From Lachnospiraceae bacterium (GTDB taxonomy: Bacteria > Pseudomonadota > Alphaproteobacteria > RF32 > CAG-239), in assembly GCA_963594125.1 (NCBI GenBank), contig CAVBCV010000001.1, positions 746-64,745 of the forward strand: a stretch of 64,000 nt of DNA, in the 5' to 3' direction. The position numbers were made by a program, and so were the translations under genes. Positions 1-64,000 of this stretch are shown one piece after another. Each line of letters starts with the position of its first letter. The first letter of the stretch is position 1. The notes under the pieces are model-generated. The model was not told the origin of the DNA, ran no database searches, and saw nothing but the letters and a program-made list of their open reading frames with translations.

Positions 1-9
1 TATGCACAA

Positions 10-55
10 TTCCCATCCTGAGGAGGGGGGACGGCGATATCCGACGGGGTGGTGA
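10..55 (-). repeat. Dispersed GC-hairpin motif (CCCCTCC..GGGG / GGATGGGAA followed by TTTT) in reverse-complement orientation. Related copies lie at 283-310, 383-410, 483-540 and 53661-53710.
   Basis: By eye the reverse complement of 17-55 matches 53661-53708: caccccgtcgg..cc.cccctcc.c.ggatgggaa. Confidence 0.5.
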
Positions 56-97
56 AAATGCATAAAAATATACTTATTAGAATTGAAAGTGGTGTTT

Positions 98-190
98 CCC
101 CTTTCTGTCACACTCCGATCCGAAGGGAGTGTCCAGGTAAGGTAAATTAGTTAATTTGTGGTACCTGGATTATCGGGTCAAGCCCGATAA
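98..190 (+). repeat. Copy 1 of a structured element of about 93 nt, a candidate small RNA or palindromic repeat element. A diverged second copy lies at 53861-53954 on the minus strand.
   Basis: Aligns to the reverse complement of 53861-53954: cccctttctgtcacactccga, ggagtgtccaggt, aaattag, aatttgt and tcgggtcaagcccga are shared. Two hairpins are conserved with compensatory substitutions: cactcc/ggagtg against cactccga/tcggagtg, and ttatcggg-tcaag-cccgataa against tattcggg-tcaag-cccgaata. Confidence 0.55.
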
Positions 191-265
191 TGACGGCATA
201 CAGGCGAACTTTAGTTTCACGTCAGATGATTACTACACAGAAGTGAACGCATAATGCGATTAAAT

Positions 266-540
266 GACCACCCCGCCTTTCGGCACCCCTCCATAGTGGG
301 GAATTTTATATTTCAGGTTTTATAATAGAAAAACAACCACTTAACGCATTGTTAGATAGGTTTGTGACCACCCCGCCTTTCGGCACCCCTCCACAGAGGG
401 GAATTTTATATTTCAGGTTTTATAATATAAAAACAACCGCTTAACGCGTTGTCAGATTGGTTTGTGACCACCCTGCCTTCGCCACCCCTCCATAGAGGGG
501 AATTTATATAGCGGCGGCGTCATAGAGGGGAATTTTTAAT
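266..540 (+). repeat. Tandem direct repeat with a period of exactly 100 bp in about 2.75 copies. Each unit starts with the GC hairpin cccctcc-N3/4-gagggg plus aatttt and continues with an AT-rich tail.
   Basis: The string gaccaccccgcctttcggcacccctcca begins at 266, 366 and 466. Units 1 and 2 are nearly identical; unit 3 is truncated and rearranged. Confidence 0.85.
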
Positions 541-545
541 GGTGA

Positions 546-1076
546 TTAGCCGAACACCTGTTTAACCAAGCGGTTATATTCAGCGTATTCGGCGGTATTT
601 TTTAACTCATCAAAGCAAGCCGCCAAACCGCGATAATACCAGCCTTGCAGATTTTTATCTTTAACGTTAAATCTTTCCCAAACCTTATTGCCGAAAGCGG
701 CATAGTCATGCGCCATAGAACGCATATTAGATAGCTTATCGCCCATAGCGATAATTTTAACATCTCTCGGCTCATTTTTAAGCGTGTTAATAGTATGCGA
801 TTTGCGTTCTAACCATGTTTTGGTTTTATCCTCGCTCTCATGATTGACTAAATCAGCAATTCGGGCGCCAAATTCACGCTTTATATCATCATAAGTAACG
901 TCGGTATCTTCAATGGTATCATGCAAAATTGCCGCAATCATTAAATCTTGGTCGTTGCTTAGGCGCGCCACTATCGCCGCCGCTTCTAACGGGTGCAAAA
1001 TAAACGGAATGTCTGAGCCTTTGCGAGTGGCTCCGGCGTGCGCTTCCGCCGCAAATTTTATGGCTTTATTTATCAT
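546..1076 (-). CDS. SpoT/RelA-type HD-domain protein of 176 aa, a small alarmone hydrolase-like (p)ppGpp pyrophosphohydrolase similar to Mesh1.
   Basis: Contains the HD motif HPLEAAAIVA...AAILHDTIEDT, the typical size of a single-domain HD protein, and the SpoT-like FG..VA.LV segment. Confidence 0.7.
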   Translation of the reverse strand: MINKAIKFAAEAHAGATRKGSDIPFILHPLEAAAIVARLSNDQDLMIAAILHDTIEDTDVTYDDIKREFGARIADLVNHESEDKTKTWLERKSHTINTLKNEPRDVKIIAMGDKLSNMRSMAHDYAAFGNKVWERFNVKDKNLQGWYYRGLAACFDELKNTAEYAEYNRLVKQVFG

Positions 1077-1098
1077 TTAGTCCTCCATGCTTTTATCA

Positions 1099-1728
1099 CT
1101 ATAATTGTTTTACAAACGCTGACAGCGCGTTAATTTGTGCTTCAAACTCTTTACGGGTGAATACCGTTTCAGCTTCATCAGAGTTGCCGATTGAGTGCAA
1201 AATATATTTGTTCACTTTTTTAAGCGCCTGCCTATAAAGCGGATTTTGAATAGCGGAAATATAGAGCTCGTCAACTAAATCAGCATATTCCGGAGCGTGG
1301 CGGTTTACGGGCGTTCCCTGCCAATATAAAACGCCGGCTTTTCGCCAATCATAATCGCTTGCCTGCCGCACATGGTAAGCATCGGTGCCGCTGTATGTAA
1401 AGATTAAGCGTTGAACATCAGGGTCAGGAAACTTCAGCCCCTGAAAAAACGCCTCAATGCTATAAAGTTCGTGCCCCTTAAACCAAAACCGGTACGGAAA
1501 CAGGTTTGAGAGCACTTTAGAAGCGGACGATTTAACTTTATAACCCACATTTAACCATTCATCACATTCGGGAATAGTTTTGCCTTCAGCATCAATTAGC
1601 GGCTTACCTTTACAATATAAAACCCCGTCTGTTTCCGTTAAATCGGCAAATTCAAAGCGGTAGTTTTGCTTAAATTTCTTAAATTCCGCCAGCTCTTGGC
1701 TGATTTTATTTTGCAACTCGTCCATCAT
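1099..1728 (-). CDS. NADAR (YbiA-like, DUF1768) domain protein of 209 aa, a predicted N-glycosidase or ADP-ribose-related hydrolase.
   Basis: The motif LSNLFPYRFWFKGHELYSIEAFFQGLKF parallels the E. coli YbiA core FSNF...W.TSEHYFQAQKF, and AGVLYWQG parallels AYWGDG. It sits 22 bp upstream of the HD gene in an operon-like arrangement. Confidence 0.6.
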   Translation of the reverse strand: MMDELQNKISQELAEFKKFKQNYRFEFADLTETDGVLYCKGKPLIDAEGKTIPECDEWLNVGYKVKSSASKVLSNLFPYRFWFKGHELYSIEAFFQGLKFPDPDVQRLIFTYSGTDAYHVRQASDYDWRKAGVLYWQGTPVNRHAPEYADLVDELYISAIQNPLYRQALKKVNKYILHSIGNSDEAETVFTRKEFEAQINALSAFVKQL

Positions 1729-1872
1729 TAGCCTTTCATATTAAAAAACAAAAATACCGTACCATAATTTTTTGATAAAATAAAGCCAGAAAACAAAAAT
1801 ATACTTGAAATGCAAATTTTATCTTGTAGTATATTATAATAAAAAAATACACTCTATATAACAGGAAATAAA

Positions 1873-3174
1873 ATGGAACCAACGGACGTAAAAAATAATC
1901 AAATTGATTTAGCAAAAAGTTCAACAAATAAGCTTTCTTTTAATGTTTGGGCCTTTCTGCTTTCGCCTCTTTATTATTTTTATAAAGGATTGGCCGGATA
2001 TTTTATTTTGTTTACATTTTTGCCAGTTATTCTCTTAATTCCTTTTTTATTTTTCCACGCTATTGAAGTTGCAGATACCAGAAAATTAATTATTGCAACA
2101 TGTTTCTTGGTTTCACACATTTTTGCCGGCTTTGTAGCAAATCCGGCTAATAAAAAATATCAAGAGAATTATATTAAAAAACATGGCGCCATAAATATAG
2201 ATAAAGAGGTTGAGTATTTTGCAATATCAGTACCGCGTTTGGTAATATGCACAATTTTAACCAGCGGATTATATACTGTTTATTGGGGTTTTAAAAACTG
2301 GAACAATTATCAAAAAACCACCAATGACGATGTAAATCCTTATCTGCGCGCTTGGTTTTTTGATTGGACAGCTGTCAGCTTGTTTTCAAATATAAAACGC
2401 ACCGTAAAAGATAATAAACCTTACGTATTTTATGGACTGATGTGTCTTTTGATATTTTTAGCTAATTTACTAACATCAGAAATTGTCTCTAAAAATTTAT
2501 TAAGTAATCAAAATGCCTTTATAATTTTGTTAGTTTCGCTTGTGCTTATGTTTATATATCCATTTTGTATTGTTCCGGTACAAAAGTCCATCAATAAATA
2601 TACAACCGAAATATTAAAAAAGCCGCTTGATAATCATTTTTACCCTTGGGAAAAAGTTATTATTACTTTGGGCATTGCCGTAAATATCATTAGCTTTTGT
2701 TCTGGTTTTATTGATGGAAGCAATGCGTTTATCAGCCAAGAAGAGGCCAGAAAAATTATGTCTTCCACAGCCTTTATATATAAACATACCAAAGCATATC
2801 CTGCGTTTTGTAAACAAGAAAATTATATTTTGCTGCAATATCCTAAAGACTTTAACTCTTTCTTTTCAGAAGAAATAAACAACTTTACTTCTTTTCTTAA
2901 CAGCAAAGGATATTCTTTAGAAATGGCAGAAAGCGAAATAATTACGCCTCAAATACAAAACGAGTTGAACAAATATGTATATGAGGATTTAGAGTCATTA
3001 AGAAAAATTTTAATTGCTGAAAAATACGATATACCTGAAGAAAATATAAAATCAGGAAGCGAATATGATTCAGCCCTTACATTAAGAGATACCTGCGAAT
3101 TTATAGATAAATATGGAGCAGATATTTTACAAAACACTCAAATAAGATACTTTTTTAAGAACAATACTTTATAA
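1873..3174 (+). CDS. Multi-pass membrane protein of 433 aa. The N-terminal region resembles DUF2628-type repeats (FNVWAFLLSPLYYFYKG and YTVYWGFKNW).
   Basis: Long ORF with the RBS aggaaa 7 nt upstream of the ATG and a TTGAAA-N16-TAGTAT promoter-like sequence at about 1805-1833. Several hydrophobic helices are visible. Confidence 0.55.
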   Translation: MEPTDVKNNQIDLAKSSTNKLSFNVWAFLLSPLYYFYKGLAGYFILFTFLPVILLIPFLFFHAIEVADTRKLIIATCFLVSHIFAGFVANPANKKYQENYIKKHGAINIDKEVEYFAISVPRLVICTILTSGLYTVYWGFKNWNNYQKTTNDDVNPYLRAWFFDWTAVSLFSNIKRTVKDNKPYVFYGLMCLLIFLANLLTSEIVSKNLLSNQNAFIILLVSLVLMFIYPFCIVPVQKSINKYTTEILKKPLDNHFYPWEKVIITLGIAVNIISFCSGFIDGSNAFISQEEARKIMSSTAFIYKHTKAYPAFCKQENYILLQYPKDFNSFFSEEINNFTSFLNSKGYSLEMAESEIITPQIQNELNKYVYEDLESLRKILIAEKYDIPEENIKSGSEYDSALTLRDTCEFIDKYGADILQNTQIRYFFKNNTL

Positions 3175-4536
3175 TCAGTATCCGACAATTTGTTCCATTT
3201 TTTTAATGCCGGTCGGGGCAACCATGGCAATTACAATATCGCCATCATTAATTTGTTCAGCGGTTGGGGCAAAAACAACTTTTTCATCTTGTATCAGGGC
3301 GGCGATTTTGCAACGTTCCGGCAAAATAAAGTCAGAAACTCGGCGGCCGGCAAGCGGGCTGTTTTCATTTACTTTAAGTTCCCAAACCTCACTGAAGCCC
3401 CGCCCCAAAGAATAAGCGTTATACAAGTTGGCTTTGCGGATATCCTGCAAAATTTTTGAAATGGTGACGGTGGAGCGGTCAACGATTATGTTATCGCCGA
3501 TGTTGTCAATTAAATCGTCATACGCGCGCGAATTTACCAACGACACCGTGGCGCAAATGTGATTATGCTTAGCAAGTAATGAAGCCAACAAATTGTCTTT
3601 ATCCTGCGGGGTTACGGCAATGGTCATATCGGCGGAATCAATACCGGCATCGCGCAAAATAACATCGCTCATCATCTCGCCCTGAATCACCACGGTTTTT
3701 TCAAGCGTACCGGCTATTTTTTGGGCATTGGCGGCATCTGCGGTAATAATTTTACAGCTCAAAATGTTGTCATCGTCTTCAAGCGTTTGCGCAATGTCAT
3801 AAGCAATGGCGTTGCTGCCGAAAATTACAATATTTTCATTGTTTTTTTGCCCGACGCCAAAGCCTGCTATTAAACTTTCAATATCTTCAGTTGCCGCCAA
3901 AACATAAATTTCATCGCCTGATTTAAATTCTTCATCGGCTTTAGGATAAAAATTTACATTATCGCGCACAATCTGCGCAATTAAAAAATTAATCTCGCGG
4001 AAGTTTTCATAAATTTCAGCAATTTTAAAGCCAAACAGCGGGCAAGCGCCGGAGCACTTAAAGCTAACCAATGTAAGCCTTTTATCCGCTAACGGGTATA
4101 CCTCGCGGCTGCCGGAAAGTTTTATCAGCCGCAAAATAGTTTCGGCAATTTCCATATCGGGCGAAATAGCCAAGTCCACCGGCATATTTTTTTCATTAAA
4201 CAGCGTGTTCCAGAGCGGACTTAAAAAATATTCCGAATCAATGCGGGCAATTTTTTTAGGAATGTTAAACAGCGAGTAACCAACCTGACAAGCCACCATA
4301 TTAACCTCGTCATTGTTGGTGGCGGCAATTAAAATATCTGCCTTTTCCGCGCCGATTTTTTCTTGCACTTCAGGGTGCGAAATGGAACCTAAAACCGGCT
4401 GAATATCAAACTCGCGCGAAATTTCATTGAGGCGGTCTTGATTTATATCAACCACCACAATGTCATTGTTGCCGCGGCTTAAATAATCAACAATACTGCG
4501 TCCGACGCTGCCGGCGCCGCCAACAATAATTTTCAT
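3175..4536 (-). CDS. trkA: Trk potassium uptake system NAD-binding protein TrkA, 453 aa.
   Basis: N-terminal Rossmann motif MKIIVGGAGSVGRS, a two-lobed length of about 450 aa, and a second NAD-binding repeat (IVIFGSNAIAYDIA). Confidence 0.85.
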   Translation of the reverse strand: MKIIVGGAGSVGRSIVDYLSRGNNDIVVVDINQDRLNEISREFDIQPVLGSISHPEVQEKIGAEKADILIAATNNDEVNMVACQVGYSLFNIPKKIARIDSEYFLSPLWNTLFNEKNMPVDLAISPDMEIAETILRLIKLSGSREVYPLADKRLTLVSFKCSGACPLFGFKIAEIYENFREINFLIAQIVRDNVNFYPKADEEFKSGDEIYVLAATEDIESLIAGFGVGQKNNENIVIFGSNAIAYDIAQTLEDDDNILSCKIITADAANAQKIAGTLEKTVVIQGEMMSDVILRDAGIDSADMTIAVTPQDKDNLLASLLAKHNHICATVSLVNSRAYDDLIDNIGDNIIVDRSTVTISKILQDIRKANLYNAYSLGRGFSEVWELKVNENSPLAGRRVSDFILPERCKIAALIQDEKVVFAPTAEQINDGDIVIAMVAPTGIKKMEQIVGY

Positions 4537-5507
4537 TACTCTTCCTCCCCGTTTTGATCAAAATAGGCATTAATTTCAGCAACTGCGGTTTGATAATCAT
4601 TTATCTTCATATAATTTTCGCGGAAACGTTTGGCATCGCGAAAGTTTTTAGAATACCAACACACATATTTGCGTGAGAGCGCCAACGCTAATTTTTCGCC
4701 GTAATATGCGGTTAAAAGCGATATATGCTCTAATAAGGTGTTTTTAACCTCTTGCGCAGGCTGTTTTTGCGGCAGCGCACCGGTTTTTAAATATTTTGCA
4801 ATCTCGCCGGTAAGCCACGGAGCGCCCAATGCCGCGCGCCCTATCATCACCCCATCGCAGCCGGTTTGTTTTATCATTGCCTCAGCCGATTGCGGAGAGG
4901 TTACGTCGCCATTGCCAACCACCGGAATTTTTACCGCCGACTTTACCTCTTTAATAATATTCCAATCGGCAGTGCCGGAATATCCTTGCGCGCGGGTTCT
5001 GCCATGCACGGTAATAAAATCAGCGCCGCTCGCCTCGCACATTTTAGCAAAATCTGCCGCATTAACGCTGCTATTGTCCCAACCTTTGCGAAATTTTACG
5101 CTAACCGGCAATTTTACGACGTTTTTTACGGTTTTGATAATTTTAGCGGCCTGCTCCGGATTTTTCATTAATGCCGAACCGGCGCCGCCGGTAATAATTT
5201 TGCGCACCGGACAACCCATATTTATATCTATTCCGGACGCGCCTAATTCCGCCGCCAGTTGCGCCGCATCGGCAAAGAGCGCCTCATCGGCGCCAACAAG
5301 CTGCACAATTACCGGATACGGCTCATCACGAACATCGGCAATGCGGTAAGTCTTGGCATTTTTACGCGAAAGAGCGTTAATCGCCACCATTTCTGAAATC
5401 AGCGCAACATCATTACCGCTTTTAGCGTGCACCATGCGGCGCATCGGCTTATCGGTAATTCCCGCCATCGGGGCTAAAAAAACTTGTTTGGGCAACGAAC
5501 CAGTCAT
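4536..5507 (-). CDS. dusB: tRNA-dihydrouridine synthase B, Dus/NifR3 family, 323 aa.
   Basis: The start FLAPMAGITDKPMRR and the segments VIVQLVG and NMGCP are typical of the Dus family. Confidence 0.85.
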   Translation of the reverse strand: MTGSLPKQVFLAPMAGITDKPMRRMVHAKSGNDVALISEMVAINALSRKNAKTYRIADVRDEPYPVIVQLVGADEALFADAAQLAAELGASGIDINMGCPVRKIITGGAGSALMKNPEQAAKIIKTVKNVVKLPVSVKFRKGWDNSSVNAADFAKMCEASGADFITVHGRTRAQGYSGTADWNIIKEVKSAVKIPVVGNGDVTSPQSAEAMIKQTGCDGVMIGRAALGAPWLTGEIAKYLKTGALPQKQPAQEVKNTLLEHISLLTAYYGEKLALALSRKYVCWYSKNFRDAKRFRENYMKINDYQTAVAEINAYFDQNGEEE

Positions 5508-5517
5508 TAAAGTTTGC

Positions 5518-7611
5518 CTAATTTATCCGGTCTAACGCGCGGGCGATAACGTAATATATCTTGCCGACATCGGTGTTAGAAAGCATTGCCAGCAGCAACT
5601 CAGGCTTTTCAGCATTGCGCGCCGCCGTCATTAAAGATTCAAAATCACTGATGTAACTATCGGCAATTTTGCGAAAATCGGTGTTTTTTTCGTATTCATC
5701 GCGAATTTTAACAATCTGCTTGCGGCTTAAATTTTTAACCACATAACGGGCAAAAACGCCATGATCGCCGTCATAAAACTTTTTCCAGAGTTCGTCTTCA
5801 TCTTTGTTGAACAGCTTGTTAATATCTATGGAAATATTTTCCAAGTTCTGAATTAAACCGGAAGAACGTTCCAGAAAATTATCGGTGCTTAAATCTTCAT
5901 ATTTCTGTCTGATAGCGGAAAGTTCTTGCTCAGAGTGGGCGCGGCTTTCATTTAACAACTCAACCTGCTTGTTTACCAGACTGCCAAAATCGTCTATCTG
6001 ATTTTTATAAGCGGCAAAAACAGCGGCAGAATTTTCAGCCGTGGCATTTAAGGACTTGCTGATTTGCGCAATTCTGGTTTTAACCTCTTCAATGGTGTTC
6101 AAGGCCTGAGTGATGTGCGCGCTTTGGGTTTCAAGCGTTAAAGCTCCTTCCTTGCCCTTAGCCACAATCACATTAGCGCTTTCAGTCAGCTGCGCCGTGT
6201 TTTTATTAACCTCGCCGCTCACCGCGTTAAACTTATCTATTGCCTCAACCGAACGTAATTTAAGGTCATCAACGTTTTTACCTAAATCAGCGCTAATGCC
6301 GGCAATTTTATGGGTGATTTTTTCCGCAACCGCCTGAATTTCAGTATTTTTATTTTCGGTCTTTTTGATAAAATCATTAAGCTTAGCAAGCTCTGACTCA
6401 AGATTGGTCATAATCTTGGCAATGTTTTTAACCGCTTTATCTGATTTTTGCTCCAAGCTGTTGGTGGCGCCGTCTAAAATGCGGTCAACACCGGCGCGAG
6501 CCTCATTTAAGGCGGTAAGCTGCGCTTTAACGTTGTTTTCAAGGGTTGAGGAGCGGTTAATCATCGCCTCAACTTCCAAACTGATTAAGCGACCATATTC
6601 GCCAAGCCTGCTATCAAGATATGACGAGTTTTTATCAATCAATGCCGACTGTTCAGCCGCCAGCTCTTTATGGGTTTTAAGGCTGTTTTCAATGTGCGAA
6701 ATTCCGCTGTCCAAGCGTTTGTAAATTTCTTCACACCCGTCGGCGGTCTGCAAAAAGGCTTTTTCAAGATTTTTGCCATTGCTTTCAAAAACAGTCGCCA
6801 TATCCTCAATATGCTTACGACCGGCAGCGGCAAAATTTTCAAGTTCAGCATTCGCCTCTGAAATATAGTTTTTATCTTCTTGCAAGGTGTTTTTAAGATA
6901 TTCGGCGGTTGAAACCGTTTCATTAATCAAGGGATTTAGTTCATCAGTTAAGGCGGCGGCATTAGCCTTAAGCTGCTCAGAACTTGCCGCAAAGCGTTCG
7001 GATGACTGTTCGGCAACGGCAGCAACGTTTTGGCAGGCGGCAACCAGTCCGTTTGCGGTTGCGCTTAATTTATCAAGATTGTTACCGGCAAACGCGCTGA
7101 CAGCCTCATTGATTTTAGCAAATTCTTCCGCTTTAACGTAAAGCGCAGATTTTAGCTGCTTGGTTTGTTCCGACATTTCAGCCGCGGCGGCGGTTAATGA
7201 TTTAATTTGTTTTTGCATGGCTTGCGTAATAACATCTGCAAGCATATTGTTGTTTTGCGAGCTCAAAATCTTTTTAAGGCTCTGCTCAACCAGCGAGGCT
7301 TGACTTGCCGCCAACGATGAGCGCTGCAGCCAAACCACCAGCGATACCAAAACGCCCCATGATAAAAACGCGCCAGCCAAGAAGGTTACAAATTCTGTCG
7401 GCAGCAAGGCGGTGATTCCGCTCCAACCTAAAGCAAACTGAATGTATAAAAACAACAACCCAAACCAAACCGCGGTTACAATCAAGAGCGGCTTGCGGGA
7501 ATAATGGTGTTCAGTTTGTTCCGGCTTAGCAAAGGGAATCACGTTAGAAACAGTCGGTTCTTTTTGCAAAAACTCAGGTATATCTTTATTTTCAGTGGGC
7601 ACAATATTCAT
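5518..7611 (-). CDS. Membrane-anchored long coiled-coil protein of 697 aa. It has two N-terminal TM helices followed by an apolipoprotein-like alpha-helical repeat region. Function unknown.
   Basis: Hydrophobic segments LLIVTAVWFGLLFLYIQFALGW and FLAGAFLSWGVLVSLVVWL are followed by about 500 aa rich in A/E/K/L/Q/N heptad-like sequence. Confidence 0.55.
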   Translation of the reverse strand: MNIVPTENKDIPEFLQKEPTVSNVIPFAKPEQTEHHYSRKPLLIVTAVWFGLLFLYIQFALGWSGITALLPTEFVTFLAGAFLSWGVLVSLVVWLQRSSLAASQASLVEQSLKKILSSQNNNMLADVITQAMQKQIKSLTAAAAEMSEQTKQLKSALYVKAEEFAKINEAVSAFAGNNLDKLSATANGLVAACQNVAAVAEQSSERFAASSEQLKANAAALTDELNPLINETVSTAEYLKNTLQEDKNYISEANAELENFAAAGRKHIEDMATVFESNGKNLEKAFLQTADGCEEIYKRLDSGISHIENSLKTHKELAAEQSALIDKNSSYLDSRLGEYGRLISLEVEAMINRSSTLENNVKAQLTALNEARAGVDRILDGATNSLEQKSDKAVKNIAKIMTNLESELAKLNDFIKKTENKNTEIQAVAEKITHKIAGISADLGKNVDDLKLRSVEAIDKFNAVSGEVNKNTAQLTESANVIVAKGKEGALTLETQSAHITQALNTIEEVKTRIAQISKSLNATAENSAAVFAAYKNQIDDFGSLVNKQVELLNESRAHSEQELSAIRQKYEDLSTDNFLERSSGLIQNLENISIDINKLFNKDEDELWKKFYDGDHGVFARYVVKNLSRKQIVKIRDEYEKNTDFRKIADSYISDFESLMTAARNAEKPELLLAMLSNTDVGKIYYVIARALDRIN

Positions 7612-7799
7612 ATTTTCAGACCTTAAAATTAACTATTGGCGTTTACATTATATGCTGTTTTGTTTTAATTTAAACATCAAAATAACTATCCACAGCCTTT
7701 ATATAGCAGGAAAAATAAAAAAATGCAAAAAATACAAAAAAAGTGTTGATTTTTAAAAAATGATTAGGTATGTTACTTTTCGCATGATGAATTAAACAT

Positions 7800-7874
7800 G
7801 CCGCTGTAGCTCAGTGGTAGAGCACGTCATTGGTAATGACGGGGTCGCAAGTCCGATTCTTGCCAGCGGCACCA
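7800..7874 (+). tRNA. tRNA-Thr with anticodon GGU.
   Basis: The sequence folds by hand into a cloverleaf. The acceptor arm is gccgctg/cagcggc, the D arm gctc-agtggta-gagc, the anticodon arm cgtca-ttGGTaa-tgacg, and the T arm gcaag-tccgatt-cttgc, followed by the discriminator a and an encoded CCA. Confidence 0.9.
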
Positions 7875-8906
7875 TTTATCAGTTTCAGCCGTTTTGATGA
7901 GTTCGTCAAACGGCTTATTTATTGAAAAACATAGATTTTTTCCTTCAATTTTGCAGTCCGATAAAATCAATCTCAAAATCTCTTTTTTCGTGCCAAGAAT
8001 CGGACTTTCTAGAAAAACACCAATATTTGCCGCCACTTCCGCAATATTTGCCAATATTTCATCGGTTTCCGTATCAATCTCAAGATACTTGTCCATATCT
8101 TTTTGCAGCTTTTCTTTTTCAAGCTCAATTTCAGCTTTCAGTTCATTATACATCTTTTCATCACATTTGCCTTGAATATAGCCGCGGAATAAGGCTTTTG
8201 CTTGTTCATCAAGTTCATTTATCTTGATTGTGACATTTCGTTTCAGAGCCGTTGTGTTGTTATTTTCATCTTTGAGCTGTCTTTTAACTTCAGACTTGAT
8301 ATTTCTTAACATATCGTCGCTGATGTTGATAGGTAAACAAAGCTCTTTTTCAAGTTGGGCAAGAATTTTGGCTTCATTAACCGGTTTTTGACTACATTTT
8401 GAACGGAGTTTATTACATTTAAGATAATTATAAAAATGGTTTTCATCTTTTACCTTGGTTTCACAAGTCATTAAACTTCCGCAACAGCCGCATCTCACCA
8501 TTCCGCTAAATAAATATTGCTTATCACCATAATACAATTTGCTTGGCGCGCGTTTTCGCCCTTCCATGGTCTCTTGCACAATGCGGAACAGATTTTCATC
8601 AATCAAACGCGGATAGTTATGTTTATAGGTTTTGCCTTTATTGATAAAGTATCCTATATAAAACGGATTTTTTAAGATATTTTGCACTTGCGCTCGGCTG
8701 ATGGTCTTATTAACCGTGCACATTTTGGAAGACAAGCCCAAAGTCCTTGCTAAATTTGTAATATCCTGCAAAGTGCGTCCGCCTTTGGCATATTCTTCAA
8801 AAAGTCTTATAACCTTAGGCGCTCTATCCGGATCAATCACAATATCAGCCGGCGTTGTTTTGGTTTTGGGTATATTCAGATACCCAACAGGTGATGTTTC
8901 GTGCAA
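7827..8906 (-). pseudogene. Remnant of a large serine recombinase. The recombinase domain, the zinc beta-ribbon (CGCCGSLMTCE) and the coiled-coil are present, but the N-terminal resolvase catalytic domain is missing. The 3' end reads into tRNA-Thr.
   Basis: The ORF starts at PVGY of the recombinase domain with no YxRVSTxxQ catalytic region upstream; only about 130 bp separate it from the SMR promoter. The last 16 codons (WCRWQESDLRPRHYQ) are the reverse complement of the tRNA 3' half, which is the typical att arrangement. Confidence 0.7.
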
Positions 8907-8919
8907 ATTTTAAACATTG

Positions 8920-8947
8920 TTGACACAGGATAAATACTCGCTATAAT
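8920..8947 (+). promoter_or_regulatory. Near-consensus sigma70-like promoter (TTGACA-N16-TATAAT) upstream of the SMR gene, leaving a 5' UTR of about 120 nt.
   Basis: ttgaca at 8920-8925 and tataat at 8942-8947. Confidence 0.6.
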
Positions 8948-9073
8948 GGATATTATTTTGCCGCCGGGTAAAGAGTTTGACACTATGTTTTTCTGTCATT
9001 AGGCCTTAGAAGACAGAAAGATTATAGTGTTTTTTGTTTTTAAAACCATACAAATTGAAAGAGGATTAAAATT

Positions 9074-9391
9074 ATGGCATGGATACATTTGTTAATTGCT
9101 GCAATGTTTGAAGTTGGTTGGCCGGTCGGCTTGAAAATGGCAGAAAGCTCCCCGTTTAAGCTGATGTGGCTTGGTTTTGCGGCCATTGCTATGATTTTTA
9201 GCGGTTTATTTTTGTATATGGCGCAAAAAACTATTCCCATCGGCACGGCTTATGCTGTTTGGACCGGTATCGGTGCAACCTGCACTTTTGTTGTCGGAAT
9301 ACTTTTCTTCAATGATACAGTTTCTTTAATTCGTTGTTTAGGAATTATATTTATTATTTTTGGTGTCGCCTGCTTAAAATATGGGCACTAA
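9074..9391 (+). CDS. sugE: Small multidrug resistance (SMR) family transporter, SugE/Gdx-like, 105 aa.
   Basis: The start MAWIHLLIAAMFEVGWPVGLK contains the conserved Glu in TM1, and the protein has four TM helices at the usual SMR size. Confidence 0.8.
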   Translation: MAWIHLLIAAMFEVGWPVGLKMAESSPFKLMWLGFAAIAMIFSGLFLYMAQKTIPIGTAYAVWTGIGATCTFVVGILFFNDTVSLIRCLGIIFIIFGVACLKYGH

Positions 9392-10256
9392 TCATTTATG
9401 ATTAATTTTTAAAGTTGGTATAACTAAATAAATTTGCAGATTTTTTAATTATTTTTATATAGCAAAAAAACAAATCATAAGAAAGGATTATTATCGCTTT
9501 AGGCAGTCAAAGCTCATAGTTGTGATACATCATTATAGAATTGCTTTTTTGCGGTGAAGTTGCTCGGAAATTTTCTAAATAGTGTATTTTTATTTGCAAA
9601 TTGACTTAACCTCTTGTCCTTAAGGGCGAGAAGTTGTAAATAAAAAACATATACACCAAAGGCGAACACCTATTATCTTGATTAAGTGTCATTGATGTCA
9701 CTTAATTGAATAACCTTTAACATGCCGCTGTCAAAGGTTAGGAGAAACACCTACTGAATAAGCAAGAACCTCTTTAACTCCTCGCACGTAAAGGCCTTGC
9801 TGAAATTTGAGGCGTTTTTGATTGATTGGGGCTGGAATTGGCTAAAGTGGTTAGGTCGGCGGCAATGGACTTTATACCGACTGCCGCAGTGCCTGCCGAT
9901 ATAGGACAGCTCTCATGGATAACAGGTTGAAATTTTTACTTTCGTAAAGAAAAGTGTATACTGATTCCGCTAATCAGTTGATTGCTCTGCACCTTTTGAT
10001 TTTATTCTTTTCTGCATAGACTCTGGCGTATATTTACTCAGTGCCCATAAACCAATCCAGAACATTTATGCGCTCAATACCTTTATTCTCTCCACGTCCA
10101 TAATCCAAAGTAAACTTATTTGTTAATTGTATTTAACAAAATTGAAGTTTTGCCATTTTTGTAAAATGAAGTTCAATGTATCAAATCCTATTTCAAACTA
10201 TCCTCAAACAACTTAATTTTCTGCTTAATCGCTTAAAGTATTATAATCTTGCAGGG

Positions 10257-10871
10257 TTACAATAGTTTGTGAATATCATATTCATCATAGCCTTCGTAAT
10301 AATAGCTTACATCAATGCCTTTCATAAAAACTTCGCGTTCATCAATTTTATCAGTTAGAGCATTTTTTAAAAGATGCTTTATTTCAATATCTTTAACAGG
10401 GCTTCTTTCCATTGCTGACAGATAATCATCTTTATCAATTTTATTCCAATCAACAACCCGCTGCAGCTCTTTTTTGAATATTAAATCCAGCCAAATTCTG
10501 GTAGCGCGTCCGTTTCCTTCTCGGAAAGGATGAGCGATATTCATTTCAACATATTTTTCAACAATTTCATCAAAAGTTGATTGCGGCATTTTATCAATAT
10601 GCTTTAAGGATTGCGCCAAAAACATTACCGGAGCAAATCTGAAACTGCCTTTGGATATGTTGACATCGCGCATTTTTCCGGCAAAATCATAAATATCTTC
10701 AAACAAATACTTATGAATCTGTTTTAATCCGGCAAAAGTGCCTACTTTTATTTGATTGATTTTACCACTGTCATAAAGTTTTATCGCTTTTCCTTTGCTT
10801 AGTTTTTCCTCAATCTTATTGAGCTCAATTTGACTAGTGATATTAAATTTGTTTTTTAAGACCATTTTCAA
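10257..10871 (-). CDS. fic: Fic/Doc family protein, a putative AMPylator toxin-like protein, 204 aa.
   Basis: Canonical FIC motif [12 protein letters not shown], with an upstream [21 protein letters not shown] region similar to FicT/VbhT-type Fic proteins. Confidence 0.85.
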
Positions 10872-10891
10872 TCCTTTTATCCGGTATTCTA

Positions 10892-10913
10892 AGCCTCCTT
10901 CACGGAGGCTTTT
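10892..10913. other. GC hairpin (gcctcc-ttcac-ggaggc) immediately downstream of the 547-aa ORF stop codon and 40 nt upstream of the Fic start codon. It is flanked by T5 on the + strand, so it may be an intercistronic processing or attenuation element.
   Basis: Inverted repeat seen directly in the sequence. Confidence 0.4.
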
Positions 10914-10918
10914 TAGGC

Positions 10919-12562
10919 TTATCTGCCATTCTGGCGGCGGAGGAGCATTAATTCCATACTGTTTTTGTTATCTCTCATTTGGCTAAACGATGGAGAAATT
11001 CTCGCTATCGTGTCCTGCTGTGGTCGTCCGGACAAAGATCTCAGATATGCGGCTTTGTCCATGTTGGTCTTTTCAGCGGCAGCATTTTGAGTTGCGGGCG
11101 CCGGAGTTTCAGCAACTGAATCGTTCTGAGCAGGCGACGGAGCGGCGGTTTCTGTGTTCGTGTTTTTAGAAGATGTTGACTGAGAACGCTGAGCCCCCGG
11201 TATACCGGTAATTACCGGCTTGTCTAAATCAAGAATTTCTTCATATTGAATTTCTGAAACACGTTCATTTTTTGACCATTTCGGGTAATTGTTCAAATAA
11301 TCTTTCGGCTCTTTTGGTTCGGGAGTTTTTTCCTTTTGGTTTTTTAACAAGTTAGCCATTTTATCCACACACCTTTTAGACAAACTTTTTTCTTCAAATT
11401 CCTTAACTTCTTCCGTCTTTTCAATAGGCATTTTTTCTTGCGGGTTAATCTTTAACAAAGAGTAATAATCAACCCCATTAATATTGTAAATTTGTTTTAA
11501 AGCTGCTTGATAATTTTTTTCATTTTCATTTGGTAGTAATACTCGCTCACCAGGATTTCCTAGAGCTTTATTGAGTTGTAAATTTATAGGCTTTTCTACT
11601 CGCCAATCTCGTTCTGATAGTTTGTCTTTTTGAAGCTCCATTACCTCTTTCAAATCATTAAAATATCTTTTTCGTTGTCCATCGTCCAAATCTTCTATTT
11701 TTTTTGCCTTATAATAACTAAGCGCAAAATCTGCCTGTTTTTTCATTCCATCGGCAATGTATAAGTGTTGCAATAAATTATTATATTGCTCAAAACTCAT
11801 GTTATCTTTAAATGGAAAAGCCTCTAGTTTTTCCATATGTTTAACAATAATGTCTACGTCATTTATTCTCCAATCATCCGGTACTTTCACATCTTCTTTC
11901 ATATATTGTTTAAAATTGACACCGCCGATTGTATAGGCAATGTTTAATTGTTTTTGATATTCCGCCTCATTATCCTTAAAATTTCCTTTACCATATCTCA
12001 AATAATTCTCTGTCATGTCAATATGATTCTTGAAATACCTATCGGCCCATCTATCCATCCACATTTTTTGTGTGCCGTTCATAATCAAGGACATATCTTT
12101 TTCAAAATCTTTGGGGTCAGAACTTAAGGGATTGACCTCGCCTTGTTGCACCGCCTCTTTATAAAAAGAAAACCCATGTGATCTATCAAAAACATTGACA
12201 TCGCCTGTTTTAATATATTCTTCTCTTAAATAAACCAGTTCTGCCATCTTGGCGGAGATTTCATCAGCCATACATAATTTATAATATTGTTCCGAGGAAA
12301 CACTAATGTTTTTAGACTTAAATCCTTTATTAGCATTACTACGATGCTTTTGTTCATGATAGAGGATGCAATCATGGCTATTTTTTTCAAAAAGCCACAT
12401 AAATACATCATCATCATGATAATTCATTGTTATTGTATTTGTAATAGGCGAAAAAAAACCTCCGCTATGATTTCCATACCCTGCAATCGTATCAACTTGA
12501 TAGTCAATTTTTTTCGTCCGAAAGTCGTTCGTTTGCTTTTTAAGGTCATCTGCCAAAGACAT
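10919..12562 (-). CDS. Hypothetical soluble protein of 547 aa with a single HExxH (HEQKH) motif and a low-complexity C-terminal tail rich in S/T/P/A/Q and ending in basic residues. It could be a zincin-like effector.
   Basis: Long ORF whose RBS aggagaag lies in the 22-bp gap after the upstream TerB-like gene. The sequence is YHEQKH at about residue 70, no TM segments, and a C-terminus of ...LLRRQNGR. Confidence 0.55.
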
Positions 12563-12584
12563 CTTGCTTCTCCTCTATCAAAAA

Positions 12585-13010
12585 CTATGCGCTTTCCATC
12601 ACTACCGCCGATTTTACCAACCAGGCTTTTCTTTCAAGCACCAATTCATTGATTTGCAAAACTTTTTCAGGTTCAATATTTAATTTTGCGGCAACTTTTT
12701 CAATAAAATTGACTTCTGCATCGCCTAATTCATCATCAACATGCGCCATTGTTAACAACTCACGTATCAGCGCAAGAGCTTTATGGCGGACTTTAATGAT
12801 ATTTGCAATTTCAGGAAGTAAAATATCTTCACCCATGGGAGCATTAATTTCCGCAACTTTGTTTTTGATGTTATAAATATTGACAATTTCATGGATGCAT
12901 TCGCGCTCGCGGTCATCAACACGTCCATCTGATTTTATTAAAAAAATCAGCGCGCGGACAAATGTTACTTTTTCAGACTCGCTTAATTGTTGTATATAAT
13001 CGTCTGCCAT
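12585..13010 (-). CDS. TerB-like (tellurite-resistance TerB family) domain protein, 141 aa.
   Basis: The segment KVTFVRALIFLIKSDGRVDDRERECIHEI and the overall helical composition resemble TerB or the DjlA N-terminal fold. It is the first gene of a three-gene minus-strand operon. Confidence 0.45.
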   Translation of the reverse strand: MADDYIQQLSESEKVTFVRALIFLIKSDGRVDDRERECIHEIVNIYNIKNKVAEINAPMGEDILLPEIANIIKVRHKALALIRELLTMAHVDDELGDAEVNFIEKVAAKLNIEPEKVLQINELVLERKAWLVKSAVVMESA

Positions 13011-13342
13011 TGCTATGCTCCTTTCTGATTAATATATCATAAAATTAGCATTAGTTATGTTAATATAATATTAAATTTTTATACAGCCACGCTTAGCTAT
13101 AAGCTCAATTTTCTGATTCAACAGCTTAAAATCATTAAAATTAGTCCGATAATTGCACAATAAAAGCGCACCATAAAAAGTTAAATTTACCCGCCTATCT
13201 TTAACTTTCTCAAAAAGAAAGTTAAAGATAAACCTATTACATTGAAAATTTTATTTATTGTGGTATAATGGTATTATCGTTTTAATAAGGCGGGTAATAT
13301 GGTTAAAGATAATTTTTTTATTATATAAAACAGGAAGCGAAA

Positions 13343-13948
13343 ATGTTTACAAAAGAAGAAATTCAAGAAGAACTTGATAAACAAAACTGGGAAAAACCTG
13401 AGCTGTTCTGGCAAAACCGCAAGTCTTCTGACGGCAAATATCTGTTATTCAGAGGACATGATGTTATTGATGATGCCTCCACCCAGCGCTACCAAAATGG
13501 AAACGGCAACGAGATTTCACTCATTCATGCTTCTCCCATATTTAAGGCGGTTGTTTCTCCGTGGAAATTTAAGGCAAGTAAGAATTATCAAAATTTTCCG
13601 GCTAATTTAGCTTTTGTTTCTGTTTATACCGGCGGCGCTAATAATAAATTTTATCCTGATGAAACACTGGAGTTTGTTTTAGCAGGCAAAGAAAAAGATA
13701 ACGGGGAAAGAATTGACAACATTACCAACTTTGATGAAAATAAACATTTTGAAACCGCCCTCACAAAAGAAAATAAAAAAATTGCAACATATCTGTACAA
13801 ATTTACTCAGGGCATGAACAAAGACAGCGTTATGATTGCCAAACTTGAAGATGGCTCCAAGCTCATGCGAATGCTGAAAGAAAACCAGAAACAAAAAAGC
13901 AATGCCATGTTTATGTCTATGATTCAAAACAACCAAAAAACATTATGA
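13343..13948 (+). CDS. Hypothetical protein of 201 aa, the first gene of a two-gene operon with the Rcl/metallophosphoesterase fusion.
   Basis: RBS aggaag upstream of the ATG, and a promoter-like TTGAAA-N16-TGgTATAAT at about 13242-13275. I found no recognisable motif; FRGHD and SLIHAS are too weak to call an ADP-ribosyltransferase. Confidence 0.5.
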   Translation: MFTKEEIQEELDKQNWEKPELFWQNRKSSDGKYLLFRGHDVIDDASTQRYQNGNGNEISLIHASPIFKAVVSPWKFKASKNYQNFPANLAFVSVYTGGANNKFYPDETLEFVLAGKEKDNGERIDNITNFDENKHFETALTKENKKIATYLYKFTQGMNKDSVMIAKLEDGSKLMRMLKENQKQKSNAMFMSMIQNNQKTL

Positions 13949-14004
13949 AAATCAATAATTTTGCATTAAAATTTGCTGACAGATAAAACATTATAGGAGT
14001 GTCT

Positions 14005-14979
14005 ATGATTACTTCGCCTCAAAATCTAAAAATAAAGAAAAAATCAATATATGTATTTTGCGCGGGACCGATTCAGGGCGCGCCTAATTGGCAAGTCGCA
14101 ATGCCAAACTGGCCTGATGTTACTTTTATCAATCCACGCCGCGAAAAAATCAGCGCTGATTTTGACTGGAACGAACAGGTTAAATGGGAAACAACAGGCT
14201 TACGCCTCAGTGATTTTATATTGTTTTGGATTCCGGCGGAAATTACTTCTATCGCCGGACGAGATTATGCGCAAACAACCAAAATTGAACTTATGGAAAA
14301 CTTGGTCAGAGGCAAAAACATTGTGCTTGGCATTGATCCTAAAGTACATACGCGGCATTATTTGACTTATAAATATCAGCAATATACCGGCGGACAACCG
14401 GTTTTTGATAATCTGCCGGATTGTTTGTCCGAGTTAAAAAAGCGCATTGATGCTAAAAACAAACGGCATAAAATATTTTTTACCTCAGACACGCATTTTT
14501 CATCTGAACGAGCATTTAGCCTTAGCCGTCGTCCTTTCTTTAGCGTTGAAGAAATGGACTGGTCTATGGTTGAACGATGGAATACCGCTGTTGGAATTAA
14601 TGACGATGTATACCATTTGGGCGATTTCGGTAATATTGAATTTGCGCAGTATTTAAATGGTAAAATTCATTTATTGTTAGGTAACTATGAACGCGATAAA
14701 AAATCATTAATCCCTGAAAATGTTGCGGAAATTATCAGCGATGATATTTATAAACTTAATTATCAAGACTATGAATTTTTATTAGCTCATGAGCCGGTAA
14801 AATTAAGAGAAAAAACCGAGTTTGGCTTATTCGGGCATATTCACAGCCGTCAGCCGGTTAAAAAATACGGATTAGATGTAGGGGTTGACGCTCATTATTT
14901 TACGCCCATTGATATGGAAACGGTTTTGTGGTACAAAAACGCTATTGAAAACTTTTACGACGACAATGTTTTTACATAG
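14005..14979 (+). CDS. Fusion protein of about 324 aa. The N-terminal domain resembles nucleoside 2-deoxyribosyltransferase / Rcl (DNPH1), a dNMP N-glycosidase fold. The C-terminal domain is a calcineurin-like metallophosphoesterase.
   Basis: The N-terminus IYVFCAGPIQGA parallels the Rcl motif VYFCGSIRGG. The C-terminal half carries the metallophosphoesterase motifs DTHFS, HLGDFGN, LLGNYERD and GHIH. I prefer the ATG at 14005 with RBS taggagtg over the GTG at 13999 given by the ORF track. Confidence 0.6.
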   Translation: MITSPQNLKIKKKSIYVFCAGPIQGAPNWQVAMPNWPDVTFINPRREKISADFDWNEQVKWETTGLRLSDFILFWIPAEITSIAGRDYAQTTKIELMENLVRGKNIVLGIDPKVHTRHYLTYKYQQYTGGQPVFDNLPDCLSELKKRIDAKNKRHKIFFTSDTHFSSERAFSLSRRPFFSVEEMDWSMVERWNTAVGINDDVYHLGDFGNIEFAQYLNGKIHLLLGNYERDKKSLIPENVAEIISDDIYKLNYQDYEFLLAHEPVKLREKTEFGLFGHIHSRQPVKKYGLDVGVDAHYFTPIDMETVLWYKNAIENFYDDNVFT

Positions 14980-15340
14980 TGCCACCGGATTGAACAATCT
15001 CATAATCGGCAATTTTGCCCGATTTATCAAAGCCGATGAACAAATTTGTTTCCTCAAAAGTGTAACTATCTTGAAACCACGACATAACCCAACCGATAAG
15101 CGGAATCATCCAATGGTACCTGCCCGCGCCGGATATTTTGCGATATTCATAATATTCTAAGTTGTTTTTCTGAAACACAAGGTTAGGCGTTCCAAATTTT
15201 TCTCTTACTTCAGATTTAGAAGAAACTTCCGTCATTTGGCTTTCAATTCTGACGCGGTTGTCTGCCAATTTGGTATTGCCGATAGTGGTGCTGCAAGAAC
15301 ACAGAATAATCATGGCGGCTATTAATAAAACTTTTTTCAT
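14972..15340 (-). CDS. Predicted lipoprotein of about 122 aa. Function unknown.
   Basis: Signal peptide with lipobox MKKVLLIAAMIILCSCS. The internal ATG at 15340 is preferred over the ORF-track start at 15406. Confidence 0.5.
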   Translation of the reverse strand: MKKVLLIAAMIILCSCSTTIGNTKLADNRVRIESQMTEVSSKSEVREKFGTPNLVFQKNNLEYYEYRKISGAGRYHWMIPLIGWVMSWFQDSYTFEETNLFIGFDKSGKIADYEIVQSGGTM

Positions 15341-15351
15341 ACTAACTGCTC

Positions 15352-15981
15352 CTATTGAACTTTGGCTAATCTGACAACAAAATCTTGCCCAAATTGTTTG
15401 TACCAATCATTTCTCTGATTGCCGGAAATTTCCGCCGATTTATCAATTATGCTGAAAGAATTGGCCTTAACATGCCCGTCTGCCGTTACTTCATTATCGG
15501 TTTTATTGAGCGCAAAGTGCCCGATATAAGTAATTTCTTGCGGACGTACCGTAAAGCGGATTTTGCTGTCGCCCTCATAATGCTCATCGGTTTCTACCAC
15601 GGTACGGGTCACTTGCGTGTTGCCATAGTATTCGGTTGTTGTATAAATGTATTGCAAATAAAGATTGGTTACCTCGTATGTGCCTATCGGCAACATAGCC
15701 GTATCATATTTATTGCCGCCTAAAATGGTGCTCATATAAAAAACTTCATTAGTTTTAACGTTTTTGAAAGCGATAATATCATTATAATTTACACCAAAAA
15801 AGCCATCGTCAGAAACGTTATCAGATAATGAGGTAATAACCACGCCGCGAGCGCCGCTGTTAAACAAAGCCGGACGAAATTGGCGGCTGGCGCGCAACAA
15901 ATCACTCTCATTCGGGGTTTGCGGAAAAGCGCACCCGACAACAGTCAAACAAACAATTAGCATTAAAAACAATTTACGCAT
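15352..15981 (-). CDS. Predicted lipoprotein of 209 aa. Function unknown.
   Basis: Signal peptide MRKLFLMLIVCLTVVGCAF with a lipobox Cys. Confidence 0.5.
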   Translation of the reverse strand: MRKLFLMLIVCLTVVGCAFPQTPNESDLLRASRQFRPALFNSGARGVVITSLSDNVSDDGFFGVNYNDIIAFKNVKTNEVFYMSTILGGNKYDTAMLPIGTYEVTNLYLQYIYTTTEYYGNTQVTRTVVETDEHYEGDSKIRFTVRPQEITYIGHFALNKTDNEVTADGHVKANSFSIIDKSAEISGNQRNDWYKQFGQDFVVRLAKVQ

Positions 15982-16135
15982 TGCCCACTCCTGATAAATA
16001 TCGGCATTTAAATTATTATCAAAACTCTTTATTTTAGCATATACTATAAAAACAAAATGTTATTTTCAACTACAATTTAGTATTTACCACAAATATAAAA
16101 TATATTTTTCTTGCCATATTAAGCATTTAAAAAGT

Positions 16136-17905
16136 TTATTTATTTTGTATTTGCCAGAGGTGTTGAAATTCGCCGGAAGAGGCAAGTAAATCTTTAATAG
16201 CGCCTTGCTCTGCTATTTTACCTTTATCCAAAACAATAATGCGATCCATTTCTTTCAAGGTGGAAAGTCGGTGAGCAATAGCAATGACTGTTTTATTTTT
16301 CATTAAGTTTTTCATACCTTTTTGAATATATTTTTCAGCTTGACTATCTAAAGCTGAGGTTGCCTCGTCTAAAATTAATATCGGCGAATTTTTTAAAATC
16401 GCGCGCGCAATAGCCACACGCTGCCGCTGCCCGCCGGAAAGTTTAACGCCCTTTTCTCCGACTTTGGTTTGGTATCCTTTAGGTAATTGTTTAATAAAAT
16501 CATCGGCATAGGATTTTTGCGCCGCCTTTTCAATATCAGATTGTTTGGCTTGCAATCGTCCATACGCTATATTTTGGCTCACACTGCGATGAAACAGTGA
16601 TGTATCTTGCGGAATAACGGCAATTGCCTCATGCAGGCTGTTTTGTTTGATTTTGGCTATATCTTGTCCGTCTATTAAAATTTGACCGGACTGAATATCA
16701 TACGCGCGTTGCAACAGATTAATGAGCGTGCTTTTACCACTGCCGGAAACACCGACAATCCCGACCTTTTCACCGGCATTTATGGTAAATGACAATTTGT
16801 TAAACACTTTCTTTTTTCCATAGCTGAACTTAACATTTTTAAATTCTATTTTGCCACCCTTTATTTTAAGTTTTTTGGCGTTTTTAACATCAACAACTTC
16901 ATGCTTTAGCACAAATGGCGACATAGCCGCTTGCAGAGCGCCATAGTTGGTATTTAATTCACAGATATTAACTAAAATGCCTGAAAAAGTATTCATAATT
17001 GCATCCATCAGCATTAACACTAATGTTACATCGCCAACGCTGATTTGATTTTGATACCACATCTTGATTAGCAGCAATATACTTCCAGACTCAAATAAAC
17101 ATAGCATAGCTCGTTGAATACGCAGCCCGTTATGAAACGTATTTGTAGCGGACAAACGCGCGTTTGTGCATTTATCAAATATTCTTTTTACAAAGGAAAT
17201 TTCATAATCTTCACTACCGCCTGCTTTTATGTTCAAAGAATTACTTATACTATCGGCCACCACGCCGTTAAAATCATCAAGCATATCATTAGCGTTTTTA
17301 TGTAAAGCGCGCAGTTTAAAGCTGATTTTATAAGAGGCAACAGCGGATATTGAGCCAAAAACAAAAACTAAAAGCAAAAACCACAGGCTGACCCGTCCGA
17401 TAAAATAAAAATTAAGCAAAACAAAGAAAAAGGCGCTGTAAAACCGCGAAATATTTCTATGCAATTCCGTAGTTTTGTTTGAGCAGTTAAGTGTTTTTTG
17501 TGAAAGTTGTCCGGATTTTTGCGATGAAAAATAATTTTCAGAGTGTTTGGCTAAATAATCTACCGCAAACAACTTTATTTTAGCATCCATAAAATTCCGC
17601 ACATTGTTTTCTTCAATCAGCTCGCGCACCATTCTGAAAACAGACTGCCCGACATACGCAAAAAATATCGCTATTAAAAACCACCCTGTTTTACGCCAAG
17701 AAAGCTCCTGCGGCGTAATTAAAGCAAAATACTCTATCATCTTTGAGAAAAATACCGGAACATAAACTTTAGAAATCTGCAAAGCAAACGCTAATACCAC
17801 ACCGGCAACCGCCCATTTGCGGGCACCGTATAACGCCTCCCACATAAACAACAGCGGATTTTTTGATATTTTGCGCATATTCGGGATTTTTTCAAAAGAC
17901 TTCAT
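16136..17905 (-). CDS. ABC exporter with fused permease and ATPase, MsbA/ABCB-type half transporter, 589 aa.
   Basis: Six-helix N-terminal transmembrane domain, then a nucleotide-binding domain with Walker A GVSGSGKST, the signature LSGGQRQRVAIARA and Walker B ILILDEATSALD. Confidence 0.85.
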   Translation of the reverse strand: MKSFEKIPNMRKISKNPLLFMWEALYGARKWAVAGVVLAFALQISKVYVPVFFSKMIEYFALITPQELSWRKTGWFLIAIFFAYVGQSVFRMVRELIEENNVRNFMDAKIKLFAVDYLAKHSENYFSSQKSGQLSQKTLNCSNKTTELHRNISRFYSAFFFVLLNFYFIGRVSLWFLLLVFVFGSISAVASYKISFKLRALHKNANDMLDDFNGVVADSISNSLNIKAGGSEDYEISFVKRIFDKCTNARLSATNTFHNGLRIQRAMLCLFESGSILLLIKMWYQNQISVGDVTLVLMLMDAIMNTFSGILVNICELNTNYGALQAAMSPFVLKHEVVDVKNAKKLKIKGGKIEFKNVKFSYGKKKVFNKLSFTINAGEKVGIVGVSGSGKSTLINLLQRAYDIQSGQILIDGQDIAKIKQNSLHEAIAVIPQDTSLFHRSVSQNIAYGRLQAKQSDIEKAAQKSYADDFIKQLPKGYQTKVGEKGVKLSGGQRQRVAIARAILKNSPILILDEATSALDSQAEKYIQKGMKNLMKNKTVIAIAHRLSTLKEMDRIIVLDKGKIAEQGAIKDLLASSGEFQHLWQIQNK

Positions 17906-17908
17906 AAC

Positions 17909-19672
17909 TTACCCCTCTTTTTCCAGCTGTTGCATTTTCCATAACTTAGCAAATTTACCGTTTTTCATGGCGGCAAGTTCATCAAAAGTACCGGTTTCCA
18001 TGATTTTTCCTTGTTCAATATAAATAATCCGGTCCATTTTCTTTAAAGTTGAAAGCCGGTGAGCAATAGCCATTACGGTTTGTACGCCTAACAGATTATT
18101 AATTGCCGCGGCAACCTCGCTTTCAGATTGGCTGTCAAGCGAGGAAGTCGCCTCGTCTAAAATTAAGATGGGACTATTACGCAAAACCGCGCGAGCAATG
18201 GCAATACGTTGTCTTTCACCCCCTGAAAGTTTGCAACCGCGTTCCCCGACCATTGAGTTATAGCCTTCCGGCAATTTTTTAATAAACTCATCAGCGCAAG
18301 CAGTCTGCGCGGCTTGTTTTATTTTTCGGTCAGTCGCTTTAATGCCATAAGCAATATTTTCTTTTATACTGCGCTGAAACAAAACCGTCTCTTGCGGAAT
18401 AATGGCTAAATTTCGGTGCAAACTGCTTTGCGTTACGTTTTTAATATCCTGCCCGTCTATTAAAATTTGACCGGACTGAATATCATACGCGCGTTGCAAC
18501 AAGTTAATGAGCGTGCTTTTACCGCTGCCGGAAACCCCGACAATCCCAACCTTTTCACCGCTCTTGATTTTCAGATTAAAGCCGTCAAAAATTCTGTTTT
18601 GTTCCGGATAGGCAAAACAAATGTTTTTAAATTCTATTTCAGCTTTTTTAACTTTAAGCGGTTTGGCGTTCGGGTTATCGGTAATTTCATGCGGGGTTGT
18701 AAACGGCTCTAATCCGGCTTGAACATAAGACAAACTGTTGGCGAGCCTGCGAAAATCTATACACAGTTCCATCAGCCACATAAAACCGCCGCTCAATGTT
18801 AATAAAACAAACACAATATCGCCGACCGTAATTAATGATTCACTCCATAAATAAATGGCATAAATCAACATAAACAGAGAGCACAAATATATAAAACAAC
18901 ACATGCCGGTAAAAGATGAAAACCATGCCAACATGGTCTTGGCTTTAATTTTTATGTATTGTTGCAGTAATGTTGATAAACGCTTTTTTTCATGCTCTAA
19001 ACGATTAAATTGCTTAACCAAGCGGATATTGGCAATAACATCAACCAGCCAACCGGTATATAAAGCCTCTGATTTGCTCTGCATTTTATTTAAGTGGTTA
19101 CTGGTTTGATTGGCGTAATAATTAACTAAAGTTACTACGGCAACGCATATTACAAACAATAATCCTAAGCGAGGATTGATGATTGTTAATAAAATTATTT
19201 TTACGCCGATATCGCAAAAAATTCCCCAAAACTGCGCAATAATTACGGAAAATATCGGCTGAAGAGAATTAATCTGATTGGTTTTAGTCAGTAAAGTTCC
19301 GGTTTGTTTGTTGACAATATAATTAACCGAATGCCCGAAAATATATGAAAGAGCGCGACCGTAAATACGCCTTTGCAGCGGAAAATAAAAATGTTTTTGC
19401 CGATATATATTATTTTGTTTAGGCAAAAAGATGTTAATAACATTGCAAATAAAAATGGCGGCGAAAATCCATAAAAGATTATGCAAATTTTCAGGCGTTG
19501 CCCCTTGTTTAACCCCCTCAACCATTTTGGCAAACAACCAATCTAATAAGTTGAAGACGGAAATTTCCGCAAGCACAAACAGCAAACAAATTAAAAATGT
19601 CCATTTATAAGGTATCAGACATTCATTTATGATATATTTTATTGCCGTTTTCGGAAATGGCTGCGCCTGCAT
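17909..19672 (-). CDS. ABC exporter with fused permease and ATPase, paralogous to the adjacent gene, 587 aa. The two probably form a heterodimeric exporter.
   Basis: Same architecture, with Walker A GVSGSGKST, signature LSGGERQRIAIARA and Walker B ILILDEATSSLD. It is adjacent and co-directional with the paralog. Confidence 0.85.
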   Translation of the reverse strand: MQAQPFPKTAIKYIINECLIPYKWTFLICLLFVLAEISVFNLLDWLFAKMVEGVKQGATPENLHNLLWIFAAIFICNVINIFLPKQNNIYRQKHFYFPLQRRIYGRALSYIFGHSVNYIVNKQTGTLLTKTNQINSLQPIFSVIIAQFWGIFCDIGVKIILLTIINPRLGLLFVICVAVVTLVNYYANQTSNHLNKMQSKSEALYTGWLVDVIANIRLVKQFNRLEHEKKRLSTLLQQYIKIKAKTMLAWFSSFTGMCCFIYLCSLFMLIYAIYLWSESLITVGDIVFVLLTLSGGFMWLMELCIDFRRLANSLSYVQAGLEPFTTPHEITDNPNAKPLKVKKAEIEFKNICFAYPEQNRIFDGFNLKIKSGEKVGIVGVSGSGKSTLINLLQRAYDIQSGQILIDGQDIKNVTQSSLHRNLAIIPQETVLFQRSIKENIAYGIKATDRKIKQAAQTACADEFIKKLPEGYNSMVGERGCKLSGGERQRIAIARAVLRNSPILILDEATSSLDSQSESEVAAAINNLLGVQTVMAIAHRLSTLKKMDRIIYIEQGKIMETGTFDELAAMKNGKFAKLWKMQQLEKEG

Positions 19673-19755
19673 AAGCTTTAGTTCCTTAAATAAACTTAAT
19701 AACAGTAAAGTTATAGCATAAAAAATAGCAGTTTTATATTAAAAAATTATAAAGC

Positions 19756-20067
19756 TCAGCACTCCCAGCGGCAGAGTTTTAAGTCAACATGGGTTTCGTC
19801 TTTTAAGGTGACGCCCTCTTGCATTAAAAGAACTTTTTGTTCAGGCCAGCCTAAGACAAGGCGTCCGCTATGATTAACTATACGGTGGCACGGATAATTG
19901 CCGTAAAGCTCCGCATTGCGCAGCACCCAACCTACCAAACGGGCGTTTTTGCTTCTACCGATTAAACGGGCGATTTGCCCGTAAGTGGCAACTTTACCTT
20001 CGGGAACTTCTTCCACCACCGATAAAATTTCATATACTAAAGAATCGTCTAAGACCCGCTTGCTCAT
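19756..20067 (-). CDS. MGMT-family protein, the methylated-DNA-protein-cysteine methyltransferase DNA-binding domain (YbaZ/Atl-like), about 103 aa.
   Basis: PCHRIV active-site-type motif and YGQIARLIG helix-turn-helix. The start MSKRVLDD at 20067 is preferred. Confidence 0.7.
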   Translation of the reverse strand: MSKRVLDDSLVYEILSVVEEVPEGKVATYGQIARLIGRSKNARLVGWVLRNAELYGNYPCHRIVNHSGRLVLGWPEQKVLLMQEGVTLKDETHVDLKLCRWEC

Positions 20068-20068
20068 G

Positions 20069-20851
20069 TTATTCTTTCGGTTCAAGATAAGCACTGCTGC
20101 CAGCAAGCAATTTGTTAAAATTGCGGATATATTCAGCTTTGGTTAAGCAGTTGGCTTTGAGCTTTTCTTCAGATGTTTTATAAAGTTCTTTCCAATCGTC
20201 TTTGCTCATTTTATATTCGTCCGCATTATTAGCATTTTGCGTATAAATAAACATATAATCAGCATATTCACTTTCAGTGACGCAGCCGTCTTTGTTTTTA
20301 TCCATTTGAAAATAGTTTTGGCTTGCTAAATTGTCAGAAGCGGCGGCGAACATTTTATTGGCAACATCATTTGACGGCATCGCTTTTAACTTTTCAGCCT
20401 CAATACGGGCTTTTGCTATATCTTGCGTCATTTCTTCAGGCGATTTTGTTGCCATAACTTTGGCTTTTTCAAACATTGATAAGGTTTCTTGCTCAACTTC
20501 ATGATACATAAAATACGCATATTCGGTTTTATTTAACCGGCGGTCAGAATCTTTATCTTCTTGCTTAAATTTTTGTTGCCAACGAGCTTTTTTGGCGGCT
20601 TTATCCGCCGCAGAGGTTAGTGGTTCAGTGCTGATGCTTTTTAACATCAGAGCAAATTCATTTTCAGAGATAAAACCATCTTTGTTTACATCGGCGGCAT
20701 TAAAAGTGTCTAACAGTATTTTTTGATTTTGCGGCGAATTAAATTCATCTTTTATCGCCTGCCGCAGCTGCGCGGGCGATAATTCTTGCGCCACCGCGTT
20801 AAACGATAAAACAACCGCGCTTAAAACAATGCTTAAATTAAAAACTTTCAT
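20069..20851 (-). CDS. Secreted EF-hand calcium-binding protein, 260 aa.
   Basis: Signal peptide MKVFNLSIVLSAVVLSFNAVAQ and EF-hand loops DVNKDGFISENEF and DKNKDGCVTESEY. Confidence 0.6.
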   Translation of the reverse strand: MKVFNLSIVLSAVVLSFNAVAQELSPAQLRQAIKDEFNSPQNQKILLDTFNAADVNKDGFISENEFALMLKSISTEPLTSAADKAAKKARWQQKFKQEDKDSDRRLNKTEYAYFMYHEVEQETLSMFEKAKVMATKSPEEMTQDIAKARIEAEKLKAMPSNDVANKMFAAASDNLASQNYFQMDKNKDGCVTESEYADYMFIYTQNANNADEYKMSKDDWKELYKTSEEKLKANCLTKAEYIRNFNKLLAGSSAYLEPKE

Positions 20852-20952
20852 AAAATTTTCTCCTCAAAACATAGCGCGCATTTTACCGTGAAGATGTTAA
20901 ATTAGCAACAAAAAAGCGTCCTTTGTGGAGGACGCTTGTAAAAAAAATAATC

Positions 20953-21963
20953 TCATTTCAAAAAATCAGAAGAAACAGTCCTGCCGCACTTTTTAATATT
21001 ATTGATAATATTATTCAGTCCGGCGGAGATAATTCCGGTGTTCTCCTTATTTTCAAACAGTTGGTAGTTTTTACGAACATTATCATTCGTAATATTTACC
21101 ATAATCATGTTTGCTCCGGCAGAAAAACCTAAGGCTTGCCCGTTAGGAGCCAATGCTTCCAAAGCCGTTGTTGTGACCATATCCGCTGTTGGATTTAAGA
21201 TGCGGCAAACAGCAATAGCCTTCAACACCAATGACAAGCTGCCTTTGTTAACTACGCTAAGCGGGGTTTGCGGATGCGGAATGAAAGGGCTTATGCCGAT
21301 AAAATCGGAATGCACTTTTTTGAAATACACAATGTCTTCCGCGATAGAGCGCACTGTTTGCCCAGGCAATCCGATAATATTTCCGGTTCCGGTGTAATAG
21401 TGTAGCGCAGAAAGCAAATTAAGCGTATTATTCCGCAGCATCCAACTTTGATGCGGATGATGGCGCTTGTACAAACGCTCGTCCGAAGTTTCAATCTTCA
21501 GCAAATAGCCAAACGCACCGGCATTATGAAAATCCCGCAAATCGCGACCATCAAGTTCACCACAGCTTAAAATTACTCTGAGACCTAAGCCATTTATCAT
21601 TTTGATAAAAGCTATAAAGTCCTCTCTAGAGTACTCTTCACTTTCACCGGATTGCAGAACAATGTACTTAAAACCAAGTTGTTTGGCTAATTCGGCGTGT
21701 TCAGCAATTCCGTTGAAAGATAACGTATATCGCCTCAGCTCTATGTTCTCTTGACGTAACCCGCAATAGTGGCAGTGATTGTGGCAAACGTTTGAAAATT
21801 CAAGTAATGCCGCCATTTTTACCGTGTCACCACAGTATTTCTTTCTGACTTCATCGGCTTTGGCAAACAAGACATCATCATACTCTGATGTTGTTAAAAT
21901 TGTTTCAATTTGTTCAACACTTAAATCTTGTGCGTTGATTGCGTTTTTAATAATACTATTCAT
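20953..21963 (-). CDS. hydE: Radical SAM protein of the HydE/BioB/PylB family, [FeFe]-hydrogenase maturase HydE-like, about 336 aa.
   Basis: CHNHCHYC (the CX3CX2C cluster motif) sits about 60 aa from the preferred start MNSIIKNAINAQ at 21963, and the length is typical of HydE. It is clustered with a HydG-like gene and a TM1266-like regulator. Confidence 0.6.
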   Translation of the reverse strand: MNSIIKNAINAQDLSVEQIETILTTSEYDDVLFAKADEVRKKYCGDTVKMAALLEFSNVCHNHCHYCGLRQENIELRRYTLSFNGIAEHAELAKQLGFKYIVLQSGESEEYSREDFIAFIKMINGLGLRVILSCGELDGRDLRDFHNAGAFGYLLKIETSDERLYKRHHPHQSWMLRNNTLNLLSALHYYTGTGNIIGLPGQTVRSIAEDIVYFKKVHSDFIGISPFIPHPQTPLSVVNKGSLSLVLKAIAVCRILNPTADMVTTTALEALAPNGQALGFSAGANMIMVNITNDNVRKNYQLFENKENTGIISAGLNNIINNIKKCGRTVSSDFLK

Positions 21964-22154
21964 ACATAATTTTTTATTAGTTACACAAAAATTCAAATTC
22001 AGGGGTATTATAAAGTGTAATACCATCAAAGTCAAATTATTTTGTCCAAAAAAGACAAATTTTATATAAATGTGCATGGGTGATAAAAAATATTTGCTTT
22101 TAAGAGATATTGTATTCTTATTTAGGCATAAGTTAATATTTTAAGGAAAAAATC

Positions 22155-22820
22155 ATGAAAAAATTATCGTTATTAGGCGTTTTGTGTTTAATGCTTTCAG
22201 CTTGCGAAATGGAGCTAGACATACCGGTTAAAATCAGCGAATTGTTATCGGCTGAAACGCAAAATGTTAGCGGCGTGCTTTCAGTTGAAGTTTCTGCCTG
22301 CTCAAGTTATGAAGACTCGCGGATTCCATCCGAATCATTAATTGAAGTGCAGAAAAAAATTAAAACCATAATTCCCTCTGCCGAATATGTGCAGTGCTAT
22401 AAAAAAGAAATGACCTCTTACGCTGAGTTTAATTTTAAGGTTAATGTTAAACACGATGTTGAAACGCCTTCCGACGGTATTTCATTGTTAAGCAACAACT
22501 CCGGCGCGCTTGGCATGCATATTCCGAACGATGTTACCGAACAAATTAAAGAAGCTTTATATGGCGATAGCAACATATCAATCATTTACAACGTTACTAA
22601 CGATACGGATAAACCGATGAAATTTACGGTAGTTTCTTCATATTTGAACGATCAGCCGTTCCCGCTCGGTAACAGTTTTGTATTAGAGCCAAACTATTCA
22701 GTAAATATTCGCTTATCTGATGTTGCTAAAGATTATATCCTGCAAGGAAACAACTTTATTATCCTGATACCGGATAATGATGAACCTGAAGCAAGCGAAA
22801 GCTCTGAGCAAGCCGAATAA
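22155..22820 (+). CDS. Predicted lipoprotein of 221 aa. Function unknown.
   Basis: Signal peptide with lipobox MKKLSLLGVLCLMLSAC and an acidic C-terminus. Confidence 0.5.
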   Translation: MKKLSLLGVLCLMLSACEMELDIPVKISELLSAETQNVSGVLSVEVSACSSYEDSRIPSESLIEVQKKIKTIIPSAEYVQCYKKEMTSYAEFNFKVNVKHDVETPSDGISLLSNNSGALGMHIPNDVTEQIKEALYGDSNISIIYNVTNDTDKPMKFTVVSSYLNDQPFPLGNSFVLEPNYSVNIRLSDVAKDYILQGNNFIILIPDNDEPEASESSEQAE

Positions 22821-22825
22821 AAGCA

Positions 22826-22863
22826 AAAGCCCGACAGCAATTTTGTTATCGGGCTTTTATTTT
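22826..22863. terminator. Bidirectional intrinsic terminator hairpin (aaagcccg...cgggcttt, followed by tatttt) between convergent genes.
   Basis: An 8-bp GC-rich stem with a T-run on the + strand and an A-run/T-run on the opposite strand. It lies between the stop codons at 22820 (+) and 22866 (-). Confidence 0.55.
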
Positions 22864-22865
22864 GC

Positions 22866-24281
22866 TTAAAATCTGAAATCGCGTTCGCCTTGTTTGATTT
22901 TAGCGAGATTTGCTATTGTAATTTGCCGAACTTTATCACTTTTTATGTTGGCAAGTTCTTTATTGATTATCTCCTCGCCCAATTTTTTAGTTTCGGCAGA
23001 GGCATAATCTTGCAAAAACTCCTGTAAAGTCATTAAGGCGTTAGGGTGGCAGCAATTAAGTATCTGCATTTTTTTACACAATTCCATAAAGCGGTCGCCG
23101 GTGCGTCCTTCGCGATAACATGCGGTGCAAAAACTCGGGATATAACCCATGCTCAAAAGCCAACGCACAACCTCATCTAAGGTGCGCTGGTCCGAAACGT
23201 CAAATTGTTCGGTATCGTGCTCGCGGGTTATATTGGTATACCCGCCTACGCTGGTGCGAGATGCGCCGGAAATTTGCGAAATTCCGTAATGAATAACGCG
23301 GCTGCGGCAGGCTTCGCTCTCACGGGTGGAAATAATCATGCCGGTATAAGGGGTAGAAACGCGCACACAAGCAATAATCTTGGCAAAAATATCATCATCA
23401 ATGCCGTTGTCAAAAGCATTGGGGTCAATATCATCGGCATGCTTAATGCGCGGAAATGAAATTGTGTGCGGACCAACGCCGTGAACCGCCTCTAAGTGCT
23501 CAGCGTGCATTAAAAGCGCGGCAAATTCATATTTATAGCCCTCAAGCCCAAACAATACGCCAAGCCCGACATCATCAATACCGCCTTCCATGGCTCTATC
23601 CATAGCCTCAGTATGATAGGCGTAATTGTGCTTAGGTCCGGTCGGGTGCAGTTTTTCATACGACTCTTTATTATATGTTTCTTGAAACAGAATATATGTT
23701 CCGATACCGGCTTCTTTCAGTTTGCGATAGTTTTCAACGGTAGTGGCGGCAATATTAACATTAACGCGGCGAATTGAGCCGTTTTTGTGCTTTACCGAAT
23801 AAATGGTTTTAATGCAGTCTAAAATATATTCAATCGGGTTGTTAATCGGGTCTTCACCGGCTTCAATCGCCAAGCGCTTGTGCCCCATATCCTGCAAGGC
23901 AATAACTTCGGCTTTAATTTCTTCCTGCGTTAGTTTTTTGCGCATAATATGCTTGTTTTTGGCATGATACGGGCAATAAGTGCAGCCGTTGACGCAATAA
24001 TTGGAAAGATAAAGCGGGGCAAACAGCACAATACGGTTGCCATAAAAGTCTTTTTTAAATTGCTCGGCAAGGGCAAAAATTTCAGCGTTTTGCTCAGGTA
24101 AATCACAGGCGAGCAAAATGGAAGCCTCGCGGTGGGTTAAACCTTTGCGCAATTTAGCTTTGGCAATTATCTGATTAATCAATTCCTGATTATGCTTGTT
24201 AGCCTCGGCATAAGCCAATGTTGCGAGCACTTCATCATGGCAGATAAACTCTTCTGCCTTGAGCGATTTGGGATTATACAT
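22866..24281 (-). CDS. hydG: Radical SAM protein of the HydG/ThiH family, [FeFe]-hydrogenase maturase HydG-like (tyrosine lyase), 471 aa.
   Basis: N-terminal CVNGCTYC (CX3CX2C) at about residue 96, and a C-terminal Cys cluster CTACYREGRTGDRFMELCKKMQILNCC approximating the HydG auxiliary CX2CX22C motif. The length of 471 aa fits HydG and is too long for ThiH. Confidence 0.6.
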   Translation of the reverse strand: MYNPKSLKAEEFICHDEVLATLAYAEANKHNQELINQIIAKAKLRKGLTHREASILLACDLPEQNAEIFALAEQFKKDFYGNRIVLFAPLYLSNYCVNGCTYCPYHAKNKHIMRKKLTQEEIKAEVIALQDMGHKRLAIEAGEDPINNPIEYILDCIKTIYSVKHKNGSIRRVNVNIAATTVENYRKLKEAGIGTYILFQETYNKESYEKLHPTGPKHNYAYHTEAMDRAMEGGIDDVGLGVLFGLEGYKYEFAALLMHAEHLEAVHGVGPHTISFPRIKHADDIDPNAFDNGIDDDIFAKIIACVRVSTPYTGMIISTRESEACRSRVIHYGISQISGASRTSVGGYTNITREHDTEQFDVSDQRTLDEVVRWLLSMGYIPSFCTACYREGRTGDRFMELCKKMQILNCCHPNALMTLQEFLQDYASAETKKLGEEIINKELANIKSDKVRQITIANLAKIKQGERDFRF

Positions 24282-24376
24282 AAAATTTCCTTTCTTATGG
24301 GTCAGAAAAACCTTCCCCGTCAGTTAAAACTGATGTGAACATAAAGCCTTTATTGGCATTTGGCAAGTTTTTTATT

Positions 24377-24616
24377 TTAAGCAAAAACCGTTTTGCTGCT
24401 AACGCCTTCCAGAGCGCCGATTTTACCTGACAAAGCGGAAATAATATCTTGCGGAGCGTCAAGCGCTATACTGATAATCGCAACTTGTTTGGCTTTATAC
24501 GGGATTCCCATACGACCGACAATATAGGCGCGGTATTCATGCAACAAGGCATTAAGTTTTTCAACACTATCCTGATTTTTTACCAAAATGGCAAGTAAAG
24601 CTATGCGTGTTTCCAT
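24377..24616 (-). CDS. Small ACT/NikR-C-like protein resembling the TM1266-type putative iron-only hydrogenase system regulator, 79 aa.
   Basis: Size, composition and position directly downstream of the HydG-like gene match that family as I remember it. There is no stronger evidence. Confidence 0.4.
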   Translation of the reverse strand: METRIALLAILVKNQDSVEKLNALLHEYRAYIVGRMGIPYKAKQVAIISIALDAPQDIISALSGKIGALEGVSSKTVFA

Positions 24617-24618
24617 GA

Positions 24619-25038
24619 TTATTCTCCTTTATAGGTCAGCGGGTATTTAACCACAATATTATAAACAACTTTTGAAGCATAATTTTCGCTCATACTCTCC
24701 CACGGGCGATAATAATAACCGGTGATAACAACTCTTCCGGGGTGGGTGGCGCGGAATGAATAGGTTTTAACGCCGCCAACTCCGACCATACTGTCACTGG
24801 CATTATCCTGACGATAACTCTCGGTGATGTTGGTGATAATGTTTTGCGGCTCCGGAGTTGTGAAAAATGCCCAAGAATATCCGGTGGTGGGGTTTTCAGG
24901 TAATTCAATATTAACAGAATCGCCCAAAGAGAGTTCCAGAGTTTGCCCGTTGTTATTATATTTAAGCTTGTAAGTTTCAGTGCTTGCGCATCCGCCAAAC
25001 ATTAAAACCGCAAACAAAGCATAAAGAACTTTTTTCAT
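24619..25038 (-). CDS. Chagasin-family (I42) peptidase inhibitor lipoprotein, 139 aa.
   Basis: Lipobox MFGGCAS and the chagasin signature NPTTGYSW, plus YYRPWES. Confidence 0.65.
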   Translation of the reverse strand: MKKVLYALFAVLMFGGCASTETYKLKYNNNGQTLELSLGDSVNIELPENPTTGYSWAFFTTPEPQNIITNITESYRQDNASDSMVGVGGVKTYSFRATHPGRVVITGYYYRPWESMSENYASKVVYNIVVKYPLTYKGE

Positions 25039-25051
25039 GTTTCCTCCTGTT

Positions 25052-26047
25052 TTACTGCACAGTTGCGTCCATGGGGTTAAAACGTACTAATATTGATTTC
25101 CATTTGTCATATTTATCAGGGTATTTTTCAGCAAAAACTTTATAAATATTTACGCCGTTTTTGTTTTGGCACGACCAAATTGCGCGGCGGGCACTTTCAG
25201 CAATGGCTCTAAAATGCGGATCAGTGCTCATACGTGATGAGTTTACAACCTGAGCATCGCGAACCGTGCCGTCTTTGTTTAAGGTGGCCCTGACTTCAAT
25301 TATCATACCCTCAATGCCTTGCGCTCCGGGGTCAAGATTCCAACATTCGCGCAAATAGCCGCCGATGGCGTCAGTTTCAGTAATGGTAAGCTCGCTGAAA
25401 TATGAGCCTCCGGTGCCGCCCTCTATACCCATATTGGCAACGGCAGTGCCTTCTTTGATTACCGCCGGTGACGCGGTCTCGCCGATTTCTTTTTCCATGC
25501 TGTTAACCGAATCCATCAAGCTCTTTAACGGATTGGCAATTGTTTTGTTTTGAGCCGGTTGTTTAGCGTTAGGTTTTGCTGCCTGTTTGGGCGCCGACGG
25601 AGTTTTATCGGCAGGTTTAGGAGCCGGTTTCGGCTTAGGCTGCGGCTTAGGCGCCGGTTTGGGCGCTGGCTTAGGTTTAGGCTTGGTATCCGGTTTCGGA
25701 GCCGGTTTTTCAGGCTCGGGCGGAGTAGTATCTAAAAAGTCTTTTTTAGGTTGTTCCGTTTTAGTTTCTTCCGGCAAAGGCGGTAATTCCGGCGCTTTTG
25801 CCTCTTCATGAGTCCAATTAGGCGCAGGCTTTTTTTCCGGCGCGGTGGCTTTTTTATCTTCTTTACCAAAAACAGCTTTAGGCGGCAAGTTGGTCATCTC
25901 GGCAAGTTTAACGTCTTTTAAGTCAACAATAATCGGAGCTTGTCCGGTTTCTATCTTAGCACGCCCGAAAAACGGCAAATCCAGCACTAAAAGCAGAAAA
26001 ACCGTTATATGTAAAGCTATTGACATGTAAAGATAGCGTTTATTCAT
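25052..26047 (-). CDS. tolA: TolA/TonB-family energy-transducer protein, 331 aa, with an N-terminal TM anchor, a Pro/Lys-rich (KPXP)n spacer and a C-terminal globular domain.
   Basis: TM helix MSIALHITVFLLLVL followed by repeats PKPKPAPKPAPKPQPKPKPAPKP. It is the third gene after tolQ and tolR. Confidence 0.6.
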   Translation of the reverse strand: MNKRYLYMSIALHITVFLLLVLDLPFFGRAKIETGQAPIIVDLKDVKLAEMTNLPPKAVFGKEDKKATAPEKKPAPNWTHEEAKAPELPPLPEETKTEQPKKDFLDTTPPEPEKPAPKPDTKPKPKPAPKPAPKPQPKPKPAPKPADKTPSAPKQAAKPNAKQPAQNKTIANPLKSLMDSVNSMEKEIGETASPAVIKEGTAVANMGIEGGTGGSYFSELTITETDAIGGYLRECWNLDPGAQGIEGMIIEVRATLNKDGTVRDAQVVNSSRMSTDPHFRAIAESARRAIWSCQNKNGVNIYKVFAEKYPDKYDKWKSILVRFNPMDATVQ

Positions 26048-26056
26048 AGCTTACGC

Positions 26057-26494
26057 CTATTTCTCCTTAACAAGCGGACGAGCCTCGGTTTTAAGACCGA
26101 CTTTATCTATCCCCGCCTCTTTTAACAGCGCCATCAGGTTAATAACTCTGCCGTATTCCGACATGGTATCGCCGGAAATGGTAACAGTAGCGTCGGCATT
26201 CTCGCCGCGAATCGCCTTAACTTTTGCCACAACTTTATCAGCCGGAATTTCGGTTTTACCGATGTAATAGTAGCCGTCTTTATCAACGCTGATGTTGATT
26301 GAGGTTTCTTTGCCTTCTAACGCCTTTCCGCCGACTTTAGGCAAATCAAGCGCAATGCCGGAGGTCATGAGCGGAGCGGCAACCATAAACACCACCAACA
26401 AAACCATCATGACATCCATTAAATTGGTAATGTTAATATCGGCGTTGCGGCGGCTCGGGCGGCGTCCTGATGAAAAACGAGAATTGTACATCAT
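26057..26494 (-). CDS. tolR: TolR/ExbD biopolymer transport protein, 145 aa.
   Basis: The start NITNLMDVMMVLLVVFMV (ExbD/TolR TM with conserved Asp), the size, and its position after tolQ. Confidence 0.8.
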   Translation of the reverse strand: MMYNSRFSSGRRPSRRNADINITNLMDVMMVLLVVFMVAAPLMTSGIALDLPKVGGKALEGKETSINISVDKDGYYYIGKTEIPADKVVAKVKAIRGENADATVTISGDTMSEYGRVINLMALLKEAGIDKVGLKTEARPLVKEK

Positions 26495-26508
26495 GTTTTG
26501 TTCTCCGT

Positions 26509-27258
26509 TTATTCGCCTGCCATTTCAGCTTTTAAGGTGCTGTCATCAATTTCACGCGATAAAATGGTTGAAAATTCAGCAATAAAGTTTTCAAGCCGTT
26601 TAGCATAGCGGTCAACATCGGTAGTAATCATGTTGTAGGTAACCACCGCCGGAATTGCGGCGATTAAGCCGAAAGCAGTGGTAAACAAAGCTTCGGCAAT
26701 ACCGGGAGCCATAGCGGAAAGCGAGTTGCTTTGGGTGGCGGCAATGGCGTTAAAGCTGTTAATAATGCCCCAAACCGTGCCGAACAAGCCGACAAGCGGA
26801 GCAACGGAACCGGTTGAAGCCAAAAAGCCCAAGCGATTGTCCATATCGTCAAGCTCTTTATCCATTGCCACCATCATGGCTTTTTCAACACGCTGTTGAA
26901 GCGATGCGCCGCGCAAGCCGCGGTCAGTTTTAGACTTCATGATATTGGAGCGGCGCCATTCCTTCATGGCAGCCATAAACATTGCCGACATCGGGTCGCG
27001 CGGGTGGTTGCCGATGGCGTCATACAAGCGGTCAAGCGAGCCGCCCGACCAAAAAGCCTCTTCAAACTTCTTAGTATTGCGTTTTACCTGCCGCAAAGTG
27101 GCAAATTTTTCAAAAATGATTGTCCACGACCAAACTGAGGCGGCAATTAAGCCAATCATCACAACTTTGGTAACCGTGTCGGAAGCCCACACCAAATCCC
27201 ACATAGACATTTGATTCGCCGCGGTGTTGACGGCATCAGAAAGCGCTTGTGTTTCCAT
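26509..27258 (-). CDS. tolQ: TolQ/ExbB (MotA/TolQ/ExbB proton-channel family), 249 aa.
   Basis: Three TM helices and the conserved LGLFGTVWGII and AIAATQS regions. Confidence 0.8.
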   Translation of the reverse strand: METQALSDAVNTAANQMSMWDLVWASDTVTKVVMIGLIAASVWSWTIIFEKFATLRQVKRNTKKFEEAFWSGGSLDRLYDAIGNHPRDPMSAMFMAAMKEWRRSNIMKSKTDRGLRGASLQQRVEKAMMVAMDKELDDMDNRLGFLASTGSVAPLVGLFGTVWGIINSFNAIAATQSNSLSAMAPGIAEALFTTAFGLIAAIPAVVTYNMITTDVDRYAKRLENFIAEFSTILSREIDDSTLKAEMAGE

Positions 27259-27340
27259 TTTTTAACCCTTTTATTGATTTAAATGACATAATTGTGATTG
27301 TTATTACCACAAAATGTTAAATTTTCAATTAATTATCGGG

Positions 27341-27383
27341 CTAAAAAAAAGCACCGTGCCGTTTATAAATAAACAAACACGGT
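27341..27383 (-). terminator. Intrinsic terminator for the minus-strand small membrane protein gene. The hairpin gcaccgtg...cacggtgc is followed by T8 on the minus strand.
   Basis: On the + strand the sequence reads ctaaaaaaaagcaccgtgccg...acacggtgc. The reverse complement gives an 8-bp stem followed by tttttttt directly after the stop codon at 27392. Confidence 0.6.
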
Positions 27384-27391
27384 GCAATCTC

Positions 27392-27676
27392 TTACCTTCT
27401 TGTGATAAAATTCTTAATACTAAGAACTATCTCACAAGCTGTCCCTATCATAAGACCGAGTATAAAACTGTGAATCCCAAAGATTTTTACATCTTGAAAA
27501 TTCCCAATCATATACCCGAATCCCATAATGAGGAACAATATTAGACCAAGGGCGACTCCGGGGATTATAAAACTCAATAGCCATGCTAAAAAGTTTTCAA
27601 TACCTCCCCAGAGTTTGCTGATTAAAGCTCCCAACATGCCAACGATGGCAGCAATCAGCAGAAAATTCAGTACCAT
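27392..27676 (-). CDS. Small hydrophobic membrane protein of 94 aa. Function unknown.
   Basis: Three predicted TM helices and a terminator directly downstream. Confidence 0.4.
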   Translation of the reverse strand: MVLNFLLIAAIVGMLGALISKLWGGIENFLAWLLSFIIPGVALGLILFLIMGFGYMIGNFQDVKIFGIHSFILGLMIGTACEIVLSIKNFITRR

Positions 27677-27822
27677 ATTCCCAATTTTATTGATTTCAGT
27701 TCAGAAAAGGAAAAATTTTTATCAGAGGTAAGGACCAACAAAACAAAAACCCACGCACAATTCCCTACAAAAAAATATTTTTCCATACTCTTAATGTAGC
27801 ATTACACATTGGTTTTGTAAAG

Positions 27823-28509
27823 TTATTTCATCCATTGAATAGCGTCAGCGCATTGGCGTTGACTCATGCCTTTAATACGGCAGCGGTTAACAATAATGTT
27901 GGGCGCGGTATCCATGCTGTAACAGCCGTTGCCGATTAAGGAATAGTCAAAATAGGTGGCAACATTGGGCATTACATCATCAAACGCAAGCGCCGTTTCC
28001 ATTTTAGGCCACTTGAGCCGGAAACTTAAATTGGTTAACTTTTCTGACGCGGTAGAACGCACGTAAAAACGCATTGAACAGTTGGTTTTGCCGGTCAAAG
28101 TGCGTGAAATTTTGAAGTTACGCATGTAAATTAAGATTTTAGGCTTATCGTCTATTACAACATCATTACCAACGAACCTGATTTGCACCACGCTTTTATC
28201 CTGATTCCAATCAGCCGGCTGCTGGTCATCAGTTTCATCATCATCGTCATCTTCATCAACAACAGGGGATAAAATGTTGTTTACTGACGGAAGCGGAGCC
28301 GCAGCGCTTGGCTGCTGCCCGCGAATCGCCGGACTTGGCTGTGTTGCCGGTCGCGCAGGGGCGGCAAGCGGATTATTTTGCTGACTGTTTCCGCCGGAGC
28401 CGAAAATTTGCGCTTCAGCCGCGGCGGCAAAAAGGCTTGCAAGCCCGACAACCGCGAATCCGTATAAGACCGCGGATTTTATTTTTTTAGCAAAATATTT
28501 GTCAGGCAT
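27823..28509 (-). CDS. Secreted hypothetical protein of 228 aa, paralogous to the adjacent gene.
   Basis: Signal peptide AVLYGFAVVGLASLFAAAAEA. The C-terminal domain (..KTNCSMRFYVRST..LSFRLKWPKME) resembles that of the neighbour (..TNCDFLVTFYNRTT..AKIEMGWTD). Confidence 0.5.
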   Translation of the reverse strand: MPDKYFAKKIKSAVLYGFAVVGLASLFAAAAEAQIFGSGGNSQQNNPLAAPARPATQPSPAIRGQQPSAAAPLPSVNNILSPVVDEDDDDDETDDQQPADWNQDKSVVQIRFVGNDVVIDDKPKILIYMRNFKISRTLTGKTNCSMRFYVRSTASEKLTNLSFRLKWPKMETALAFDDVMPNVATYFDYSLIGNGCYSMDTAPNIIVNRCRIKGMSQRQCADAIQWMK

Positions 28510-28521
28510 TGCGCTTTCCTT

Positions 28522-29283
28522 TTATTTAATTTCAGCAATCAGGCTGTTAACTTTTTCAAAATTCTTGACGATTTTATCATAAGATTCTTCCATCTCGGTA
28601 ATATCTTGAGCTTTTTCATTGGCAAGCAAGCGTTCTTGCTCAGAGTATGAAATGTTTTTGAACTCATTGTAATATTCCGGATTTTTAGAATCTACGTACT
28701 GGAACAAGTTGGCGCATTCACCGGTGCTGCGGCTTGAAGCCACTCTGTTACGGCGAGCATCGGCAGAGTTGTTATCACCTTTACCGATAATGCTGCATGA
28801 GGTTACATTGTAATTAAGGCTGTCAAGCAACATAAAGCATTTTTCGGTTTTTACTGAGCCTCTGACAGTTGCCTGCTTGTGCGAACCAAGCGCCGGCATT
28901 TCAACAGTGGTGGTAACAGCGCCTAAGCTTTGCTGCGCATTGCGGGAATCGCGAACCGAGCGAGCCGGAGTTTTTTCATCAGCGGGCTTGGCATCTTCGC
29001 CGATAGCGTAACGCTCACTGATTTTATCGGTCCAACCCATTTCAATTTTGGCTTGACGCATACTGTCAGTAGTGCGGTTATAAAAAGTTACCAAAAAATC
29101 ACAGTTGGTAATGTCGCCTTCGGTATTTTCAACCGGTTTAATTTCATGAATCTTAAACAAAACGGCTCTGGGTTTGGTGGTTTCTTCTGCCGGAACATTG
29201 TTTTCAGGAGCTGCGGCGGCAAAAGCGGAGGCGCAAACACCCATACTTAACGCGGAAAAGAAAATATTTTTGAACATGTTCAT
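28522..29283 (-). CDS. Secreted hypothetical protein of 253 aa, paralogous to the adjacent gene.
   Basis: Signal peptide MNMFKNIFFSALSMGVCASAFAAAA and the shared domain noted for the neighbouring gene. Confidence 0.5.
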   Translation of the reverse strand: MNMFKNIFFSALSMGVCASAFAAAAPENNVPAEETTKPRAVLFKIHEIKPVENTEGDITNCDFLVTFYNRTTDSMRQAKIEMGWTDKISERYAIGEDAKPADEKTPARSVRDSRNAQQSLGAVTTTVEMPALGSHKQATVRGSVKTEKCFMLLDSLNYNVTSCSIIGKGDNNSADARRNRVASSRSTGECANLFQYVDSKNPEYYNEFKNISYSEQERLLANEKAQDITEMEESYDKIVKNFEKVNSLIAEIK

Positions 29284-29336
29284 TATGTATCCCCTTAAAT
29301 ATATTTAGTTTTGTTGTCACTATATGCTGATTTTAT

Positions 29337-30158
29337 TTAATTTTCCTTTAATTTTTTTAATATACGCAAAAAATCAGCCCACGCTTTTGCTTTTTGCGCG
29401 GAATTACGCAGCAAAAACGCCGGATGGAAGCTGGCTAAAGCCTGCACAACAGTTTTATCAGGCAATTTATATTCATACCATTTGCCCCGCATTTTTGAAA
29501 TAGGCTCGGCATTGTCCAAAACCGCATTAGCCGCACTGCCGCCAAGCAACAACAACACTTGCGGTTTAATTAATTCTATTTGTCTTTTCAAAAACGGCAG
29601 GCAAACGGCAACTTCGCCATCGGTCGGGGTACGGTTCCCGGGCGGACGCCATGGCAATATGTTAGTAATGTAAACGCTTTCACGGTTAACGCCGATGGCG
29701 GCAAGCATTTTATCAAGCAAATGCCCGCTGCGACCTACAAACGGAAGCCCTAACCTATCTTCATCAGCGCCGGGGGCTTCACCGACAATTAAAATTTCAG
29801 CCTGAGGATTGCCGCTGCCGAAAACCGTTGACTTGGCATTAAATTTAAGCGCACAGCCCTCAAAATTGTTTACCAACTGTTTTAACTCATCCAATGAGGT
29901 TGCTTTTTCACACAATTCGCGGGCATTTTTGCAAGCGGCAACAGAAGTTTGCGCCAATGCGCTGATAGCAGGGCGAGCCGGAGCCGCGCTCGGCGCCACT
30001 GCGGCAACAGCCGCCGGTTGCGGTTTGCTCATAAGCGATGGTTCAGCGCCGCAACTTTCCGTTACGCCGCAATCAGTATACCAATTAAGCACGCTTGTTA
30101 TGTCAAAATTTTGTTCCATGGCATAAATTATATTGCGCAAATACTTTTTTTGCAACAT
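29337..30158 (-). CDS. udg: Uracil-DNA glycosylase family 4 protein with an N-terminal extension of about 100 aa, 273 aa.
   Basis: The motif [30 protein letters not shown] (GEAPG, FVGRSG) and a C-terminal HPA/HPS region. Confidence 0.75.
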
Positions 30159-30244
30159 AAAGCAATTATTTACACATATAAATATATAATTTTCATTGAA
30201 CGCTGCGGCGTTTTCGGTATAAAATGCAAGAAAAACTTTAAAAG

Positions 30245-32038
30245 ATGTTACATGTAATGAAATTTGGATATATTGCAGCCCTTGTTATCAGCGTGGGCGT
30301 TTTTAATTCCTGCTCAGGGGCTTTTATGAATAAAAAAGCTCCGGAACAGCCCGTGGTTTATTCGGTTCCGCATTTAAAAACCGCTTACGGAGCCTATCTG
30401 GCGGCGCGGGTAGCGCATTTGCGGCAAGATTTAAATGTGGCGGCTGATTATTACATAAAATCAGTGCAGCTCGGCGCAGACAAACCGGAAATTATCGGGC
30501 AAACTTATGTTTTACTCACCTCAGAAGGCAGAATCGGCGAGGCGGCGCAATATGCCAAAGAATCGCTCAAAAAAGGCGATAAGAGCAACTTTATTTATTT
30601 TGTAATTATGACTGACGAATTGCAAAAAAATAATTACGAGCAAGCTTTAGCCGCCTTAAACAATATTCATGATAAAGTTTACAAAAAATCAATAATTCCG
30701 CTGTTTTCAGCTTGGATTTATGCGGCAGAAGACAATAAAGAGCAAGCTCTTAAAGAGTTAACAACCTTAAAAAAAGATAAATCGCTGCTCTCATTATATT
30801 ATATGCACAGCGGCATGATTAACGATTATTTTAATGACGTTCCGGCGGCAGAGGCTGCGTTCGGCACCGTGGTGCAAGATGAAGATTTAGAACTTTCATA
30901 CCGCTCAATGCAAATTATCAGTAATTTTTACATTCGCGCCGATAAAAAAGATGAAGCCGTTGCGCTGGTTAAAAAATATTATGATAAAAATCCGCAGGCT
31001 AAAATGATGGAATCGCTTTATCAGCAGGTAATATCGGCCGATAAAGACAGCATTGCAAAAATCATGGACACTCCGCAAAAAGGCGAAGCAGAAGCTATTT
31101 TTAATGTCGGCACGGTGTTTAGAGGCTATCAGGCTGATATTTCGCAAGTATTTACCGCATTGGCGCTGTATCTTAACCCGCAACATGACGTGGCGTTGGT
31201 TTCAATGGCCGATTTATTGGAACGCAATCAGCGTTTTGGCGAGGCAATTAAAAAATATGAGCAAATCAATCCACATTCGCCTATTTATTTTATGGGGCAG
31301 CTGAAAATTGCCGGAATTTATATGGATAGGCAGCTTCATGAACAGGCTCTGAGCAAGTTACAGTCTTTACAAAAACAATATCCCGATAATTATCAGGTTT
31401 TGTTCAATTTAGCGGAGCTTTACCGCATTACCGGACAACAAGAAAAAGCGATTGAGCTTTATAAAAAAGCGCTGAAAAACAAACCGCAATCGGCTGAAAA
31501 CGACTGGACTGTTTATTATGCGCTAGGTATGGCGTATCAGCAAAACGGCGAGTTGAATAACGCCGAAGAAGCTTTGCAAACCGCTTTAAAAATCAGCCAT
31601 CGCCATCCGTTTGTGCTTAATTACTTGGGATACAGCTGGCTTGAGCATAACAAAAATATTAACGAGGCGTTGTTCATGATTTTTGAGGCGTATCGCCAAA
31701 GCCCTGAAGACGGGCATATTATGGACAGCTTAGGTTGGGCGCTGTACCGCATGGGTAAATATGACGACAGCGTAAAAATTTTGGAACGCGCCGCTGAATA
31801 TTTACCGGCCAATGCCATTATTTGCGACCATTTAGGCGATGCGTATTGGCAGGTCGGGCGCAAAGCGGAAGCTAAATTTCAGTGGAAACACGCTTTAAGC
31901 TTAAAAGAAGATTCTGAAAACTTAAACAAAGACGCCATTAAAACTAAAATCAGCGATGGAGTTTCTGCTCCGGTTATGCTTAACTTTAATGAGCCGTTGT
32001 TGGTGGAGCGTATTAAAACTTTAAATCTGACGGATTAG
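30245..32038 (+). CDS. Secreted or lipoprotein tetratricopeptide-repeat protein, 597 aa.
   Basis: N-terminal signal VISVGVFNSCSG and multiple TPR-like repeats such as ALGMAYQQNGELNNAEEALQTALKI. Confidence 0.65.
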   Translation: MLHVMKFGYIAALVISVGVFNSCSGAFMNKKAPEQPVVYSVPHLKTAYGAYLAARVAHLRQDLNVAADYYIKSVQLGADKPEIIGQTYVLLTSEGRIGEAAQYAKESLKKGDKSNFIYFVIMTDELQKNNYEQALAALNNIHDKVYKKSIIPLFSAWIYAAEDNKEQALKELTTLKKDKSLLSLYYMHSGMINDYFNDVPAAEAAFGTVVQDEDLELSYRSMQIISNFYIRADKKDEAVALVKKYYDKNPQAKMMESLYQQVISADKDSIAKIMDTPQKGEAEAIFNVGTVFRGYQADISQVFTALALYLNPQHDVALVSMADLLERNQRFGEAIKKYEQINPHSPIYFMGQLKIAGIYMDRQLHEQALSKLQSLQKQYPDNYQVLFNLAELYRITGQQEKAIELYKKALKNKPQSAENDWTVYYALGMAYQQNGELNNAEEALQTALKISHRHPFVLNYLGYSWLEHNKNINEALFMIFEAYRQSPEDGHIMDSLGWALYRMGKYDDSVKILERAAEYLPANAIICDHLGDAYWQVGRKAEAKFQWKHALSLKEDSENLNKDAIKTKISDGVSAPVMLNFNEPLLVERIKTLNLTD

Positions 32039-32086
32039 GTATATTTTCGGGACAAACCCCGCAATGTTATAATTGCGGGGTTCTTT

Positions 32087-32836
32087 TTATTCGGCAGGTT
32101 CAGAATCTTCAACATTTTCAATTAAAGTGTCTAGGGTGTCGGCTTCATTTTCTTTGTAGCCTTTAAAATCTTCCGTCTGTTCTTTTACGGCATCAGTTGT
32201 TTTTTCAATTTGCGGCTGAGCAAGCTTTTGGAATAAGGCATCAATTTCTTTTTGCGAATCTTCTTCCTCTTTGGCGGCTTTTTCATCTTTTTCTTTCTTT
32301 TTATCCTTTTCGCCAAGACCGACTTCTGAGCCTTTGTCACGAATTAAGTCTTTAGTTGATTCAGGAATTAAGCTTTCAAGCGGCTCGGCAAACTTGCCGG
32401 CTAAAGTAAAATAGCGCGACTCCTTAAACATACCGCTTTTAGATTCTTCGGGCAGCATCCAAGTGATAATAATATTAAATAAAATCACCAACAGGCAGGC
32501 TCTGAGCACACCAAAAAGCAAACCCAACACTCTATCAAGCGAGCTTAATTTGCTGGAGCGCACTTTGCCTATCATTTTATCAGTGCTCAACAGCCAGATA
32601 ATGTAAAAAATTATTAAAATCAGCAATGCGGTAACAATGCCCGCCATCATGGAACTGGCTATATAATATTTGGCAACCGGAGTTAATATCGGCAGCAGAT
32701 AAAACACCACTATCGCCGCCAAAATCCAGCCGATAATGGAGAGTACCTCTTTAACCAATCCGCGATACAAGGCTATTAATGCAGATACTGCGGTGATGAT
32801 TAAAATTACAACGTCTAAATTATTTAACTGCTGCAT
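32087..32836 (-). CDS. cvpA: CvpA-family (colicin V production) membrane protein with a charged C-terminal tail, 249 aa.
   Basis: Four N-terminal TM helices with the CvpA-like start DVVILIITAVSALIALYRG, and a K/E-rich C-terminus. Confidence 0.55.
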   Translation of the reverse strand: MQQLNNLDVVILIITAVSALIALYRGLVKEVLSIIGWILAAIVVFYLLPILTPVAKYYIASSMMAGIVTALLILIIFYIIWLLSTDKMIGKVRSSKLSSLDRVLGLLFGVLRACLLVILFNIIITWMLPEESKSGMFKESRYFTLAGKFAEPLESLIPESTKDLIRDKGSEVGLGEKDKKKEKDEKAAKEEEDSQKEIDALFQKLAQPQIEKTTDAVKEQTEDFKGYKENEADTLDTLIENVEDSEPAE

Positions 32837-32845
32837 ATTAAATCC

Positions 32846-34213
32846 TTAATTAAACCAATTTATAAGCCGATGAACATTGCCGATTTCATAACAAGACATA
32901 TCGGTATTTTTCTTTTCTTTGCCGTAGCTAGGTGGCACAATGGCATTATTAAAACCAAGTTTGCAGGCTTCTTTTAAGCGCAAATTAGGCTGACTTACTG
33001 CTCTGATTTCTCCGGAGAGTCCGATTTCGCCGAAAATTACCATATCAGACGGCAGCGGTTTATTGGTTAAAGATGAAATTACCGCCATTGCCACTGCTAA
33101 ATCAGCCGCCGGTTCAGATATTTTTAAGCCGCCCGCGATATTTAAATAAACATCTTGAGCGCTAAAGTTCATACCGCAACGAGCTTCCAAAACCGCTAGA
33201 ATCATTGCCAAACGGTTTGAGTCCCAACCGACCACCGCTCGTTTGGGGCTTGAATAGCCGCTCGGGCTGACCAAAGCCTGAATTTCAACCAAAACCGGAC
33301 GCGAACCTTCAATACCGGCAAAAACGCAAGAGCCTGAAACATTACCCTGACGCTCTGCCAAAAACAGCGCCGACGGGTTTTCAACTTCAACCAAGCCTTT
33401 ATCCTGCATTTCAAAAACGCCGATTTCATCAGTGGCGCCGTAACGATTTTTAACTGCGCGCAAAATGCGGAAATGATGCCCGCGCTCGCCTTCAAAATAA
33501 AGCACTGTGTCAACCATGTGTTCCAAAACACGCGGACCGGCAATGGCGCCTTGTTTGGTGACATGCCCGACTAAAAACAGCACAAATCCTTTGCGCTTGG
33601 CAAGCTTAATCAGTTCATAAGCGCAAGCCCTTACCTGCGCAACGCTTCCGGGGGTTGATTCCACATTTTCAAGATACATGGTTTGAATAGAATCAATAAT
33701 TACAACTGACGGATTGGCTTTATCTAAGGTTGCCACAATATCTTTTACTTCCGTTGTGCTGGCAAGCTTTACCGGTGATGAGGCTAGCCCCAAACGTTGC
33801 GCTCTGATACGAACCTGATCAATCGCCTCCTCACCCGAGATATAAAAACACTCATATTCAGGCGATAAATTGGCAACTCCGGCGCATACTTGCAACAGCA
33901 AAGTTGATTTGCCAATTCCGGGGTCGCCGCCAACTAAAATAGCGGAACCGGGGACAAGCCCACCGCCGGTTACGCGGTCAATTTCTTTGATGTTGGTAGC
34001 CAAACGTTTAAAAGTTTGAGCAGAGCCGCTTAACGGAACAAATTCAATCATTTCACCTTTTTTTTGAGGCGGCAAAATTGAAAAACCTCCGCCCTGAACT
34101 TTTTCCTCTTCAATGGTGTTCCATTCGCCGCAGGCATCACATTTTCCCTGCCACTTGGGATAAACGGCGCCGCAATTTTGACAAACATATTCGGTTACGC
34201 TCTTTTTTGCCAT
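32846..34213 (-). CDS. radA: DNA repair protein RadA (Sms), 455 aa.
   Basis: N-terminal C4 zinc finger CQNCG...CDACG, RecA-like Walker A GDPGIGKST, the KNRYG motif, and a C-terminal Lon-protease-like domain. Confidence 0.9.
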   Translation of the reverse strand: MAKKSVTEYVCQNCGAVYPKWQGKCDACGEWNTIEEEKVQGGGFSILPPQKKGEMIEFVPLSGSAQTFKRLATNIKEIDRVTGGGLVPGSAILVGGDPGIGKSTLLLQVCAGVANLSPEYECFYISGEEAIDQVRIRAQRLGLASSPVKLASTTEVKDIVATLDKANPSVVIIDSIQTMYLENVESTPGSVAQVRACAYELIKLAKRKGFVLFLVGHVTKQGAIAGPRVLEHMVDTVLYFEGERGHHFRILRAVKNRYGATDEIGVFEMQDKGLVEVENPSALFLAERQGNVSGSCVFAGIEGSRPVLVEIQALVSPSGYSSPKRAVVGWDSNRLAMILAVLEARCGMNFSAQDVYLNIAGGLKISEPAADLAVAMAVISSLTNKPLPSDMVIFGEIGLSGEIRAVSQPNLRLKEACKLGFNNAIVPPSYGKEKKNTDMSCYEIGNVHRLINWFN

Positions 34214-34215
34214 GG

Positions 34216-34980
34216 CTATATTTCCACTTTTATCGGACCTTGCGAACAGCCGTTAATAAACTGCTGAACGTACGGGTCTTCAGTTTTATCCATTTCTTTA
34301 ACCGTACCCTGCCAAATAATTTTGCCTTTATAAAGCATGGCGACACGGTCGGCAATTTTACGAACCGATGCCATATCGTGGGTAATGGTTAAAGTTGTTG
34401 CGCCCAATCCTTTGGCAGATTCAACAATCAAGTCATTAATTACATCGGCCATAATCGGGTCTAAGCCGGTTGTCGGCTCATCAAAAAATATTATCTCCGG
34501 ATTGGTGATAATGGCGCGCGCCAAACCAACGCGTTTTTGCATACCACCGGAAAGTTCTGAGGGTGATAAATCAGCCACATCAGGAGCAAGACCAACCTGC
34601 CGCAGCACTCTTATAGCCTCAACTTTGGCTTTTTCACGGTTGACTTTTTGGTTTTCAAGCAATGAAAACGCAACATTTTCCCAAACCAACAGACTGTCAA
34701 ACAAAGCACCGCCTTGAAAAAGCATGCCCATCTTGCTATGAAAATTGCGTTGCTCAGAGCCGCGGGCACCAACCACCTCAGTGCCGTTAATTTTAATTGA
34801 ACCGGTATCAGGCGTTAAAAGCCCCTGAATACATTTAATTAAAACCGATTTGCCGGTACCTGAACCGCCGATAACCACTAAGGATTCTCCGGCATAAACA
34901 TCTAAGTCAACACCGGATAAAACTTGTTTTTTACCGAATGACTTTCGCAAATTACGAATTGAGATTTTAACTTTTTCCAT
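34216..34980 (-). CDS. mlaF: ABC transporter ATP-binding protein of the Mla (phospholipid transport) type, 254 aa.
   Basis: Walker A GGSGTGKS, signature LSGGMQKRVGLARA and Walker B IIFFDEPTTGLD. It is adjacent to an MlaE-like permease. Confidence 0.8.
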   Translation of the reverse strand: MEKVKISIRNLRKSFGKKQVLSGVDLDVYAGESLVVIGGSGTGKSVLIKCIQGLLTPDTGSIKINGTEVVGARGSEQRNFHSKMGMLFQGGALFDSLLVWENVAFSLLENQKVNREKAKVEAIRVLRQVGLAPDVADLSPSELSGGMQKRVGLARAIITNPEIIFFDEPTTGLDPIMADVINDLIVESAKGLGATTLTITHDMASVRKIADRVAMLYKGKIIWQGTVKEMDKTEDPYVQQFINGCSQGPIKVEI

Positions 34981-34990
34981 TTTACGCCTC

Positions 34991-35782
34991 TTATTTTGAG
35001 AAGAACACTTCGGTTAAAACATAGTTGAAAATTAAGATTAAAATTGAGGCCGAAACCACTGCATTGGTTGTTGCCTGACCAACTCCCTGCGCGCCGCCTT
35101 TAGAACGATAGCCGTTATAGCAGCCCATTAAAGCAACAATAAAACCAAACACTCCGGCTTTAACCAAACCGGAAATAATATCTATCGCCTCCATATTCTG
35201 CAAAGTGGAGTTAATATAGTTGGCAGGGTTAAAGCCAAGTTTGTAAACACCGACCACGTATCCGCCGAAAATACCGATAACATCACCGATTAAGACCAAA
35301 ATAGGCAGAACAATTACGCCTGACCACAAGCGCGGCGCAACCAAATATTTAAATGGGTTGGTGGAAAGAGTAACCAGCGCGTCAATCTGCTCTGTTACCC
35401 GCATTGTGCCGATTTCTGCCGCCATCGCCGCTCCGATACGTCCGGCAACCATTAAAGCTGACAGCACCGGCGCCAACTCGCGGGTTACGGAAATTAAAAC
35501 CACAGAGGCAACCGCGCTTTCAGCCCCAAAGCGGGCAAAGCCGGAATAACTTTGCAAAGCGATTACCATACCGGCAAAAATAGTGGTAAGACCAACCACC
35601 GGCAACGAATAAAAACCCATATCCATTAACTGCCGCATAAAGTTTTTGGGATAAAACGGCGGCGTAAAGCAATGATATAACGATTTTATAATAAACAGCG
35701 AGAGTTCGCCCAAGCCGATAATAAATTTAACCAACGGCTTTCCAAGCGTTCTTAAAAATCTTTCTACTTGTTTTCTTTTCAT
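34991..35782 (-). CDS. mlaE: ABC transporter permease MlaE (YrbE family), 263 aa.
   Basis: Five TM helices with the MlaE-like conserved GAESAVASVVLISVTRELAPVLSALM region. Confidence 0.8.
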   Translation of the reverse strand: MKRKQVERFLRTLGKPLVKFIIGLGELSLFIIKSLYHCFTPPFYPKNFMRQLMDMGFYSLPVVGLTTIFAGMVIALQSYSGFARFGAESAVASVVLISVTRELAPVLSALMVAGRIGAAMAAEIGTMRVTEQIDALVTLSTNPFKYLVAPRLWSGVIVLPILVLIGDVIGIFGGYVVGVYKLGFNPANYINSTLQNMEAIDIISGLVKAGVFGFIVALMGCYNGYRSKGGAQGVGQATTNAVVSASILILIFNYVLTEVFFSK

Positions 35783-35824
35783 GGCGTATCCTTAAATAAC
35801 TGCATTTATTTTAAGTTTTTTTCA

Positions 35825-36265
35825 TCAAAAAGCAACAACCGCGTTTAACTTTATAACAACCTTGTCAGCCGCGGAAGCTTCAAACGGATAAAGTTTTAAC
35901 AGCGGAACAGTGTGATTTAAAATTTGATATTGAAAATTTTCGGGCATGCGCTCCACCTCATTTGCATTTGCAACTAATTCCACCGCTAATTTTAGCTCAG
36001 CATTTTCAGCAAACGGCATTTTTACAATTCCAACGCCTCTGACCTCAAGCAACCCTCTGATATTTTCAGGCGCAGAAGCGTATATTTTGCCATTTTTTTC
36101 TAAAACATCGGCGCGGTCATCAGCAACTAACATTGCGCCTTTATTCATAATCAGCCTTAGCGCTAAATCAGATTTTCCGCTGCCGGAAGCGCCGAGCAAT
36201 AAAACTCCGGCATTATTTAAGCTTACGCAGGTTGCGTGTATGTTAGTTGTCGTTAAGCTGTTCAT
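35825..36265 (-). CDS. hprK: Truncated HPr kinase/phosphorylase homolog with only the C-terminal kinase domain (the alphaproteobacterial type), about 146 aa.
   Basis: The region IHATCVSLNNAGVLLLGASGSGKSDLALRLI carries the HprK P-loop. The preferred start MNSLTTT at 36265 overlaps the end of tsaE by 23 nt. Confidence 0.6.
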   Translation of the reverse strand: MNSLTTTNIHATCVSLNNAGVLLLGASGSGKSDLALRLIMNKGAMLVADDRADVLEKNGKIYASAPENIRGLLEVRGVGIVKMPFAENAELKLAVELVANANEVERMPENFQYQILNHTVPLLKLYPFEASAADKVVIKLNAVVAF

Positions 36266-36731
36266 CGGCGCGTCTTTCCATAGCTTGCAAGCGCTCGCTT
36301 TTATCTTTTGAATTAACCGTGATGGCAATTTTTCGCCCGCCGTCAGGCATAGCCGCAATATTTACCTTAAAAATATTTTTAGGAAGATACGCTCCCATTT
36401 TTTCAGGCCATTCAATTAAGCAAACGCCGGTATAAACCGCCTCTTCAATGTTAAGTTCCCAAATTTCTTCCGGCGACTTTAAGCGATATAAATCGTAATG
36501 ATAAATTTCAAACTCCGGTGCCGAATAGGTTTGCACCAAAGTAAACGTAGGGCTCGGAACTTCAGAGGCGGCGGTTAATTTTTTAACAAAAGCGCGGGAA
36601 AGCACGCTTTTACCCATACCCAAAGTGCCAAATAACGCCCAAACATCGCCAACGCGTGAAATTTCAGCTAAAGAACGAGCTAAATTTTCAGTATCTGGTT
36701 CGGTTTTGCAATTATAAACAAAAGTGGTCAT
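36243..36731 (-). CDS. tsaE: tRNA threonylcarbamoyladenosine biosynthesis protein TsaE (YjeE), 162 aa.
   Basis: P-loop GTLGMGKSVLSRAF and the conserved YHYDLYRL motif. Confidence 0.8.
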   Translation of the reverse strand: MTTFVYNCKTEPDTENLARSLAEISRVGDVWALFGTLGMGKSVLSRAFVKKLTAASEVPSPTFTLVQTYSAPEFEIYHYDLYRLKSPEEIWELNIEEAVYTGVCLIEWPEKMGAYLPKNIFKVNIAAMPDGGRKIAITVNSKDKSERLQAMERRADEQLNDN

Positions 36732-36732
36732 T

Positions 36733-37761
36733 TTATCCGAAAATTCCTTGATGGCGGGTTTTAGGGCGAATCACTTTGATAGTAGGCTTGCGCTGTTGCA
36801 ATTTTTTCCAATCCCACGGTTTATAAAACGTGCCTTGCCATAAACCGCGGCGATGTTGCTGCGCTTGAATTTCATACGGATAATAAACATCGGTATATTT
36901 GGTATAAGCCACTGCCCAACCGGAATTTACTAACGCAGCGCCTAAATCATAAGGACCATACGAGCAGGTGCCTATCATATTGCCTTTGGTATCTTGCTGA
37001 ATAACACGGCACTCAAGTTCAGCGTCTTCAATCCAGCTTTTGAGCCATGCGGCGGCTTCACGCCCACAGTTATAAGCCCTGCCCTGCCCGTTGGCGCAAG
37101 TTTGGTTAACCGCCGGAGCAGCTACGCCGAAAAGCTGAAAAACATGTCCGTACATTTCTAACGTATCACCGCTGATAACCCTTACCGAACCGTAAATAAC
37201 CGGATAATTGGACGGATTAAATGCTTTGGGTTGTTGCTTTTCAGAAGAGCCCATAATTGAGGAAATCATTTTTTCGGCAATACCCGGTTTGGGTTTTTCT
37301 TGGGCTTTCGGAGCTGCAGAACCGAATAACTGCGGGCTTGCCATGTCTTCAGCTTTAACCGGTTTAACATCTTCCTCAGGGATTGGAGTAATTTCTAGTT
37401 CTTCTTCATCTTCTGCTTGTTCATTATCATTATTATTTTCAGCTGACAAATCAGGCTCCGCATCGCTCTCATAGCCGATAAATTTGGTAACCGCGTCTGA
37501 AACACCCCCAAGACCATTGTTAAACATACCAAGCGCATACATCATAAACACGACCACCGCCATAATAAGTAAAAATGACGGAAAACAGCCCAAGCCTTTC
37601 CACATCATGCGCCCGAACACATACAAAACAACCAAAGCAATGATTAACCCGAAAAAGCCCATACCCTGCATAATCAGGCTGCTGCTTTGCGTTCCGGAGC
37701 CTCCGGCATAAATTAGGGTTAAAATTCCAAAAATCCACAGCGCTTTTTTAAAAAAGAACAT
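36733..37761 (-). CDS. Membrane-anchored protein of 342 aa with a C-terminal staphylococcal-nuclease-like (SNase/thermonuclease) domain, an acidic linker and N-terminal TM helices.
   Basis: N-terminal hydrophobic helices, an E/D-rich spacer, and a C-terminal domain with SNase-like features (VISGDTLEMYGHVFQLFGVAAP and CRVIQQDTKGNMIGTC). Confidence 0.6.
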   Translation of the reverse strand: MFFFKKALWIFGILTLIYAGGSGTQSSSLIMQGMGFFGLIIALVVLYVFGRMMWKGLGCFPSFLLIMAVVVFMMYALGMFNNGLGGVSDAVTKFIGYESDAEPDLSAENNNDNEQAEDEEELEITPIPEEDVKPVKAEDMASPQLFGSAAPKAQEKPKPGIAEKMISSIMGSSEKQQPKAFNPSNYPVIYGSVRVISGDTLEMYGHVFQLFGVAAPAVNQTCANGQGRAYNCGREAAAWLKSWIEDAELECRVIQQDTKGNMIGTCSYGPYDLGAALVNSGWAVAYTKYTDVYYPYEIQAQQHRRGLWQGTFYKPWDWKKLQQRKPTIKVIRPKTRHQGIFG

Positions 37762-37825
37762 TGCTTTGCTTCCTTTGTTTATAATTTAGGCTTATTAGAG
37801 CACATAAAATTTTATAATGCAATAA

Positions 37826-39535
37826 TTATTCATAAAGCGGAGGCAAAGTGTTACTTTTTGATTTTTGCCGTTTTTTCTGCTTGATAACCCGTTTTAAGGC
37901 TACGGTAAAGTCTTTCGGGTTCCACAAACTTTCGTCATGAGGATTATAAAGTTTGGCTAAAATAACATCTATGGCGGAGCTAAACTCAGAATCGGCGGCA
38001 GCATTAGCAACATCTTTTAAGTTGTTTATCGGTTTTTCAGGATAAAAACCGGTCGCCCATGAAATTAAACCGTCACGCAAGCCCCTGAAATCAGCCGCAT
38101 AGGCTTTTTTAATTAAAAAATCAGGATAAGCGCGAGTTTCACACTGCGGTTTTACAACGCGGGTAAACCGGCATTTAAACAGCACAAAGCCCAATATTAA
38201 ACCACCGGCAAAAGCGATCATGATATAAACATATAAAGGCACCTGCTGAGGTTCCGGTACAGAAGGCAAAGACACCTCAGCTTGAGCAGGTTTTGTAACA
38301 ACCGGCGCTTTGGTTCCATCAGGGGCAACCGTAATCTCTTCAGCCGGAATAGTAGCTTTTTCAATACGTCCGGTGGCGGTATTGTACCAATCAACAGCTA
38401 TTTCAGGCAAAATCAGCTTTCCGGATTTGTCCGGCACATAAACGTTAACCACCGTCTGTTCGGCAACCGGCGTACCGGCAACAAGTTTACCTTGCCGTGA
38501 AGGCTGCTCTGGATATTGTTTAATTCCTTCCGCGGATTTAAAATTTATTTCCGGCAACTGATTTTCAGTTACTCCGCTTGCTTTTAAGGTAATTAAACGG
38601 CTGACTGCCTCACCAACCTTAAACTCCGGTTTTTCACCAATCCAATCAGCCGAAAGCTCAACTTTTTGCGCCGGAAGCCACCATTTTCCGGAATAATCAG
38701 CCGGAACCGGCAAAATATTTATTTCTTGCGAATCGGCTTTGAGGCTGACCGGCGTTTCAAGTCCGAATAATGACGGAGCGCTTACTGCTAATTTAAAAAT
38801 ATCCTGATTAAGCAATTCATTTAATGAATTTCCTTTACCTTGCGCATAGCCGTCAAACCAAACTGCCGGTATACGTAAATTACCGCTTTTTTGCGGGAAA
38901 AGCGCATATTTGAAAGTTACCTCGCGCGCCATTTGTCCGTTTTTAGCTTTAACCGTGCTGATTTGCGGATTGCCTAAACTTACAATAATCCAGTCTGAAT
39001 TTGTATCGGCAAATTGCGGATTGCCACTCATTATGCTACCGTCATCAGTTAAAACAACCTCATAATTAATTTGCTGTTGAACATAATACGGTTTTTCAGG
39101 GTCAATTACTTCCGCCTGTAATTTATACCCCCCCTCTTGTTGCAGGGGTGCTTTTTGGGGAGTAGAATCCTCAACCACGCCGTCAGTTACGGTAATTTTA
39201 AGCGGTGAGGAACTTTCATTGCCGACTTGAATAGCCGGAATTTCCTGCTCACCGGCAGTTAAGGCGATTAAGCCGATTTGCCAAACCGTTGTTGCGCTTG
39301 ATTTACCATTTATTATATAACTTTGACGGGATACGGAGGTGGAATAAACTTTAAAATTTTGATTAAGCACGCTTAAATCAGGCGAGGAAGAAACGTTTTC
39401 ATCGGCGGTTAAAGTTAATATAAAAGCTTGACCTAAAGGCTGAGTATCACCGGAAACTTCTGCCGTAATTGCCGCGACGGCGCTTTTAAGCGTTATGAAT
39501 AATGCAAGCAGTACCACAAACACATATTTTTTCAT
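37826..39535 (-). CDS. batD: BatD-like protein of the aerotolerance operon, with a signal peptide and a C-terminal TM helix, about 570 aa.
   Basis: Signal VFVVLLALFITLKSAVAA, a long beta-rich periplasmic region, and a C-terminal TM YVYIMIAFAGGLILGFVLF. It follows BatA- and BatB-like genes. The start at 39535 has a GGAGG RBS. Confidence 0.5.
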   Translation of the reverse strand: MKKYVFVVLLALFITLKSAVAAITAEVSGDTQPLGQAFILTLTADENVSSSPDLSVLNQNFKVYSTSVSRQSYIINGKSSATTVWQIGLIALTAGEQEIPAIQVGNESSSPLKITVTDGVVEDSTPQKAPLQQEGGYKLQAEVIDPEKPYYVQQQINYEVVLTDDGSIMSGNPQFADTNSDWIIVSLGNPQISTVKAKNGQMAREVTFKYALFPQKSGNLRIPAVWFDGYAQGKGNSLNELLNQDIFKLAVSAPSLFGLETPVSLKADSQEINILPVPADYSGKWWLPAQKVELSADWIGEKPEFKVGEAVSRLITLKASGVTENQLPEINFKSAEGIKQYPEQPSRQGKLVAGTPVAEQTVVNVYVPDKSGKLILPEIAVDWYNTATGRIEKATIPAEEITVAPDGTKAPVVTKPAQAEVSLPSVPEPQQVPLYVYIMIAFAGGLILGFVLFKCRFTRVVKPQCETRAYPDFLIKKAYAADFRGLRDGLISWATGFYPEKPINNLKDVANAAADSEFSSAIDVILAKLYNPHDESLWNPKDFTVALKRVIKQKKRQKSKSNTLPPLYE

Positions 39536-39536
39536 A

Positions 39537-41258
39537 TCAGCCTCCATATCTGTTTTTGTTATATTCTTTATAAATAAACGCGCGCAACAAACCGCCTTTA
39601 TCCTCGGGAATATCCCTCATTCGTTGCTCGCGAGCCTGAATTTGCTCATCATATTTATCGTCTTTATCGCCCTCTTTTACCGGAGCCGACGGAACCTGCT
39701 GTTTTTCAGCGCTTTGTTCGGTTTTAGCGTTATTATTCTGCTCTTGCGGCGATGAAGAGTTTTCATCTGTTTTTTGCTGCTCGTCATTTAATTTTTCATC
39801 TGACGAGGAGTTTTGTTGCTCACTATTTGCCTCTTGTTCAGCACCGGAATCGGCTGTTTCGCTTTGTTGTTCGTTTTGCTCATTATCTTGATTGTTTTGA
39901 TTTTGCTCGGTGAAATTTTGTTGTTGCTGTTGCTTATTTTGCTCCTGTTGCTGCTCGTTTTGAATATTCTGTTGTTGATTTTGCTGTTGTTTTAAATATT
40001 CCAAATTAAACTTAGCGTCTTCGTGGTTAGGATTTTGCTCTAAAACCTGCTCATATTTTTTAATTGCCTCATTTATTTGCCCGCTTTTAGCCAAGGCATT
40101 GCCCAAATTATATACCGATTCAGCATCAGATTGCTTGGCATAAAGTTCGGCGGCACGCTCATAATCACCGGCTTTATAAAGCGCGGCGCCGCGCCAATTT
40201 TCATTTTGAAAGCCTTTGGCCGCCTGCTCATAATTGCTTTGCTTAAAATTTTGCATTGCCTCATAATTATCAGTAAACCAAAAGCCCGCCCATGCCGAAT
40301 TGCTTATGGCGCAAAGCAAAATTATTACCAAAAGTCCACGCCGGAAAAAATATAAACAGCAGATAAGCGGCACAATCAAAAGATAATAACCGTAATCTTG
40401 CCATTGCCCGATTTTATTTGCGGTTTCTTGCCATTGCTGTTGGTGTTTGGCGGTAATTTTATCTAAAAATTCTTGCGGATTAAAAGCAGTAACTTCAGCA
40501 TACACGCCCCCACCCGCTTTAGCAATTTGCTCAAGTTGAGAACTGTTTTCTTTTGCAATGTTTACCGCATTAACGTAAATATTTTGCGCCGCAGCTTTTT
40601 TAGCCGCCGTTAAAGCCTGATTAAAATTAATGCCGCCGCCGGCGCTGAAAATAACAATATCTCCTTGAGAATATTTAGCGGCTTTAATTTTTTCAACCGC
40701 TAAATTTATTGTTCTGTCAATCCTATCGCCGTTTACCGGCATTATATCAAAATCTATTGCCGATAATAAATTAACCACAAGCTCAGAATCGGAGGAAAGC
40801 GGCGAGATTAAAAACGGCTCGTCTGTATAAACGATTAGCCCCGTGTCCGCGTTTTGCGGTAGGTTTAACATATCTTTTATTGCCATTTCAGCATGCGCCA
40901 AACGATTGGGAGTAACATCGGATTGCTTCATCTCTGATGATAAATTAAGCGCTATCATCAGCGGGGTATTATAATTTAAGGCAGGCATCGCCTCTTTTTG
41001 CCAGCTTGGACCAGCCGCAGCAATTATGGCAAGAACCAACCCCATATACATGAAAAAGGCGCTGATTCTGCGGCGTGAGCTGTTGCCTTTTATGAGCAAA
41101 AAATCAAGAAGAGGCTTATCGCACACTTTTTCCCAACTGCTTAGATGTTTATAATTTTTAAATATCGTAAAATAAAAAAACAGCGGGATTAAAAGCAGCA
41201 ACAATATCCACGGGCGCAAAAAATGAAAATTATTGATAAAATCAGTCATTTTACTCAC
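39537..41258 (-). CDS. BatB/BatC-like fusion of 573 aa, with TM helices, a von Willebrand factor A domain, TPR repeats and a C-terminal Q/N-rich low-complexity region.
   Basis: The vWA region LMIALNLSSEM...DRIDRTINLAVEKIKA, TPR-like segments WRGAALYKAGDYERAAELYAKQ and GNALAKSGQINEAIKKYEQVLE, and a (QQQN)n-type tract over roughly 39780-40000. Confidence 0.55.
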   Translation of the reverse strand: MSKMTDFINNFHFLRPWILLLLLIPLFFYFTIFKNYKHLSSWEKVCDKPLLDFLLIKGNSSRRRISAFFMYMGLVLAIIAAAGPSWQKEAMPALNYNTPLMIALNLSSEMKQSDVTPNRLAHAEMAIKDMLNLPQNADTGLIVYTDEPFLISPLSSDSELVVNLLSAIDFDIMPVNGDRIDRTINLAVEKIKAAKYSQGDIVIFSAGGGINFNQALTAAKKAAAQNIYVNAVNIAKENSSQLEQIAKAGGGVYAEVTAFNPQEFLDKITAKHQQQWQETANKIGQWQDYGYYLLIVPLICCLYFFRRGLLVIILLCAISNSAWAGFWFTDNYEAMQNFKQSNYEQAAKGFQNENWRGAALYKAGDYERAAELYAKQSDAESVYNLGNALAKSGQINEAIKKYEQVLEQNPNHEDAKFNLEYLKQQQNQQQNIQNEQQQEQNKQQQQQNFTEQNQNNQDNEQNEQQSETADSGAEQEANSEQQNSSSDEKLNDEQQKTDENSSSPQEQNNNAKTEQSAEKQQVPSAPVKEGDKDDKYDEQIQAREQRMRDIPEDKGGLLRAFIYKEYNKNRYGG

Positions 41259-42252
41259 CCTTTCTTTGATAAGCGTACATCATGGCGACCGCCAGCAATA
41301 CCGCCAATAATAACGGCATATAATATAAATCGCGCCGCGGATATACAAAATTTTCATCTGAAGATTCCGGCTCAAGCAAATCTATAGCTTTATACACGTT
41401 CACCAAACCATTAACGTCATCCGCCCGAAAATAGCGACCTTCCGTTTCAGCGGCAAGCTGTTTTAAGCTTTTTTCATCAAGCGAGGTATTGCCGCCACCA
41501 AAAAAGGCATTGATAAGCGATTGCCTGCCGCCGCCGACTCCGATTGTATAAATTTTTACCCCTTCCGCAGCAGCCATCGCGGTTGCTTCCGGCAGGCTTA
41601 GTCTGCCATCATTATTTTCGCCGTCGGTCAGTAAAATTATCACTTTGCGGTTAAGCTCGCCGCCTTTATCTTTAAGATTTTTCAGCGCCAAGCCTAAGGC
41701 ATCACCGATAGCGGTGGAGTTGCCCGCCATACCGGCGTCAACTGAGTTTAAAATTTCAAGCACAGATTGGCGGTCATAAGTCAGCGGCGCCTGTAAATAA
41801 GCTTGCGTACCGAATAAAATTAAGCCGATACGGTCGTCTTGCCGTTTTTTTACAAATTCTGAAACCACAGCTTTTACGGCATTCAAGCGGCTAAGACGAA
41901 AGTTTCGGGTTGAAAAATCTTCTTCAAGCATAGAGGTTGAAATATCGGTAACCATTAAAATGTCCCGCCCCTCTTGGTTTATGCGTACGGGTTCACCCAT
42001 TTGCACCGGACGCATCGCCGCCAACACCAACAGCGAGTATATTAAAAAGCACGCCCAAAAGGAGCGGGTTAAACCGGCTTGCGCCAATGAAGAACCTTTA
42101 GCTTTGTTTTGCGCGGATATATCAGCAAAATCAACTACAAACGGAACCGATAAAGCCTCGCCGTACAAACCTTTAACCGCGGGTAAAATCAGCCTTGCAA
42201 TAAATGGCAATAATATGAGCCAGGCAAAATCAGGATATAAGAAAGTTATCAT
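41251..42252 (-). CDS. batA: BatA-like von Willebrand factor A domain membrane protein, 333 aa.
   Basis: N-terminal TM helices and a MIDAS motif DISTSM (DxSxS) within a vWA domain. Confidence 0.65.
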   Translation of the reverse strand: MITFLYPDFAWLILLPFIARLILPAVKGLYGEALSVPFVVDFADISAQNKAKGSSLAQAGLTRSFWACFLIYSLLVLAAMRPVQMGEPVRINQEGRDILMVTDISTSMLEEDFSTRNFRLSRLNAVKAVVSEFVKKRQDDRIGLILFGTQAYLQAPLTYDRQSVLEILNSVDAGMAGNSTAIGDALGLALKNLKDKGGELNRKVIILLTDGENNDGRLSLPEATAMAAAEGVKIYTIGVGGGRQSLINAFFGGGNTSLDEKSLKQLAAETEGRYFRADDVNGLVNVYKAIDLLEPESSDENFVYPRRDLYYMPLLLAVLLAVAMMYAYQRKGE

Positions 42253-42692
42253 AAGTTTTCTCCTATCCAGTTTTTAGCAAATTCTCGCAAAGCGCGGTAA
42301 ACTTCGGGCGGATATTTTTTATTTTGCGCCATATAAGGAGCATAAAGCAGTAATTGCGCCGCCGAATCGGGCAAAGGTTTTCGGGAGTGATTGTTTAAAA
42401 ACAGAATCCAATCAGTACCGTAATAAGCAGCGGCGTTTTTATAGCGATAAAGGCATATTCGGCGCAAAATTTCAGAAATCCGGCACACAGAATCCAAATT
42501 ATCGGCGGAAGCACGCTTTAATAACATAAGAGCATAACGTTTTTTGCTTTTTTGATATAAAAACTTAGCCAAACGATAGAAGATATAGAGCAAAATCAGC
42601 GCCGCAAGCACTATTAACCAACCATACCCCAGCGGAAAAAACATTGTTTCCGGCGGTAAATGTATATCTCTTAATTGCGGCAAATTATCCAT
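42249..42692 (-). CDS. Small membrane protein of 147 aa, the first gene of the Bat-like cluster. Function unknown.
   Basis: A single TM helix GYGWLIVLAALILLYIFY. It overlaps the downstream batA start in an operon arrangement. Confidence 0.45.
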   Translation of the reverse strand: MDNLPQLRDIHLPPETMFFPLGYGWLIVLAALILLYIFYRLAKFLYQKSKKRYALMLLKRASADNLDSVCRISEILRRICLYRYKNAAAYYGTDWILFLNNHSRKPLPDSAAQLLLYAPYMAQNKKYPPEVYRALREFAKNWIGENL

Positions 42693-42830
42693 AATTACTC
42701 CTTTGCTCCCGATATTTGAATTTAAGGCGCTTTAATTTAAATATCAAGGTTGGATTATATAACTGAGTAAAAAATTTAAACACTTGTAAATAGCATAAAA
42801 TTAGTTATGATAATTTATAAAGGAGAAAGC

Positions 42831-43265
42831 ATGAAAAAATATTTAATTATATTATGTATGGCGTTATCGGGCTGTTGTTCTTTGACTAACCAATGTTTTA
42901 TTGACAAACGGTTTAATCTTAAACTTGAAGCACTTTCAAAAACTGTTCGTGATTCTTATTTAACTCCCACCAAAATTGTTACCAATTATGGCAAAGATTA
43001 TATTGCTTTTTATTATGAATGTAAAATTGTAGAAAACAGAATAGGTTTTGTTAAATTTATTTGCAATGGAATGCAATCTTATACGCCTTTTCCTTATATA
43101 TCTAATAAAAAAGCTATGGTTTCATATAAAATTGCGCCGGAAAAAGATAAAACATTTGAACAATATGTAGTAGAAGAACTTACATATGAGCAATATCCTC
43201 ATAATAAAGAATGGCACCGTTCAGGCGGTGGATATTACTTATTGCAGGAAGAAAATAATAATTAA
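42831..43265 (+). CDS. Lipoprotein of about 144 aa, a tandem paralog of the next gene.
   Basis: Lipobox MKKYLIILCMALSGC and RBS aaggagaaagc. Its N-terminal 40 aa and its C-terminal EQYVVEELTYEQYPH..EWH.SGGGYYLLQEEN are almost identical to the neighbour. Confidence 0.6.
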   Translation: MKKYLIILCMALSGCCSLTNQCFIDKRFNLKLEALSKTVRDSYLTPTKIVTNYGKDYIAFYYECKIVENRIGFVKFICNGMQSYTPFPYISNKKAMVSYKIAPEKDKTFEQYVVEELTYEQYPHNKEWHRSGGGYYLLQEENNN

Positions 43266-43274
43266 GGAGAAAGC

Positions 43275-43700
43275 ATGAAAAAATATTTAATTATATTGTG
43301 TTTGGCGCTATCGGGCTGTTGTTCTTTGACTAACCAATGTTTTGTTGACAGGCGCTTTAATCTTAAACTTGAAGCACTTTCAAAAACTGTTACCGACACA
43401 TATTTAACTCCTACCAAAATAATGTTTAAATCAGGGCAAGAATATTCATCGTTTTATTTTGGCTGTAAATTAAAAGAGAATCGTATGAATTTTGTTAAGT
43501 TTATATGTGACGGCACCCATTGGGCGGATAATGATATTAATAATGAACAAATTGTTATAACCTATGAAATTAATTCTGAAAAAGATAAAATATTTGAACA
43601 ATATGTGGTAGAGGAACTTACCTATGAACAATATCCTCACGACAAAGAATGGCACAGCTCTGGAGGCGGATATTACCTATTGCAAGAAGAAAATATATAA
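43275..43700 (+). CDS. Lipoprotein of 141 aa, a tandem paralog of the previous gene.
   Basis: Same lipobox and RBS. It is identical to the neighbour at both ends and diverges in the middle. Confidence 0.6.
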   Translation: MKKYLIILCLALSGCCSLTNQCFVDRRFNLKLEALSKTVTDTYLTPTKIMFKSGQEYSSFYFGCKLKENRMNFVKFICDGTHWADNDINNEQIVITYEINSEKDKIFEQYVVEELTYEQYPHDKEWHSSGGGYYLLQEENI

Positions 43701-43796
43701 TATATGAAAATATATTAATTCAAATATTGACAAATGCAAAAATTCATATTATATATAACTTGTATTTAATTAATTTTAATAGAAAGGATATACAAA

Positions 43797-44446
43797 TGAA
43801 TACAAAAATTTATGATTATGATGAATATTATAACCAATTGGATGACTATTCTAAAAATCAATGGGATCAGCTGCATGCTGCGCTTTCTGATTTTGAAGGT
43901 CAGAGCTATAATTTTCCATATCTTGACACTGCAGGTTTAATTACCGATTGTAAAGCCAGAAATGTTGATGACAAAGATACTTTTTACGCTCAACCATATT
44001 TTAACATTAACACCAATCAACTGGCAACTTTAGCGGAAAAAATCCTTTACCGAAATGATTTAAAAAAATCTTTTGCCGATGGAGTGCATGTAGCAAGCTG
44101 GTATAAAAAATTAACGCCTTTGCGATTGCCGGCAGGATATTGTGACAATGCTTATAAAACAGATATTGCTAAATTTTATAATCAGTTACAAGACCGCATA
44201 CCTAACTATGGAAAGATGCCGCTCCCTACCCAATTGAGTATGCTGGAACCACATTACAACACCGGTTCGCTAAATAATGAAGACCGTTGGCCAAAACTGT
44301 ATAAATTTTCCAGAGCAATGAATCAACAACAAATTTGCAAAAATATCCATCGTAAACTATATGATAAAAACAACAACTTTATCAGTAACATGCCGAAGCG
44401 CAATGACTGGGCGTATAGAAAATGTATGGAGGTGCCGTTTAACTAA
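43797..44446 (+). CDS. Hypothetical protein of about 216 aa.
   Basis: ORF starting MNTKIYDYDEYYNQ and followed by a strong terminator. No motifs recognised. Confidence 0.45.
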
Positions 44447-44507
44447 TTATTATGTATCTCAAAGGTTTCTTGGGGAAAGATGATTTATACAACTCCTTTT
44501 TAAAAAG

Positions 44508-44549
44508 CCGGAGATGAAATGTGCTCGTATTTCATCTCCGGTATTTTTA
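44508..44549. terminator. Bidirectional intrinsic terminator (13-bp stem ccggagatgaaat / atttcatctccgg) between convergent genes.
   Basis: A perfect 13-bp inverted repeat with an 8-nt loop. It is followed by tattttt on the + strand and preceded by aaaaag, which gives a T-run on the minus strand. It lies between the stops at 44446 (+) and 44564 (-). Confidence 0.7.
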
Positions 44550-44563
44550 TTAAGTTGCTGTAA

Positions 44564-45823
44564 TTAAGCTTTAAGCAAGCCGTGTTTCTTTTTACCTTGC
44601 GAAAGCTTTACTTTACCATCAACTAAATCAGCGGTGGTAATTTTGTAGTTTTCATCGGTTACCGGCTTGTCATTAATCTTTAATCCGGCTTGTTTGATTA
44701 AGCGGCGAGCCTCGCCCTTGCTTTCAACAAAGCCGATTTGCAAAAAGGCGTCAAGCACGCTGATACCGTTATTTAAGTCGGCGCTGATTTCCGGCAGTTC
44801 ACCACCGGCAATACCTTGCTCAAAAGTTTTAACGGCGGTTTCCTCGGCAGCTAAAGCTTCAGCCTCGCCGCGGCACATTTTAGCGGCATTGAACGCCAAA
44901 ATCTTTTTAGCCTCGTTAATTTCTTTATCTTGTAAAGCTTCTAAGCGCTTAACTTCATCCATCGGCAAATCAGTAAAAATGCGCAAACATTTGCCGACTT
45001 CGGCATCGCCGATATTACGGAAGTATTGATAATAATCGTATGTGCTTAATTTTTCTTCATTAATCCAAACCGCATTACCTTCGGATTTGCCCATTTTTTT
45101 ACCTGACGAATCGGTTAAAATAGGGCTGGTAAAACCAAAAAGCTCGGTATCATAACGACGGCGGCCAAGCTCTGTGCCGGAAGTGATATTACCCCATTGG
45201 TCAGCACCGGCAATTTGCGCGCGGCAGCCGTATTTTTGGTACAATACGCAAAAATCATAACCTTGCAAAAGCTGATAGTTAAACTCTAAAAACGACATCG
45301 GCTGTTCGCGCTCCAAACGGCTTTTAACGCTTTCCATCGTAAGCATACGATTAACCGAATAGCAAGTGCCGATGTCGCGCAAAAACTCAAGGTAATTAAT
45401 GTTTTTAAACCAATCCCAGTTATCAACCATTTCCGCTTTGTTGGCTCCGTCTGAAAAGTTCAAAAAGCGGCGGAAAGATTTTTTTAATCCCTCAACGTTG
45501 TGAGCTAAAGTTTCTTCACTCAAAAACGGGCGCAATTTGTCTTTACCGGAAGGGTCGCCGATACGAGCGGTTGCTCCGCCAACCAGAGTTAACGGCTTGT
45601 GTCCGCATTTTTGGAACCAACGCAGCATCATAACCGGCACAATATGCCCAACGTGCAAACTGTCGGCTGTTGGGTCTGAACCTAAATAACCGACCGCTGG
45701 CACGCCTTTATGTTCGCATTCGGCCAAATAAGCGTCAAAGCCAACATCATTGGTGCATTGATTGTAAAAGCCGCGTTCCAGCATTATGTTAAAAAATTCA
45801 GACTTGTATTTGCTCATTTTCAT
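44564..45823 (-). CDS. tyrS: Tyrosine--tRNA ligase, 419 aa.
   Basis: HIGH-type motif in PTADSLHVGH, KMSKS motif in KKMGKSEGN, and a C-terminal S4 domain. Confidence 0.9.
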   Translation of the reverse strand: MKMSKYKSEFFNIMLERGFYNQCTNDVGFDAYLAECEHKGVPAVGYLGSDPTADSLHVGHIVPVMMLRWFQKCGHKPLTLVGGATARIGDPSGKDKLRPFLSEETLAHNVEGLKKSFRRFLNFSDGANKAEMVDNWDWFKNINYLEFLRDIGTCYSVNRMLTMESVKSRLEREQPMSFLEFNYQLLQGYDFCVLYQKYGCRAQIAGADQWGNITSGTELGRRRYDTELFGFTSPILTDSSGKKMGKSEGNAVWINEEKLSTYDYYQYFRNIGDAEVGKCLRIFTDLPMDEVKRLEALQDKEINEAKKILAFNAAKMCRGEAEALAAEETAVKTFEQGIAGGELPEISADLNNGISVLDAFLQIGFVESKGEARRLIKQAGLKINDKPVTDENYKITTADLVDGKVKLSQGKKKHGLLKA

Positions 45824-45903
45824 TTATCCTTTATAACTAAATTTTAACGCATATTAGCATATATTTAGCACATTGCAAGAATATGAGGTAAAAATTTTTA
45901 ACA

Positions 45904-47016
45904 ATGATAATAAAACCGCTGAATATTTTGGGTCTGATGGGCGGAACCGCGCTTGACGGCATTAAAATCGCGTTGATAAACACCGACGGAATTGATGTTT
46001 ATAACGTTGAGTTTGCCCGCAAAATTTTGTATCCAGATTCATTGCGGCAAAAAATTCGCGCTATAATCGGCAAAAAAACAACCTCGCCGGAAGATGCTGA
46101 ATTAATTGAGCAAACTGACGCCGAATTTACTGATTTTTTGTATGAAACCATTACCGAAACTCTAAACGAATGTGAAATTTGTCCTGATTACATCGGCTTA
46201 GAAGGACCGACTATTTGTCACGACGCGCAAAATTGTTATACTTATCAGCTTGGCAAAGGCAAAATTTTAGCCGAAAAAACCGGAATTAAAGTGGTTACTC
46301 ATTTTCATAACGCCGATATTTTAAATGGCGGACAAGGCTCGCCGGTAATGGCGACTTATTACAGCTCTTTGGCGCAAACTTTAGAAAAACCGGCGGCGTT
46401 TATTAATATCGGCGGCATAACAAGCTTAATTTGGACCGGTCACTTGGGCGAAATTACCGCTTTTGACTGCGGTCCCGGCAACGCTTTAATTGACGATTGG
46501 GTTTTTAAGCACGCCAATATGATGATGGATTACAATGGTAAGCTCGCCGCCACCGGAACCGTGCATGAAAAAATTGTGGCGCAAATGATGAAACAAGATT
46601 TTTTTGCCAAATATCCGCCCAAATCAGCCGACCGCAACTCTTTTAATGATAAAATTGAACATTTGGAAGGGCTGTCGCTGGAAGACGGAGCCGCCACCGC
46701 CACAGCGTTTATTTGCGAGGCAGTGGCTTATTCTTTGGCTTTATATCTGCCGGAAGTTCCTAAACGCGCGGTTATTTGCGGCGGCGGAGCGCAAAACCCG
46801 ACTTTAGTTCGGTTTATGCGCAACAAACTTAAAGAAATGAATATTGAAACCGCACTTGCTGATATTTTTGAACATAAAATCGGCGATGCGCAGGCGGCTG
46901 CGTTTTTGGCGGCGCGGCGGGTTTATTCGCTGCCGATTACGTTTCCGACCACCACCGGAGTTGCGGCGCCGATTACCGGAGGTGTGATTTATGAAAAGGA
47001 AAATGCTGATGTCTGA
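45904..47016 (+). CDS. anmK: Anhydro-N-acetylmuramic acid kinase, 370 aa.
   Basis: The start LGLMGGTALDGIKIALINTDG parallels the AnmK motif GxMSGTSxDGxD, and the length and sugar-kinase fold features fit. Confidence 0.8.
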   Translation: MIIKPLNILGLMGGTALDGIKIALINTDGIDVYNVEFARKILYPDSLRQKIRAIIGKKTTSPEDAELIEQTDAEFTDFLYETITETLNECEICPDYIGLEGPTICHDAQNCYTYQLGKGKILAEKTGIKVVTHFHNADILNGGQGSPVMATYYSSLAQTLEKPAAFINIGGITSLIWTGHLGEITAFDCGPGNALIDDWVFKHANMMMDYNGKLAATGTVHEKIVAQMMKQDFFAKYPPKSADRNSFNDKIEHLEGLSLEDGAATATAFICEAVAYSLALYLPEVPKRAVICGGGAQNPTLVRFMRNKLKEMNIETALADIFEHKIGDAQAAAFLAARRVYSLPITFPTTTGVAAPITGGVIYEKENADV

Positions 47017-47725
47017 TGCTATTAAAACGGAAAACTTAAACAAAATTTACGGTAAAATTAAAGCTTGCGATAATTTTAATTTTGCGGCTAAAAAAGGCGA
47101 AATTATTGCCTTGCTTGGTCCGAACGGAGCCGGAAAATCTACTTTAATGAATATGATTGCCGGATTTTTAGCCCCGACTTCAGGAAAAATTGAAGTTGAA
47201 GGCTTGGACATTTCAGAACACCCGCAAGAAGCAAAAACCAAAATCGGCTTTTTACCGGAAGGCTCGCCGCTGTATCCGGACATGAGCGTTAAAATGTTTT
47301 TGCAATATATGGCCGATTTACGGCAAGTTAAAAAGACAGAAATTGAAAAAGCAATTAAACTTGCCAACATTGAAAATGTTTTAGAGCAAAAAATTGAAAC
47401 TCTTTCCAAGGGGTACTTGCGCCGCGTCGGGTTTGCGCAAAGCATTTTAAGCAATCCTGATATTTTGCTGCTTGACGAGCCGACCGACGGACTTGACCCT
47501 AACCAAAAAGAGCACATGCGCAAATTGATTATGCAAATGGGCAAAGATAAAACCATTTTAATTTCAACCCATTTGTTGGAAGAGGCGGAAAATATATGTA
47601 CCCGCATTATTTTAATCAACAAAGGCAAAATTATGGCGGACGGCACTTATGATGAAGTTTTAGCCATTGCTAAAGCCAAAAATTTGGCAACAGCATTTAA
47701 AAAATTAACTCAGAGTGAAGAATAA
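46991..47725 (+). CDS. ABC transporter ATP-binding protein, GldA-like, 244 aa.
   Basis: Walker A GPNGAGKST, signature LSKGYLRRVGFAQS and Walker B LLLDEPTDGLD. It is adjacent to a GldF/GldG-like fused permease. Confidence 0.8.
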   Translation: MKRKMLMSDAIKTENLNKIYGKIKACDNFNFAAKKGEIIALLGPNGAGKSTLMNMIAGFLAPTSGKIEVEGLDISEHPQEAKTKIGFLPEGSPLYPDMSVKMFLQYMADLRQVKKTEIEKAIKLANIENVLEQKIETLSKGYLRRVGFAQSILSNPDILLLDEPTDGLDPNQKEHMRKLIMQMGKDKTILISTHLLEEAENICTRIILINKGKIMADGTYDEVLAIAKAKNLATAFKKLTQSEE

Positions 47726-47746
47726 CTCCGGCACGAGGATAGTAAC

Positions 47747-50700
47747 ATGAAAAAACTTTGGACAGTTACAAAAAATGAATTGCTGCGGTACTTTATTTCA
47801 CCGCTTGCATATGTTTATTTAGTAGCGTTTTTAATCTTAAATGCCGCGGCGGCTTTTTACTTTGGGCATTTTTTTGAGCGCGGGCAAGCATCACTGGAAG
47901 TTATGTTCTGGTATCAGCCATGGCTGTATTTACTGTTTGTTTCCGGTATTTCCATGCGGCTGTGGGCAGAAGAATTTCGCAACAAAACCGTTGTGCAAAT
48001 TATGACTATGCCGGTTTCGGCGGAAGTTTTGGTATGGGGCAAATTTTTAGCTTCATGGCTGTTTTGCGCCATTGCTTTAGTTTTAACCTTTCCGTTTTGG
48101 ATTACGGTTAATGTTTTGGGCGCGCCGGATAATACCGTTATTTTAATCAGTTATTTAGGCAGCTTAACCTTAGCCGGTTGCATGCTTGCCATATCGCAAA
48201 CCATGTCGGCGCTTACTAAAAACCAAGTAATTGCTTTGGTTTTGGCAGTTGCGGCTAACTTGATGTTCTTTTGGAGCGGAATTGAGTTTGTTTTATCATT
48301 TTTCCGGCTATTTTTGCCTGATTATATGATAGACACCATCGCCTCATTTAGTTTTTTAACCCATTTCAGCAGTATAACACAAGGTCTGGTGGAATTGCGC
48401 GATATTTTATTTTTTGCTTCAGTAATTTTGTTGTTTAATTTCACCACGGTTTTAATTGTCAGTTTTAAAACTTCAGGGACTTCCGCCTGGCTCAAATCAA
48501 CCAGCCGCACATATTATATTACGGCATGGTTTATGCTGCTTTTGGGCTTTATGGGGTTCAATTTGCTTGCCAATAACCTAACCCGCGGAACCCAAATTGA
48601 TTTTAGCGAGGATAAACTTTTTACCCTTGATAAAAACACTGTGGAAATTTTGCAAAATTTACCGGAACCGGTTACCGCCAAACTTTATTATTCCTCAATT
48701 TTGGAGCAGCGCAATCCGACTATGCGGCAAATGTTTGATAAAATCAGAATGCTGCTTAATCAATACAAAAACAGCTCCAACGGGCGCTTTGATTACCGCA
48801 TTTATCACCCGCAAAGCTTGGATAACACTGAAGACCGCGCCATCGCCGATGGTGTTCAGCCGATACCGCTGATTGATATTAATCAAAACGCTTTGTTCGG
48901 CTTAACGGTTAGCGATAGTTTAACCAACAAAAAAGTTATTCCGTATTTTTCAACCGCGCGTATGCCGTTTTTGGAGCAGGATTTAACCTCTATTATTTAT
49001 GAGCTTTCACATCGTAAAAAAACAGCGGCGATTATTACCTCGCTGCCGATTAACGGCGGCGGAACCGATAATATGATTGCGCAGCCATGGGAAATCAGCC
49101 GTAAAATCAGTGAGTTTTACAATATTTCTTATGTGCAAAAACCGGAAGATTTACAAAAACATCCCGATGTGCTGATTATGATTAATCCGCAGCAGCTTTC
49201 CGATGAAATGACGGCGGCAATTAAAGAATATTCGGAAAATTACGGCAATATTTTGTTGTTGCTTGACAGCGCCGCGGAAGCAACCAGACTTTACTCCAGC
49301 GTTAATTATCCGTTTGTGCCGCCGGTCTTAAACGGGCTTGATGAATTTTGGGGATTTAGATTTTATAATGAATATGTAGTAGCAGACTTAGACAACTCAA
49401 TAACAGTTGACGCCACCAGCAACTATAAAAACAATCCGGCATTTACGCAAGATGTGATTCAATTTAAGCTAAAAGACGGAAGCTTTAACCACAATCACCC
49501 GATAACTAAGCGTTTGCAAACTTTGCTGATGTCATCAGCCTCGGTTATTTTGCCGACAGAAGACAGTAATACTGATTTTATCCCGCTGCTGCAAGCGAGC
49601 AAAAACTCTGCATTAATGCCGATAAGCGTGGTATATGACGGCTTAAACCCGCGGCAGATTTTAAGCAATTTTAAGCCGGATGAAAATCCGAAAGTTTTGG
49701 CGGCGGCTATTCACGGCAAAAACCCTGATAATCAGTTTAATTTGGTGGTAGTCGGCGATACTGATTTTATTTATGATAATTTTTGGGCGACTTCTCAAAC
49801 ATTTTTAGAGCAAACATATTTCTTTCCGCTGTTTAACAACGCCGATTTTATCTTAAATGCGCTTGATTACTTAACCAATAATGACGACTTGCTTAATCTG
49901 CGCGGTAAATCAGCGCGAAGCCGCGAATTTTCAGATATTGAAAAATTGCGCAAGCTCAATATTTTTGAATATAAAATTAAAGAAGAGCAGATTTTTAAAC
50001 AAATTGATGAGGTTAAACAACAACTGAGCGAGATTTGGGGCAAGCGAAATTTTGAAGAGCGGCAAACTTTTACCGCCGATGAATTAGCTTTAATCAGCGG
50101 AATCCGCAAACAGCTTGATAATTTGCGCAAAGATTTAAGCAATGTGCGTATTTTGGCAGGGCAAAACATCAACCGAATTGCCATGGCGGTTAAATTTGCA
50201 AACATATTTGCCGTGCCGTTATTGTTAAGCCTTATCTTGCTGCTTTACGGACTTAAAAAACGTTCTAAAAAAACATTGGCGGTTAAATTTAAGCTTAATT
50301 CAGAGCTGATTAAACTATCATCAATCGGAGTGTTAATTTTATTAATGGGTATTGCTTCGGTATTTTTGTTTAATCGTTCGGATATTCAAAAATATGAAAA
50401 CAAGCCGCTGTTTCCGGATTTGCCGGATAAAATAAACGAGGTTCAAACCATCAGTATTAAAACGCATAATGAGCAGCTTACTTTTGAGTTAAAAGACAAT
50501 GTTTGGAGCTTAAAAGAGCATGCTGATTTTCCGGTACTGCAAGAGCGAATCCGGAGCTTTTTAAGCGCAATAATGGAAGCTCGTTTTTATGAAAAAAAAG
50601 CAAGCAAAGCCGAGCAACTAGCGGTCTTTGGGCTTCAGCCGATTGAAGCGGAAAATTCACCGAACACCCGCATTGAACTTTTGGATAAAAACAACAAATC

Positions 50701-51193
50701 GGTGCAAGCATTTGAGGTCGGAAAATATAATATTGAGCTTGGGCGAGGTTCATCAGCGGCTTATATTAAGTTTGACGGACAATTTCAGGTATGGCTTGCA
50801 GAGGTTGATTTTATTGATTTATCCGCCGATTGGCATGCTTGGACTTATAGCAATTTATGGGATTTGCGGTTCGGCAGGCTTGAAAGCTTTAACCAAAACA
50901 GCGACGCAACTCAAATTGCCGAATTAATGAAGCATGCTTTAAATACACCGTTCATAAGCACAACCGATAAGCTTGAAAAAGCCAAAGAATTAAGCAAATT
51001 AAATATTAAAGCTGAAGATGGCAATGAGGTTGCGCTGCAATTTTATGAAAGCGAAAATAAAATTTGGGTAAAATATAACTTTGTTAAAGAGCCTTATGGC
51101 ACGCATTTTGCCTTTTTTGCCCCTTACGCCAAAGATAAATATTTTGAAATTGCCACTGAAAAATGGGAGCCGATAAAAGATGCAATTAAATAA
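47747..51193 (+). CDS. Large fused protein of 1148 aa. It combines an N-terminal ABC-2 type permease (GldF-like, six TM helices), a GldG-like uncharacterized-transport-system domain, and a C-terminal DUF4340-like region behind an extra TM anchor.
   Basis: Six N-terminal TM helices, an extracytoplasmic region of about 500 aa, a TM segment IFAVPLLLSLILLLYGL, and a second TM before the C-terminal domain. The assignment to GldF/GldG/DUF4340 is recalled from architecture, not from a search. Confidence 0.6.
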   Translation: MKKLWTVTKNELLRYFISPLAYVYLVAFLILNAAAAFYFGHFFERGQASLEVMFWYQPWLYLLFVSGISMRLWAEEFRNKTVVQIMTMPVSAEVLVWGKFLASWLFCAIALVLTFPFWITVNVLGAPDNTVILISYLGSLTLAGCMLAISQTMSALTKNQVIALVLAVAANLMFFWSGIEFVLSFFRLFLPDYMIDTIASFSFLTHFSSITQGLVELRDILFFASVILLFNFTTVLIVSFKTSGTSAWLKSTSRTYYITAWFMLLLGFMGFNLLANNLTRGTQIDFSEDKLFTLDKNTVEILQNLPEPVTAKLYYSSILEQRNPTMRQMFDKIRMLLNQYKNSSNGRFDYRIYHPQSLDNTEDRAIADGVQPIPLIDINQNALFGLTVSDSLTNKKVIPYFSTARMPFLEQDLTSIIYELSHRKKTAAIITSLPINGGGTDNMIAQPWEISRKISEFYNISYVQKPEDLQKHPDVLIMINPQQLSDEMTAAIKEYSENYGNILLLLDSAAEATRLYSSVNYPFVPPVLNGLDEFWGFRFYNEYVVADLDNSITVDATSNYKNNPAFTQDVIQFKLKDGSFNHNHPITKRLQTLLMSSASVILPTEDSNTDFIPLLQASKNSALMPISVVYDGLNPRQILSNFKPDENPKVLAAAIHGKNPDNQFNLVVVGDTDFIYDNFWATSQTFLEQTYFFPLFNNADFILNALDYLTNNDDLLNLRGKSARSREFSDIEKLRKLNIFEYKIKEEQIFKQIDEVKQQLSEIWGKRNFEERQTFTADELALISGIRKQLDNLRKDLSNVRILAGQNINRIAMAVKFANIFAVPLLLSLILLLYGLKKRSKKTLAVKFKLNSELIKLSSIGVLILLMGIASVFLFNRSDIQKYENKPLFPDLPDKINEVQTISIKTHNEQLTFELKDNVWSLKEHADFPVLQERIRSFLSAIMEARFYEKKASKAEQLAVFGLQPIEAENSPNTRIELLDKNNKSVQAFEVGKYNIELGRGSSAAYIKFDGQFQVWLAEVDFIDLSADWHAWTYSNLWDLRFGRLESFNQNSDATQIAELMKHALNTPFISTTDKLEKAKELSKLNIKAEDGNEVALQFYESENKIWVKYNFVKEPYGTHFAFFAPYAKDKYFEIATEKWEPIKDAIK

Positions 51194-52097
51194 CAATAAA
51201 TTAAAACGTCTTGCCGCCGCAATGAGCGTTTCATTAGCGCTAATGCTGTGCCTTATTAAAACTCTCGGCGCGCTATACACCGGTTCACTTGCCATTTTAT
51301 CGTCATTAATTGACAGTCTTGCCGATGTTTTTGCCTCTTCGGTCTCATTTGTAGCAATAAAATTTTCAACCAAGCCGGCGAATCTTAAACATCGTTACGG
51401 ATACGGACGCGCCGAATCAGTCAGCGCGTTAGCGCAATCGGCGTTTATTGCCGGTTCCGGATTATTTGTAATGTATGACGGAGTAAACCGCATAATTAAC
51501 CCCGCCCCGCTTGAAAAAACCGGTTTAGGTATTGTGATTATGGTTATAAGCTTACTCGCAACCTGCGGATTGATTTTGTTTCAGCGTTATGTGGCAAAAA
51601 AGACAGATTCTCCGGCAATAAAAGCCGATAGCGCGCATTATACAGTTGATGTTTTAACCAATGGCGCAATTATTGCATCATTACTTGCCGTTAAATTTTT
51701 TAAGATAAATTGGTTTGATATTGTTACCGCATTTGTAATTGCCGCTTATTTAATTTATAACGCTTACAAAATTGCGGCGGAAGCAGTCAGCGCCTTAACC
51801 GACCGCGAACTTAGCGATGAAATCAGACAGCAGGTAATTGATATTATTATCAACAGCGAAGGTATAGAAGGGTTTCATGACTTTAGAACCCGCGACCTGG
51901 GCGGAATTTATATGTTTGAAATCCATCTTGAGCTGGACGGCGATTTATCACTAAACAAAACTCATGAATTGAGCGATATGGTTGAAGATAAGATTAAAGT
52001 AGTGTTTCCAAATTCGCAAGTTATTATTCATCAAGACCCTTACGGTTTACATGAAAATCGCCTTGATTATGATATTAACGGTAGCTGCGAAATTTAA
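51180..52097 (+). CDS. fieF: Cation diffusion facilitator family transporter, FieF/CzcD-like, 305 aa.
   Basis: Six TM helices with the CDF motif SLAILSSLIDSLAD and a C-terminal cytoplasmic domain. Confidence 0.8.
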   Translation: MQLNNNKLKRLAAAMSVSLALMLCLIKTLGALYTGSLAILSSLIDSLADVFASSVSFVAIKFSTKPANLKHRYGYGRAESVSALAQSAFIAGSGLFVMYDGVNRIINPAPLEKTGLGIVIMVISLLATCGLILFQRYVAKKTDSPAIKADSAHYTVDVLTNGAIIASLLAVKFFKINWFDIVTAFVIAAYLIYNAYKIAAEAVSALTDRELSDEIRQQVIDIIINSEGIEGFHDFRTRDLGGIYMFEIHLELDGDLSLNKTHELSDMVEDKIKVVFPNSQVIIHQDPYGLHENRLDYDINGSCEI

Positions 52098-52172
52098 ATA
52101 CAGCGTTCATTTAAATTTACTATTTCTCATCGGATAATAAGGATTGGGTGTGGTTTGGACGCCAATCATAAT

Positions 52173-52198
52173 CGGTGGTAACGTTTATGTTACCACCG
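52173..52198 (+). terminator. Terminator-like hairpin (cggtggtaac-gtttat-gttaccaccg) downstream of the CDF gene, followed by AT-rich sequence.
   Basis: A perfect 10-bp inverted repeat. It lacks a clean T-run, so it is only tentatively a terminator. Confidence 0.3.
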
Positions 52199-52430
52199 AT
52201 TAATATATTTAAAATCCCCGTAACCTTTGCGGTCGGGGCTGTCAAAATTTAAGTTGTGTTTTATTGCGGTTGAAAATGCGGCATGCTTATCTGCTTAAAT
52301 CCGGCAGACTATTTTATGCGCCATATTCAACCTGTGTTTTAATTATAAATTTTTTAATCACTCTCCTTTCATATTTATATAACAAAACCGCCTGCGAAAA
52401 CATCGCAGGCGGGGTTAATTTGCAATACGA

Positions 52431-52757
52431 TTATTCAAAAGTGCAACGACCTGTTTTAGGATTTATACGTTTACTGTATTTCATGCATAATTCTTCAGAA
52501 TATATCTTTGCAAGTTCTACGTCACAGCGTTTTCTATCCCTACGACAATCTTTCATAACTTTCACATGTTCTGGTGTCATTTGAACGCATCCGTATTTGT
52601 TATTCCAAAGCAAGCAATCGTCGCGGCAGCGATCTTCATAATAATCCCAAACATCACCGCCATCACGACACGTTTCCTCCAGCAAAGCAGAATCTATTCC
52701 ACCTAATATCCATAACAATATCAAGCTTACTGTCGTTATAATTATTGCTCTTTTCAT
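52431..52757 (-). CDS. Small secreted cysteine-rich protein, 108 aa with 8 Cys.
   Basis: Signal peptide IITTVSLILLWILGG and a mature region rich in Cys and Asp/Arg. Confidence 0.45.
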   Translation of the reverse strand: MKRAIIITTVSLILLWILGGIDSALLEETCRDGGDVWDYYEDRCRDDCLLWNNKYGCVQMTPEHVKVMKDCRRDRKRCDVELAKIYSEELCMKYSKRINPKTGRCTFE

Positions 52758-52862
52758 TTTGCATAACCTCTTTATTTTTTATCGTCCGGTAATTTGGCGG
52801 GGATGTATTTATCCCAACCACGCGCTTTTAGCTCTGTTTGATGGCACTTTAAGAAAATTTCC

Positions 52863-53270
52863 TTATTCACCTAAGCAAAATGGTATTCTGGCAATAAAAC
52901 CGTGCTCTATATTAGTTCCATCATAATCATATTCTTTAACCAAATAGTCACACCCCAAATATTTATCAGCTTTAGTTATCTTAAATTCTTTAATATCTTT
53001 AAGCGTTTTATCTGCTGTATCTTTTTCCTCTGCCAAATAAATATAACTACACAGGTACTGTAAATAACCGATTTCATTTTTTAATAATTTACAGTCATTG
53101 TAATATTTATATTCATCATCTGTATAAATTTGATTTTCTGATAATTTAACAATATATGGATCTTTACCATTATACATCAGTTTATGATTAAAACGTTTAT
53201 CTACAAATTCAGCTTTACACACATTGCTAAAAATCATTAACATTGCAAAAATTAAAATAAATTTTTTCAT
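52863..53270 (-). CDS. Secreted hypothetical protein of about 135 aa.
   Basis: Signal peptide MKKFILIFAMLMIFSNVCKA. The start at 53270 is preferred. Confidence 0.45.
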   Translation of the reverse strand: MKKFILIFAMLMIFSNVCKAEFVDKRFNHKLMYNGKDPYIVKLSENQIYTDDEYKYYNDCKLLKNEIGYLQYLCSYIYLAEEKDTADKTLKDIKEFKITKADKYLGCDYLVKEYDYDGTNIEHGFIARIPFCLGE

Positions 53271-53660
53271 TCTCTTTGCTCTCTTAATAAAAAACATAAC
53301 ATAATAATAACAACCATAATGATATTTGCAACACTTATTTGTGATGTTACATACTGTTTGTAAACAATATATAGGTATTATAAATACTTATCAAAACAGC
53401 CTTGACAATAGAATTTACTGCTTTTAGATTAAATATTGCTCCTCACCAATAGGAACGAAACGTTTGATCGCCTATTTGGTATCTGTATGCGGTAGGCTGA
53501 CCGGTACAGGATTGGGGAGCACTTTTTAATCTATTTTATACATTGACACAATCATATAACCATCATCCCTGCCATAGCCATTACCTAGTAATGGATTTTG
53601 CTTTAATATATTATACGATTGTTTTATTTTGCGCACAATTTGTGATTTTTTTTGATAAAC

Positions 53661-53710
53661 CACCCCGTCGGCGTTCCGCCGCCACCCCTCCACGGGATGG
53701 GAATTTTAAA
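53661..53710 (+). repeat. Copy of the dispersed GC-hairpin motif (caccccgtcgg...ccacccctccacgggatgggaatttt).
   Basis: Matches the reverse complement of 10-55 and the first part of the 100-bp tandem unit. Confidence 0.5.
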
Positions 53711-53760
53711 GTGCAGATTTAAATACAACTTATGCACAGCATGGACTCGTAAATATTGCA

Positions 53761-53817
53761 AAAAAAAAAACGCGAGCTAAAATCCTCTCAAAATTAACTT
53801 TTTGAGAGGATTTTAGC
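53761..53817 (-). terminator. Strong intrinsic terminator on the minus strand, an 18-bp perfect stem (gctaaaatcctctcaaaa / ttttgagaggattttagc) followed by T10.
   Basis: The + strand shows A10 then the inverted repeat, so on the minus strand this is a hairpin followed by ten T residues. It lies directly downstream of structured element copy 2 on the minus strand. Confidence 0.75.
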
Positions 53818-53860
53818 TCATGAATACATATTTTAGCCGCTTTTTACACCACACTCTGTT

Positions 53861-53954
53861 ATATTCGGGCTTGACCCGAATATCTAGATGGAACAAATTT
53901 GCTAATTTGGTTGACCTGGACACTCCGATCAAGTCGGAGTGTGACAGAAAGGGG
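53861..53954 (-). repeat. Copy 2 of the structured element of about 93 nt on the minus strand, a candidate small RNA that would terminate at 53761-53817.
   Basis: See copy 1 at 98-190. The two copies are about 70% identical and carry compensatory changes in two helices. Confidence 0.55.
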
Positions 53955-53987
53955 AAGGACGCATCGCTCAAGCCCAAAGGTGACAGC

Positions 53988-54593
53988 TTGTGTGCAGGGC
54001 GCAGCATGGTAGAGATGCTTGGTGTGCTTGCGATTATCGGGGTACTTTCTGTTGGCGCTATCAGCGGTTACTCCAAAGCGATGATGAAATATCGGCTCAA
54101 CAAGCAAGCGGAACAAATTAATCAGATAGTTAATGCAGTTTCACAATATCATGACCAGATTAAATCGGACACACCTATTTCTTTGGTACCGATATTTAAG
54201 AAAATAAATTTAATTCCGGTGGAAATGATAAAAGATGACTCATACAATATTTATGATATTTTTGGAAATAAAATTAGAATAACATCATATAACTATCATG
54301 GGCTTTATGTGGCTAATCTTAGTTACAATATTGATTTAACTAATTTAAACAACATGGAAGTTTGCCGCAACATTATTAATACCATTAAAGAAAACAGCCA
54401 AAGTATTTACTACCTTGAAAGCATTGCTGATTGGGATACCGAAAACGCAAAACAAAAAATATTATATGGCGACGCCTACTGTAATAAATACAGAGGGTGT
54501 CTTAACAGCGTTTCTGTTAATGATATGGATAATATTTGCCGCGGATATGAAAAAAATGAAGATGCTAATATGATTGTTTGGTGGCACAGTTAA
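53988..54593 (+). CDS. Prepilin-type N-terminal domain protein, a type IV pilin- or pseudopilin-like protein of about 201 aa.
   Basis: The segment G|RSMVEMLGVLAIIGVLSVGAISG resembles the class III signal G|FTLIELMIVVAIIGIL, with Glu at +5. The candidate start is the TTG at 53988 with an aaggtg RBS; the alternative is the ATG at 54006. The ORF-track extension back to 53820 overlaps the antisense element and is probably not translated. Confidence 0.45.
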   Translation: MCAGRSMVEMLGVLAIIGVLSVGAISGYSKAMMKYRLNKQAEQINQIVNAVSQYHDQIKSDTPISLVPIFKKINLIPVEMIKDDSYNIYDIFGNKIRITSYNYHGLYVANLSYNIDLTNLNNMEVCRNIINTIKENSQSIYYLESIADWDTENAKQKILYGDAYCNKYRGCLNSVSVNDMDNICRGYEKNEDANMIVWWHS

Positions 54594-55667
54594 TCAGGCT
54601 TGTTCGGCATCTTTTTTAGATTTTAGCTGACCGCAAGCGGCTAAAATATCTTGTCCGCGGGCAATCCTTACCGGCGCGGCGAATCCCGCTTTTTCAAGCG
54701 CGGCGGCAAAAGCCTTTACTTTTTCAGGTTTGCTTGGCTTAAAAATACAATTCGGCCACGGGTTAAACGGTATTAAATTAAAAGAAGCGCGCAAACGGTA
54801 TTTTTTCATTAGAGCTATCAGTTCCGCCGCGCATTTCGCCGAATCATTTATGCCGTCAAGCAGCAAGTATTCAAAGGTTATATAACGACTGCCGTCTTCA
54901 GCCTGATACTCCTGACAAGCTTTTAATATTTGCTCTATCGGGAACTTATCGTTTATCGGCATAATCTGCGAGCGGATTTTATTGTTAGGAGCGTGCAACG
55001 ATATTGCCAAACGCACACCGGTTGCCTGCAAAGTCGGCACAATTTTAGGCGTGATTCCTGAAGTTGACATTGTAACGCGGCGGCGCGAAATGGCTATACC
55101 ATCGCCGTCAGTTAAAATATTTAAGGCCTTAATTACATTTTCTTGATTATGCAGCGGCTCGCCCATGCCCATAACCACAATATTGGATAAATAACGCGTT
55201 TCATTGGTCGGGCTCGGCCATTCGCCATATGTATCGCGAGCAACCATAAACTGGCTGACAATTTCACCCGCAGTTAAATTACGGGTTAATTTTTGGCTTC
55301 CGGTATGGCAAAAGCGGCAACCTACCGCACACCCCACCTGAGTTGAAATACAAACCGCGCCGCGGTCTTCTTCCGGAATATAAACCATTTCAACCCGCTC
55401 GCCATCTTTAAATTCAAGCAGCCATTTACGAGTTTTATCTTTTGAAACCTGTTCCGCCACAATTTTGGGACGGGTAATGGTAAAATTATCAGCTAATTTT
55501 TGCCGCAAGTCTTTAGAAAAACTGCTCATCTTAGCAAAATCGTTTTCGCCGTGAAAATATAACCACTGCCAAAGCTGTTTGGCACGAAACGGCTTTTCGC
55601 CTAAACCGGCGATTAACGCCTCAATTTCAGCTTTGCTTAATCCGATGAGTTCTTGTTTTTCAGCCAT
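54594..55667 (-). CDS. rlmN: 23S rRNA / tRNA (adenine-C2)-methyltransferase RlmN, a radical SAM enzyme, about 357 aa.
   Basis: Radical SAM motif CAVGCRFC, a conserved C-terminal Cys (ILAACGQL) and the RlmN-typical N-terminus. Confidence 0.85.
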   Translation of the reverse strand: MAEKQELIGLSKAEIEALIAGLGEKPFRAKQLWQWLYFHGENDFAKMSSFSKDLRQKLADNFTITRPKIVAEQVSKDKTRKWLLEFKDGERVEMVYIPEEDRGAVCISTQVGCAVGCRFCHTGSQKLTRNLTAGEIVSQFMVARDTYGEWPSPTNETRYLSNIVVMGMGEPLHNQENVIKALNILTDGDGIAISRRRVTMSTSGITPKIVPTLQATGVRLAISLHAPNNKIRSQIMPINDKFPIEQILKACQEYQAEDGSRYITFEYLLLDGINDSAKCAAELIALMKKYRLRASFNLIPFNPWPNCIFKPSKPEKVKAFAAALEKAGFAAPVRIARGQDILAACGQLKSKKDAEQA

Positions 55668-55675
55668 ATCAACCT

Positions 55676-56197
55676 CTATTTTTTGCCGCATTTAGCACTG
55701 ATTGTTTTATAAGCGCGAGCGAATCCGTTTAATGAATATGTGTCTTTGGTAGCGGTGCCTTTGCTTGAAACACCATCAACAATCATTCTTTGTCCGCGCC
55801 GCATGGCGGCAACCAGAGCTTTATCGTCTTTATCGGTTAATGTCCAAGCCTTATCAGCATCAGTAAAAAAGTTAGTAAACGTTTCTTTGCCGATTTTTAC
55901 CACTACTTTAGAATCTTTTTTATAGGTATAACCGGCAACAAAATTAACCACATCAAAGCTTTTGTCGGCCGGTCGGTGCGTTACCACCACATAAATATCG
56001 CCGCGGCGGGTATAATTACCCTCGTCGCGTTTGGGCGTTGACGCCATATAACAAACGTTTTTATTGCCCTCTTTATAGGTATACGCCGCCCAATCATTAT
56101 ATTCGCCAAGCAGGCGCGGAGCACCGGCGGCGTGCGCGGTGTTAATACCAAATAACAATACCAAAAACAAATATTTAAACATATTTAAAATACCCAC
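55676..56197 (-). CDS. ialB: Invasion-associated locus B (IalB) family protein, secreted, 173 aa.
   Basis: Signal peptide LFLVLLFGINTAHAAG and the IalB-like region GEYNDWAAYTYKEG...CYMAS. Confidence 0.65.
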   Translation of the reverse strand: MGILNMFKYLFLVLLFGINTAHAAGAPRLLGEYNDWAAYTYKEGNKNVCYMASTPKRDEGNYTRRGDIYVVVTHRPADKSFDVVNFVAGYTYKKDSKVVVKIGKETFTNFFTDADKAWTLTDKDDKALVAAMRRGQRMIVDGVSSKGTATKDTYSLNGFARAYKTISAKCGKK

Positions 56198-56286
56198 TTA
56201 TCTGCAAAATTCCAAAATATTGGTTGCATTATAAATTTAAACTGTTAAAAGAAAGCAAATATTTAATTTTTTCGGAGGCTTTTTTA

Positions 56287-57516
56287 ATGATCCGGACTGA
56301 ATTTTTAGATGTTAATAAACTTATTACCGATAAAGCAATTTTAAAATTGTTTAAAACCGTGAGCGACCACGGCGGAGTTTTACGTTTTGTCGGCGGCGCC
56401 GTGCGCGATGTGTTGGCCGGTCTAAAAGGTTTTGATGTTGATTTAGCAACCGACTTAACACCTGACGAACTGGTTGAGGCTTGCCAAGACGCCGGATTAA
56501 AAACCGTTCCTATCGGAATTAAATTTGCCACCACCGGCGTGATTATCAACAATAAAGTTATTGCGGTTTCATCACTTTATAAAGAGCGCAACGGCTATAA
56601 ACTTAATTCTGATTTTGCTTTTACTGATGACTGGAACGCCGATGCAGCTAAGCGCGACTTAACCATTAACGCGGTTTACGCCGATGAACACGGCAATGTG
56701 TTTGACTATTATAACGGAATTTCAGACCTTGAAAACGGCATTATACGCTTTATCGGCAATGCTGAACAGCAAATTAAAGAACAACCGATACGCATTATGC
56801 GCTTTTTCAGGTTTTATTCAATTTTCGGCAAGGGCAATCCTGACTTAAAATCATTAAAAGCCTGCGTTGAAAACCGCGATTTGCTGAAAACAGTTGCGAT
56901 TGAGCAGGTCCGCAATGAACTTGCCAAGATTTTGCTTACCCCCAATGTGGTAAACACGCTTAACATTATGTTTGAAAACGATATTTTAAGTTACATTTTG
57001 CCGGTTTCAAAAAATTTAAGCACTTTGCAAAACTTATCGGATCTGATTGTTAAAAACAATTTGGAGCCGAGCGCTTTGCGGCGTTTGTACGTGATGTATT
57101 TTCCTGATGAAACGTTGGCTGAAAATTTGGCTATGCGTTTGCACACATCAAAAGAAAATAAAACTCGTTTGGTTAATTGGGCAAAATTTAATATTAACGG
57201 CGATTTATTATCTGAGGATAATTATCTTAAAAAAATTATTTATCTACATGGTAAAGAATTTTGCAAAGATAAAGTTTTGTTTTATGCCGCTAAAAACAAT
57301 TTACCTGACTTTCCGATAAATGATATTTTTGCTAAAATAGAAGTATCCGCAACTCCGAAATTTCCGGTAACCGGTACTGATTTAATTAATTTGGGGATTC
57401 AGGATAACGCCAAAATCGGAGCAACGCTTAATCTATTAAAACAAAAATGGATTCAAAGCGACTTTAGCTTAACCGAAAATGAATTAACTACTATGGCTAA
57501 AAAACTTGCTTGTTAA
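56287..57516 (+). CDS. cca: CCA tRNA nucleotidyltransferase / poly(A) polymerase family protein, about 409 aa.
   Basis: Class II nucleotidyltransferase head LRFVGGAVRDVL...DVDLAT (GG.VRD...D.D) and RIMRFFRF in the neck region. Confidence 0.75.
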   Translation: MIRTEFLDVNKLITDKAILKLFKTVSDHGGVLRFVGGAVRDVLAGLKGFDVDLATDLTPDELVEACQDAGLKTVPIGIKFATTGVIINNKVIAVSSLYKERNGYKLNSDFAFTDDWNADAAKRDLTINAVYADEHGNVFDYYNGISDLENGIIRFIGNAEQQIKEQPIRIMRFFRFYSIFGKGNPDLKSLKACVENRDLLKTVAIEQVRNELAKILLTPNVVNTLNIMFENDILSYILPVSKNLSTLQNLSDLIVKNNLEPSALRRLYVMYFPDETLAENLAMRLHTSKENKTRLVNWAKFNINGDLLSEDNYLKKIIYLHGKEFCKDKVLFYAAKNNLPDFPINDIFAKIEVSATPKFPVTGTDLINLGIQDNAKIGATLNLLKQKWIQSDFSLTENELTTMAKKLAC

Positions 57517-57517
57517 T

Positions 57518-57560
57518 AAAAAATCCTCTTTAAGAAAATTCTTAAAGAGGATTTTTATTA
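57518..57560. terminator. Bidirectional intrinsic terminator between the convergent cca and parB genes.
   Basis: aaaaatcctctttaag-aaaatt-cttaaagaggattttt is a 16-bp stem with A/T runs on both sides. Confidence 0.7.
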
Positions 57561-57568
57561 CATGTGAA

Positions 57569-58459
57569 TTAGCCTTCAAATTTTTCCAATAACGATTCAA
57601 GCTCTGAAAGATTGTTATATGAAAGAACAATTTTACCTTTACCGTTTTTGGAATTATTGATTTGAACTTTAACTCCAAAGCGAGAACTTAACCCTTTTTC
57701 AATTTCAATCAGCTCAGAATCTTTAACTTTTGGGGCTTTTTTATTTAAAGGCACTTTTTTTGCCTCTAGAGAAGAATCCTTTAGTTTTGCGACTAATTCC
57801 TCAACTTGACGCACATTTAAGCCCTCAGCGACGATTTTTTGAGCAAGTTCTTCAGCCATATCTAACCCAACCAATGCGCGAGCATGTCCGGCTGTTAATT
57901 TTCCGTTATTTAACAACGACTTAACGCCATCAGGAAGCGATAAAAGACGTAAAGTGTTGGCAATATAGCTGCGTGATTTGCCGATTACAGTGGAAAGTTT
58001 TTCCTGAGTATAGTTAAAATCCTCAATAAGCTTATCAAAACCGGCGGCTTCTTCAAGAGCGGTTAAATTTTGACGAACAATATTTTCAACCAACGCAACT
58101 TCAAGAACTTCATTGTCGGCCAGATTTTTTTCAATTACCGGAACTTCCGTTAAGCCTGCTTTTTGAGCGGCGCGGAAACGTCTTTCACCGGCGATAATTT
58201 CATACTTATCACCTTTTTGGCGCACTAAAATCGGTTGCAACACGCCCTTTTCTTTTACGGACTGTGTTAAGGCGTTAATCGCATCGTCATCAAAATTACG
58301 GCGCGGCTGAAACTGTCCGGCAACAAGCTTGCTGAGCGGCAGCGTTTTGATAGCTTGTTTTTGTTCATCGGTAAAATCATCAATATTTAAATCAAGCGAA
58401 TCATCGCCCAACAAAGCGCCTAATCCGCGGCCTAATCCGTGCTTATTGTTTACTGCCAT
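57569..58459 (-). CDS. parB: Chromosome partitioning protein ParB, 296 aa.
   Basis: ParB box region GERRFRAA and helix-turn-helix, adjacent to parA. Confidence 0.9.
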   Translation of the reverse strand: MAVNNKHGLGRGLGALLGDDSLDLNIDDFTDEQKQAIKTLPLSKLVAGQFQPRRNFDDDAINALTQSVKEKGVLQPILVRQKGDKYEIIAGERRFRAAQKAGLTEVPVIEKNLADNEVLEVALVENIVRQNLTALEEAAGFDKLIEDFNYTQEKLSTVIGKSRSYIANTLRLLSLPDGVKSLLNNGKLTAGHARALVGLDMAEELAQKIVAEGLNVRQVEELVAKLKDSSLEAKKVPLNKKAPKVKDSELIEIEKGLSSRFGVKVQINNSKNGKGKIVLSYNNLSELESLLEKFEG

Positions 58460-58461
58460 GT

Positions 58462-59229
58462 TTATATCTCCTTTTCACGCTTCAAAACTTCTTTGGCTAA
58501 ATTGATATACGCTTGCGCGCCTACGCTCTTAAAATCATAAATAAGAATCGGCTTGCCGTGCGACGGCGCCTCAGATATACGCACACTTCTCGGGATAACA
58601 GTTTGATATACCAACTCGCCGAAATACTGGCGAACATCTTTTTCAACCATTGAACTTAAATTGTTACGGCGGTCATACATGGTTAAAATTATGCCTTGTA
58701 CTTTAAGTCCGGGATTAAATACCTTTTTTATCTGATTGATATTTTTAATTAAATCAGTTAAGCCTTCAAGCGCCAAAAATTCGCATTGCAGAGGAATAAT
58801 TACGGAGTTGGCGGCAACCAAAGCATTAATAGTGATTAAGTTTAATGACGGCGGACAGTCAATTAAAACATAATCATATTTGCCGTTTATCGTCATTAAC
58901 GCCCGACGCAAAACAAATTCGCGTTTTTCAACGTCTATGAGTTCAATTTCAGCGCCAGCAAGCTCAGGCTTTGACGGTAAAATGTAAAAATCAGGTATTT
59001 CACATGATTTAATCGCAAGTTCCGGATCGGTATTATTGATTAATACATCATAAGACGAATACTCACATTTACGCTTATCAACACCCATAGAGGTGGTAGC
59101 GTTTCCTTGCGGGTCAAGATCAAGCACCAAAACTTTTTTACCAATAGCCGCCATTGCCGTGGCTATGTTAATTGCCGTGGTGGTTTTACCGACACCGCCT
59201 TTTCGGTTTGCAACCGCAATTACTTTCAT
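58462..59229 (-). CDS. parA: Chromosome partitioning ATPase ParA (Soj), 255 aa.
   Basis: Deviant Walker A KGGVGKTT, and the motifs DLDPQGN and LIDCPPS. Confidence 0.9.
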   Translation of the reverse strand: MKVIAVANRKGGVGKTTTAINIATAMAAIGKKVLVLDLDPQGNATTSMGVDKRKCEYSSYDVLINNTDPELAIKSCEIPDFYILPSKPELAGAEIELIDVEKREFVLRRALMTINGKYDYVLIDCPPSLNLITINALVAANSVIIPLQCEFLALEGLTDLIKNINQIKKVFNPGLKVQGIILTMYDRRNNLSSMVEKDVRQYFGELVYQTVIPRSVRISEAPSHGKPILIYDFKSVGAQAYINLAKEVLKREKEI

Positions 59230-59876
59230 TTTGACTTTCTCCTTAAATTTTCAAGCAACAAAACAACTCCGTCTTCTGAAGTTTCATTTTTACAGACGCT
59301 TAACTTAAAATTCCACATTTTACCGGCACCCTCAAGTTCTTCACGGTAACTTTTACCTTTAGGAAAAATAAGTTTGGTTTGACGGGTTGTAAACTTAAAC
59401 ACGTACCCCAAAAGCTTATCTAATGAGGCAACTGCCCGCGCTGTTATAACATCAGCCGGAGGCAAAGTTAAATCTTCGGTTCTTTGATTGAGTATTGTTA
59501 CATTATTTAAATTGAGCGCTGTTTTAACCGCATTTAAATACAGTGTTTTCTTAGTTACACTTTCAATTAATGTAAATTTCATGTCAGGATATTGCTCTTG
59601 CGCCATAATAGCAAGCACCAGAGCCGGAAATCCGGCACCGCTTCCAACATCATAAACAGAATCAACTTGGTTGTTTAAATATTTGAAAAGCTGAGCAGAA
59701 TCCGCGATATGACGCTGCCAAACATCAGGCAACGAGTTATTACTAACCAGATTAAACTTAGCTTGCCACTCATTTAACAAAGCAACAAGTTGTTCAAGTT
59801 TTTGATATGTTTCACGTGAAACAGTGTATATTTTCTTAAAATCATTCATGGATTTTTTATATAACGACAACAACAA
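59226..59876 (-). CDS. rsmG: 16S rRNA (guanine527-N7)-methyltransferase RsmG (GidB), 216 aa.
   Basis: SAM-binding motif DVGSGAGFPAL and its position within the mnmG-parA cluster. Confidence 0.85.
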   Translation of the reverse strand: MLLSLYKKSMNDFKKIYTVSRETYQKLEQLVALLNEWQAKFNLVSNNSLPDVWQRHIADSAQLFKYLNNQVDSVYDVGSGAGFPALVLAIMAQEQYPDMKFTLIESVTKKTLYLNAVKTALNLNNVTILNQRTEDLTLPPADVITARAVASLDKLLGYVFKFTTRQTKLIFPKGKSYREELEGAGKMWNFKLSVCKNETSEDGVVLLLENLRRKSK

Positions 59877-59907
59877 GAGATAAACCTAAATTGTAAGTTA
59901 TAAACAT

Positions 59908-60750
59908 CTATTTTAAATGAAAGCGATTATGATAATTTAAGTCAGAAAGAGTGTTTTCCGCTTTATCAAACATATAACCAACTTCAGAGCAACGATGAGC
60001 ATCATCACTAATTACAAGCGGAATATTTTTAGCAATTATTTTATTTAAAAGGTCACAACAAGGGAAAAAATCATCAGATTTACGCAAACCTTTGGTGCTT
60101 AATTCAGTTGCCATATTGTTTTTAGCAAGAGCGGTGATAATTGCATCATAATCAGCATTGCATAAATTTTGATTATAGCCTTTTACTTTGCGAACATAAT
60201 CAATATGAGCCAAAAAATTAAACAACCCGCTATTAACTGCACGTTTTACAGTTTGCAGATGACGATGAACATACACTTCCATCAGTTCAGGTTTTTCATT
60301 TTCCGGCAATGAATTATAACAACTTATATCAAGCAAATACTCGCCGTCTTCACTCAAGAAAAAATGATTACCGGTCAACATATAATCATAATCAAGCTGT
60401 TTACAAAAATTTTCAAACTCAGTTTGCCAACCGCTATAAGTAAAATAATCAACCTCATAGCCGACACGGACTTTTATTGAAGGATATTTACGGGATACCA
60501 AACGAACTTCTTTAGCATGCTCATTAAACTTTATCAGAGCCTCGTCAAAATCATCATAAGCAATATTGGTCTGATTATGAGTTTTTAAGAAATTATAGTA
60601 TGGAACTTTTTTGATATTTTTATGTATAATCATATGGTCTGAAATACCAATTTCAGTCCAGCCAAGTTTAACCGCTTGACCAAGCATTTCATCAACATTG
60701 TTTGCGCCATCTGAAAATATTGTATGAGTATGATAACTAAATTTTTGCAT
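59908..60750 (-). CDS. PHP-domain (polymerase and histidinol phosphatase family) phosphoesterase, HisK-like, 280 aa.
   Basis: N-terminal YHTHTIFSDG and ISDHMI His/Asp metal-binding motifs typical of the PHP fold. Confidence 0.6.
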   Translation of the reverse strand: MQKFSYHTHTIFSDGANNVDEMLGQAVKLGWTEIGISDHMIIHKNIKKVPYYNFLKTHNQTNIAYDDFDEALIKFNEHAKEVRLVSRKYPSIKVRVGYEVDYFTYSGWQTEFENFCKQLDYDYMLTGNHFFLSEDGEYLLDISCYNSLPENEKPELMEVYVHRHLQTVKRAVNSGLFNFLAHIDYVRKVKGYNQNLCNADYDAIITALAKNNMATELSTKGLRKSDDFFPCCDLLNKIIAKNIPLVISDDAHRCSEVGYMFDKAENTLSDLNYHNRFHLK

Positions 60751-62607
60751 TTATTTACTCTTTAAATATCCTAAAATTGCCGTGATTGCCGCCGGAGTCA
60801 CACCGGTAATACGCGATGCCTCGCCAATAGTTGTCGGACGAATTTTACTCAGCCGGTCAGTCATTTCACGCGATAAACCACCGATTTTGTGATAATCAAT
60901 ATCATCACGCAGTTTTAAGTTTTCATCTTTTTTGAAAACTTCAATATCAGCAAGTTGACGCTTTATATATCCGGCATAACGAGATTCAATTTCAACTTGT
61001 TCATAAATTTTAGATTCAAACTTATTGATTTCAGGGAATAATTTTAAAATTGATTCACGTGAAACATCATTATAGCTCATTAAATGATAAGCCGTGCGTT
61101 TGGAACTATCATGATTTACAGCAATACCCGATTCTTCTAATGAGCTATAATCAGTTTTTAAGTTTTGTGATAATTCCCGCAGTTCATCAATCGCTTGCTT
61201 TTTAGCTTTAAATACACCGTATCTGTAATCTGAAACACATCCTATATCATATCCCTTTGCGGTCAAACGCATATCAGCATTATCAGCGCGCAAGTACAAA
61301 CGATATTCAGAACGTGAAGTAAACATACGATAAGGCTCATCAACACCTTTGGTAATTAAATCATCAACCATAACGCCAATATATCCTTCACTGCGGTCAA
61401 TAACAAACTCCCTACCCTTGCCTTCAGCTTTTAAGGCGGCATTAACTCCGGCAAGCAAACCTTGAGCTGCGGCCTCTTCATAACCGGTTGTTCCATTTAT
61501 TTGTCCCGCTAAAAACAAACTTGGGACTTTTTTAACCTGCAAGCAATAATTAAGTTCGCGCGGGTCAACAAAATCATACTCAATAGCATAAGCCGGACGC
61601 AAAATTTCAACATTTTCTAAACCTTCCATGGTATGAATAAATTGTTCCTGAACATCGGCAGGTAACGAAGTTGAAATTCCGTTAGGATAAACAACATCGG
61701 TATTTAATCCTTCCGGCTCCAAAAAAATTTGATGACTGGTACGGTCGGCAAATTTAACCAACTTATCTTCAATACTCGGACAATAACGCGGTCCGACACC
61801 GGTAATCAGACCTGAAAACAATGCGCATTTTGAAAAATTATCTCGGATAATTTTATGTGTACGCTCATTCGTATGAGTAATATAGCATTTAATTTGAGGA
61901 TTGGTAATTTTATCGGTTAGATATGAAAAAGGCTCTGGATTTTCATCGCCGCATTGTTCAGCTAATATACTCCAGTTAATAGTTTTACCGTTTAAACGAG
62001 CCGGAGTTCCTGTTTTTAAGCGACCGGTTTTTAAGCCGAATTGATTTAAATACGGTGTTATACCTTTACAAGATACGTCGTTCACACGACCACCGACCGA
62101 GGTTTGATGACCGATAAACATAATACCGTTTAAAAATGTTCCGGTAGTTAAAACCACTGCTTTTGCCATAATTTCAGAGCCATCAGCAAGCTTAACACCA
62201 TTAATTTCATGATTATCGTTAATCGTAAGCAAGCCTTCAACTGCCGCCTCGCAAATATCTAAATTATCTTGTTGCTGCAATGCGGCAAGCATATATTTTT
62301 TATATAAATCACGGTCAGCTTGCGCGCGAGGTCCTCTCACCGCCGGTCCCTTAGAAGAATTTAACATACGAAACTGAATACCGGCTTTATCAATAACCCT
62401 ACCCATTAAACCGTCAAGAGCATCAACTTCACGCACCAAGTGCCCTTTTCCAAGCCCGCCGATTGCCGGATTGCATGACATTTCACCGATTGTAGAAATT
62501 TTGTGCGTAATCAACAGAGTATCGGCACCGGTACGCGCTGCGGCAGCCGCAGCTTCACAACCGGCATGACCTCCACCGACAACAATAACATCATAAACTT
62601 TTTTCAT
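60751..62607 (-). CDS. mnmG: tRNA uridine 5-carboxymethylaminomethyl modification enzyme MnmG (GidA), about 618 aa.
   Basis: FAD-binding start [16 protein letters not shown] and a characteristic length above 600 aa. The start at 62607 is preferred. Confidence 0.9.
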
Positions 62608-62700
62608 GATAAACTTCCTTTGAAAATTTGTTGCCATAATACGCTAAAATCATGAGATTTCAAGATAAAAAGACACAAATTTATTTATATAAAAGGCAAA

Positions 62701-64000
62701 TTATTTTCCGATACAGAATGAGCCGAAAATTTTATCTAAAATTTCATCAACTTCAAAACGACCGGTGATTTTACCTAATGCTCGCGCCGCAAGCCTTATA
62801 TCCTCAGCCGATAATTCAATTTCTTTATCAAAATTAAAACGGCGTAAATTTTCAACACATTCTTTTAAAGCTTCACGATAACGCGCGCGAGTTATTAAAA
62901 CATTTGAATCTGCAGTAAAATTCTGCGCTATTTTATCACCGATATAACTCATCAGCTCTTCAACCCCTTGATTTTGCTTAACAGACATTAAAAAACAGCC
63001 TTCATTTTTTAACCTTGAACATTGTTCAAATGTTAATTTATCACTTTTATTTGCTATATATAACAGCTTGTTTTTAGACTCTTTTTTGATTTTGTTGAAT
63101 ATGGCGGGAGTATCGGTTGAACCATCAAACAAAGCAATAACTAAATCAGCGTCTTTAATTTTATCTAGAGCAATTTCAATACCTTGCTGTTCAACGATAT
63201 CCGTTGCCTCACGAATACCGGCAGTATCAGTAAAAATAACCGGATATCCTTTAATACTTAAATTAACATCAACAGCATCACGAGTAGTACCGGCTATATC
63301 AGATACAATAGCAGCTTTGCGTTTAACAATAGCATTCAGCAAACTTGATTTTCCGGCATTAGCCGGACCGGCAATAACAATTCTGAAGCCTTCGCGCAGC
63401 CTTTCACCATAATTTGAATTTTGTAAATATTCATCTATTGCTTTAACTAGTTTAAATACAGTGTTCAAATTAGACTCTTTTATGTTTTCAGGAATGTCCT
63501 CATCAGGAAAATCTATATAAGCTTCAAGATAAGCATAAACCTTTAACAATTCAGCACGCCAGCCGTCATATAAATTTTTAAGTCCGCCTTCCATTTGACG
63601 TATAGCGTATTTTTGTTGCTCAGAGGTTTCAGCGTCTATTAAATCAGCCAAACCTTCAGCCTCGGTTAAATCCATTTTATGATTATAAAAAGCGCGGCGA
63701 GAATACTCGCCCGGCTCTGCCAAGCGAAAATCGTCAAGTTGGGATAAAGAAGTTAAAACAGAACTTAATACAGCGCGAGAACCGTGGCACTGAATTTCAA
63801 CTATATCTTCACCGGTGAATGAATGAGGCGCCTTAAAATAAAGCACTAAGGCTTTATCAAGTGTTTCACGTGAAAAAGAATCTTTAATATTAGTAAAATA
63901 GGCATAACGAGGTTTGAGCTCTGACATTTTTACATCAGTCATTAATTTTATAACATCTGTTGCTCTGTCACCAGAAACCCTGATAACCGCCACTCCTGAT
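62701..64000 (-). CDS. mnmE: tRNA modification GTPase MnmE (TrmE), partial. The N-terminus runs off the window edge.
   Basis: G-domain motifs GPANAGKSSLLN and DTAGIRE, and the C-terminal tetrapeptide CIGK. The ORF is open to the end of the window. Confidence 0.85.
   Translation of the reverse strand, partial: SGVAVIRVSGDRATDVIKLMTDVKMSELKPRYAYFTNIKDSFSRETLDKALVLYFKAPHSFTGEDIVEIQCHGSRAVLSSVLTSLSQLDDFRLAEPGEYSRRAFYNHKMDLTEAEGLADLIDAETSEQQKYAIRQMEGGLKNLYDGWRAELLKVYAYLEAYIDFPDEDIPENIKESNLNTVFKLVKAIDEYLQNSNYGERLREGFRIVIAGPANAGKSSLLNAIVKRKAAIVSDIAGTTRDAVDVNLSIKGYPVIFTDTAGIREATDIVEQQGIEIALDKIKDADLVIALFDGSTDTPAIFNKIKKESKNKLLYIANKSDKLTFEQCSRLKNEGCFLMSVKQNQGVEELMSYIGDKIAQNFTADSNVLITRARYREALKECVENLRRFNFDKEIELSAEDIRLAARALGKITGRFEVDEILDKIFGSFCIGK

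Follow-up and report, generated by a model that had tools for sequence, protein, structure and literature searches.

Four genes occupied positions 20953-24616 of the window (the whole 64-kb stretch of DNA analyzed here): a HydE-like gene, a DUF7424 lipoprotein gene, hydG, and a TM1266-like gene (Table 1); this ORF layout agreed with that given in the earlier note. hydE and hydG were separated by ~0.9 kb, and in a related locus (L096) by one further gene. A 95-bp gap separated the TM1266 gene from hydG, which lies downstream of it, and a 2-bp gap separated it from a chagasin-like gene on its upstream side. The start codon of hydE was set at M39 of the full ORF, since the HydE proteins of relatives begin at the equivalent of this residue. 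Among the loci checked, the DUF7424 gene was restricted to the window's own genus (L006, L007, L016, L096, and L097); this lipoprotein is a lineage-specific neighbor, outside the recognized maturation system.

Table 1. Features of the hyd region, in coordinates of the window.
Feature	Position	Strand	Description
hydE cassette	20856..22065	(-)	1.2 kb; promoter, gene, and terminator
Intrinsic terminator (predicted)	20914..20937	(-)	9-bp stem with 5 GC pairs, followed by a T-run; 15 bp past the hydE stop
hydE	20953..21963	(-)	336 aa, counted from the ATG at 21963; radical-SAM maturase, divergent clade of alphaproteobacterial HydE
HydE-like full ORF	20953..22077	(-)	374 aa; ATG at 21963 is the likely true start
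Sigma-70 promoter (predicted)	22007..22035	(-)	TTGACT-17-TATAAT, 11/12 consensus; ~45 bp upstream of the ATG at 21963
DUF7424 lipoprotein gene	22155..22820	(+)	221 aa; Pfam PF24199, 125 bits; between hydG and hydE, convergent with hydG
hydG	22866..24281	(-)	471 aa; radical-SAM tyrosine lyase by NCBIfam TIGR03955
TM1266-family gene	24377..24616	(-)	79 aa; NCBIfam TIGR03959 and Pfam PF21699

The GC content of the window was 0.40, and its gene content was of the free-living Gram-negative type. HydG was 98% identical to that of a human-gut MAG, MGYG-HGUT-00610. The closest genomes were human-gut MAGs labeled "uncultured Alphaproteobacteria bacterium", with which synteny was held over 20 kb, and the nearest genomes overall were gut and rumen alphaproteobacterial MAGs. 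The source is an uncultured human-gut alphaproteobacterium, not an endosymbiont, and its previous description as AT-rich and endosymbiont-like was not upheld. The view that hydrogenase genes were unexpected here leaned on that description and on the Bat genes, and was similarly unsupported. The Bat operon was first described from an anaerobe, Bacteroides fragilis.

The 471-aa protein scored 914.5 bits against the HydG profile TIGR03955 (cutoff, 312.15), with residues 2-471 aligned to positions 1-470 of the 470 in the profile. It also matched Thermoanaerobacter italicus HydG (PDB 4WCX) over its full length (544 bits), with the C-terminal cluster domain and the GPHT histidine both covered, and no notable difference was found. 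The two cysteine motifs on which the HydG assignment had originally been proposed were both confirmed: the radical-SAM CX3CX2C (C96/C100/C103), aligned to 4WCX, and the C-terminal CX2CX21CC (C385/C388/C410-C411). In the latter, C385, C388, and C411 corresponded to the "syCtaC...nfC" stretch of 4WCX, C411 being aligned with the third auxiliary-cluster cysteine (CX2CX22C), and the check suggested earlier for the residues of the dangler-Fe cluster thus gave a positive result. These residues belong to a HydG-only domain of ~90 aa, which ThiH does not have. The GVGPHTIS segment was conserved between HydG and 4WCX; the histidine of GPHT, residue 272 here, is a ligand of the dangler Fe in HydG enzymes. 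The identity of the protein as ThiH was rejected: 283.9 bits with the ThiH profile (cutoff, 380), and 182 bits with the ThiH structure (PDB 7PD1), relative to which HydG has the extra C-terminal domain. The dN/dS value of hydG (vs L016) was 0.015, and in a phylogenetic tree the HydG of the genus grouped with other alphaproteobacterial MAGs, with L012 and L014 as the sister group.

The assignment of the 79-aa protein to the TM1266 type was likewise borne out: 108.5 bits against TIGR03959 (cutoff, 60.8), 107 bits against PF21699, and a full-length match with PDB 2NZC (E = 2.4e-11). Like TM1266 itself (2NZC), the protein is of the ACT-like family, scores as an NCBIfam equivalog, and adjoins hydG, and no difference was seen. 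The annotation of the family is "iron-only hydrogenase system putative regulator", and its role is only putative. Of the hydG loci compared, 13 of the 14 alphaproteobacterial ones and 44 of the 66 others had a TM1266 gene immediately preceding hydG (57/80 overall).

The 336-aa protein was also HydE-like, as proposed, and its CHNHCHYC sequence constituted the CX3CX2C motif (C60/C64/C67). The score with the NCBIfam HydE profile (TIGR03956) was 251.5-252.0 bits, 2.6 bits below the cutoff of 254.6, while two sister sequences exceeded this cutoff (P0123, 279.4 bits; P0129, 261.4 bits). Identities as PylB (128-129 bits; cutoff, 348) and BioB (95.8 bits; cutoff, 225) were rejected, and the structure matches had the same order: 238, 83, and 49 bits for Thermotoga maritima HydE, PylB, and BioB, respectively. 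The reassignment to ThiH and BioB, which the earlier note had named as refuting its reading, was therefore not supported by the profile scores. In the alignment with T. maritima HydE (PDB 3CIW, 5FEW, and 7O1O), which was ungapped over ~281 residues and supported a TIM barrel of the HydE type, the radical-SAM cysteine triad, T269, M291, K309, and L157 were conserved, while the C-terminal CX7CX2C motif of the auxiliary cluster was absent from the window HydE sequence. The dN/dS value of hydE was 0.086.

The predicted promoter of hydE was the top site in a consensus scan of positions 19600-27600, and falls within the 374-aa ORF extension. With this promoter and the predicted terminator, hydE forms a self-contained unit. 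By blastn analysis, homology to two relatives (L016 and L006) ended at position 22066 of the window and resumed at ~20855; in both of these, ~50 bp separated the flanks of the cassette and hydE was missing at the site. On the other hand, L096 and L097 both carried the cassette at the corresponding site, whereas hydE was positioned after an MGMT-like gene in L098. The hydE cassette is a clean presence/absence difference among close relatives, newly described here. A scan with HydE peptides (sensitive to 88-92% identity) gave zero matches in 185,579 species-representative genomes, including that of L016. Together with the absence of the cassette in L016 and L006, this null result means that, in at least part of the genus, genomes have hydG but either lack this hydE or harbor a more divergent copy.

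Neither hydF nor hydA lies in the 64 kb, as noted previously; three approaches confirmed this. No Fe_hyd_lg_C or HydF domain was detected by a Pfam scan of all non-overlapping window ORFs of at least 150 aa, a six-frame search of the 64 kb for H-cluster motifs found nothing, and in tblastn analyses of the same 64 kb, HydF matched only the MnmE GTPase (62917-63387) and HydA, HydB, and HydC of a relative had no match. The same arrangement was found in relatives: within 10 kb of hydG, none of the 14 alpha/proteobacterial loci contained hydE, hydF, or hydA (0/14 for each), whereas hydF and hydE were near in 45 and 35, respectively, of 66 mostly clostridial loci. HydABC-type group A [FeFe] hydrogenases were present in related MAGs, either beside TM1266-hydG or elsewhere. 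In L014, hydC-hydB-hydA was divergent from TM1266-hydG, and adjacency of HydG and HydA was also found in NCBI accessions MBO4294868 (HydG) and MBO4294872 (HydA). A MAG encoding a HydE of the same clade (MEE6208170) also encoded a group A hydrogenase (MEE6207437; P0479), 733 accession numbers apart. Another locus (L100) encoded HydCBA, complete with the three H-cluster motifs, amid LptD/SurA/GapR/TolB genes, with hydG not nearby.

A similar scattering is known from gut-derived uncultured alphaproteobacteria, Azospirillum sp. CAG:239 and CAG:260 and Acetobacter sp. CAG:977 (Degli Esposti et al. 2016, Biol Direct 11:34, PMC4967309), in which HydE, HydF, HydG, HymABC-type and type A hydrogenases, and PFO are at scattered accessions (Table 1 of PMC4967309). 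The HydE, HydF, and HydG accessions are far apart, and hence at different loci, a pattern common to the window; neither the polymorphism of the hydE cassette nor the substitutions in the HydE pocket (see below) is described there. It is from this literature that HydF is probably also a component in this alphaproteobacterial group (PMC4967309). In contrast, the clostridial TM1266-hydE-hydG-hydF operon (e.g., L001, L022, and L072) contains the same three families, with TM1266 directly upstream, together with hydF, and has hydE between TM1266 and hydG; the window has no hydF, and its hydE stands apart as a monocistronic cassette on the far side of the lipoprotein gene, which is unrelated. Identities with the operon-encoded proteins were 77-81% for HydG and 57-67% for TM1266, but only 33-37% for HydE. 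The hyd set of the window thus looks orphaned because this group disperses its hyd genes, unlike the clostridial operon, and the term "orphan" used for the trio was not well supported, since TM1266-hydG of relatives is routinely apart from hydE, hydF, and hydA.

These genes very probably function in H-cluster maturation in an uncultured alphaproteobacterium living anaerobically in the gut, with hydF and HydABC encoded elsewhere; the presence of hydA and hydF in the remainder of the source genome is itself highly likely. According to the enzymatic steps borrowed from work on the Thermotoga, Shewanella, and Clostridium enzymes, HydG would cleave tyrosine and use its C-terminal cluster as the site for assembling an Fe(II)(Cys)(CO)2(CN) synthon. 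HydE would adenosylate the cysteine sulfur of the synthon and strip the cysteine backbone to produce an Fe(I)-S(CO)2(CN) unit. HydF would take the HydE product and pass the [2Fe] subcluster to an HydABC-type group A [FeFe] hydrogenase, which would likewise be encoded away from the window. Against this explanation, the window HydE is 2.6 bits under the profile cutoff and is devoid of residues reported to be important for the function of T. maritima HydE, hydE is missing from its site in L016 and L006, and the peptide scan of species-representative genomes found no HydE of 88-92% identity. Of the two alternatives in the earlier note, a hydrogenase elsewhere with an anaerobic lifestyle was favored by the gut and rumen relatives, the dispersal, HydABC in related MAGs, and the literature on gut alphaproteobacteria (PMC4967309). 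The other, a different organometallic product, was unlikely for HydG, given ~80% identity to operon-encoded HydG, and retained a small plausibility for HydE only, because of its pocket.

Published work on HydE reports M224 as a ligand of the Fe(I)(CO)2(CN) species, conservation of a threonine and two arginines in the S3 pocket, and impaired maturation on mutation of one of these residues (PMC10114646, PMC11826987); T269, M291, and K309 have described roles near SAM and the complex-B site (PMC11826987). The S3 residues R54, T134, and R155, together with M224, were replaced by A51, I131, G152, and F221 in the window HydE (R54A, T134I, R155G, and M224F in T. maritima numbering), in addition to R159K, Y145L, and Y306F. 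All 12 members of the clade, a single cluster at 50% identity in which G152, F221, K156, and F303 were invariant, contained [A/I/V]-[I/V]-G-F at positions 54/134/155/224, in contrast with R-T-R-M in 107 of 110 ordinary HydE proteins; the top-pocket residues T266, M288, and K306 (T269, M291, and K309 of T. maritima) and the radical-SAM cysteines were kept in 12/12. Among 152 diverse HydE representatives, R54 was kept in 128, T134 in 117, R155 in 121, and M224 in 141, and ~12 carried H-F-G-M, two of which were HydE-HydG fusion proteins. Since the fusions, which are necessarily maturases, have H-F-G/A-M at these positions, pocket changes are tolerated in a working HydE. Judged by sequence, the S3 substitutions mark a variant HydE, not exclusion from the family. 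The replacement of the S3 residues in this clade in spite of strong purifying selection is new here.

It is possible, although doubtful, that HydG and TM1266 work for an ordinary hydrogenase while the HydE clade departs mechanistically from the Thermotoga paradigm within the same pathway. The hydrophobic S3 pocket, with Met224 replaced by Phe, would not hold or dimerize the Fe(I) product, which would instead be released as a mononuclear species or handed over in another manner. This is consistent with the division between the clade and ordinary HydE, the intact top pocket, the published role of M224 and of the S3 residues, and the strong purifying selection on the new pocket state; however, the S3 triad is not universal, as seen in the H-F-G-M proteins, and a second, canonical hydE may exist in the same genomes.

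A truly orphan set, with both an [FeFe] hydrogenase and HydF missing from the genome and with HydG and HydE either making another organometallic or radical-derived product or decaying as relics, is improbable. The absence of hydA and hydF from the 64 kb, the remodeled HydE pocket, and the presence or absence of hydE among close relatives are in line with such a set, but every HydG-specific feature is kept in a protein ~80% identical to operon-encoded HydG, and strong purifying selection on both hydG and hydE indicates that they are not relics. Furthermore, HydABC occurs in related MAGs, one of which also has an HydE of the same clade, and the group as a rule keeps its hyd genes dispersed, by the count of 14 loci and the literature (PMC4967309). 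The same identity of ~80% to clostridial HydG might be taken for an assembly or binning artefact, in which clostridial hyd genes were joined onto an alphaproteobacterial contig, but there is scarcely any chance of this: the order TolQRA-I42-TM1266-hydG-DUF7424 recurs in L006, L007, L016, L017, L096, and L097 (assembled independently from separate samples), the region has a uniform GC content, and HydG of the genus clusters with alphaproteobacterial MAGs. That the proteins are ThiH and BioB or PylB, for thiamine or biotin synthesis, has a negligible probability, because, although the radical-SAM/BATS fold is common to all and Pfam gives Radical_SAM and BATS only, TM1266 lies directly upstream and the C-terminal domain of HydG aligns to 4WCX, in addition to the profile scores above.

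Overall, this is an ordinary hydrogenase-maturation system, and the HydE with a rebuilt inner pocket is the sole unusual feature of the set. We tentatively consider that genomes still maturing an HydABC hydrogenase may have no HydE other than that of this alphaproteobacterial clade, a proposal with a real but minority chance of being correct. If so, the clade would represent a working natural HydE that lacks Met224 as well as the S3 site (Arg54/Thr134/Arg155), at which, in current models, the Fe(I)(CO)2(CN)S units are held and dimerized; dimerization inside HydE would then be dispensable, or would take place elsewhere, e.g., on HydF. In that case, the presence and absence of hydE across sister species whose HydG is 98% identical would constitute a natural knockout series.

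The four genes at the hydG locus had the positions and sizes described in the earlier note, and are listed in the table together with the other features of the window mentioned here. Over its entire length, the 471-aa protein matched the HydG equivalog of NCBIfam (914.5 bits, against a cutoff of 312). Its score on the ThiH profile was 283.9 bits, below the cutoff of 380. Among solved structures, HydG (4WCX) was aligned over the full length with 544 bits, including the HydG-only C-terminal domain, versus 182 bits for ThiH (7PD1). The auxiliary-cluster cysteines (C385, C388, and C411) were present alongside the radical-SAM cysteines (C96, C100, and C103) and the GPHT histidine (residue 272), and both the identification as HydG and the C-terminal cluster check proposed for it were borne out. 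The 79-aa protein exceeded the cutoff of the TM1266 equivalog (108.5 bits; cutoff, 60.8) and also matched PDB 2NZC, in agreement with its earlier reading as TM1266-type.

Features of the window, by position
Feature	Position	Strand	Size or remark
Phage family GP30.3 match	1099..1728		
tRNA-Thr	7800-7874		
Low-GC stretch	7800..16000		GC, 0.34-0.36
Serine-recombinase remnant	7827..8906		
Fic gene	10257..10871		
MGMT-like gene	19756..20106		
hydE terminator	20937..20914	-	strong, own
HydE-like ORF	20953..22077	-	374 aa
hydE promoter	22035..22007	-	TTGACT-17-TATAAT, near-consensus
Lipoprotein gene (DUF7424)	22155..22820	+	221 aa
hydG	22866..24281	-	471 aa
Small TM1266-type ORF	24377..24616	-	79 aa
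Chagasin-type (I42) peptidase inhibitor, lipoprotein	24619..25038	-	upstream of TM1266-type gene
TolA, TolR, TolQ	25052..27258	-	upstream of chagasin-type gene
BatD-like gene, VWA plus TPR gene, VWA gene	37826..42252		Bat "aerotolerance" operon type

The HydE-like ORF was 100% identical to a public NCBI protein (P0268) from a 135,118-bp contig. The preferred start codon is the ATG at 21963 (336 aa), because relatives start there, the promoter lies inside the longer ORF, and homology to hydE-less relatives ends at 22066. This protein scored 252 bits on the NCBIfam HydE equivalog, 2.6 bits below the cutoff, versus 128 bits for PylB and 96 bits for BioB; its sister sequences P0123 and P0129 exceeded the HydE cutoff (279 and 261 bits, respectively). 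Solved structures ranked in the same order: 238 bits for HydE from Thermotoga maritima, 83 for PylB, and 49 for BioB. Cysteines C60, C64, and C67 were found, and no auxiliary-cluster motif was detected in this protein. The proposed HydE-like reading holds, although the score is slightly under the equivalog cutoff. ThiH, BioB, and PylB identities were rejected on profile scores and structure ranking, and these together with the cysteine motifs contradict the refuting case named beforehand (471-aa protein as ThiH and 336-aa protein as BioB). Near-identical proteins already carry HydG and HydE annotations in public metagenome-assembled genomes (MAGs).

The low HydE profile score is explained by the pocket of this protein. 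Across 110 ordinary HydE proteins, 100 columns have a conservation of 95% or more; the window HydE keeps 71 of these, and the losses were concentrated in the inner S3 pocket. Since the alignment with T. maritima HydE (Tm) was ungapped over 281 residues, the residues could be mapped directly: Tm R54, T134, R155, M224, R159, Y145, and Y306 correspond to A51, I131, G152, F221, K156, L142, and F303 in the window HydE. The pattern [A/I/V]-[I/V]-G-F-K-[L/I]-F was common to 12/12 members of the alphaproteobacterial clade to which this protein belongs, versus R-T-R-M-R-Y-Y in 107/110 ordinary HydE. The radical-SAM cysteines and Tm T269, M291, K309, and L157 were kept in the clade, which formed a single 50%-identity cluster with its next relative at 44% in a search of 1.84 billion representatives. 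In HydE crystals, Tm M224 is a ligand of the Fe(I)(CO)2(CN) species, and S3 has a conserved threonine and two conserved arginines, maturation being impaired when one of these is mutated (PMC10114646). In the dimer proposed as the product, the cyanides are in contact with R54, T134, R155, and T269 (PMC11826987). Among 152 diverse HydE proteins, R54 was retained in 128, T134 in 117, R155 in 121, and M224 in 141, phenylalanine at the last position being rare (4/152). Other variants exist, including an H-F-G-M group with two HydE-HydG fusions of 881 and 906 aa (HydE, 371 and 348 bits; HydG, 631 and 607 bits, respectively); variant pockets in such fusions indicate that the S3 triad is not indispensable to a maturase. 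These fusions (P0528 and P0533) also had an extra N-terminal stretch of ~95 aa and the pocket H-F-G/A-M. No paper on natural variation at these pocket positions was found in the literature searched.

With its own promoter and terminator, hydE forms a mobile-looking unit. A 1.2-kb segment (20856..22065) was cleanly missing from two close relatives, L016 (L016:12132-12276) and L006 (L006:3473-3798), in which HydG was 98% identical to that of the window and only ~50 bp separated the DUF7424 and EF-hand genes. L096 and L097, which are more distant (86% nucleotide identity), carry hydE at the same site, so that the difference is more simply read as a loss in the L016/L006 line. The neighbourhood is rearranged in L098, where the gene encodes a HydE of 72% identity and follows the MGMT-like gene. 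A scan of species-representative genomes, including that of L016, using HydE peptides kept in 88-92% relatives, gave no HydE match; the L016 genome either is without a window-type hydE or has a more divergent copy. Gene decay was rejected because purifying selection on hydE and hydG is strong: dN/dS was 0.086 (window versus L096) and 0.099 (L098 versus L010) for hydE, and 0.015 (window versus L016) for hydG.

Several other features were observed around the locus. The short MGMT-like protein of the window has the DNA_binding_1 domain only, with the active-site motif PCHRIV; its gene, which shares sequence with the 3' end of the EF-hand gene by overlap, was not present in L016, and in L098 it is immediately upstream of hydE. 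In the related species L096, hydG is separated from the DUF7424 gene by a 454-aa gene without a Pfam match (L096:5158-6522), which was missing from the window and L016. After tolQ-tolR-tolA, the I42 inhibitor lipoprotein gene and TM1266-hydG were found instead of tolB-pal; in the relative L100, tolB is at a separate site beside ruvX (L100:16370-17683). The I42 gene ends only 2 bp before the TM1266-type gene, suggesting co-transcription.

No hydA or hydF was found in the window, as previously noted: Pfam searches with every non-overlapping ORF of 150 aa or more detected neither Fe_hyd_lg_C nor HydF domains, a six-frame search detected none of the three H-cluster motifs, tblastn with HydF matched MnmE alone, and tblastn with HydA, HydB, and HydC of a relative gave no match. 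The description of the set as apparently orphan was thus correct in that the genes are real and both partners are absent from the window, but the orphan look itself probably results from the limited length of the window and from the tendency of this lineage to keep its hyd genes scattered. Among the 80 genome loci with the most similar HydG (14 alpha-/proteobacterial and 66 others, mostly Clostridia), TM1266 was beside hydG in 13/14 alpha-/proteobacterial loci, while hydF, hydE, and hydA were each within 10 kb of hydG in 0/14. In the 66 other loci, hydF was adjacent in 45 and hydE in 35. Dispersal is the rule in the window's group; the adjacency in the other, mostly clostridial loci is the classical operon TM1266-hydE-hydG-hydF (e.g., L001). 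An assembly chimera was rejected because the gene order recurs in independent assemblies.

In a neighbour-joining HydG tree, the window grouped with L016 and L017, and the sister group consisted of L012 and L014, both alphaproteobacterial MAGs. In L014, hydC-hydB-hydA is divergent from TM1266-hydG, and the HydA belongs to the trimeric type associated with NuoE/NuoF, named alphaproteobacterial iron hydrogenase at NCBI; the same adjacency was found in consecutive NCBI accessions (MBO4294868, HydG; MBO4294872, HydA). Every named protein among the best 120 HydA matches was from "Alphaproteobacteria bacterium" MAGs. In L100, the surroundings of HydCBA are unmistakably alphaproteobacterial (LptD, SurA, GapR, and TolB); hydG is not nearby, and the HydA has the motifs TSCCPAW, MPCTAKKWE, and EVMACPGGCIAGGG. 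A link between a hydrogenase and the window's HydE clade was obtained in one MAG, in which a clade HydE (MEE6208170) and an "NADH-dependent [FeFe] hydrogenase, group A6" (MEE6207437) are in the same accession block. Among 20 HydA clusters, none was linked by accession block to the window's own species (HydG MDY4885005.1); only more distant relatives were linked. For the gut alphaproteobacteria CAG:239, CAG:260, and CAG:977, a published list contains HydE, HydF, HydG, PFO, and hydrogenases of the HymABC type and of "type A" under scattered accessions (Degli Esposti et al. 2016, PMC4967309). A full-text literature search for RF32/CAG-239 hydrogenases returned nothing useful.

In the HydG tree (loci L016-L095), the alphaproteobacterial sequences formed two groups, with clostridial HydG interleaved; identity across phyla was 76-81%. 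This suggests either that HydG is extremely conserved or that it was transferred between Clostridia and Alphaproteobacteria of the gut. The top-scoring HydG matches, P0001 and P0002 (L001:10001-11896; 631 and 627 aa), were rejected as close relatives: these clostridial gene calls have an internal duplication of ~160 residues, which may be a genuine tandem duplication or may stem from the assembly.

The view of the genome as endosymbiont-like was not supported. The closest loci were from human-gut "uncultured Alphaproteobacteria bacterium" MAGs, MGYG-HGUT-00610 (L016) and ERR2619727_bin.69 (L017), each encoding a HydG of 98% identity to that of the window. L016 was syntenic with the window along all of its 21 kb, and most genes had a protein identity of ~90-99%. 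The window contains mnmE-mnmG-rsmG-parA-parB, IalB, MlaE, TolQRA, and BatA-D-like genes at 40% GC, and a desulfoferrodoxin adjoins hydE in a rumen relative. The host is a gut organism, free-living in an anaerobic habitat, and is not an endosymbiont. Hydrogenase genes had also been considered unexpected beside Bat genes; however, this operon type is typical of anaerobes, and the first description of Bat genes was reportedly from Bacteroides fragilis, an anaerobe; they are therefore no argument against a hydrogenase.

The low-GC stretch looks like an integrated-element remnant. The tRNA-Thr, the only Rfam match in the window, abuts the serine-recombinase remnant (Recombinase and Zn-ribbon domains only), and the Fic gene and several family-less genes lie in the same stretch, parts of which (13.3-16 kb) adjoin hydE in L098. 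The GP30.3 match (Pfam PF08010, 104 bits) is beside an HD-domain protein gene.

By analogy with model enzymes (PMC8855341; PMC8162317; PMC10114646; PMC11826987), HydG would make an Fe(Cys)(CO)2(CN) synthon from tyrosine, a 5'-deoxyadenosyl radical in HydE would attack the synthon cysteine sulfur before removal of the carbon backbone, and the product would pass to HydF and then HydA. Both hydF and hydA are presumably carried by the source genome. HydG and the top half of HydE are competent at the sequence level, and suitable hydrogenases are present in relatives. As found, the significance is limited: the seemingly orphan maturases are those of a gut anaerobe with presumably scattered hyd genes, and a hydrogenase toolkit in gut alphaproteobacteria has already been published. 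This fits published claims of a full [FeFe]-hydrogenase toolkit in some of these bacteria, which have been used in debates on hydrogenosome origin. The remaining interest lies in the presence/absence polymorphism of hydE and the HydE pocket variant. The HydE mechanism is still under study, in particular the site at which the two Fe(I) units are retained and coupled, and a conserved clade without M224 and the S3 Arg/Thr/Arg, beside a canonical HydG, offers a ready test of whether this site is needed.
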